A stretch of DNA of 63,609 nucleotides, counting the filler, from Dugesia japonica (lineage: Eukaryota): assembly GCA_001938525.1 (NCBI GenBank). It is 6 parts of 6 records of this genome, joined end to end, with 100 filler letters (N's around TTAATTAATTAA, not from the genome) between each part and the next. Parts side by side here need not be neighbours in the genome. Positions count along the whole stretch, not along the records: positions 1 to 12,439 come from MQRL01634631.1; 5 more parts are not named here. One strand, written 5' to 3'. Made by a program: the position numbers and the translations under genes. Under the pieces are notes generated by a model that was not told where the DNA came from, ran no database searches, and worked only from the letters and a program-made list of their open reading frames with translations. Below, one piece after another: positions 1-63,609 of the stretch (the first letter of the stretch is position 1; every line of letters starts with the position of its first letter).

Positions 1-917
1 AATCATCTCACAATAGATAAATAATTTAATATAGTAATCAAAGTTTCAAGACAAACGAAATGGAAATTCAACAGAAATAATATTACTAATTCTGAGCCGA
101 AAGAATTTTACAGAAAGAGCGTATATATTCCTATGCTAGATAACATTATTGGAGATAAAATGGAGCGGTTTTCTGAGAAATCAATCAATTTTGTTGATTT
201 AAATGATTTAATACCGAATAACTTAATAAATACTGAGGAAATATTTCTGAGAACTAAAATCGATCAGATATCTAGTCACTTTGCCGAAGTCTTTGGTAAA
301 GATAAAATAAATTTAAGTTTTTAACTAAATGGGTGAGATTTTATCATTGAAGCAATTCATTCAATTAGAAACTTCTCAACTTTAAAAGAAACGCTTGTTT
401 ATCTGGACGAGGATATTTATCCAATAATATTTTCATTTTTATCCATCATTTTTGCATTACCTGATAGTGTGGCTTAGGCGGAAGAAAATTTCTCATACTT
501 GAAAAGATTAAAGACTTACTTAAGAAATAAAATAGGTCAAAAAAGATTTTTAGGTTATCGTTATTAAATATTCATGGGGATATATATGTTAAAATTGATA
601 ATGTAATAATTTATTTGCCAATGGTTGAAAAAGGAGGCTAGATTTTGTAATAAAATAAAGTTTAATTATTTATCTTTAATGATTTATCTTTAGTTTTGAT
701 TACAATAATATGTAAGTAATTTTATTGTAATGTACGCAAAATTTGGGTGTTTTATTTTTATATTATAAGTAGTAGTAATATTTATTAGGAATGTAAGTAA
801 GTTTCTTGTCAATAAATATGTTCGATGTATTAACTAAACTTTCTCTTAAAATAAAAATATTATTATTAAAATTTTTTTATATTGCCTCTCCATGAAACAT
901 CCTTGTATCCGTGGCTG
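1..917 (+). mobile_element. hAT DNA transposon 3' part (decayed transposase C-terminal dimerisation region plus right terminus)
   Basis: Frames give YRKSVYIPMLDNII... and IYPIIFSFLSIIFALPDSVA*AEENFSYLKRLKTYLRNKIGQKR, matching the hAT dimerisation motif (LP.S.A..ER.FS.L..LKTYLR). The right end reads CAGCCACGGATACAAGG on the minus strand from 917, exactly where the Helitron homology stops. Confidence 0.8.
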
Positions 918-1200
918 AAAACAATTTTAGACATTTCAAGATATGATTTTCAGCGCTTTCATGAATCATCAATCAATATTAATAGTAATTTATGGCACTA
1001 ACTTTCCTACTCATTTCCTCATTTGTTTGTGGATTTTTCATTATGATGTTGAAATGTTATCTATATTCTCTTTGACACAATAAAATCAATGTTTGCAATT
1101 CGTCGTATGAGCGATGAGTTTCTGAGACTTGATGAATATCACCATTTCTGCGATGAAGAATTATATCACGCGAGTTAAATTCTTCGCCAACTAGAACACA
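918..1200 (-). mobile_element. Helitron Rep/helicase fragment (pseudogene)
   Basis: Minus translation LVGEEFNSRDIILHRRNGDIHQVSETHRSYDELQ...HFNIIMKNPQTNEEMSRKVSAINYY*Y*LMIHESAENHILKCLKLF is the conserved Helitron segment preceding the Rep motifs; in-frame stops present. Confidence 0.85.
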
Positions 1201-1374
1201 GTAGCCCAAAGAATATCTAGAATAATTAAAAGGATTGAAGCAAAGAAAAGAAAGAAAAAGTAAAAGTGCAGAAACTATCAATAGGGAAATAATAATATAA
1301 GAAATCGGTTGAAAAACGATAGAAATAGGTTCTGGATCAGAAAATGTAATTATTATTGTCATTATTATTGTGTA

Positions 1375-1406
<32 letters not shown>

Positions 1407-2049
1407 GGAATTATTAAAAAAATAGCGAAATATGAAAATGGGGCGTAGAGAACTCAAATGTGGAAGTACGGAAAAAAAGTTTGAATATATAAGTAGGAAA
1501 TGATGAAACAAATAATAAAAATAATATAATAATATATTAGAAGTGTCTCACGGCCAATTTTATTTATTATAAATAACGGTAACTACCGTTTAATATTATT
1601 ATTATCTTAATTAATTTCATCATTCTGGTCCAGTCACTGTCTGACTAAGGTTCAAATGCAAGTTAAAATTAGTAACAAATAAGTTATTCATCCTAATCCA
1701 GACAAAAACTTCAAATAGTAACCAGACGGGTCATGCGAGGTCATATGAGGTGTCCAAACGAAAATAAAATGCTGCCTAGGTATTGTGTTCAATAATGTTT
1801 GCCACATCAGGAAGTAGAAGCCAAAATTATTGAACAGTAAATTTTATTATTTTTATTTTATCCATGATTTACACTAATACCTTACATGTCTCGAGTACCC
1901 TAAAGAATCGGATGATCAAGCTCCAGAGACAAAATTGGTAAAGAGGTGGTTTGAAACATAAATGAGTGGTAAAATTTAAATTGAATAAAGGTTTTGGAAA
2001 TTTAAAAGCAACTTAAATATAAAAGCCTAGAATCCCAACAGAAAATTCT

Positions 2050-2700
2050 AATTAAACTATGTAAAACTCATTATAGCATCATATAAAACTCATAAAATAT
2101 CTAAATAAAACCTCTCTAAAAATCTATAAAGTCCTTTAAAATACATAAACACCCATAAATACCTNNNNNNNNNNNNNNNNNNNNNNNNNNNNNNNNNNNN
2201 NNNNNNNNNNNNNNAAAATTCATGAAAAAACCTATAAAACCCATAAACATTTATGAAATATTGATGAAACCACGAAAATTCATAAAATAAAACTCAATAG
2301 AACCTTATAAAACAAATTATAACATCATTTAATAACTTTATTAAAATTCTAATAAAGTAATTATAGAAACCATAAAACATAAAGAATCCTATTAAACCTT
2401 GTAAAACCAATTATCACATCATGTAATAGTTTTATAAAATATCATTATAAAGCCCCTATAAAAACCTTATAAAACTCTTAAAATGTATTAAGACCTCATA
2501 CATTCCTTAAAATTCATGAACACTACATAAATTCCTTAAAGTTCACGAAAAACCATTAAATTCCCTTAAAATTCAGAAATTCTCCACGAATCCTTAGATT
2601 TCATGAAAACATGTAAAATCCATAAAATAAATTCAAGAAAAACCCCATAAACCGCTTAAATTTCAGGAAACCCCTATAAATCTCTAAAAATTCCAAAAAA
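2050..2700. repeat. Degenerate A/C-rich tandem repeats upstream of pPolB (probable subterminal array)
   Basis: Many AAAACCYATAAA / AACTCATAAAA / CCTTAAAATTCATG units. Confidence 0.55.
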
Positions 2701-2789
2701 ACCCAGTGTTTCGTCATAATTTGAAAACCAAGAAAATAAGTGTCTTTTTTTCTTGTAAAATACTTTAACATTTATTTTAGAAAAATAAA

Positions 2790-5080
2790 ATGAATACAAA
2801 TACTATGAATGAAAACCTAATGCAAGGAATAATCAATGAAGTAATTTTAATTTATTTATTAATTTAATTNNNNNNNNNNNNNNNNNNNNNNNNNNNNNNN
2901 NNNNNNNNNNNNNNNNNNNTGAAAATTATGGGAATAATAAGAGAAGAATAATTACAACGATTAACGATGATTATATTCGAATATCAAATTTTAATTAATC
3001 ATTTGTCAGTCTTCCAGTTAAAGGTTAAGAATTTGGAATTGAAATCGGTCCAAATTCCAGAAAATATGAGACATCAGGTCCAAGAAGAGGTCATGAAATT
3101 TAAAAATTGTAAAGTGCAATTTGGATTCCATGCAGAATTTGAAAAGAAGAATGGTGATAAAGAAGAGATTAAAGAATGGTCATAGTTGTACAAGGCAATG
3201 GATTACTAAGATGATTTTTTAGATAAATAATAGAAAAGGCAAATGCTGAAATTTCAATGTATTCAGAGCTCAACACTGAATAGAAAATAAAAAGAATATT
3301 AAAGCTACGATTTATTTTGACGAAATATGTTCCAGTAATTTATTTATCCGGTCGATCATACATTTCGAGTCCTCCAACATTACATAGATCCAGTACAATG
3401 GTGAATGTACACAATAAATGTTTTATTTATAGCATATTGGCGATACTTAAATACGATTTAATTAAAGATCATTGACGGAGGTCACAAAAATATAATAGCT
3501 TCCTAGATGAATTGGAATTTGATGAGCAGAAGATGCCAATGACTCATCAAAATTCCAGAATTTGAAAAGAAAATAATTTAACGATCCCATTATTTAAACA
3601 TAATCAAACTATTGATAAAGAAGAAAATGAAATTTTATATAAAAACCCATATGTCGAACAAAAAATCCAAATGGACACCCTATAATTTTACTGGTTTTGG
3701 AAAATGATCAAGAGTTTCATTATACTGTAGTAGTAAATTTTGATCGATTGCTGAATTTAAATGATCGAACACAGAAAATTCAAATTACAAAAAAATGGTG
3801 TATCAAGTGCTTACATGGTTTCAAGACTCAATCCACATTCGATCACCATGTTGTTCTATGTACATCAAATACTGAGAATACAAGTAGATAGATAGGAGGA
3901 CACCAGAACAAAGTAGGTCGAAGGGGTGGTCCCCGGTTGCCATGGCAACGGCGGACCCCCCCCTTCGACCTACTTTGTTCTGGTGTCCTCCTATCTATCT
4001 ACTAATACAAAATTAAATAAAATGCCAAAAGAAAAAGAATGGAAATTTAAAGATTACAGAAAAACAAAAACACCGACTTTCGTAATATATGCAGATATTG
4101 AAGCAATCCTTATACCAAAAGGAGATGGTAGTCTAGTAAAACATATGCCAATAGCTGCAGGGCTTTTATTGATTCCATTATTAGAATTAACAATGAAATC
4201 CAAGTACTATTCTTTTCAGGTGTAAACTTCCAGGTTAAGGTTTTATAATGTATTGATGAATTTTCAAAGAATGTAGTAGCTTCTTGGTATACGAAAAATA
4301 TGTTTACAGAAATGAACTTGACAACAACAGAACAAAATGACTTTACGAAAAGCATAAATTGCTACATGTGCGGAAGTAATAAACACGAGCTGGTTCGTGA
4401 TCATGATCACAATACTGGAAAATACCTCAGCGACATGCAATCAGATTAGAATCGAACATGATTAGAATCAAGTTACCTGTTGTGCTTCATAACTTTAAAG
4501 GTTATGATTCACATTACATTATCAAATATGTACTCAAACAATTTCCGCATTGGAATCTCAATCCAATTGCACAGAAAACTGAAAAACATTTGGCTATGTT
4601 AGCACATATTAGAAATGGTGTCACAATATTATTTATTGATTCATTCTACTTTCACAGTTCCAGTATATCATCGTTGACAAAAACCCTTGAAAGCTAGTCA
4701 ATGACATCAACTGAATTTATTTATGTTCAACAAAGCGAGGTTATATTCCCATACAAATTTGCAACTTCGTATGAAATGCTTATAAATAAAACCAAGTTAC
4801 CAGCACAATGGTTAAAAATAAATAGTGAAGAATATGAAATCGCAAAGTCAACATGGATAGAATCAAAAAGCAATAATTTGTTGGAATACATGATTTACTA
4901 TATGAAGCTAGATATATACTTGTTTGCCGATGTATTTCAAACATTTCGCAAAAAGGCACTTGAAAAACATGGATCGGAGCCGTTACGATTTGTTTCATTG
5001 CCAGGATTGAGTTGTTCAAGTGCTCTCAAGTCGATGGATAGACCAATAGAATTACTCCAAAATGCTGAAATGCATCGTCT
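2790..5080 (+). pseudogene. Protein-primed family B DNA polymerase (Maverick/Polinton type), N-terminal and exonuclease half
   Basis: Ordered motifs across frames: WCIKCLHGF..HVVLC, FVIYADIEAIL (Exo I), CYMC..VRDHDHNTGKYL (EndoVII-like), PVVLHNFKGYDSHYII (Exo II), FIDS, FPYKF, YMKLDIYLFADVFQTFR (Exo III), SLPGLS. Many stops and frameshifts. Confidence 0.9.
3883..4003. mobile_element. 121-bp hairpin mini-element, AGTAG...CTACT termini, 6-bp TSD
   Basis: 44-bp perfect terminal inverted repeat (3883-3926 with 3960-4003), near-palindromic to the centre; AATACA duplicated at 3877-3882 and 4004-4009; interrupts the pPolB coding sequence. Confidence 0.92.
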
Positions 5081-5198
5081 NNNNNNNNNNNNNNNNNNNN
5101 NNNNNNNNNNNNNNNNNNNNNNNNNNNNNNNNNNNNNNNNNNNNNNNNNNNNNNNNNNNNNNNNNNNNNNNNNNNNNNNNNNNNNNNNNNNNNNNNNT

Positions 5199-6258
5199 CA
5201 CATTCATATGCTTCCTCATATTCATCGTTTGTATTAATATCTTCTTCTTCAATCGCATGTACTCGATTATACCGGTTTTTTGATCTATCTCCAGTCAGAA
5301 ATTTCTCACTTTTTCATTTTCAAATTTGTGTAGGACTCTTCTTCCCTATGTTCACCATTAACACATCGTTTACACCTCACTTCTTGACATAACCTTATAA
5401 TATGGCCAACCTTTCCACAACCAAAACATTTTGTTGGTTTTTTATTTGGACAATCTCTACTTATATGTCCTGTTTTATGACAACTCCGACACTCTACCAC
5501 TTTTTTTATCGGACAATTTGCTTTAGTATGACACATTTTTATGACATTACTAACATTCAATCTTTTGTTTTTCCTTTCTTTGATCCACATGTCTATTCAC
5601 TGTAGGATTTCAATGTTTTCTGATAATTTCGACTTGTAAGCCTCGTGTAACTTCTAACTGCATAAACTTTATCTCTGTTTTCTCTACTCGATCTACTAAC
5701 GTATTTGTTTCTTTAATTTCTTTTATATTCTCTCGTTTCCGCAACGTCACTTCTTTTTCAACTTTTTTGTTATCTGAACAATATAATAGCTTCTTCGCAA
5801 CCATTTTTTCCTTAGTAAAATCTTTATTTGTAAATAATCTTTTAACTAAATCTTTTACATTTTTAAAATAAACTTGAATCTCTTCATTTCCACGCCTGTA
5901 GTTAATCAAATTTAGAAAATCTTAGATGACATCTTTCTCTTTCTCAAATGCAATACATAAACGAGCCTGAAAACCTTCAACTTTTTTCAACGTCTTTGCA
6001 TATTNNNNNNNNNNNNNNNNNNNNNNNNNNNNNNNNNNNNNNNNNNNNNNNNNNTTTCAACGTCTTTGCATATTCTTCCAACAAATCTTCATCTAACAAA
6101 CAAGAGACTAATCTTTTCTGTTGTTTCATATGGGTAATATTTTTAGTCTCAAAATGCAATTCGCACTGCTTGAGAAATTTCTCAATATCATCTCCTCTGC
6201 AGAACACATTTGGCAATAACCTATCTGTAATAGAATCAGTATTTACCACTGCCACCAT
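5199..6258 (-). pseudogene. Ty3/Gypsy-like gag with multiple CCHC zinc knuckles
   Basis: ORFs 5977-6258, 5610-5909 and 5306-5590 in series; CRSCHKTGHISRDC, CFGCGKVGHIIRLC and CKRC..GEH knuckles; N-terminus F.RGDDIEKFLKQCE. Confidence 0.8.
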
Positions 6259-8107
6259 GTTAGGTAAATCATCAATTGATAATCTATTTTCAAAATCACA
6301 ACTATTTTTAGACTTAATTTATTTCAATTCACACAGCTATCTTACTCATATTATCATATTAATATACAATTAAATCGCTTTCTTTTGGCTAAAATGATTA
6401 ATTAATAATTATTTCCTTATAATATTATTTATTATTATTTTTTATATAATAACTTGTTTACCCACGCGCAATATTTGTTTAAGTGGAGTCAGAATAATTC
6501 CTTGTTGGATATCTTCGCCTACGAGAATCTAACAGATAGAAGGACTTGGATCAAAGGAGTACGAGCATGCACTCGAACTACGGGTTGCGAGTCACCAGCT
6601 TTATTCCGAAAATCTAGACTTTGGACTTTAGATCAAATTCTTCGTGAGGTTTTGCTAGGCTATGTTATCCTAGATATTAATTAAATTTGAGCTGCTTAAA
6701 TGGAACTCTTGAAAAATATTTGAAAACATTGAAAATTGAAGATATAATTTTCTAATTATCAAGACATTAAAATTTAGAAATTTGTTAAGATATCTAAATT
6801 TGTGGTGCTCAGAATTCCATACATTTATATCTTCTTTTCCAATAATTTCACCATTACATGAAATTCTCTTATTGATCTTTCAATTCTTGTTACTTATAAC
6901 ACATTATTAAAGAAGATTTGATAATTCCTAACTTGATACTTGAACAATATCATTTCCTCTACCACTTATAACTGTTAGATATTGAATAATGTAAAGATCC
7001 ATTTCATTGCTTAATGAAGAAATAAATCTTTTCCATTTATTCCAGTTTTCAGGAAGTGTGATTTCATGAGGCAATAATATATTATCAGTAACCCTCGTAG
7101 CTCCGTCATACTTTTCTTTAGTATGGCAAATATCTAATACTGATGTTGCTGTAAAACACCTATACAATAAATTCTAAAAAGCACAGATATACAATTTAAC
7201 AAAATTGGACTGAAATAATAAATTAATTTAAAAATAACCAAATAAATTAAACAAGTCAATAAATTAAGAAAAATAGGTCAAAATAAAAAAGGCAAATCAT
7301 GTTAATTAATAGAATAGACTTAATTAAATAATAAATAAAATAGATAAGACAATTTATTTAAGAAAAAAAATTATTATTTTTAATTAAGAATTAATTGTGC
7401 TTTGATCCAAGGTAAAGCTATATCTTTATAACAAAGATTCATAAAAATTATTTAGAACGGAAATTAGCAATTTAAGCTTAAGATAAAACAGTTTCTGAAA
7501 GAAAAGGTTCTAAAACCTTCTCTAAAAGAATCTAAAGTGGCATTAAAAATCATACAATAAGATCACACCAACAAAAATTGTATGATGTACAATAACCAAT
7601 TGGATAGGGTCTTGTGACCATAGGACCAATGAGAAACCAGAAAATTATATTTTTGAAAAGATTAACCAACAAGGTAATAGTAAGCATGTTCCTAGACCCT
7701 AAAATATTCTGTCAAACTATTTCATTAAAAAAATTTATCTTCTCAAAAACATTTCTAAAAATAGATTGTCGTTTGCGAGATTGTTTTTTTAAAAAACGGA
7801 GCTAAATTTTTTGTAAACTGAGCTGAAGTTTACTTTAAAACTTTTGTAAAATAATTTGTAAATAAATGGAATTAAATTACTTAAAAATGTGTGTAATAAA
7901 TATGAAATTTTTACTTAATCAAATTTTTTAATTTATAATTTGTAATAAATTTATACTTTAAAAATTATATATACAGTCAACTCCGGTTATAGCGAAGTCG
8001 TATTATCCAAGAAAATAACTTCGCTATAACCGAAGTTGTCAAAATCGACTCGAATAAAATTTTTATTAAAGATTCATTAAATTAAACAATCAATTTAACA
8101 ATATTAC

Positions 8108-10296
8108 CGTAAGGATTAAAAATTGAAAATCGGATTTTAAAGTTTGAAGAAAATGTTATAAAAGATTTCAAGAATTTTTTAAAATATTTAAAATGTTTGT
8201 TTAAATATTNNNNNNNNNNNNNNNNNNNNNNNNNNNNNNNNNNNNNNNNNNNNNNNNNNNNNNNNNNNNNNNNNNNNNNNNNNNNNNNNNNNNNNNNNNN
8301 NNNNNNNNNNNNNNNNNNNNNNNNNNNNNNNNNNNNNNNNNNNNNNNNNNNNNNNNNNNNNNNNNNNNNNNNNNNNNNNNNNNNNNNNNNNNAACCTGAG
8401 AAGCTTCCTCGGAATATGCAAATATTACAGAATATTCATCAAGAATTATTCAAAGAAATCAAGAGCTCTAGAAGAATTGTGTGGAAGTAACAGCATGAAG
8501 CTAATAAAGTCAGATGGATGTGAGAAAGCTTTCGCAGAAATGAAACAAGCACAGATAGAAGCACCTATCTTAGGATTTCCTGATATACAGAAGACATTTA
8601 TTTTAGATACTGACGCCAGCTTCGACTCAATAGGAGCGGTCCTATCACAAAATGAAGATGATGGAAGAGAAAGAGTTATTGCTTACGGCTCACATGCAAT
8701 GATATCACATGAGAAGAGTTACTGTGTCACACGGAAGGAATTACTAGCAATCTACTACTTCTGCAACCACTTTAAACATTATTTATATGGAAAAAACTTC
8801 ATAACGAGAACAGATCCCAAGGCCATCGTATTCATGAAAAAACCAATAACACCTCAATTCCAGACATGGATAAATTACCTTAGCAGCTTAGACATGAAAT
8901 TAATATATATACAAGGCGAAAAACACACAAACGCAAATATGCTCTCAAAAATGAAATGCGGAACGTGCCCTCAATGTCAAATGTAATATGAAAATCCAAA
9001 GATGGGGAAGATGAAAACAAGACAGATAAATCAGATGATAAAGATAGAGAGATGTAAATGGCAAGAANNNNNNNNNNNNNNNNNNNNNNNNNNNNNNNNN
9101 NNNNNNNNNNNNNNNNNNNNNNNNNNNNNNNNNNNNNNNNNNNNNNNNNNNNNNNNNNNNNNNNNNNNNNNNNNNNNNNNNNNAAGAGATACATACATTG
9201 TTAATACATGCAGGGACAGAGAAAATGATCAGCTATATAATCAGCAACTCCGACATGAAAGAACTGAAAAAGACAATAACAGAAGTGATAAGACAGTGTG
9301 AAGCGTACCAAAAGAACAAAATTAATACGGTGGCAACAAAAGAGACAACAGTAAAATTAAGCGCAGATTGTTCATTTGAAAAGATAAATGTGGACATATG
9401 TGGACCTTTTCGAGAGACTGTGAACAAACGAAGATATATACGTGGAATAATAGACCAATAAAGTCGATACGTAAGCCTAACGGCAATCAGCAAGCATGAT
9501 GCTGAGATAATTAAAAAAGTGATAATGGAAAAATGGATCCTGAGATTCGGAGCACCAAGATAAGTTCACGCAGACAGTGGTAAGACATTTTAATCGAAAA
9601 ACTTCAAGAATCTGATGGAATTGATGAATATAGAAATAGGTTTTTCAATTCCATACCATAACAATACAAACGGAATTATAGAGAGACAATTCCGCATAAT
9701 TAGAGACTGTATTAACACAGCTGCAGATAGAAGAAAGGATTTGGGTTACAGGATACTGGAGATTGAATACATGATGAATGCAGCAAGGCAAAAGACATTG
9801 GGGATATCACCAGCAGAATTAGTATTCAGTAGGAGAATTCACAGAGAACAATGGTTTGACAGCGAAAACGATGAAAAAGAGTTAATGGAAGAAACACCTA
9901 CAAAAAGACAATTTCAAGTTGGATACGAAGTATTGATTAAACTAGAAACTAGAACAAAAGACAATGGAAGATACGCTGGTCCATACAAGATCACGGATAC
10001 GGTACATGAGAGAAGATTTCGTATACGAAATACAAAGGGAAAAGAGCTAGAAAGCAACGTAGAAAAGCTTAAAAAAATTCTTTTAATCGAGGGGGGTGTA
10101 AGGATAAAAAATTGAAAATCGCAATTTAAATTTTGAAGAAAACTTTATAAAATATTTCAAGAATTTTTTATAATATTTAAAAGTGTTTGTTTAAAAACAT
10201 AGTTTTTTGGAAGATTTGAAGATTTGAAATTTTGTGTTATAAATAAAAATTTATTGAATTTAATGGACTTTTCAGAAAGTTTATCAGTAACTAACA
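8108..10296 (+). mobile_element. Ty3/Gypsy LTR retrotransposon, internally deleted or gapped, 5-bp TSD
   Basis: 5' LTR from 8108 (CGTAAGGATTAAAAATTG, runs into gap); 3' LTR 10097-10296 (TGTAAGG...AACA) preceded by polypurine tract GAGGGGGG; ATTAC duplicated at 8103-8107 and 10297-10301. Confidence 0.9.
8393..10090 (+). pseudogene. Gypsy pol remnant: RT connection/RNase H and integrase
   Basis: FILDTDAS..IGAVLSQ...VIAYGS...YCVTRKELLAI...YLYG..F..RTD (RNase H); HAG...C..Y (Zn finger remnant); FEKINVDICGPF, FGAP..HADSG, PYHNNTNGIIERQFR (DDE); GPY motif. Confidence 0.9.
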
Positions 10297-12439
10297 ATTA
10301 CTATGTCTAATATTTATGGGAAAATAGTCCGTCATCTTATGTGACTTAGAATTTATAACCAATTGCTGAATACTATTTTCAATCTTATCCAAATCAGAAA
10401 GCCCTTGATAATTATTTATTGATTCATTTTGACATTGCAGAAACCATCGCATTCTAGTACCTCTTTTGCTTGTAGAACCTAGACAATTGAATCGAAATTC
10501 TCCTGGATTAAACAGTAGAGTCTATAACCTCATCTTCATTTGCTTCTTGAATAGATTTCACTATTTCTGCGTCGTTTAGTATAAAGTTAGTAGCCACGTT
10601 ACTATCTGCATCTGTATTGTTTTATATTGTTCTTTAATTGCGACCTCATATTGAGCGTGTCGGTAGAAAGATTGCAGTCTTATTTAATAATCCCACCATG
10701 AATCCAGCGAATGGCTATTGTCATTAGAAGCACACTATTCCATGCTGTAAGCGCAATGTTCATAGCGTTTTTTAGATTTATATCGGTTTTTGAGCCAAAA
10801 TAAAATACAGCCAAATATTTCTTCATTAAGAGCGTCTAATAGTTAATTTTTAAGTTTCGGATTATTCCTTCATCGCAAGGCTGTATTATTGAAGTTGTTA
10901 TGGGTGGTAAAAATGCAATTTTGTTATTTTTTAGCCCTGGGATACCTTGTAGCGCGAAATTATTAAGTAATAGGAGTGTGGGTATGTTTTGAAAATGGGG
11001 ATGAAATTTTTGTGTAGTTGGAAACGTTTTTCTTACAATCTTTTTTAAAATTATAAAAGTTAGAAATTAAACAAGAAATGAAATTAAATTTTTGGACAAA
11101 AATTAAGAATTATTTTAAATATTTTTATACATAATTTATTGTAAATATTTTAAAAATGACTATTTTTGTAAATGTCGAAAATATTTTAATCAAAAAATTA
11201 AATAATAAATGACTATTTATGTCAAAAATAATTGAAAATTTAATAATAAAATAAAATAAAAATAAGATATTTGTGGAGTTCTTCAATATAGTGCTAAGGG
11301 AAGACTATGGCATGTTGTGTTTTGCGTCAATATCTGTCTTTTTTCTTTTCTATCTCATTCTCCTATATTATTTGGAGCTTAACTGTAAGGAATAGAGAAG
11401 TTGGTTTTCGCATTTTATCATACAATCTGCTGTAGATACAAGAAATATTATTTTTTATAGGAGTTGAGAAATAAATGAAAAAATTTCTGATTTAGACAAA
11501 AAGCAAATATGAATAAAAGTGAAATAATATGGCACTAAAAACCAACGACGGATCCACGAATTTTTCATGGGGCGATAGAAAAAGAATTACTTCATTTATT
11601 ATGTAATCGATCGGGAATTAAAGTTTTAGTTTAAATAAAGTGAAATTAATGATTTTTTGTTTACATTTACTAAAATTAATTTTTAATTAATTTTCACGGA
11701 AATCCAGTAGAAAAGTCCATTATGTTTAAATATTTAATTTTTAAAATAATGAAATAAAACATTTTCATAATTAAGGCTTCGGCCAAAAATTTTTTTTTCA
11801 ATTTTTATTAGGGTTAAAAATTTTAAAAATTTAATTTTCTTCGGCACAATTTTTCGACTTTATCTTCTTCAGAAGTTGTGTTTAAATAAATTGAATAAAT
11901 CAATCACAATTCTCGAAAAAGATAAACTCGAACATTTGGGGAAGTAAGATAAATTTTTGAAAATTTTAACCTTACTAAAATTTTTTAAAAAAACATTCTG
12001 TTGAATTAAGCTTTAGTTTATTTTGTTAATTTTAAAAATATTTAATTTTATCATTCAGAGATAAATGGTTAAAAAATTTTAAAAAGTAAATAATTACCAA
12101 AATATAAACTTTCACAATAAACAGAATTTTTTTACAAATAATTCAAATTTTCATTGGAATCTGGGTGAACAGTTCAAGTTTTTCAAAAATATTTTTTATG
12201 CTCAGATTTCCAATACTTTTATACTAATCTGTTTTTTTGGTTTTTTCAATAGTTTACATAGATTTTTCGAAAAATAAAAAGTATTTCAAATTTTATCATC
12301 AATACATCTGTTCGATAGATAATTTTATGCTGAGTAAGAATAACCCGGGTAAAAATCGCCAAAAAGTATCTCAGAGGAAATAAATAAAAATAACAATAAA
12401 AAACTAACAAGTACAATTTCTATATATGGTTAATTTTTA

Positions 12440-12539
12440 NNNNNNNNNNNNNNNNNNNNNNNNNNNNNNNNNNNNNNNNNNNNTTAATTAATTAANNNNN
12501 NNNNNNNNNNNNNNNNNNNNNNNNNNNNNNNNNNNNNNN
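12440..12539. other. Artificial scaffold spacer N44-TTAATTAATTAA-N44
   Basis: Six-frame-stop 12-mer at 12484-12495 flanked by exactly 44 N each side. Confidence 0.97.
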
Positions 12540-12991
12540 ATTATTATTATTATTATTATTATTAGTATTACTATTAATATTATAAATAGATTTAATATTT
12601 TCAAAATTTTGAAAATAAATTAAAAAAGTTTCAAAAAAATGTTTCTTTTTAAATTTTTCATTAAAGTAACAAAAACTTTTTTAAAAAATTATTTTTATTT
12701 TTTCCAAATTTTGGATTTTATCTTCTTCAGGAATTCTGATTGATTTATTCAATTTGAAGTTTAATATCAATTTTTTTAAAACTTTATCTTTTAATACCGT
12801 TTTTTATTGGATTATATTATTAAAAATTCTAGTAATATCTGGTACAAATTTTTTGATTAAAATTTTTTCGTGTTTTTTTTTATTAAAATATTTAACACAA
12901 AATGTCCTGTGGAAAAATAAAAAAAGAAGAATAGATAAGAAACCAATACAATAATTAAACTATAAATATCAATGAGAAATGAAGTCAATTG

Positions 12992-13181
12992 ATGCAGAAT
13001 ATTATATACAAATCAAAGATCACATATTCACCTAGGATAATATTAAAAACACAAGCACCTTTAGAAATTCAACTAAAAAAACCGAAGAATAACTCATGTG
13101 GGCCAAAATGCATATGTAATAACAGGTACATATATAATAAAAAAAATGTAACTTATGAAACCTTTATTATAATTATTATTA

Positions 13182-13213
<32 letters not shown>

Positions 13214-14221
13214 NNNNNNNNNNNNNNNNNNNNNNNNNNNNNNNNNNNNNNNNNNNNNNNNNNNNNNNNNNNNNNNNNNNNNNNNNNNNNNNNNNNNNNN
13301 NNNNNNNTTATTATTATTATTATTATTATTAATATTATTTAGGATGTCATCTATAATTACGCAAATATAAGAAAATTAGACCGTTTTTGGATAGACGCTA
13401 CTGATGCTAAAAAAGAAGGTCGTTGGAAAAACGTAGATGAGAAAAATTTAGAATATACGTATGGAAAATTATTTTTAACAAATTTCACGTGAATTTTTAA
13501 TCCAGAAATTGGAAACCCGGAAAACCAACTACTGATGCCAAAATAAATTGTGCTTACATGACGGGAAGTTCGGAAACATTTTGGGACGTAGTTAACTGTG
13601 AATATAATTTAATGGTTATATGCTACTATGAAATTGAACCACCAGAAGTAACAAGTAAAAATATAACAAATATAATTTTTTTTAATGTCATAATATATTA
13701 AATCAATGATTCAAATATTTTCTTTCATTTTAAATAATTAAAGTCGAATTATTTTAGTAAGCCTAGATACGAAAAAACTAGTTATTCTTCCCGATTTTGC
13801 TACCTATCATATGGCTATTGATATTTGTAAATCGTTGGGCATGAATTTGACAAAAATAACAGATGTGAACATAAACGTTAGATAATAGTTGTATTTATTG
13901 AAATTTAATAATTGATGTTCAGGAAATCGTCCATGCATACATTCGAGAGAGAACGAAGAGTAAATTTTGGATTGATGGAAATGATTTAGATGTGCCTGGC
14001 CAATATTTGTATAATGATGGGACTAGGATGACGTTTACGTAAGTGAATAGTTTTTTTAAAAAATAAATTAATCCCAAATAAAAATTTACTATAGTAAATT
14101 TCCAATGGGTGATGCTTCAAAGTCAATAAAAGATCATTGTATTGTCGGATCAAAACAATTGGATGGCTGGTGGGGACATGCCATATGCACATATCCAAAT
14201 AGAGTAGTTTGCTATCAATAA
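12992..14221 (+). CDS. C-type lectin protein with two CTLDs, multi-exon (5' end uncertain, gap inside)
   Basis: Spliced reading FWIDATDAKKEGRW..YT/NWKPGKP..NCAY..FWDVVNC..VIC, then AIDICKSLGMNL/FWIDGNDLDVPGQYLYNDG/DHCIV..GWWGHAIC..VVCYQ*. GT-AG introns mostly about 46-57 bp; stop TAA 14219-14221. Confidence 0.82.
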
Positions 14222-14859
14222 TAGAACAGAAATTTTAAGCAATTTATAATTTGCTAAATTNTACTTTTCATCTTTTTGCAATACATCCATATTCAAAAGG
14301 ACACTTATTAAATCATTTTTCTTTTTATTGCAATATTATTCTACATATTATGAAGGGTATACCTAGAAACATCAAGAAATTGTGATACCTAGTGTCAAAA
14401 ACGCTTGTTCCCACAATTCGAGCGAGTTTTGTGGTTAAGAATCATTACATTGTCAAAACAATATAGGCTAAACTACTAACTACTAAATGTTTTCATCACT
14501 AAATATGTTTTTCAAACTTACACCAAACATTTTCTAGTTTCTTGTGGTTTCTTTTCGATGTGAAATCGTGATATCTTTAAAATACTTTACATCACATATG
14601 GCTTATTAATTACTTTATTATTAATCTAATATATAAAAGATGATGATTAATCAACATATGCGTAGTGTAGCGTGTTTTTTCTATAATAAACATATTAGTC
14701 ATGCAATTTTTCCTTTAAAAACATATTAACTAGGAACAGTTCTTTACAAAAAGATAAAAACAGAGATTTTTTTCATAAAAATCATAAATTTATGGAAACT
14801 TTCCATATATAACTAATAAGTCTTTATAAAAACTTATAAGAAAATATTTTTATGATTGT

Positions 14860-15620
14860 CTAGGGTTAATGAGTATATGTAGCTTATGAGTATATTATTT
14901 GCATAGTTACCTTGTATTATTTACATAGTAACCATGTAATATAGGGCTTATGAGTATAAAGAGTTTATACAGAATATGAGAGTATAAGGCTTTAATGTGT
15001 GTGGAACGTTTCCATATATAATTTAAAATTACTGTATAAATATCTTATAAGTGAATTATTTTATGAATATTTAGGGTTTATGAGTATCCTATTTACATAA
15101 TAACCGTGTATTATAAAGTTTATGAGTGCATATTTACATAGTTACCCTGTATTATAGAGTTTATGAGTATATTATTTGCATAGTTACCTTGTATTATTTA
15201 CATGTAACAGTTTATTATAAGGTTTATATTATTCACATATTAACCGTGTAATATAATGTTTACGAGTATATTATTTGCTTAGGTATCATGTTATATTTAC
15301 ATAACAATCGTTTAATATATTGATTTTTGTGTGTATTATTTGCATAACAATCGTGTAATATAAGGTGTATATGAGAAACATTCACATATATAACCTCAAA
15401 TTACTGTAAAAAATACATTATAATTAAATATTTTTGACTGTATAGGGGTTATGTTTGTATTATTTACATAGCATCCATGAAATATATGGTTTATCATGGT
15501 ATAATTTGGATAGTTACCTTGTATTATTTACATAGCAACCATGTATTACATGGTTTATTAGTATATAGGATTTATGAATGTGGATCATTTTCATATTTAT
15601 AACTTAAAATTACAGTATTA
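14860..15620 (+). repeat. Left arm of long inverted repeat built from tandem subunits
   Basis: Repeats of TTTATGAGTATATTATTTGCATAGTTACCTTGTATTATTTACATAGYAACC; about 15138-15310 is the near-exact reverse complement of about 16700-16870. Confidence 0.85.
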
Positions 15621-16269
15621 ATACTTAATGTTTACTTGGTGTTATATTCTTTTACTGAAACCAATCATTATCAAAACCCTTGTTAATTTTTAATTATAAA
15701 ACTTTTTTTTAATACAATAACTAAAATACTAAATAAAAGAAAGTAAAAATATTAATACATTTATTCAATGGAAACAAAAATAATCATTGTATTGTTTCAT
15801 TTAAGCCAGATACTTCTCCTTGGCAAAAATAAAATTAAACTTTGCACAATCATTACAGTTACATTGGCAAAAATCTAATTTAATATTCATTTATTACTGA
15901 GTACGGAAGCATTGGTTTCCTTTCTTCATCTATTAATACTCGTTCTTCACACATATCAACAAGCATTACTAAATTATGAATTATAAATTTTTAAATTTCA
16001 AACTTCTTTTTGAAAGAATATCTTCAAAACTTTTTAATTATTCTTTAATATATTTTTAAAATTACAATAAATAATAATGAAATGCAATATATATATATAT
16101 ATATATGTATATGCATAATAAAAAACCACTACGTAATATATTAATTATTTGAAATTTAAATATTTAAATTTAAATTGATATTTTTGTGTAGTTGAATTGT
16201 GAAAGGTTTGCATTTGTGTTGCGAATTTTCTAAATTTGTTCAATCAAATTGAATAAATCTGAAGTTATG

Positions 16270-16537
16270 TTATAAAGGGTCATATTTTACAAGTCTTAGA
16301 TCAGAAAATAACTCTAGTTCGAACCAACGACTATTCTTGAAAATTTATACATGGTTTCTTACAACCCATTATTCTATATTTTTCTGATCTGAAGTAAATA
16401 ATTGTAAAATTATCACTTTTGACTTTAAAGTGACTTGGTTTGCCTGTAGGAAAGCTCATTTTCTTTGTTACTTCTTGCGGCAGTTCACCTATGTTATTAA
16501 TATTGGTTATCATAATTATTGAATAAATGAAGAACAT
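16270..16537 (-). pseudogene. Divergent intronless TATA-binding-protein-like gene
   Basis: ITNIN...TIIYFRSEKYRIMGCK resembles TBP TALIFSSGKMVCTGAK; after a frameshift WFELELFSDLRLVKYDPL resembles YEPELFPGLIYRMIKP of TBP repeat 2. Confidence 0.65.
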
Positions 16538-16654
16538 TAAGGTTTGGATGGATTTAATTTAATTGATTCGTTAAAACAAATATATAAAATGTAATACATT
16601 ATTAATAAATTTCAAAAAACTAAGATAATCAAATTATTCTATGAAAAAAATTAC

Positions 16655-17155
16655 CATCATAAGCCTTATATTACACAGTTGCTATGAAAATAATTAAAAG
16701 GTTGTTTTGTAAATATTACATGATACCTAAGCAAATAATATACCCATAAACATTATATTACACGGTTAATATGTGAATAATATAAACCTTATAATAAACT
16801 GTTGCATGTAAATAATACAAGGTAACTATGCAAATAATATACTCATAAATCCTATAATACAAGGTTACTATGAATTAATACACCCAGTATCCTTATAATA
16901 CTGGGTTGCTATGTAAATAATACAAGGTAACTATATAAATAATACAAGGTAAATCTGCACATAATACACTCATAAACCTTATTATACGCGGTTGCTATGT
17001 AAATAATACAAGGTAACTATGAAAATAATATATTCATAAACCCTATAATACAGGTCTACTATGTATTAATACAGCCATAATCCTTATAATACTGGGTTGC
17101 TATGTAAAAAATACAAGGTAACTATATAAATAATACAAGGTAAATATGCATATAA
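16655..17155 (-). repeat. Right arm of long inverted repeat
   Basis: Repeats of GGTTGCTATGTAAATAATACAAGGTAACTAT, reverse complement of the left-arm units. Confidence 0.85.
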
Positions 17156-17164
17156 TTATTTATT

Positions 17165-17790
17165 TCCTCATACTCCTAAAATAAAATGAGGTTAAATCAA
17201 GATGAATACAACAAAGCGGTTGAAATTTGGAAAATTACAATTTATAAAAACCTATTAGACTATTAGTTGTTATATCTTAAGTCGGAAGTTTTCATTTTAA
17301 CCAACCTTTGCAAACAGTTTAGATCAAATTCATTAGTGCATAATAATTTAGTACTATTGATATTTTTCGGTATTCCTGGTATTGCATTGGCATCTGCCTT
17401 AATGACCCTTAATAAATCCATTCAGTTGCTGAAAGATTACGATATGTAAATCTTTTTAATCAGAGGACTGAATTTTGTCAATAAACATCATGCCGTTAGT
17501 GATAAAAATACTGAACCTTTGTATATAGATATAAATAATTTATATGGTTGAGCATTAATCCCCAAATTACTTTACAAATATTTTCAGTGGATTCATTCTA
17601 ATTTAGAGATAGTGTTGAACAATGTAAAACCATGGATATGGAGTTATTATCATACAGATATGCATCGGAAGTGGACGTGATAATTCCTGATGAGCTTAAC
17701 GATTACAATGAAAATATATCAATAAATCACTTAGAATGAGACAATAAACCATCAGTAGGTAACGTTAAAATTCCAAATGTTGCCTTGACA
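17165..17790 (+). pseudogene. pPolB fragment (Exo III to polymerase motif A)
   Basis: NLLDY*LLYLKSEVFILTNLCKQFR..FFGIPGIALASAL..IQLL..IRG..FVNKH..LYIDINNLYG*AL..L.YKYFQW; collinear with 4870-5080 and 57300-57620. Confidence 0.85.
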
Positions 17791-18959
17791 AATAAGGACG
17801 ATAATTGAGTTTTAATAAAAAAAAACATAACTATACCATACGGGCATTATACTCATACTAATAAATGAGTATGACACATAGTAATTTTATCTCGTAAATC
17901 AGATACTCAACCAGTAAGTAATAACGTTTGATTTGTAATAATTATTTTTATTATTATTATAATACAAACGTGATCACCTGGAATATCAGTATTCTCAAGA
18001 GTCGAACCATTTATCTGTTATTATTTTTAATATCACTTATTCAAGATTTTGTAATTTATTTTATCTAGGATTATTTGTAAATAATATGTATCATTCATGA
18101 GTCAAAAATTTTATCTGTGATTATTTCTAAATATGATGTATAATTCAAAATTTTGTCTTTTTATTAAAATATATGTATAATTAAATTTGTTTAGATCTAA
18201 CTTTGTTAAAGCATTTTAGGATACAAGTTAATGAGACATTTATATCTTACATTTTAATTTACTATCTAACACTAAATTTTCATTGAGATCGGCTGTCACC
18301 AGGGGTGGTGTCATGCTGACATACATTTTACACCTATAAGGAAGCCTTTTTCGGCATAAGTACCTTTTGATGTATAGGTAAATTTTATTTTTAGAGCAAA
18401 TGGTAGAAATTTCAAAGCTGTGTCTTTCAAAATGGTGGTAATTTTAATTTTAAATTTTAAATAACTTTTTACCTACCCATCCGAGAAAACATTTAAATGC
18501 TCATAATTGTGCGGCTATTCATTGATAAAAAAACTATCAAATAATTAATTACGTAACCAAAATAAATAAATTTTTAATTTCGATTTTTTTAGTGAAGACA
18601 CTATCTCATAATACAAGTTTATGAGACATTTATATCTAACCTTTTAATTATCTATCCATGCTATGAATGACCTTTGCAAAATAGAGGAAAAATATCGAAA
18701 AAAATCCACCAAAAAAGATTTTCTGGACGGGCCAAAGTGGCGTTATGCACGAGATCTCAGCCCGTACATAAACCACAATAGTATACCACATTCATGAGCG
18801 TTCTCCCAAAACAAACCAAACTCAAAAAATTGGAATTTCGAACTATCTTTCAAGAATTATGAGTGGGGCAATACAAATTTGTGCAACTTTAACAAGAAAT
18901 ATGTAGATAGCGCATATTATTAGTACTCTCAAAAACAAGAAAATTGAAAATGACATAAG

Positions 18960-19897
18960 TGGTAGCACCTACATTTGATGCGAATAATCACACCTTTACG
19001 GTGCACTTAAATAATACAAATTTATTAATTGACACTTAATCAGTTATATAACTACTCTATAATTATCTCTTCAAAACATCCTCAAAACTAATAAAAAACA
19101 TTAATTACAGCCAACGGCTCGACGATGAACACTCAAAGTGATAAACAATTATAAATCAAAACAAATAGACTTTCACAATTGCTGAAGACAGCAAAAAGCC
19201 AGAGAGTAACAAATTATAGCAAAAATTATTCAACAAACAAACCAAAATTAAGGTAAGAGCCGTGAACACTACCACAACCAAAAATGCTAAATTGGAATAC
19301 AATGGAATGAAAAACTTGTTAAAGGAATACAAACCATTTGCCAAAAAATTACTAATAACAGGAACTTCTTCATGAATCACAGAGCATGCCATCATAACTA
19401 ATGGTAACGAAGTTTTATAAAGTCAGACAATTGGATCCTGACCAAACAGAAATAACCAAAAATATATTTGAAAATTTAGAAAAAAGCAATATCGTAAACC
19501 AATCCAAATAAAATTGGTCACACAAATAATTTCAGAAACAAATACATATCCAAAATCTAAAACAATGCCCATTAAACAAGGCGACATTTGAAATAATCTG
19601 TAATTCATACATCTGAAAAAACATGAAAAAAGAAATAATAAAATTTTGTCGAAATTTGTCCAAACTGCAAGAAAAACCAAAAACCAAAAAATATCAAAAC
19701 CAAAAAAGTCAATTTTCTTAGTAGCGAAGAAATTCGAAGTTATACATGTGGATATAGTTGGACAATTACCGCCAAACGACCAGGGCAAATATTTAATGAC
19801 CATAAAACAAAAAACAAACTGGTTCGAAGCCCACAAACTGAAAAAAATATCCACCACCGATATTTGCAAAAATACAGAATTAAACTTGTTCGAATAG
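18960..19897 (+). pseudogene. Highly decayed Gypsy pol (protease remnant to integrase start)
   Basis: NLLIDT protease-like remnant near 19020-19037; FEVIHVDIVGQLPPNDQGKYLMTI..TNWFEAHKL integrase core. Confidence 0.7.
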
Positions 19898-20761
19898 TTT
19901 ATTTTAATTCTCGGGAGACACTATATAGCTTTTCCGCTATATCTGAATTTTTAATTTTTAAATATTTCATTAAAATAAAGAAAAAGCTTAGATCAAAATA
20001 AAATATATTTGTAAAGAAATTCAAATTTTCGACACTTGTCTTCTTCAAGAATGATGAGTTTCTGATCGATTCAAAAGAACAATAGATCTTTGCAACAAAA
20101 TTGTTAATCTTTTATCGAAATTTTATTGGTTTATTTAAAGTATAATTTTTTTTAAATTAAATTAAATTTCATATAATCTCAAAATTAATTTTTTATTAAT
20201 ATTACAATTAAAGTTACAATATTAAAACTTTAATTTTTCACAAATTCTTTCAAAATTGTTAAAATTATTTTAATTACTGGAAGTCTTTGAAACATTTTTT
20301 TTTTATTGAAAACTTTTAATTATTTGTAATTTCGAAAGTCTTTTATTTTTAAATTTTTAAATTATTATTTATACATTGTTTAAACATGTCTGTGATACAA
20401 ATTTCTCAGTTTTAAATAATATTTTATGAAAGAAATTCACGGAAAACTCCAAAGACAAATTTAATCATTATTTGTTTTAATCATTTTCAAAAGAATAAAA
20501 AGAAAACAAATTTAAATATTTTTTTATTATTTCATAGATATTTTGTAACATTTGAGAAAGATTTCTAAAAGAATTTTTAATTAATTTAAAACAAAATATA
20601 TGAAAATTTTAAAATAAAACAGAAAAATGTGAAAAATCTAAAAAATATATAAGTAATAAATATAAAACTCAGTAGTCCCTGTGTTTTATACTTCTCCCGT
20701 GGATACATAGTTCTAACATTTGGAGTGATATTTTTAACCCAATCTAGGTTAGATCAAATTT

Positions 20762-20956
20762 TATAATAATAATAATAATTATAATAAAAATAATAATAGT
20801 AATGATAATAATAATAATAATAATATAAATAATAATAATAATGATAATAATAATTATTAAATAATAATAGTAATGATAATAATAGTAATGATAATAATAA
20901 TAATAATAATAATAGTGATGATAATAATAATTATAATAAAAATAATAATAGTAATG

Positions 20957-21014
<58 letters not shown>
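20762..21014. repeat. (AAT)n microsatellite
   Basis: Directly visible; similar arrays at 1350-1405, 13165-13340, 27880-28490. Confidence 0.95.
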
Positions 21015-21114
21015 NNNNNNNNNNNNNNNNNNNNNNNNNNNNNNNNNNNNNNNNNNNNTTAATTAATTAANNNNNNNNNNNNNNNNNNNNNNNNNNNNNN
21101 NNNNNNNNNNNNNN
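21015..21114. other. Artificial scaffold spacer
   Basis: N44, TTAATTAATTAA (21059-21070), N44. Confidence 0.97.
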
Positions 21115-22079
21115 ACTCTGATAGTCCCTTTCCATTTATTAGTATTTGCATTTAGATTTTGCAATTCTTTCCACACTTCATCACAATTATTTCTGTCATT
21201 TTGTCATTTTTGAAGCAATTTTTTATTCCAATCAACTGATTGAATCAATTATTATTTTTGATTCCTCATAATGTCAATCATTTAAACAAAATTTTTCATT
21301 TCGATCAATTAACGCTGTCCGTTCAAAATAACTCAGTGAACGATTAGATCCCAACTGAACCCCCAAAATACTTGTTGATATTCTAGACTTTTCGATTTTT
21401 ATTTTAATTTTCCTTTCCAAATATCCTTCATCTACTCAATCGTTTTTTTTGATGTGTTAGTCTAAAGAGCAATATAGAATCAGCAAGTATTTATGACACG
21501 TCTATGTCATGTCCCTCTTTCCGGATTCAACGCGACATTGTAATATTGCGTCTAACACGGTTGATGTTTGCGGAAAATATTTTAATTCGATCAGTAATTA
21601 ATTTTCCTCTCGAACTAACATCATTGCTATCGATCCATACATANCCCAAATATCAAATGAACACTTTCTACATAGAAATTTTATTCCAGTTAATTAGGCA
21701 TCTAAATCCACGATATCATTTGCTCCTTCTTGCTCCACTTTGGTCAGCTGGTACGACAACCACAATTTCATCAGCATCTTGAACAGATCCACCTTACGCT
21801 CCGCATAGATTTGGATTACATGAGTTACTCTTTCAAAATTCATTATTTTCCTCGGGGAGATTCAAAACGAATGTTCATGTTTTTCAATATAACCTCTTAT
21901 GTATAAAGTTTGACGATTTTGGGTGATGATATTGTTAATCACCGAAAAATGCTCTATCGAAGAGATAGTTTAATTATCAAATTTGACATACTTTTTATTT
22001 TAATTAATTATTGAGAATTAATTATTGAAATGTAAAATATTTTCAAACTAATTTAAATTGCTACTTTTTACCGTATATA

Positions 22080-23300
22080 TTCTTTATCAGTGAAGAATTC
22101 TCTATCAAATCCTACTTAGATTATTAAATTTGGATGAAAATTAGAAAAACTAATTTTTTATTTGTGTCGGTTAAGCATTAGTGGCATTTTAAACCATGTT
22201 TTTTCAAGTTTTCTCCATAAATTTTTTTCTAAACAATTTAAGAATTACTTGGAGAGAGTGTTGTATGAGGCATTAATGATTAGATTTCATAATCCAAGCA
22301 TTAATGTACAGGCAGCTCTTTCGACTGAATTGATTAAAAATTTTTAATTTTTTTGGATAATAAATAATTTTTCAATTTTTTTTTGAAATCTTAATTTATT
22401 TTCAAATAATTTTTTATTAGTTTTCTATTTCATTTTTTGATATAAATTTCAATTTTCATAGGTTTTGAAAAAATTTTAATATAATCTAAAATTNNNNNNN
22501 NNNNNNNNNNNNNNNNNNNNNNNNNNNNNNNNNNNNNNNNNNNTTCTTTATCAGTGAAGAATTCTCTATCAAATCCTACTTAGATTATTAAATTTGGATG
22601 AAAATTAGAAAAACTAACTTTTTATTTGTGTCGGTTAAGCATTAGTGGTATTTTTAACCATGTTTTTTCAAGTTTTCTCCATAAATTTTTTTCTAAGCAA
22701 TTTAAGAATTACTTGGAGAGAGTGTTGTATGAGGCGTTAATGATTAGATTTCATAATCCAAGCATTAATGTACAGGCAGCTCTTTCGACTGAATTGATTA
22801 AAAAAATTTAATTTTTTTGGATATTAAATAATTTTTCAATTTTTTTTGAAATCTTAATTTATTTTCAAATAATTTTTTAATGGTTTTCTATTTCATTTTT
22901 TGATATAAATTTCAATTTTCATAGGTTTTGAAAAAATTTTAATATAATCTAAAATTNNNNNNNNNNNNNNNNNNNNNNNNNNNNNNNNNNNNNNNNNNNN
23001 NNNNNNAATTTCAATTTTCATAGGTTTTGAAAAAATTTTAATATAATCTAAAATTAAAAAATTTAAATATTTTGGAAAAATATCTTTGATTTTAAAGGTA
23101 ACAGTAATAAAATATTATTATATAAATTAATTTTCTATTGAAAAATTGTTAAAAAATTTAGAAAATTAAGAATTATACCCGTCTTATATTCAGTATAATC
23201 GCATTAATCTTTGTTTGAATAATACAGACTGAATAAACTCATTTTTTCATTTTTGTCTGATGATGACACCTGGTTAATCCGTCGAAATATATAACAATAG
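22080..23300 (+). mobile_element. Penelope-like element 3' remnant in tandem copies
   Basis: Near-identical ~413-bp units (22080-22493, 22544-22956, partial 23007-23055) encoding LERVLYEALMIRFHNPSINVQ, the GIY-YIG C-terminal E.L.I...P.LN motif, followed by a hammerhead. Confidence 0.7.
23253..23297 (+). ncRNA. Minimal type I hammerhead ribozyme
   Basis: TTGT-CTGATGA-T-GAC-[13 nt]-GTC-GAAA-TATAT-A-ACAA: stem I TTGT/ACAA, stem II GAC/GTC, palindromic stem III ATATAT; predicted cleavage after A23293. Confidence 0.75.
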
Positions 23301-23396
23301 AGTTTTATTTTAAATTGCGTTACTTACAAAACCAAATAATTCGCTTCTCAACTTTAAATTTCATAATTTTTAAAATTTATTTCTGAATATAAATTA

Positions 23397-24160
23397 CTGT
23401 AAAACCCCATATTAAAACTTTCTTTTTTTGGCGTTATCAGTAGTGGCGGTATAAAGGGGTATGTTTAAATTATACCAGCATGGTTGTTTCGATAAGCTGA
23501 CAGGCGGATAATGGCAAGTTTAATTTTGTTGTTTAAATATTAATATTTATTGAATCCTTATTAAAACACAAACAGAAATTTTTAAATAGTGAAAATAAAT
23601 AATTCTACCAAAAGTATTTTTCATAAAAATATAAAAATCATCGTGAATTATACATTTTGACGCTAATACAGTTACGCTATACAGCTGCGTAAAATTGTGA
23701 TTTTAGAACATCAACTTTGTGTCGTAATGTCTTGTTAATTAAATGGATAGAAATTTGTGGAGAATTGTTTGCGTTTCAACTAAACCTATTTTCAAACGTA
23801 CGTGGAAATACTTTTTTTATAAAGAAAACACAAACTAGTTACATAATTAATAAACCGATCCAGATTAGATTGTACTTCATTTGAGTCAAATGTACACGCT
23901 TTGAATTTCCTAAATTTATCATCTGATCAATTCTTGTTCATTTTGGGTTACACTGTTTTATTGTAAATATCAATTTTCAGTTATTTGCGATAAATAAATC
24001 AATAAAAATTTAATTGAAAATTTTTAGAGTAATATATTGATTGCTATTAAATTAATTTTTGTATGTTATGTAAAAATAAATGATGGCATGTTGTATAACA
24101 TAACTATGGCGGTTGGGCAAGTACCGATATATAGTGGGGCGGTATATAGGGGTTTTACTG
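23397..24160. mobile_element. Non-autonomous Tc1/mariner (Tigger-like) element
   Basis: TA-CTGTAAAACCCC at the left and GGGGTTTTACTG-TA at the right (one mismatch); no ORF. Confidence 0.75.
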
Positions 24161-25546
24161 TATTTCAAATATAGATATAAAATATTTTTTAAACCATTTA
24201 TTTGGTCAAATTTTAAAACAAATCTTCCAAAAAAATTTTAAATTATACATAATAAACGAAATGCATTCAATGTTTTTTTTAAAATAAAATATTTGTTTTA
24301 TAATTACAATAATTGCGAAAATAATAATTAANAATAATAATTAAAAACTACAAAGCTTATTTTTCATGCAGTATTGTTTAAAAACAAAATTCAGTAATCG
24401 ATTTATAATTGAAACTGCAGTTTAATTTACATTTTTAATTTTTTTTAATTAGTGTTTGTTTACGAAAATTTGATGTCCACAAATGATACAAATCTAAACT
24501 CAAAAGAAAGAACAATGATTTACATAATGTATTACATAATTCAGGTCATAGCGCAATTATTGACATACCTAGTCGCACTCATCAGATATCAGTCACATCG
24601 TCATCATTATCCCAGTTGAATTGCAATTTGTCATCGGTAATACGTTAATAGCAGTGCAGAACATTTGATAGTNNNNNNNNNNNNNNNNNNNNNNNNNNNA
24701 TTTCGATAGTAACAAGTGAAAATTATGTATATCATTTAAAATTAGAAATACGATAGCGAAATTTGTTTATTTATTTATTTAAGATCTGAAATACCTATTT
24801 ACACAACTATGCAAATGACAACTTTATTAAATCAGCACCGAAGTTTTTGTCCGCTTATTATAGAATTAGCTTTGTTTTTATTTATAGGAATCATGTACAC
24901 ATTGGAATTTGTGTACGCATAATATCTATCTATATTATTATCCTATTTCTATCATAGAGCTTTGTTGACATAAACTAAATCGATATTGATATCATCAATA
25001 GAAACTCTTCATATTAAGTAACAAATGAACAATATGTGAAGCATGTGGACTGAATCATTATCCACCGCTACCTCTCAATGGCAATCTGTTGTGAATGTGT
25101 GTCTGTTGTGAGTCAGCATAGGAGTAATCGGAATGACTGTATGATACTTGCAATTTATTCAATTTTGATTGATAGTTGTGTGTTTTGTATATCAGCTCGC
25201 GGATGGAAGTAGTAGTAGTTGACATAGAGCGTGAGGACAATTTCTCTGTCCCTATACCATGACGCATTATTAATTTTATTGGTAGAACAGAAATCGTCAC
25301 GAGCTGAGCAAATATTCATCTTCAGTAGACGAAGCAATTGTAGCCATCATAAAATAAGGTCATAGTAGTAATAGGCCTTGTGTAACACAACTGATAAACA
25401 GCCATTCATTTCTGTGATTGTGATTGGTCAATTTATTTTCAAATCAATGTTAACTTAACGAGCTGTAACAAAGACTGTTGTCAGAATTGCGCTTTCTGAA
25501 ACAAATATAGACTATTGTACAAACAGAATTTGTGCTGATTAGTGCC

Positions 25547-28500
25547 ATGTTTATGTCCGAGGTCAACTATACGTCAATGGAATCTTCGCCACAGGAGGAA
25601 ATTTCAAACTCTGATGTGGAGAATGTTGCTATGAGTCCAGACAATAATCGAATTGATGTCGTCAATGTTGAACAGTCGCCATTTGATGATCGATCGTCTA
25701 TTAAAAGTGGCAGAAATGGAGATTGTACTCGCAGCTGGACAATGGCAAAAGTTCAAGTTGGATATGATATCACTCGTAAGGGTAAATGACAATTGATTTT
25801 ATTACATCTGGATATGTAAAGAATTTTAGGTGAACGAAGTTTAGTAGTAGACGGTTTCAAATTTACAAAATCCAGGGATGGTACAAATAATCGAGTTTTT
25901 TGGCGATGTTCACGAAGAGAATGTAAAGCTACTGCTGTCACTGTCTGTGATCGGGTAGAACACGTTAGAGCCATTCATGCTCATGAACCTCCTTTGGCTG
26001 CTGAATTTTTTGGTAGTCAAGAAGGTGTATCTCAAAGATGTCAGCTGCAAGAAGTTCGATTTAATACCAGTGCAGCAAATATGCGGCCAAGATATCGTAG
26101 ATCAACAGTGTCTGGGTCAGAAGGTAACACAGAAGATGTATCAAACGTAAAAGACATTTCTAATTCAAATACTGTCAGTTGTGACGTGAAACCTGTTATA
26201 AGTCAAGTAAGTTCAAATATTTGTTAACATTATTTTGAAATTAAATTTTAGAACATAGCACAATCCAAACCATTATTACGTTTGGTTTCAGCTCAACCGG
26301 TCTTCCAGATTAACAATAATAACACTGAAACAAAAGCTGTGTATCCTACATGTAATGGTTTACAGAGAACTCCGTCAGTCAAAGAACAAGTTCGAGATTT
26401 TATTTTACGAAATTCAAATGCTCAGTCATCATCAAATCAGGCAGATAACAACAATGTATCAGTTGCTCAATTTCTCATTTCTCCCGCTTCCCAAACTACT
26501 CAATTTATTCAAACCAATACAACCCCAGTTTCATCAAATAGTACGACTGGTTCAACAATATTCAATTTCAGTACAATGCAGATCAACGCGTCTCCAAATG
26601 CAGGATCAGACTCTACTAGTGATGCGCCAAGTCATAAATCAACACCAGGACTCATGTAAGTAACACTGATAAACGTAACGCAAACATTAATTTGTTATGT
26701 CTCAAATCAACGAAACGACTATCTGTGTAGTTAATGATTACCATTTTGTTCGTTAACCAACTACTACTGACTCACAAAACCACGTGATGAGATATGCTAG
26801 CTAACATTATTAGATCTGTCACTGTGTTGCGTTGTGACCTGACCTGGTGAGGCTGATTACTGTGATGATTGTGTGTATTTGCGTGTGTGTGCCAGTAATT
26901 GCCTAGTTGTTGCCACCACCGCTTACTAAAATTGTTGAAACACCCCTCATTTTCGGACGACTACAGCACTAGTATCCAGATGGGGGACACTGACACAGAT
27001 AATAATAATAATACTAATAATGTCGATTATGATGTTTTGGACAATTGTATTGAATCAATTGATTTCTTTCTTGACAACGAACTGTTGCTGTTGTCAACTG
27101 CAATGTTAAAATTTATTAAATGATATACAAGAGATTGTGACTGGAATAATAATAATAAATAATAATTATTACTATATTTATTATTATTAATAAAAAAGAT
27201 AATAATAAAATACTCTTTATTAATATTTTGTATGAATAATTCTTTNNNNNNNNNNNNNNNNNNNNNNNNNNNNNNNNNNNNNNNNNNNNNNNNNNNNNNN
27301 NNNNNNNNNNNNNNNNNNNNNNNNNNNNNNNNNNNNNNNNNNNNNNNNNNNNNNNNNNNNNNNNNNNNNNNNNNNNNNNNNNNNNNNNNNNNNNNNNNNN
27401 NNNNNNNNNNNNNNNNNNNNNNNNNNNNNNNNNNNNNNNNNNNNNNNNNNNNNNNNNNNNNNNNNNNNNNNNNNNNATGAGAAGCAGAAAAATAAATTTC
27501 AATTAATCAGAGTCGACTTGTTGAGCTGATTTGTTTATGGGTAAAATGGTGCCAGTTTAGCAGATGATGATTTTATCATGATTTCTATTGGATGAAAATA
27601 AATAAATTATTTAAATAGAAATATGAATCCTGTGTAAATTGAGTTTTAACTAATTCATTCCAATTATTAACAGTTTGATACAATGAAAAATAGTTGGATT
27701 GTTGGAAAAATGTTGATAATTTGCAAACAGAAAACTGACTGGTTGTTGTTACGTAATCAGATTAACATTTATTATTAAACTGTTTTGAAATGTTGACAAA
27801 TTTAATTTCTATTCGACTCAATTAGAAGAGATTCCTAAAAATGATTCTTTATAAATTTACCAGCTTATAAAACTATATTATTATTATGATGTTATTATTA
27901 TTAATATATTATTGATATTGATATATTTTTATTTTATTATTTTTATTTTATTATTATTATTTTTCATTTAAAATAAAATTTTTGATTGAAGCTTTTATAT
28001 TAAATGAATTCTATAAAACGATCAATAGTTTATGTCCAACAATTATTGTCGCAATTATTGCAATTGTAAAATTATTATTTTTATTATATTATTTTTATTA
28101 TTATATTATTTTTATTATTATATTATTTTTATTATTATATTATTTTTATTATATTATTTTTATTATTATATTATTTTTATTATTATAATATTATTATTAT
28201 TAATGTTATTTTTATTATATTATTTACAATTCTATTTTATTATTATATTATTATTATTAATATTTTATTTTTATTATTAATGTTTTATTATATTATTTTT
28301 ATAATATTTTTAGAATTCATTTAAAATAAAAGCTTCAATCAAAATTTTGGTTTTTGATAACAATTTTGATTAATAATTACGTCCAACAATTATTCTCGCA
28401 AAATTGTAATTGTAAAATTTATATTATTATTAATATTTTATTATTATTTCATTATTATTAATATTATTATTATTTGTATTATTATATTAGAAATATGCCG

Positions 28501-29412
28501 GCGACTCCTCAAAATGACAATCAATATAAGAACAAAATCAATGATACTGCCATTAATCAACTGAATCTTGAACAAATCATACAAATCATACGAGCGTCAA
28601 ATAGACAACGTTCATGTTCCGATAGCGAGTGGGTGGCAGCGAATTCTANCAGCACCGTGTCATATGATCATGATCCTCAGGAACTATCTCCATCTACTGT
28701 GGCCGGTTAGTGCAATTTCTTGATGATGATGATTATATTATGATTTAAATTATGATTATTAATTATTATCATTATTAATCATCAATATTATCGAACCGAT
28801 TGATGCGTGACTCGTGCACACATATATGATAGTAACACGAATTGATGCGAACTAGTTAGTCAAGTGTCAATGATATTGTTGCTGTCAATATTGTGATATT
28901 AATAATGAAATATTCCATTCTACCCATTCATTTCTCAATTTTAATAAATTATTATTATTTCAGCCCCAAATTTATCCGATGATCAGACCTGTTTTCCTTC
29001 CACGACAAATGTTACTGTAACTACTCCTTCAAGATTCATTCACTGGAAAAAAGAAAAATTAAGGGAATCTGAAACATGTGAGGAACAATTTCGTCGAGAC
29101 AGAAAGCGCCGACATGATGACATCAGTGGTAATGGATAATTGATGAAATGATCTAATTGTAGAATTTGTCTAGAATTACAAACTCCAGTTATTGGTCTAT
29201 GTGAGACGACAATGCCTGAATCGAGTGAATTATTCTCATTTCTCAACTCGTTCCGTCCTGCTATAACTCACAAATTGATGGGAGTAATGCAGAAGTTGTC
29301 ATCGGAATTGTGCCCTGAAGAAGCTGTTGCTCAAGAAGTTTTCGAGAAATGCACAGCTATCAAAACATGTCTGGAGACTTTAGAGAAATTGCACTCATTG
29401 ATGAGTTTTTAA
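25547..29412 (+). CDS. FLYWCH-type zinc finger protein, 6 exons
   Basis: Exons 25547-25781, 25830-26206, 26252-26655, 28491-~28705, 28964-29128, 29174-29412 splice in phase with GT-AG. TRKG/ERSLVVDGFKFTK..RVFWRCSRRECKATAVT..HAH is a FLYWCH domain; the rest is S/N/T-rich. Confidence 0.85.
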
Positions 29413-29549
29413 TGAAACCAAATGGTTTGTGTATGTGTGTGCATACAGACACACACACATATGCATGCATGCATGCACACATATATTGCATTGCATTGGG
29501 TGCCTTGTTGATAGGAATGTTGACTTTATTTTTATATGCTCTATTTCTA

Positions 29550-29649
29550 NNNNNNNNNNNNNNNNNNNNNNNNNNNNNNNNNNNNNNNNNNNNTTAATTA
29601 ATTAANNNNNNNNNNNNNNNNNNNNNNNNNNNNNNNNNNNNNNNNNNNN
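29550..29649. other. Artificial scaffold spacer
   Basis: N44, TTAATTAATTAA (29594-29605), N44. Confidence 0.97.
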
Positions 29650-30752
29650 TAGAAAAAGTAGCAGCGTATATGAAGCATAAATATAACCTGAAATATTTGT
29701 GGAGCAAAGTACAAGAGGTTGTCTAAAGTTGTATAAAATGGCAAAAAGCTAAATTGTTGACAACAAAAACGAAGGAATAAACAAAGTTTGAACTGTTACT
29801 TATAGATGCGTGTGGACCACTGTCGGAGACAAGAGGTCGAAAGAAATATGTTTTCAGTATAATAGACCCATGCAGTAAGTATGTAGCCTTGATAGCAATG
29901 ACGAGACAAGATGAAGATACCATACGGAAAGCAATATTTGAGAAGTAGATAATCAAGTCTGGGTTTTCGAGAGTAATTCGAGTTGATTGTGGAAGAGATT
30001 TTGAGTCTAAATCAATGAAAGATTTTGCTGCTGAATATGAAATTAACCTCAGGTTTTCGAGTTTATAGTATCGTAACACAAATAGAAAAATCGAAAGGCA
30101 GTTTAGAACTATGCGGGAAATGATTAATGAAATGCCTGAAGAAATGAAAACTTCAGATTGGGCAGACATATTGCTAGATATAAAATTTAAAATTAACGCT
30201 ACAAAACAGAAAACTATTTGGAAAAGCTCTCCTGAAATCGTATTTACGAGGAGAATTAATGTAGAAAAATGTTAAGAAACAGATACTTAAAGAGTGCACA
30301 AAGAGCAAAACAAAGAGAAACAAGCCAAAGGACAATTTAAGGTTGATGATGAGATCGAAACAATGATGAAAGTTGAAACAAGTAACTAAATCAAAGATCG
30401 ATTTAAAGGGCCACATAAGTCCAAGTGGAAAGTTCACGACAGACGTTACATTCAGGAAGATAAAAGTGGAAAGAATTCTCGAAATAACTGAAGAGAAGAT
30501 TAAAAACTTATTTAAAAAGAGGCATGTGGAAAAAGCAGATTTAAATATTTTGTATTTTGAAACGGAATTTTTTAAAATCAGATTTGTTAAATATTTGGAT
30601 TAAATCATTAAAATAATTTGTAAAATAAATTTTAAAGTTTATTTGTGTACAGAAAGCGAAAATATAATTTATAATTTGTGTTCAATATAAAATTTTTAAT
30701 TTTTATAATTTTATTATAATGTATAAAATTATAAAACTTCTGATTTTCAACA
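29650..30752 (+). mobile_element. Gypsy integrase remnant plus probable 3' LTR (about 30525-30752)
   Basis: FELLLIDACGPLSETRGRKKYVFSIID..SKYVAL, RVDCGRDFES, NTNRKIERQFRT; related to 9184-10090. Purine tract then TG...AACA. Confidence 0.8.
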
Positions 30753-31234
30753 AAATATCTTTTTTATTGTATTTTTAAATTTTACGTTATTGCAATGTAA
30801 AATAAACTTACTAAGTGAAATATTTTTCGAAATGCTGATGTTTTCTATTTTTCGTTTTGAAATTGAAATTTTTTAATTTGTTTGAAATTAATAAATTTAT
30901 ATTCATTTTTTTGTGAATAAATCTTTTATGGAAACGAGTCTTGAAATTAATTATCCGATGAGTACTTCAAACTCCTTTTTTTGTTGTATTGACTTCAAAA
31001 TCTTTCGCACAATGTAAATAGTGCCAGTTTATGGTTCTATAACAATACTTTGTATTGATAATGCTGAATGAAATGAAATGGACTTGAGTAATACAAAATA
31101 GAATGGAGTCGAATTTCTTAAGGCAAGATTAATGTAATCGAAAAAGAATTTTAAATTCGATTCAAATGGAATCGAAAATAATTTATAAATCTTTTTTGGA
31201 AATAAACTTACAAAAAGTTTGCAGAACCTCTGCT

Positions 31235-31285
31235 ATTAGTCCACGGAACTCTTGGGTTCTGCGGAACACTCTTTGGGAAACGCTG
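31235..31285 (-). mobile_element. hAT (Charlie-like) terminal sequence
   Basis: Minus strand from 31285 reads CAGCGTTTCCCAAAGAGTGTTCCGCAGAACCC; partner end not identified. Confidence 0.5.
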
Positions 31286-31499
31286 GACTGTCATCTTAAA
31301 GCAGCATCACTGTTTAAATAAAAGTTTGAGGAGAATAATGGAAGTCCGCAAGTATTCCAATTTCTGAATCCAAGTCTAATTTAAAAACTAAGGAGTATGG
31401 TTTTTTCGTGTAATGATTTTTGAATTCTCGATTTGGAATTATTATAATTCTTAAAGGAGAAGACCAGCTAAAGATGAATGATAATTCTGTGTGCATTGA

Positions 31500-32000
31500 G
31501 TTTTCATCAAGGAGAAATATTAACTAGCTTATTTCTTTGAGGTTTTCTGATGAAATCATTAAAAAGAGATTAGGGTCAGTTCGATCTATTTGCTAATGAT
31601 GACGCCTACATATTGATAGGTGTCTAGATTAGAGATATTTGGAATAGATCGATTGTTGATAGTGATGTTAACATTACCGATAAAATGTGACCGTTTGGTA
31701 ATTACACTTAGCTAGGTTGAAGATTAAATCACTTTAGGAGGCCCATTTTAAAGCTGAGTTCACCAACGTCTGAAAGATTTCGTCATTTTTTCCAAGCAGC
31801 ACGATGTCATCAGCGTAGATTGGAATGGAGATAAGATGATAGGTATTTGAATCCAGGTATTGCATTTTACTGGCATAGTATTTAGACAAATGTTGAAAAT
31901 AAGAATCGAGGGAGTGTAGGTCTGTAATAACCTTTTATGATCGGAATGAGTGATGTGGGACAAATTGACCGGTATAAAGTTAAGAGCAGTTGTAATATAT
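31500..32000 (-). pseudogene. Non-LTR retrotransposon reverse transcriptase fragment
   Basis: IYADDIVLLG..FQTLV..LKW..LIFNLAKC then YVGVII; an upstream SDH motif may be the end of an APE endonuclease. Confidence 0.75.
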
Positions 32001-32795
32001 CGATTGAATAAAGTTTGTAGAGTAACTATTCTTATCCATTCAGTGAAGAATATCAGTGCTGTGTAGAACCAAAGTATTATATATGTCAAGAAAGGCCCTA
32101 CGAACCTCCTTCAGATAATTTCATTTTGAGTTTTATAGAGAGTTCTGTAACTGTTGTTGTATTCTATAGATACTTCAGAGACTCCAGTACCATTTTGGAG
32201 AGGATGAAGTAGTTTTTAATTGTATACTCATTTTTCAGTTGCTCAGTGAAGCAAGCATTGAATGTTTAATAATAATAATAATGAAAGAAATTTATAAATT
32301 ATTATGGTCATGAATCTCAGCACAGACATTTGTTTACTTTTGATTATGTTTGTGATATACATGTGAACATATAGAATCGAAGGATATTAAAATTTATATA
32401 AATTCTATTATTCTTAATATCACGACAAATATTTTATTTAATGAAGCTTTATACTTTTTAAATATTAAATGTGTTTAAAGCAAAATTTATTAAAAGTGAA
32501 AAATATTTAGATAATAACTTGAAAAAATACGAAATAATTTTTTTTACGCATACAACCTTCTCGTGATAAAACATAACCAAACAAAAAAGTTAAAATTTAA
32601 AGATTTATCTTTTATATTGTAACACAAAATAGAGAAATTAAAATATTATTTAATTCATTTATACATTTTAACATTAATTCGAAAAATTAAATATTATTTA
32701 CTGTGAATAATATTAGTTTAAAATTGAAATAAGCATAAAAAATTTATTATGTACAAAAACTATTAGATAATATAAAAATTAAAATTTTAATTTAG

Positions 32796-35700
32796 TCAAA
32801 ACTAGACGATTTCGCGAAATTATACAATGTTATTCAAATGGAAAGAAATAAATGTGCTAATCTTATAAATTCTGTCACTCACAAAAGTTCAGAAATGAGA
32901 GAGAAAATAAGAATTCTTAGTAATGAAATTGAAATTCTCAGAACAAATTTAACCCAGAAAGAAAAATACGTACAAAAACAAAGAACCAAGTTGACTGAAA
33001 TGATTTCCTTACGGGACTCTTTGCAATCAGACATTTCCAAAAAAGTGATTTTTTAATCTTATATATCCTATTATTTTGTCTATTAAAAGAATATTATTGT
33101 GGCAAAACGAAAAGAAAGACGTGATCAAATTCAATTGGATATACAAAGACTTAATCATTTAGGAAATCAAGCTGAAGAAGCGATGGTTTCTTTGAGAAAA
33201 CAGAATGATTTGGCTTTGCAAAATAGGAATGATAGAGCTGTGCAACTTATCGAACGAAATGAAGAATTATGTATTCTTCAGGTAATCATTATTTTATTCT
33301 TATTTATTTATTTCAACCACTAGGAAAAGTTTAATATAAAAGAAGAAATAATAAGAGCAAGCGAAAAAGAAACCCAAATCGGTATTGACGAAATAGAGTT
33401 TTTGAAACAAAACATTAAAGAATTGAAGCGACAAAATAAATTGCTTAGAAACAAATTAGATAATAAAATCAAGTTAGAAAGAGAAGCAATAAACTTAAAA
33501 ATTCAAGTAAAATTTTCTATTTTAAATCATAACTATATAAATAAGTAAAGAGATGCATACACACTGGGTCACCTGTGAATGAAATTGATTCTATTATGTA
33601 ATTAATACACACATAATAAGCATGGCATTTGACCTATTACATGATCATCTTCATGGAACTCGATATTGCATAAAGCAAAACACAATTGCCATGTTGCACA
33701 TATATAACCATTATTATTATCATTATAATAATTATTATTATCATTGTCATTATCAATTTTATTTTATGATTATTATTTTTTAACAAATGGATATTACCTA
33801 TCAAATATTTTAACACCACAAATGCATATTTCTTAATATTTTTATCATTATAAATAAATCTAAATTCATTGTACTTTATAAAATAACAATAAATATGTCT
33901 ATATTTATTAAAATATACATTATCAATAAATAAAAAATGACAAATATATAACTACATTTATTTCAGCATATAAATACAAAATCATCTTCGTCTTCTTCTT
34001 TGATAAATTGAGGTCAATAAAACATAGCGACTGTATACTTAATTAATTATTAATTTTATAATGACCATATGCTATGTTAGTATTTCTTCCACTCCAAAAC
34101 GTTTACCATCCAGGCATGATAACACACATTTCATATTTTCTATTGTGTAAACTTGAAAATTTATTAATTGCAAGCTAGTCTACATAACCTTGTTTGTTTT
34201 CATTTCTTCTTGTTCTTCATCTTTATTGTACGCATTTACATAGTTTTGATTATTGACATCTGTTTGTTTTCAACTGATTAATTTCGCCTTCATTGTCATA
34301 CCAGCATTTTCTTTCTTCAAACTATAATATTTTGGTCTTAGAAATACCCATTCAGTATAATTGTCACCTTGTCCTTCCTCGTTAGACAATCATATTCTGT
34401 TGGCTACAATACTGGAATAGTTTGAATTTTCTTATAGATAACTTATTGTATTCAACAATCTATCCAATTTCATTTATCAAGAGTTGTTTTTTTTATCTAT
34501 TCCTGTACATGATACGAAAAAACTATCCATATCCCAGCAATAATATCATAATTTACAGTGAAATCGTTGACGATATTTTTCAAGTTCTTTATATTGAAGC
34601 CTGTACATTTGCAATTGACTCAAATCCAGTACTATCTGGCCAAAATGACTTGGTCTTTTGAGACATATAGTGTTTTTGCCCAGTAAGAAAGCCTGTGATA
34701 TTCATTGTTTTCTTAAANATTACTTTGCTAGTGTAAGTTAAGAATTTGTTCTTATTGTTACATATCCAGAATTGCTTGCGTTTCTTCAAATTCTCCACTG
34801 TCTTGCCATATAGCTCATTATTTAACAGTTTGTAAAAGTCTTTTACAAATTTGGATTTTGATTCTGCTCTAGATCAATCGAACAAAAATTTTGAATCTAT
34901 CAAGCAATCTAATAATAATTGGATGTTTGGTATCAAAAAAGATACTTGTTCGATAATCATATTTAGTTTTCGTTAGTTCACACATCCTTATCGAACCATT
35001 TTATTTCTGACTATTACTAAAGGTGAATTCAACGAGCTTTTACATTTGTTAGCTACACAAATATTTATTACATTCTCTATCAATATTATTTTCGAAGTGC
35101 ATTGGTTATATCTGGGAATGCTGAAAGGTTGGGTTTCCAATACTTTTATTTGATGCACGAATGTTTTGTGTGTTGAATATCAAATTCAGAAGCCATATAT
35201 ATTCAACCAAATTTCGTAATTAGATAAAATATATCTTTGTTATTGGCTTTTTTAAAAACATTAGAATCATAATTCTTTTTATCGTAGTTAGAGTGATTTT
35301 TCCCCAGACATTCAGCTTCAATATTTGAATTTTAACTACAATCAGTTTTATTCCGAAATTATTTATTACATCAATTTTACCAATTAATTATGATCGTATC
35401 TTTTTAACTATTATAATTTTGATAATTTTAACTTTATTCTTTGTTTAGCGCTCATTGCTACACATCCAAACGGTCTCTCTGCACTGCTCGAAAGCACATT
35501 CGTTTAATACAACATTGAATCATTACAAGGAGGGTTTCACTACTTTCATCCAGTACTCTTCGCTCATAACTGTAATTGATACTCCGGAATGTCATCGGAT
35601 TTCTAATTTTATTTTATTCACTTCCACTCCGCGCTACTCTTTTTCGTCTTCATTCTCATAGATATTTCTTCTATGTTCAGCATTTCTATTCGATCTGTCC

Positions 35701-38700
35701 ATTAACGTGCTAAATTCTTTGACAAAATGTTCGCTATAAGGTTGTCCTAGATTTTCTCATTGACAATATCACGCGTTACAAAACTCTTATCTTCGTCCGT
35801 TTGTACCTCTTACATCTTGATTTCATTAAATTTTATACATCAATTTCATTTAGTAATTTTCAAATCTTCATAAATTTGTTAAGTAATTTATCAATTTTGT
35901 TTAAACATACTAATATAACCAAATTCAACAAAAGTTGGACTAATTCCATTATTTTATATACTATTTTCTTAAAGTTATACAAGTATGCATACATTTTCTA
36001 AGTAATATATTAATTTAAATAGGCCATACACATATTTCTTTAACAAACAGGAATTTCATTAAATTGTGTAATTAATTTCATATAGATATAACCAAATTTC
36101 AATAAAATAATATCAATTTTATACAAAATTCATTAAATCACACAACAATTTCATTAAATATTGTACAAATTACATTGAAAAGGTGGCGTAGGAAGGATGG
36201 TAGTGGTTGCCCCGGGTGACATTTTTGTTTCTATTTATTAAAAAAGCGGGATGAATTCCTTAGATCAATTTTATCGTGATACCGGTTTCATAATTGTTTA
36301 AAAAATATTCCTCTTTCATTTTTTTCAAACAATAAAAAATGCACCGAATTAAATCAATTTTCATGACATTGTATGAAAAGTTTCAGCAATAACAAAGAGA
36401 AAGCGACTCACAAGTCAAAATTAAAAAATATGTTGGTGTATCGGACATTCGTTTTCGAGAACTGTTTGTTTTCATTATCACTGCAATCGGATTATTTATT
36501 TTTATTGTGTGTGTCCTAATGCTGTTCTCAATTTTAGTTATATTCTCAGCGCAAGATAATAATACTATTTTATATTTTAGTGTATTATGTATAATCAATT
36601 GTTTTGTTTTTAAAATTCAAATTTTTAATATGCAGTGAAAATTCTAGTTATTTGTATTATATGAAATTTACGTATTAAAAATAAATATTAAAAACGTATT
36701 ATATTATCAATATTAGCGAGAACAAACAAAAATATTCATCATATTATATAAAGGCGACAAAGTTATTCAGATCGAGTGATCTCATCCCCATTTGTGGCTT
36801 ATAAGAACTTATATCGTACGCTCTCTTCCGTAAAGAAAATGTTATATTGCTTTACTTTTGGTTTTAACAAATTTCTTGATAAAAAACGAAATCCTTTAGT
36901 ATATTTTGGTTAATTAGAAACATTACCAAACTATGGTGCAAAAAGACATTCTGTAAATATTAAGCATAAAAGTAATTTGTTTGTTTAATCTATATATTTT
37001 TATTAATTTTAATATTGATGTCTTCATTATTATTCCATTACTCTATATCAAGATAAATCGAAAAAATTAAAGTGATGTTGCGTTTAGAAAAATAGAAGGC
37101 TAGAGAGACGGGGTTAAAAACTGATAATTACTTGAAAATTGCTTGAGCTTTAGAACAGTTAATTGATGAAGAATAATATACAACTACCAGGTCAGGTGTT
37201 GGTGTACTGCTAGTTGCACTACAATCTTTTCATTTCNNNNNNNNNNNNNNNNNNNNAGTAACCGTCCTTCTGGAAATTAACGACACAAACCTATCTTCAA
37301 ACCAAAAGATGTTTTTAAAAATGTTTTTATTTAACCGGGAAGACTTGGTAACTAATTTAGTAACCTTTAACAAAGAAATGTGCAATGATATGGAAATAGT
37401 TATGGATGTGAAACTAGAAAACGAATGGCTAGTGAAAAATCACAGAATTTTGGATTGCCATACGAAATTGAGTTGAGACAAGAAATGTTTTCCGCGTTGG
37501 AGAATATGATTCAAGAAAATACTTTGAGATTTCGACAGCTCTACTTTCTTGATGAGAAATATGCTTTCCTTACACCGTCGAATCATTTAAAGGAAAAATG
37601 TTAGTGTCTTGATGATTATGATGATATTGATCAGGAGGAATTTCTCGAAGAGAAAAAAATATTGCAACATTTTATTGCTGTTACTGCTAAGCAAGATAAA
37701 ACAGAAATATAGGTGGAAGGTACTTATGAAATTTTGCAGTTTATTCAAAATTATCGTCTCAGTAATTCAGTACTAAATATTGCTATAATCTTGCGAATTA
37801 TCCTTACTATTGCTGCTGTTTGTGTAGCTAATTTTGAGAGGAGTATCTGAAAATTAAAATTAATCAAAAATCATTTAAAATCTACTATGAATAGCTTGTG
37901 GTTAGAAAATTTTGCCATATTCTCTATATGGACACCAGCTGAGAGAGAAGATATACTTCGACGATGTTTTCGATGATTTNNNNNNNNNNNNNNNNNNNNN
38001 NNNNNNNNNNNNNNNNNNNNNNNNNNNNNNNCTTTTTTATATTTTTGCATAAATTAATTTTATTTTCATTATAAATTTTGTATTTCTTTTAGTTTTTAAA
38101 TTTTTTGCTTTAAATAATTTTACCTAAAATAACTAAATACATTTCAATAAAATATTTTTAAAAAGTAAATAAATTTTTTACAATTTTGACCTTTTATACA
38201 TATAAATCATATATTTGATTGATAAGGGCGCAAATTATTTGGACCGTCTCAAGCGGAATATACCCTCGCAACATCACTACATTGAAATATACATAAATTT
38301 CATTAAAATATACAAACTTCATTATTATATACAATTTTTTAAAATAGTTTACTAAACATAAAAATTTTATATATATACTAGGTTCATTAAATTATATCTA
38401 AATTTCAATAAGTAATATAACAATTTTATTAAAACATACAAATTTCAGTCATTTTTACTGAATTTATAAAAATAATTAAAGCAATTAATTAAAATCCATG
38501 CATCAAATTCATTACGTATTGTACTAATTTCATTAAAATGTGTTAATTTTATTAGAATATGTACATGATTCATACAATTATATACATATTTTAATCTCCT
38601 TCAGATTTTCATTCTTGACCTTCTTTATAAGCAAATCAATTCACGATTTCATCATTACCTAATCCTGAATTGAGTATACAGTTTACTAAATTCCTTACTC

Positions 38701-51480: not shown

Positions 51481-51649
51481 ACGTCACGGCGGGGGGAGGG
51501 CACTTACTGATTAAGTGCGTGGTGCAAACCCCTACTATCCATCTACTTATGTTTAAAAACTTTAAAAAAGGAGTGGAAAGAAGCTGCGAATGATGAACAG
51601 AAAAGGGATATTATTATAAACAAATAAATGGTGTGTATTATTTTAATAA

Positions 51650-51975
51650 ATAAACTTTAAATTACAAAGAAGCATTCCGATTTTACAGCTTTGATTAAAT
51701 CATCAAAACCTTTTAGAATGAGAATTTTATAATCATTACCATCAAGTGTTATAAATGATTTACTTGAAATTATTATAAATATTGTTCGTGGTGATGTAGA
51801 TTTGAGTGCAGCCAAAAAGAAAACATTGAAAAAACATTAAAAAAAACTTTATTAACGCTTGTAAACACAAAAAAACAGAAAATCAATGAAACGAATAATG
51901 AATAATCAAGGTGGTGGTTTTATAGCAGCATTGTTTCCAATTGCATTAGTGGCATTAGGCTTAATTCATTTCAAA
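51650..51975 (+). pseudogene. Polinton conserved basic core-protein-like gene (pVII-like)
   Basis: DLLEIIINIVRGDVDL..KKKTLKKH...NQGGGFIAALFPI matches the N.L.GN..L...K..L.KHK...Q.GGF..LL pattern. Confidence 0.7.
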
Positions 51976-52075
51976 NNNNNNNNNNNNNNNNNNNNNNNNN
52001 NNNNNNNNNNNNNNNNNNNTTAATTAATTAANNNNNNNNNNNNNNNNNNNNNNNNNNNNNNNNNNNNNNNNNNNN
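51976..52075. other. Artificial scaffold spacer
   Basis: N44, TTAATTAATTAA (52020-52031), N44. Confidence 0.97.
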
Positions 52076-52483
52076 ATTGGAGCAAAAGATTCAGACAAGG
52101 TGATGTTATTGTTGTTGATCATCTGTATCAAAAGGCAAATAAAGAAAAAGATTTCAATAATTTATTCACAAAGATATCAAGACATCGTAATGTGACTGAT
52201 ATTTATTATTCAAAATTTATTTCATCAAGATAGAAGTAATAGAACTCGCTATTTAAATGTACAATACTTGGTTCTATTCAAAAATCTTAGAGATCAAGCT
52301 GTTGTTGATTTTCTAGTAAAACAAGCATATCCAAATAACAGACAATAGCTTATTGAATAGTTTCAAGATGCAACAAAAACTCGTCATGGAGAACTATTTC
52401 TCGACTTCACTCAACAATGTCCAGATAACTATAGAGTAAGAACTGATATATTTATTCCAAATGGAATTACGGAGTATAAATAA
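52076..52483 (+). pseudogene. Polinton A32-like packaging ATPase, C-terminal half
   Basis: VIVVDHL (Walker B), LFTKISRHRNV, QNLF, LNVQYLVLFKNLRD, DATK..HG.LFLDF..YRVRTDIF. Confidence 0.88.
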
Positions 52484-52764
52484 AATAGGTAATTTTCTTA
52501 ATATTATATAAAATGACAAAACTTAAGAAAATTGTAGTTGATTCAGTTACTGATGTCAATGTTAAAGAACGAAAAAAAGCCTGCTGTTAAGAAAAAGACG
52601 AAACAATCTTTTAAGGAAAAATCACATAAGAGGCAGTCACATAAGAAAACTTATGAAAAAAAGAAAAAGTAATTGAAAAAGTTTTTAAAACTTGCAAAAA
52701 GTCGCGGAAAGAAACTAAAAATGTTGAATAGAAAATGTATATAATTTTAAACAATTTGTTGGTA

Positions 52765-53112
52765 TGTATGTTTTATTGAAATAAAAACGAAATTAGAAAG
52801 AAGTATTCCGTTTTTACTGCGTAGATTAAATCATTAAGATTTCTAGAATTCTAGAATGAAAATTTTGCAATCATTTTAAATAATTATTGATGATTTACTT
52901 GAGATTATTGTAAATATTCTTTGTGGTAATGTAAATTTGCGGAACGCTAAAAAGGATGTATTGAAAAAACATAAAAAAATATTATTAGCGCTTGTTAATA
53001 CAAAAAATAGGAAATTAATGAGACAATTAATAATGAATAATCAACGAGGTGACTTTATAGCAGCATTACTACCAATTACATTAGCAGTATTAGGATCAAC
53101 CCATTTCAAATA
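52765..53112 (+). pseudogene. Second copy of pVII-like core protein gene
   Basis: DDLLEIIVNILCGNVNL..KKDVLKKHKK...NNQRGDFIAALLPI; clearly similar to 51650-51975 at DNA level. Confidence 0.75.
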
Positions 53113-53334
53113 AAAATGGTTGATTCATATCAATATATTAAATAAACAATATAAGAATTGCAATCATTACCTAATTTTGACATGAAATTTGCATCAAATT
53201 GTTGTAATAAGAAAACTAAAGACAATATGGACGGATCCAAAAATTCGATTTGTAAAAAAATTGATGAAAGCAGCTCAAAAAATGAAAAAATAAACAAAGA
53301 AATGATTATCGGCTTAACTAGCATACAGTCTGAA

Positions 53335-53790
53335 CAAGCCAATGTAGAAAAGATTTCCAACAAGAGCATATAAAACATATGGTTTTGATGATTTATGGCA
53401 AATGGATCGAATGGAGATGATTCAAAAATTAATAAAGGGATACGTATATTTTGACATGTATCGATGTATTTAGTAGATTTGTAAGAGCTGTTACAGTTAA
53501 ATCACAATCTGCTAATGATATGGAACCAGCAATCAAGTCATGTTTAAAAATGGACATCCAGATAGTTAACAAACAGATTTGAGTAAGGAATTTTTTAATT
53601 CCAAAGTGAAACAACTTATTAATTATCTAAAAATAAAGCATTATAATATATTCTCACAGTATACAGCTGCACATGTAGAGAGATTAACCGTATATCGAGA
53701 GATGCATTAGAAGATATTAGAGAGATGTACCAACTTTCTAAATGTTGGTAATAAGACTGGGATAAATGTTTTTACCGAAGCTTATTCATA
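53335..53790 (+). pseudogene. Polinton retroviral-like integrase
   Basis: RFPTR.Y..YGFDDLWQMD, ILTCIDVFSRF, QTDLSKEFFN, AAHVERL. Confidence 0.88.
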
Positions 53791-54339
53791 GTTATATTCA
53801 TTCTGGTCATTTCTCGGGAGTGCAGACCCCTACACACGTAGTTTAGGTTCATTATGCTAGAGCGATAAGAGCCTTATAATTGATCAACGTTACCCTTAAA
53901 AAATAAGTACAACCTCTTATGGAAATCGTTTATTGATACAAAACAAAATAATAGACGTCGTATCAGTGCATAACACAATAAAGTTTATATTAGCAATAAT
54001 TTCAATAGTTTATCATATCGATTAATTCTTCTTCTGTTACGCCTTGAAATAATTGATTCGATTTCACATTCTAGTGGTGAGTATTCAGCATATTTTTATT
54101 TAGAGTATCACCATTAGTTTGCGCATATGAACTCAATTTATTTGAAATGTTTTCTTTTCTGTTAACAATTTTTCTTTTTGATATAAATCAATATTTGTGG
54201 ATTTTATTCGTGAATTAATAAGAATCGTTTATTCTTTCCACATATAAATCTGTTACATTTGTGGATTGTTTTTATTCTATATTCAATATAATTAATCTAT
54301 TGTATTTCGAAATATTTTTTTACTTGTATTTTATTTGTC

Positions 54340-54840
54340 AATTTCAACTGAATAAATTTCTTAAGAGGTTTGGATATGATTCTAGAATATCGTAAAGGTG
54401 AATTACACAATAGATCTGATGCTCTATCAAGATGAAATATAGAAAATTGCAAACAGTGCCAGATGGCCCACCAAGATACAAAAACAGAAAGACAAAGATC
54501 TTAGCAATTGAAAATATAAAATATGAAAATAAATTACATAGCAAATGTAAAGAAATTAATTCAATAAAATTAGTAATCAATAAAAAACCAGATAGAAAAT
54601 TTTTTATAAATAAAAAAGTTTTTAGCCAGAAAAACTAAATATATATTCTTGAAGAAAGCAAGCAGAAATTTTTTTAGAAACACACAAATAGTTGTATCAT
54701 GCAGGGAATAATAAACTCATGAATAATATTTCTGGATCATATGATTTTACAAATATCAACAAAACTATCCCAGATATTATAAAAAGTGGCGACTTTTGTC
54801 AAAAACGTAAATCATTGACATGCACAACAAAAAAATAATT
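54340..54840 (+). pseudogene. Gypsy RNase H end and integrase Zn-finger remnant
   Basis: GELHNRSDALSR..NCKQCQM, HAG, CQKRK; related to 8850-9350. Confidence 0.65.
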
Positions 54841-54959
54841 ATTAAAATAATGCACATGGTTAAAATTTTGGTTAAAACCCATAAATTGCTTATACTATTT
54901 TGTGGATTTATTATAAACTATTATCCATTAAATTGAAATTTTGATTAAATAATGGAAAA

Positions 54960-55865
54960 TCTTTTATGATTATATTTCATTGCTTTTATTCATGCATATT
55001 TGAAAGACATGGAATATGATCCTAAGAAACTGTACAGCTGGTGGTTTTTTGTTCCTATTCTAAATTGTTTCACTGAGACCGGCTTACTGTAATTGTAACA
55101 ATCAATGTATGACTGATGATTAATGTCAGTACCTTTAAATGTTATTCCCTTAGCCTGCATCGATTCCTTCTCGCTAAGTAAGCTATAACACCTCGGTCTC
55201 AGGAAAACTCATTCTTTATATTTCTTTCCTTTATTTTCGTCCTTAAACTTTCTTACCACCGAATTGAGTTCCATGTTATAAAGAGTGTGGTCTGGTGAAT
55301 AATTTGAAGTATCTAATAGTCGATCTTTTACCATCAGTGTCAAAAACTTTCCAACCTAATGTTCCTAACTTCTAAGAAAAAGCTATCGGTATCCCCAGCT
55401 ACTATTCCTATCTTGCAATTTCCTTGTTTCCTATATTTCTCTAGTTCAATGTTTTGAGGTCGATACATTCGTAATTTGCTTAAATCGAGAACTGTCTGTC
55501 CTATGTAACTTGGTCTTTTGAGACACAAAATGTCTTTATTTAATTGTACCGCTATTAAATCTTTATCGATCATAATGGTTCTCCTAAACTCTGGTTTTGA
55601 GCTATAGGTCACTAACTTGTTTGCTGAATTACATATTCTCAAGTTTATTCGTTTCTTCAAATTTTCAACTGATTTGCCATACAAGCTGTTGTTCATCANN
55701 NNNNNNNNNNNNNNNNNNNNNNNNNNNNNNNNNNNNNNNNNNNNNNNNNNNNNNNNNTCGATGTATTGCTTGAAAATATGATCTTGTGAAAATCTAACTG
55801 CCCTATGAACATTTGTAACTTGCACACCTAATTGCAAGTACATCTGCAGTAATCTTCAGTGCATT
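54960..55865 (-). pseudogene. pPolB polymerase-domain fragment
   Basis: MNNSLYGKSVENLKKR, RPSYIGQTVLDLSKLRMY, IVAGDTDSFF, LDTSNY, KFKDE, FLRPRCYSL, AKGI. Confidence 0.92.
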
Positions 55866-55869
55866 ATAG

Positions 55870-56257
55870 ACCGAATTTTTGTCCGACAACAACCAAATTT
55901 TAAAAACTTAAAAAAAATTATTTCCAAGATCTCCAGCTACTCCTCGAGTCCAAAACCATTCTTTCATACACACACAGCCACACACATACAAACTCAACTT
56001 GACCTAATTTTATAAAAGCCCTTAACAATTCAAACGCACAAATTTTAAAATATAAAAATACGCACACACAACTCTAGGATAAAAAAAACTGATCCGATCA
56101 AAGAATTTTTATCTCAAAAGTCTTAGAAACAAAAACTAACCAAAAAATCATAGCAAAATCATAATTGTTTTCCGAGCTCCCCCCAACCCCCCGGGGAGGG
56201 GGTCCCCCAAAATTGTGGTAGTGCACAATTTTTCCGTTAGGCTACTATCTACCTACT
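55870..56257. mobile_element. Maverick-type terminal region
   Basis: Ends CTACTATCTACCTACT at 56257 (AGTAGGTAGATAGTAG on minus), with a GC-rich inverted patch ~50-80 bp inside, as at 51485-51547. Confidence 0.6.
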
Positions 56258-56684
56258 GAGTCATGATCATTCACAACTTAATGTAAACTATGAATATCAC
56301 ATATTAAGCGTAACCCGAGATGTGAAAAATCCGTACCTTTCATGTCAATTCTTTTTCACACTTTAAATTAAACAATTGAATTTTTTATTATTTTTTTTAA
56401 TCGCGAGAATTCAAATGTTACTGTTTTTTAGTGAATTTTTACACATGAGCCGGAAACTTTCACACTTTATTATAAACTCGGCTACTTTTTTAAAAATCCT
56501 TTGCGTGGTATTTTACTCATTCGAAAAGTGAAGCATGAACTTTCACACTTTATTGTCAACTATGACTCTTACTCATCTTGCATGAAAATTTTATAACGAG
56601 AAATCCATTATCAAAATATCAACTTTAAAAATATAATATCAAAAAAAATAAATTTTTATACATATAACAAATATCATATAATTC

Positions 56685-57975
56685 AGCTGGTATTGCAGCT
56701 GGTACATTCGCAGTTTACTTAGATCCAGCACCACTTGACCAATATAACTTGGTCGATTCAAGCAAATTTTATCTTTATCCAGCAACACAGCTTTTAGTTC
56801 ATCAGTTATATCTAAAGCCTTTTTAAAAGTAACTTGGCTAGTATAAGTTATAAATTTCTTTTCATTATTACATAATCGAAGATTCATTCGCTTTTTCAAA
56901 TTCTCCACTGTCTTACTATAAAGCGCATTATTTAAAAGCTTATAAAAATCTTTTTCAAATTTAGTTTTTGATGCTGCTCTTCTTGTAGAATTTGCATTGA
57001 TGTAATTTGCAAAGATTTTAGCCTGTTTACATTTCACTATTCTGTGCACGGCTTTAACAATTTCCAATATAAGACATAGTGTTGTTTAGATTCATGTGTC
57101 AACAACAGTTTCTTCACTTTTGATCCAGGTAGGCATTTATGTTCCGGAGCTAATGGTAGTGAATCTAATCCATCACGATTTTCGTTAGGTATTTCGAGAT
57201 CAACTTCCAATAAATATCCAACATCAGAATTTTCATTTGCATATAAAATCTGTTGATAAATTTCTTCTACCTTATATACAAATTCAAAGTCTTTATATAG
57301 CAAATAGTGTGTTAAGGCCTAACCATATAAATTATTCACATCTGTATAAAGCAGAAATGTATTATAATCTGCCCGTGCATAATGTTTGTTTACAACTATC
57401 ATTCCGCCACGAATTCCGACTTCAAATAATCAATGCATTTCTGCATCTTGGAGTAATTCTATTGACCTATCCATTTATTTGAGAGTAGTTGACCAGCTCA
57501 ATCCTGTTAATGGAACAAATCGAAGCGACTCCAATTCATGTTCTTCGAGTGCTTTTTTTCAAAATGTTTGAAATACACCGGTTAATAAATAAATGTCTAG
57601 CTTCATATAGTACAACATATAATCCAATAGATTATTGCTTTTCGATTTCATCCAAGCTGACTTTACCATTTCACATTCCTGATTTGTTATTTCTGGCCAT
57701 TGTTCAGGTAATGTCTTTTAATTTATTAGCATTTGGTATGATGTAGCAAATTTATATGGAAATATTCCTTTACAATAGTGTCCATCTGGGAATTCAGACG
57801 ACGTTATTAGCCAGCTTTCAAGAGTTGCAGTTATTGATGAGAGTGAACTACTTAGGAACTGATAAGAATCTATAAATTGTACTGTGATACCGCCTCCGAC
57901 ATGTGTAAACATTGCAAGAAAATTTTCTATTGTTTGTGCAATCGGTTTGAGATCCCATTGTTTGAATTTGTTGCG
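56685..57975 (-). pseudogene. pPolB central fragment
   Basis: VQFIDSYQFL, KGIFPYKF, GIRGGMI, YLLEVDLEIP, LPLAPE, FEKDFYKLLNNALYSKTVENLKKR, RPSYIGQVVLDLSKLRMY. Confidence 0.92.
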
Positions 57976-58119
57976 CATGAACGGAATGAAAGATGATATT
58001 AAGCGAAATCGAATTGTAGGCCAAGGGGATAAAGAAATTGGTGGTACAAATATGTCTATATATATATTTTTTCTAATAACGAAAACAAATATCCTCTGAG
58101 ATCAAGACAAAGTATAAAT

Positions 58120-61100
58120 ATGATTACTGCAAGACCAAAAGTTAACGTAAACGTTAGTGAACACCGATGTAAATTATGTAATGAAATCAAATCAACAACA
58201 ATATCTTTAATAAAGAGTCCATTAATTAAATCATGTTATTATTGTTTAAGAGCAGTGTATAATCAGTTAGTAGAAACAAAAAGAGAAATGGGAAGAAAGT
58301 TGGAAAAGACTGAAAGAAATATAGTCGGAGCTGCTGGTTTAACATGTGGATAGTGTTCAAAATAGGAATAGGTGTTAAAGTAAAAAGAGAACAATGTGAA
58401 AATTGGTGTAATCGATGTTTGACAAATTCTCGCAGAATAGTAAATAATGAATTATCATGTATATACAGCCATATGAGAGGACTTACAGCAGCTAAACCAT
58501 TACGAATGAAAATAGAACCAGTCACATTTTCAAATTCAGGTGGGTTTGTGGCCAGATTAAACAAAGAAGATAATGGGAACGAAATTAATATTGCTGGAAG
58601 AAATGACGGATACTTTCATTCGGTTACCGAAGAAATTTAGTCTGAAATGAGCTCAGTTGATAAAGAGAAAACTACAGAAATTTATCCGTCTGATAGAATT
58701 TGTGACAACAAGTGGTACGACGAAAACAATGGTTAATACACAATAAAATGTGGACGAATAATGTGTGCAAAATGTGCAAAGAAAAGGAGAAAGTAGTAAA
58801 GATTCTAATTTGGGAAAGCATATATAAAACTTTCTGTTTGTATTGTATAGATATAGTAACACACAAATCGGTTGAAGCAGTAGACGAATTTCATAAAGCT
58901 ATGTTGCAAATAAAATTGAAGGCGGATGAAGAAATCAAAAACAAAGTTAATAAAATAGAAAATAAATACAAAGAAATTCAAGAAATAGAAAATAAAGAAG
59001 TTACAGAAGAAGATAAAGTGTCATCAGAGAGTTGGCAAATTAAAAGGAAATTCAAGAAGAATGAACAAAGGAGGATCGCCAAGGATGTCAATTTACCTAG
59101 AAGGATGAGAGAAAAATGGAACGGAAGTAGAATTGGAAATCTAAACTGCCAAACCAAGAAAGATCGCGACAAATAGCACTTAAAGAATGGCCAATCTATA
59201 AAAATTAAATCTCGGAGGATCATTACAGGAATTGCAAAATGAATGGCATTTGTATGATAAATTTAAAGAAAGTAACATTGATATTAGAATTACAGAAGAA
59301 ACAAAACAGCAATTAAAACAGATGTGGAAGGATCATCTCAAAAATCAAGAAATGCGCGATTGAAAAGAATCATTAAAATCGTTAGAAAATATAGAAAAAT
59401 GGCGTGAGTTAAAACGGAAAACAAAGAAACAAATAAAGGTTTATCCAGATTATAAACAAGAAATGCAAGAGGCAAAATTGAAGCAAGAAGATTATCAGAC
59501 GTTCGATAAATTAAAAGATCAGAATGTCAAAGAACATTTGGGAGCCCACTTAAAAGAGCAAGACAAACGAGAAAAAGAAACTGTGAAGAGTAAAAGTCAA
59601 AGCACGCAAATAAAATCTAGGAAAAATGAAAATAACGAAGGACCGCTACAAAATGCTATAGAAAAAATTGATGAAATAAGTAATTGTATTGTTCTACAAG
59701 AAAAAGAAAGAAAAAAAAGAAAGCATAGGAATAATATATCACAAAGTGAAAACAGCAATATGGATTTTACAGCGGGAATCAAGAGTGGGTTGCTGGAATA
59801 CTGCAAAGACTCTGGAAGACCTCCACATTTTAGCGAATCAGATTCACTAGAGATGAAGAAAATAAAAGAAGAAGTATGGCAAAAATATCTGGAGAATCAA
59901 AGACAAGGGAAACCAAATCAAGCAAGAGAGAAATTTGAATTAAAGATCAAGAAATCCACCGAAGAAAAAACAACGACAACAACCTGAAACAATAGACTCG
60001 ACAGGAAAAGATTCTTCTGACGAACTAAAAAATATGAAGGAAGTAATTGTACAATGCGATGAAGTACTTTTAGTACTAATGGAAGAAATTGAAAATTTTA
60101 AACCTTTCTTTGAAGAGGAAGATCTCAAAAGCTTAGAAAAAATCCGAAATGCTTGGACTCACAGAAAAGTTGGCAAGGAAGAGACACATTAAGAGACAAA
60201 GTCCCAACAAAAATCGACCAAATCAGAAGATAAACTGAGATTTCAAAGGGGATCAATAAAACGAGAAGAAAGACAAAATTCTGCATTACTAGATATTTCA
60301 GCCAAAGATGAACAAGGAAATGAACGCAAAGATATTGACTCAAATTTTGCTCAAGAAATTGGTCAAAAACAAAAACAAAGATGTAACAGAACAACTGGGA
60401 TTAGATACTTCACAACAACAATGAATATGTTTGTCTTATGTTTAATAGTCTTAATCGCAATGTTTTTGGCAAATACGGGAGTTAGAATGACGACGATGAA
60501 TAAATGGAAAGAAAACAATTTACGGAGAATTACAAGAACAACTAATTTAGCAAGCCGATCACTGAAAATGATGAGTAAATGGATAATTGTTATAATAATC
60601 TTCGTAACCTTAAAGTTTGTAAACAGATATAAATGTCTGGACTATGAAGATATTATTACAGAACATAGAATGTATATTGGATACTCGCATAATAGAATAT
60701 TGACAGTATCAAAAAGAGAGTTGGAAAGAGTTATGAGAAGTGCTAGTAATAATAAATTTCCTATTGGATTTGCGATCACACCAGCAATACTAAGTAAGAG
60801 TCATTCAATACAAGTAAGACTGGAAAAACATTATTGGAAATTAGAAGTGTAAGTAGAAACAGATCAAGTACAACAATTTTATGCAATCCAATATGACGGA
60901 CCCACATTGGAAGTATGGCGTAATGAATTTAGGACAACGAAAAACAATACAAAGTCAAAGAAATTTAAAGAAAAAAGGGCTTACAGCACCTATCATTACA
61001 AACTTATCCAAATTTCATACGTCATTCGGGAATCAAGACTACCAACATTGAGAGACAATAATGGAAATTGTTTATCACAAGAAGCAATTTATATATCACA

Positions 61101-62012
61101 ACATTGGAAAATAGATTTTACTGGAATAACAGGGTTAATATGGGAAAGTGATGGATTAAAGAATTGGCATAGACAAAAATAATTCAATTAGAAGGAAAGG
61201 ATATCTGTGGAATTGGAATAGATTTTCCAAGAGAAAGACGATATAGAATTTTAAGATATTCATTTCTTCAGTTCAAAATAGAAAAAGATATGGTACGAGA
61301 AAAATTTGTATCACAATACTTAGATCTCGAAGATTGGGCAGTAAAAGAGAAACAGTCAACTAAAAGATGTTTGAAGTTACCGGTTGGAACAACAAAAAGA
61401 TTATTTCAATTAAAAGGACCATGGGTAGAGATCGAACATGTACTAAGAAATAAAAAGAAATTATCATCAAGAAAATCTAATAAAGTAAGTAATAAGCCGA
61501 GAATAATTACAAGAAAATCAAACATCGTTTCAACAACAGTTATGAAAAAGAGAATTATCGGAAACCTCTCTGAAACAAAAATCAAACAGAAATTGAAAAA
61601 GAAAAAGAATAAAAATTGAATTCAGATCAATACTACTGATTCAAATACGGAACAATTGAATGTGTTAAACAAGGAACAAGAGGGATATATGAATAAATGG
61701 TTAAAGAAATTGACAAGGATCGGTTCAAAGACGGAAATTCTAGCGGATGAGGAGTTGAGACACGAGGTAACAAGAACTGCAAACGTGAAGAAAAATGAAC
61801 GGAATTGGTCAGCAAGTCTTTTCGGTATCGCAATTGGGGCAATAACAGCAGCCAGTGTAATATTCGTTACAAAGGTAACGTTAAAAATCAGAAGAGGAAA
61901 ATATAAAGGAATAAAATGGCAGAAAGAGTTACTAAATCTAGATGATAGACATTTGCATGCACCTAAATTGGTATTTGGACCAGAAAAAGAGTCTGGTTGG
62001 AATGATTTTTAA
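58120..62012 (+). pseudogene. Decayed chain of unknown ORFs: CxxC zinc fingers, coiled coils and an env-like membrane protein
   Basis: Nearly contiguous same-strand intronless ORF fragments with strong A/G skew; hydrophobic segments at ~60421-60480, ~60580-60620 and ~61810-61880. Confidence 0.55.
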
Positions 62013-63609
62013 AATGAAATAGTTATATGAGAGTGTTTTGTAATTAATGATTTGGAAATGGATAGAGTTAGAAAAAATTAGTTAAGTATAACATTGATTA
62101 GTAGTTAGAAGTAACAAATGTATTAAACAATTATCGGATCAGTTATTTTAGTAATTATTTGGATATGGTCGAAAGGTTTGATCACTTGAATTGTATATAA
62201 TAACATTAATTTATAAAAATAAATTAAGAATAAATTAATTACGTACAAATAATAAGTAAGTCAATTCCTGAAGAAAACAAGGTCGAAGTATTGAATTGTT
62301 ATACAATATCAGTAAAAAAAAAGTTTGATCAAAGCTTTTATATTAAATGAAATTATAAGTAGTTAAAATTATTTAAAAATGATTTATGNNNNATTTATGA
62401 TGCAGATGTTATATGTAACTACTTACAAATTATAAGTTGATAAAATAATTTAAAAATGAATTTATGTTGCATTTTATGATTATTTATAAACACACACACA
62501 ATCCCTATGTATTGATATCTTTAAAATATGTGACATCTATGTAATCAATGTTAACTTCTAGGTATTTTAAAATATTTTCTATGTAATCAGTATTGACATC
62601 TANNNNNNNNNNNNNNNNNNNNNNNNNNNNNNNNNNNNNNNNNNNNNNNNNNNNNNNNNNNNNNNNNNNNNNNNNNNNNNNNNNNNNNNNNNNNNNNNNN
62701 NNNNNNNNNNNNNNNNNNNNNNNNNNNNNNNNNNNNNNNNNNNNNNNNNNNNNNNNNNNNNNNNNNNNNNNNNNNNNNNNNNNNNNNNNNNNNNNNNNNN
62801 NNNNNNNNNNNNNNNNNNNNNNNNNNTCACTAATGTAATTGTAGTGTTTTTTATTGATTTCTAGTCATTTTTGGTCGTATTTTAATGACATCTATGCATC
62901 GCAATTGAAATATTTATTGAAATTACGCAAAAAAAAATAATGTTTAAATTAACATTTATTTAATAACAAACTATAATTTATAACCATATGCAAAATCATG
63001 GAAATCTTTCTAAAATAATGTCTTGCATTACCCAGTATGGACATGGATTGGTTACACACATTGATACAATTTTAAATTCACTTTCGAAAAGGTCTAAAAC
63101 TCTCTATATATAAATCAACTCTTTTTCCAGAGCGTAATCCCAATATTGTTCTTCTTCCAACCGTTTGGATTTTCTTTAACATTCTGGATACATTTCATTT
63201 ATTAATCTTCTGGCTAGATCTAAACAAAAATGACTATTTATTAAAAAAAAAGGTTTACCTCGTTCAGTTATTTCTTCTCTATTTTTTAAAATCATTTTGA
63301 AATCGTATTTAATCGGAAAATCAATTGCTTTATTTACAAAGTTTATGTAACACATCCTATCCAATTAAATTCAACAAATCAAAACGTTTCAGATGCTTTG
63401 TTTACCTTGCATTTATAATGTTTAAACAAGGAATTACCAATCAATACACGCTAATATGAAAAGTAACACATTTTTAATCAATAAAATAAGTACATACAAA
63501 CGATGCTTATCGAAACTGAGTATAAAACAAAAAATATTTAATTAATTTTCATTATTTTAATATGCAACTGGCTGTAACTTTAACAAAAGATAATGTTATG
63601 TCCATATTT

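Follow-up and report, generated by a model that had tools for sequence, protein, structure and literature searches.

The window studied here, the whole stretch of DNA that was analysed, comprises 63,609 nucleotides (filler included) of the Dugesia japonica genome (GenBank assembly GCA_001938525.1). Near its beginning, a decayed Maverick pPolB is interrupted by a 121-bp near-palindromic insert flanked by two copies of a hexamer, and two further Maverick-type termini (A and B) lie elsewhere in the window. The features of the locus and the two comparator termini are as follows:

3105–5081, plus strand: the host, a decayed Maverick pPolB with an endonuclease VII-like domain (tblastn by natural pPolB-like proteins, and Pfam)
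3877–3882, no strand: left copy of the target-site duplication (TSD), 6 bp; natural pPolB homologues account for one copy only
3883–3926, plus strand: left terminal inverted repeat (TIR), 44 bp, perfect; its first 16 bp (3883–3898) are the core common to the other Maverick-type ends in the window
3927–3935, plus strand: left inner arm, GC-rich, unlike the right inner arm (arm alignment)
3936–3949, no strand: central perfect palindrome of 14 bp, the proposed junction of the parental ends (sequence and motif identity, PMC3414849)
3950–3959, minus strand: right inner arm, GC-rich, exceeding its left counterpart by one base (arm alignment)
3960–4003, minus strand: right TIR, 44 bp, perfect
4004–4009, no strand: right copy of the TSD, 6 bp
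51532–51547, minus strand: terminus A, the end of Maverick remnant A (about 42100–51547), 14/16 identical to the end of the mini-element; a comparator, not a parent
56242–56257, minus strand: terminus B, a second Maverick-type end, 14/16 identical to the end of the mini-element; a comparator, not a parent

The insert (3883–4003) is a 121-bp near-palindrome with a perfect 44-bp TIR at each end, as the original prediction had described it, and the inverted repeat as a whole extends imperfectly to about 60 bp. Its GC content is 54.5%, compared with 29% and 32% in the flanks. As single-stranded DNA it reaches a folding energy of -64 kcal/mol (z -19.7), and none of 200 shuffled sequences was equally stable. 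Of all perfect inverted repeats in the window whose arms close within 400 bp, it is the longest; the runner-up has 19 bp. Perfect inverted-repeat pairs of at least 11 bp within 3 kb number 520; only 15 of them are flanked by a direct repeat of at least 4 bp, and among these 15 an arm longer than 14 bp occurs only at the insert. The hairpin is real in the assembly, and chance is ruled out as its source. The 121 bp have no coding capacity and contain no pPolB, integrase, capsid, ATPase or protease sequence, and the whole window gave no Rfam match at the gathering score.

Between the TIRs and the centre the two arms differ at four of 61 alignment columns (one gap and three transversions), all of them within the nine columns next to the centre (P of about 0.006 under uniform placement). 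The earlier description of the insert as GC-rich and pristine is thus accurate for its composition, its TIRs and the TSD, but not for the inner arms. The clustering of the differences points to an asymmetry that was inherited, to repair at the unstable centre of the hairpin or to G/C runs misread in sequencing, rather than to evenly spread decay.

The interrupted pPolB carries several stops and frame changes and is cut at 5081 by an N gap in the assembly. Pfam matches to DNA_pol_B_2 and Endonuclease_7 were obtained for three of seven host pieces, below the curated cut-offs; the pPolB cut-off was passed by three of the six homologous proteins checked. The hexamers at 3877–3882 and 4004–4009 are identical (AATACA), and natural homologues were used to establish whether both belong to the host. 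A search with one host piece yielded 1880 relatives, the best 150 of which were used, and each unaltered flank was aligned separately to all 151 proteins; 39 aligned to both flanks. The gap was counted between the two flanks, with the first hexamer assigned to the left flank and the second left out of the right. A gap of 0 residues was the commonest value (11 of 39 proteins), a gap of 2 residues, expected if both hexamers are old, was found in three, other values from -3 to +5 in 20, and far outliers in five; among the rows listed, the six best left-flank E-values all give a gap of 0. With 0 residues as the commonest gap, one hexamer is extra and the duplication is a true TSD. The predicted exact 6-bp duplication and the predicted insertion inside a decayed pPolB were both borne out by these comparisons, the latter with Pfam matches below cut-off and tblastn cover of 3105–5081. 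Other pPolB copies in the window stop short of the insertion site.

The nesting implies that the insert postdates the sequence it interrupts, and in this sense it is younger than its host, as had been predicted; the comparison of decay is ambiguous. The host shows two stops in 424 aligned codons relative to one homologue and six in 541 relative to another; with 5.8% of substitutions creating a stop, this gives a hand estimate of about 2.7–6.4% decay. At that rate the chance of perfect TIR and TSD pairs (100 bases) is about 0.002–0.07. Counted as decay, however, the four arm differences in about 133 bases amount to about 3%, similar to the rough 3–6% of the host, in which case the insert need not be much younger than the pPolB around it.

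Allowing up to three mismatches, the terminal 16-mer of the insert recurs at just two places in the window, ending at 51547 (terminus A) and 56257 (terminus B), each identical at 14 of 16 positions. A first-order Markov simulation gave a mean of 0.03 such matches, and none of 200 simulations reached two. The insert has AG..CT termini with short repeats; its first six bases match (AGT)2 at five of six positions, and A and B deviate at the same position. Maverick traits include 6-bp TSDs and repeated end motifs starting with AG, such as (AGT)2 or (AG)3 (PMC8097293). The TIRs of intact vertebrate Mavericks span 46–1447 bp (PMC8097293), and those of the insert (44 bp perfect, about 60 bp imperfect) stand at the bottom edge of this range. 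A GC-rich box is located about 40–65 bp inside all three ends. The ends of the insert are thus very probably Maverick ends, as originally claimed. IS3EU and GingerRoot elements also produce 6-bp TSDs, but their termini are TA..TA or TG..CA (PMC10045372), and membership of the insert in either group was rejected. Taken with the very probable Maverick ends and the true TSD, the different termini (TA..TA or TG..CA) of those 6-bp-TSD superfamilies that could be checked make insertion by a Maverick integrase the best reading.

Past base 16, identity to ends A and B drops to 12–19 of 54 positions. Because the likeness stops after about 16 bp, A and B represent sister families and not the parent. An autonomous Maverick sharing the first 40 bp, which the original prediction had proposed to look for, is accordingly not within the window, nor was a parent Maverick with the full TIR of the insert found there. 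Terminus B lies about 370 bp from a C-terminal pPolB piece (pPolB cover 54948–55894), and its assignment as a Maverick end, based on the motif and this nearby piece, appears weaker than that of A. A partner end or TSD for either terminus was looked for in the window and not found. When the A and B termini were folded, 44 and 24 of 200 shuffles, respectively, were as stable, and the small subterminal hairpins there carry no weight.

Remnant A (about 42100–51547) is large and decayed, with one intact terminus, its other end being lost at the gap at 41999–42098. Its pPolB (48214–50414, tblastn cover) reads inward from the terminus on the minus strand, and subterminal tandem repeats occupy 50618–51235. 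An adenain-like protease at 44581–44859 has atlas scores of 0.90–0.93, with 14–28% of cluster members carrying a C5 or C48 peptidase family; at 43694–43951 the atlas leans to jelly-roll capsid clusters with low recognition (1321), a weak lead. The region 51548–58017 is a cluster of further Maverick pieces, in which 51552–51975 is 75% like 52683–53110, an integrase piece (rve, below cut-off) is located at 53436–53579, and terminus 56257 lies between pPolB pieces at 54948–55894 and 56648–58017. Isolated pPolB fragments were detected at 17165–17724 and 33992–34873, bringing the pPolB-like stretches in the window to six, and there are three cases of a Maverick within or adjoining another Maverick. 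Directly before the first of these fragments, the segment 14793–17156 has degenerate inverted arms (15090–15321 versus 16689–16919, 89%) composed of subrepeats of 22, 41 and 99 bp, some like X-box half sites; it may represent a fold-back element or else the subterminal region of a Maverick. Among 49 pieces submitted to Pfam there were five Maverick-type matches, all below cut-off, and one spurious match, and 21 pieces submitted to NCBIfam gave chance-level matches only.

The remainder of the window is mixed. A small hairpin with a perfect 15-bp arm (7984–8032) stands just before a Ty3/gypsy-like remnant at 8109–10195, in which an LTR-like direct repeat (8109–8205 and 10098–10195, 91%) encloses RT-RNase H (Pfam above cut-off) and integrase-like sequence; retroelement-like pieces were also recognised by eye near 5200–6370 and 29650–30500. 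At 25820–26660 lies what resembles a host gene, encoding a FLYWCH zinc finger (Pfam E 3.5e-9), an indication of an animal host. Two further regions we take to be spliced coiled-coil exons, CCDC146-like (32796–33548), and C-type-lectin-like exons (13340–14221). On the plus strand, 58300–62010 contains a long succession of AT-rich ORF pieces with a skew towards A; Pfam gave no convincing match for them, and the region is perhaps a decayed element. Gaps of 100 bp, in which a 12-base linker separates two blocks of 44 N, are found at 12440, 21015, 29550, 41999 and 51976, and 22080–22493 recurs at 22544–22956 (97%) across a gap, an assembly feature.

The perfect palindrome at the centre of the insert (3936–3949) exactly matches the classic palindromic X-box of RFX as printed in PMC3414849, and by sequence identity it is a candidate RFX site. 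The 14-mer has no other match in the window within two mismatches, and the degenerate X-box pattern has one, at 36206–36220 on the minus strand. Given a perfect central palindrome, the chance that its half-site fits the degenerate consensus is about 0.002, a post hoc figure, as sites of other factors would also have attracted notice. End A has an 8-mer at a similar distance from its terminus (51479–51486) that is presumably CRE/ATF-like, and host-factor sites in adenovirus ends are a parallel to such motifs.

The central X-box palindrome suggests how the element arose. On balance, we consider it somewhat probable that the insert is a non-autonomous, MITE-like miniature of a Maverick/Polinton, mobilised in trans. 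Its parent would have been a Maverick with the 14-bp palindrome 54–67 bp inside each end. Since a palindrome within both inverted ends is a direct repeat as well, a microhomology-mediated deletion or a template switch between its two copies would remove the interior and join left end, palindrome and right end. The birth of MITEs at microhomologies of 6–8 bp is documented (PMC3814204). Such a mini form may keep the terminal core for protein priming and integrase recognition, and as a single strand it would fold to a duplex end, like the racket-shaped single-strand intermediate proposed in a model of Polintons (PMC4196379) minus its loop. The pPolB and integrase of a helper Maverick could then copy and insert it in trans. 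As far as the sequence allows one to say, something with these ends entered an older Maverick pPolB and produced a 6-bp duplication, which is equally consistent with integration of a mini form or of a full-length parent. The clustered arm differences next to a perfect TIR and TSD fit an asymmetry inherited by a young copy.

A pattern search and blastn with 7-base words revealed no further copies of the insert in the window, where it is single-copy. Matches in a plasmid collection (four records) and a phage collection (three records) all had E of 1–4 over at most one third of the query, and GTDB contigs contained no exact match to the first 22 bases; these collections are without animal genomes and so are silent on copy number. 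A bolder version of the proposal would have the insert belong to a currently or recently amplifying family of Maverick satellites of about 120 bp, hairpins copied by helper pPolB and integrated in trans without packaging, which would define the minimal cis-acting unit of Maverick transposition and spread a perfect RFX site through the host genome. We regard this predicted family as rather unlikely.

The single copy is also what would be expected had a full-length Maverick integrated with its TSD and afterwards been emptied by a deletion reaching from one palindrome copy to the other, leaving a one-off scar that never moved, comparable to a solo LTR. This collapse in place is possible though less probable in our judgement; it explains ends, TSD and central junction just as well, Maverick pieces with internal truncations are frequent in the window, and Polinton remnants consisting of TIRs only are known in C. 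elegans (10.1101/2024.01.15.575659). Long perfect parental TIRs would, however, give a perfect palindrome, yet the four differences lie beside the centre with none in the TIR or TSD, so that a parent with short TIRs or later repair of the hairpin centre would be needed; we count this asymmetry only mildly against collapse. Moreover, one 64-kb window would be likelier to sample a multi-copy family than a one-off event.

It appears very improbable that the insert is a hairpin MITE from some other superfamily that makes 6-bp TSDs and whose ends look Maverick-like by chance. Fold-back MITEs are common (PMC1784062, PMC3814204), IS3EU and GingerRoot share the length of the TSD (PMC10045372), and the window holds no parent for the insert, but its AG..CT termini differ from the TA..TA or TG..CA reported for those two groups (PMC10045372), and its agreement at 14 of 16 positions with two ends associated with Mavericks far exceeds what chance would give. 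Just as improbable is an assembly artefact, be it a chimeric hairpin or a longer Maverick whose left and right ends were joined via the 14-bp palindrome. In its favour, the assembly is in fragments and contains numerous N gaps, and GC-rich hairpins are prone to sequencing error. On the other side, the insert shows no relation to its flanks, its TSD is genuine, and a single read could span its length; a 14-bp overlap would fall under usual assembly word sizes, a reflected path would be perfectly symmetric, and no meaningful plasmid or phage match was obtained (best E 1–4). Even if they had been merged, the ends would still be real Maverick ends.

Polintons have been characterised chiefly in silico (PMC10748475), and for the vertebrate elements spread has been argued mainly via virions with a constrained genome size (PMC8097293). 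If the trans-mobilised miniature proposed here proved to be a dispersed 121-bp family with 6-bp TSDs, a Maverick integrase, and perhaps pPolB, would act in trans on a substrate about 100 times smaller, and the cis requirements would be bounded to about 60 bp per end. The gene-based surveys of Mavericks consulted here require pPolB and integrase (PMC10748475, PMC8097293), and such mini copies are invisible to them. A single collapse scar would still represent a route for erasing Mavericks, although a far less important finding.

Non-autonomous Polintons and hairpin MITEs are already known, whereas neither a Maverick-derived MITE or hairpin nor a Maverick this small was found in the open literature searched, judged mostly from listings. 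Non-autonomous Polintons reportedly feature in the original descriptions of Polintons and Mavericks and in Repbase, and a short one may already be catalogued there. Such elements, denoted by "N1" in Repbase names, are probably much longer than the insert and are not known to be hairpins. Polinton-1N1_DR, a name that occurs in PMC9341505, resembles the proposed mini form in that these elements are presumed to be helper-dependent Polinton derivatives; in a study of the anole, non-autonomous copies are apparently absent (PMC3014272).

With Maverick/Polinton elements (Eupolintoviridae-type) the insert shares TIRs, a 6-bp TSD and, less exactly, ends of short repeats starting with AG (PMC10748475, PMC8097293), as well as the terminal 16-bp core common to the Maverick remnants in the same window. 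Autonomous members, in contrast, have 13–25 kb with pPolB, integrase, capsid proteins, ATPase and protease, none of which is present in the 121 bp, and their two ends are not fused at a palindrome. Polinton_CE_TIR of C. elegans likewise consists of Polinton end sequence without internal genes, but it is presented as 744-bp TIR pieces, remnants and direct repeats; so far as that account describes it, they do not form a hairpin of two ends flanked by a TSD (10.1101/2024.01.15.575659). Closest in form are Made1, an 80-bp MITE derived from Hsmar1, and the fold-back MITEs PALTA, Hairpin and Goblin, which are also near-perfect palindromes of barely two TIRs (PMC1784062); fold-back MITEs arise by microhomology-mediated deletion or template switching (PMC3814204), as is proposed for the insert. 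MITEs of the Made1 type, however, have cut-and-paste parents of the Tc1/mariner group and are proven multi-copy, whereas the insert, represented by one copy, would descend from a self-synthesising, virus-like class of parent.
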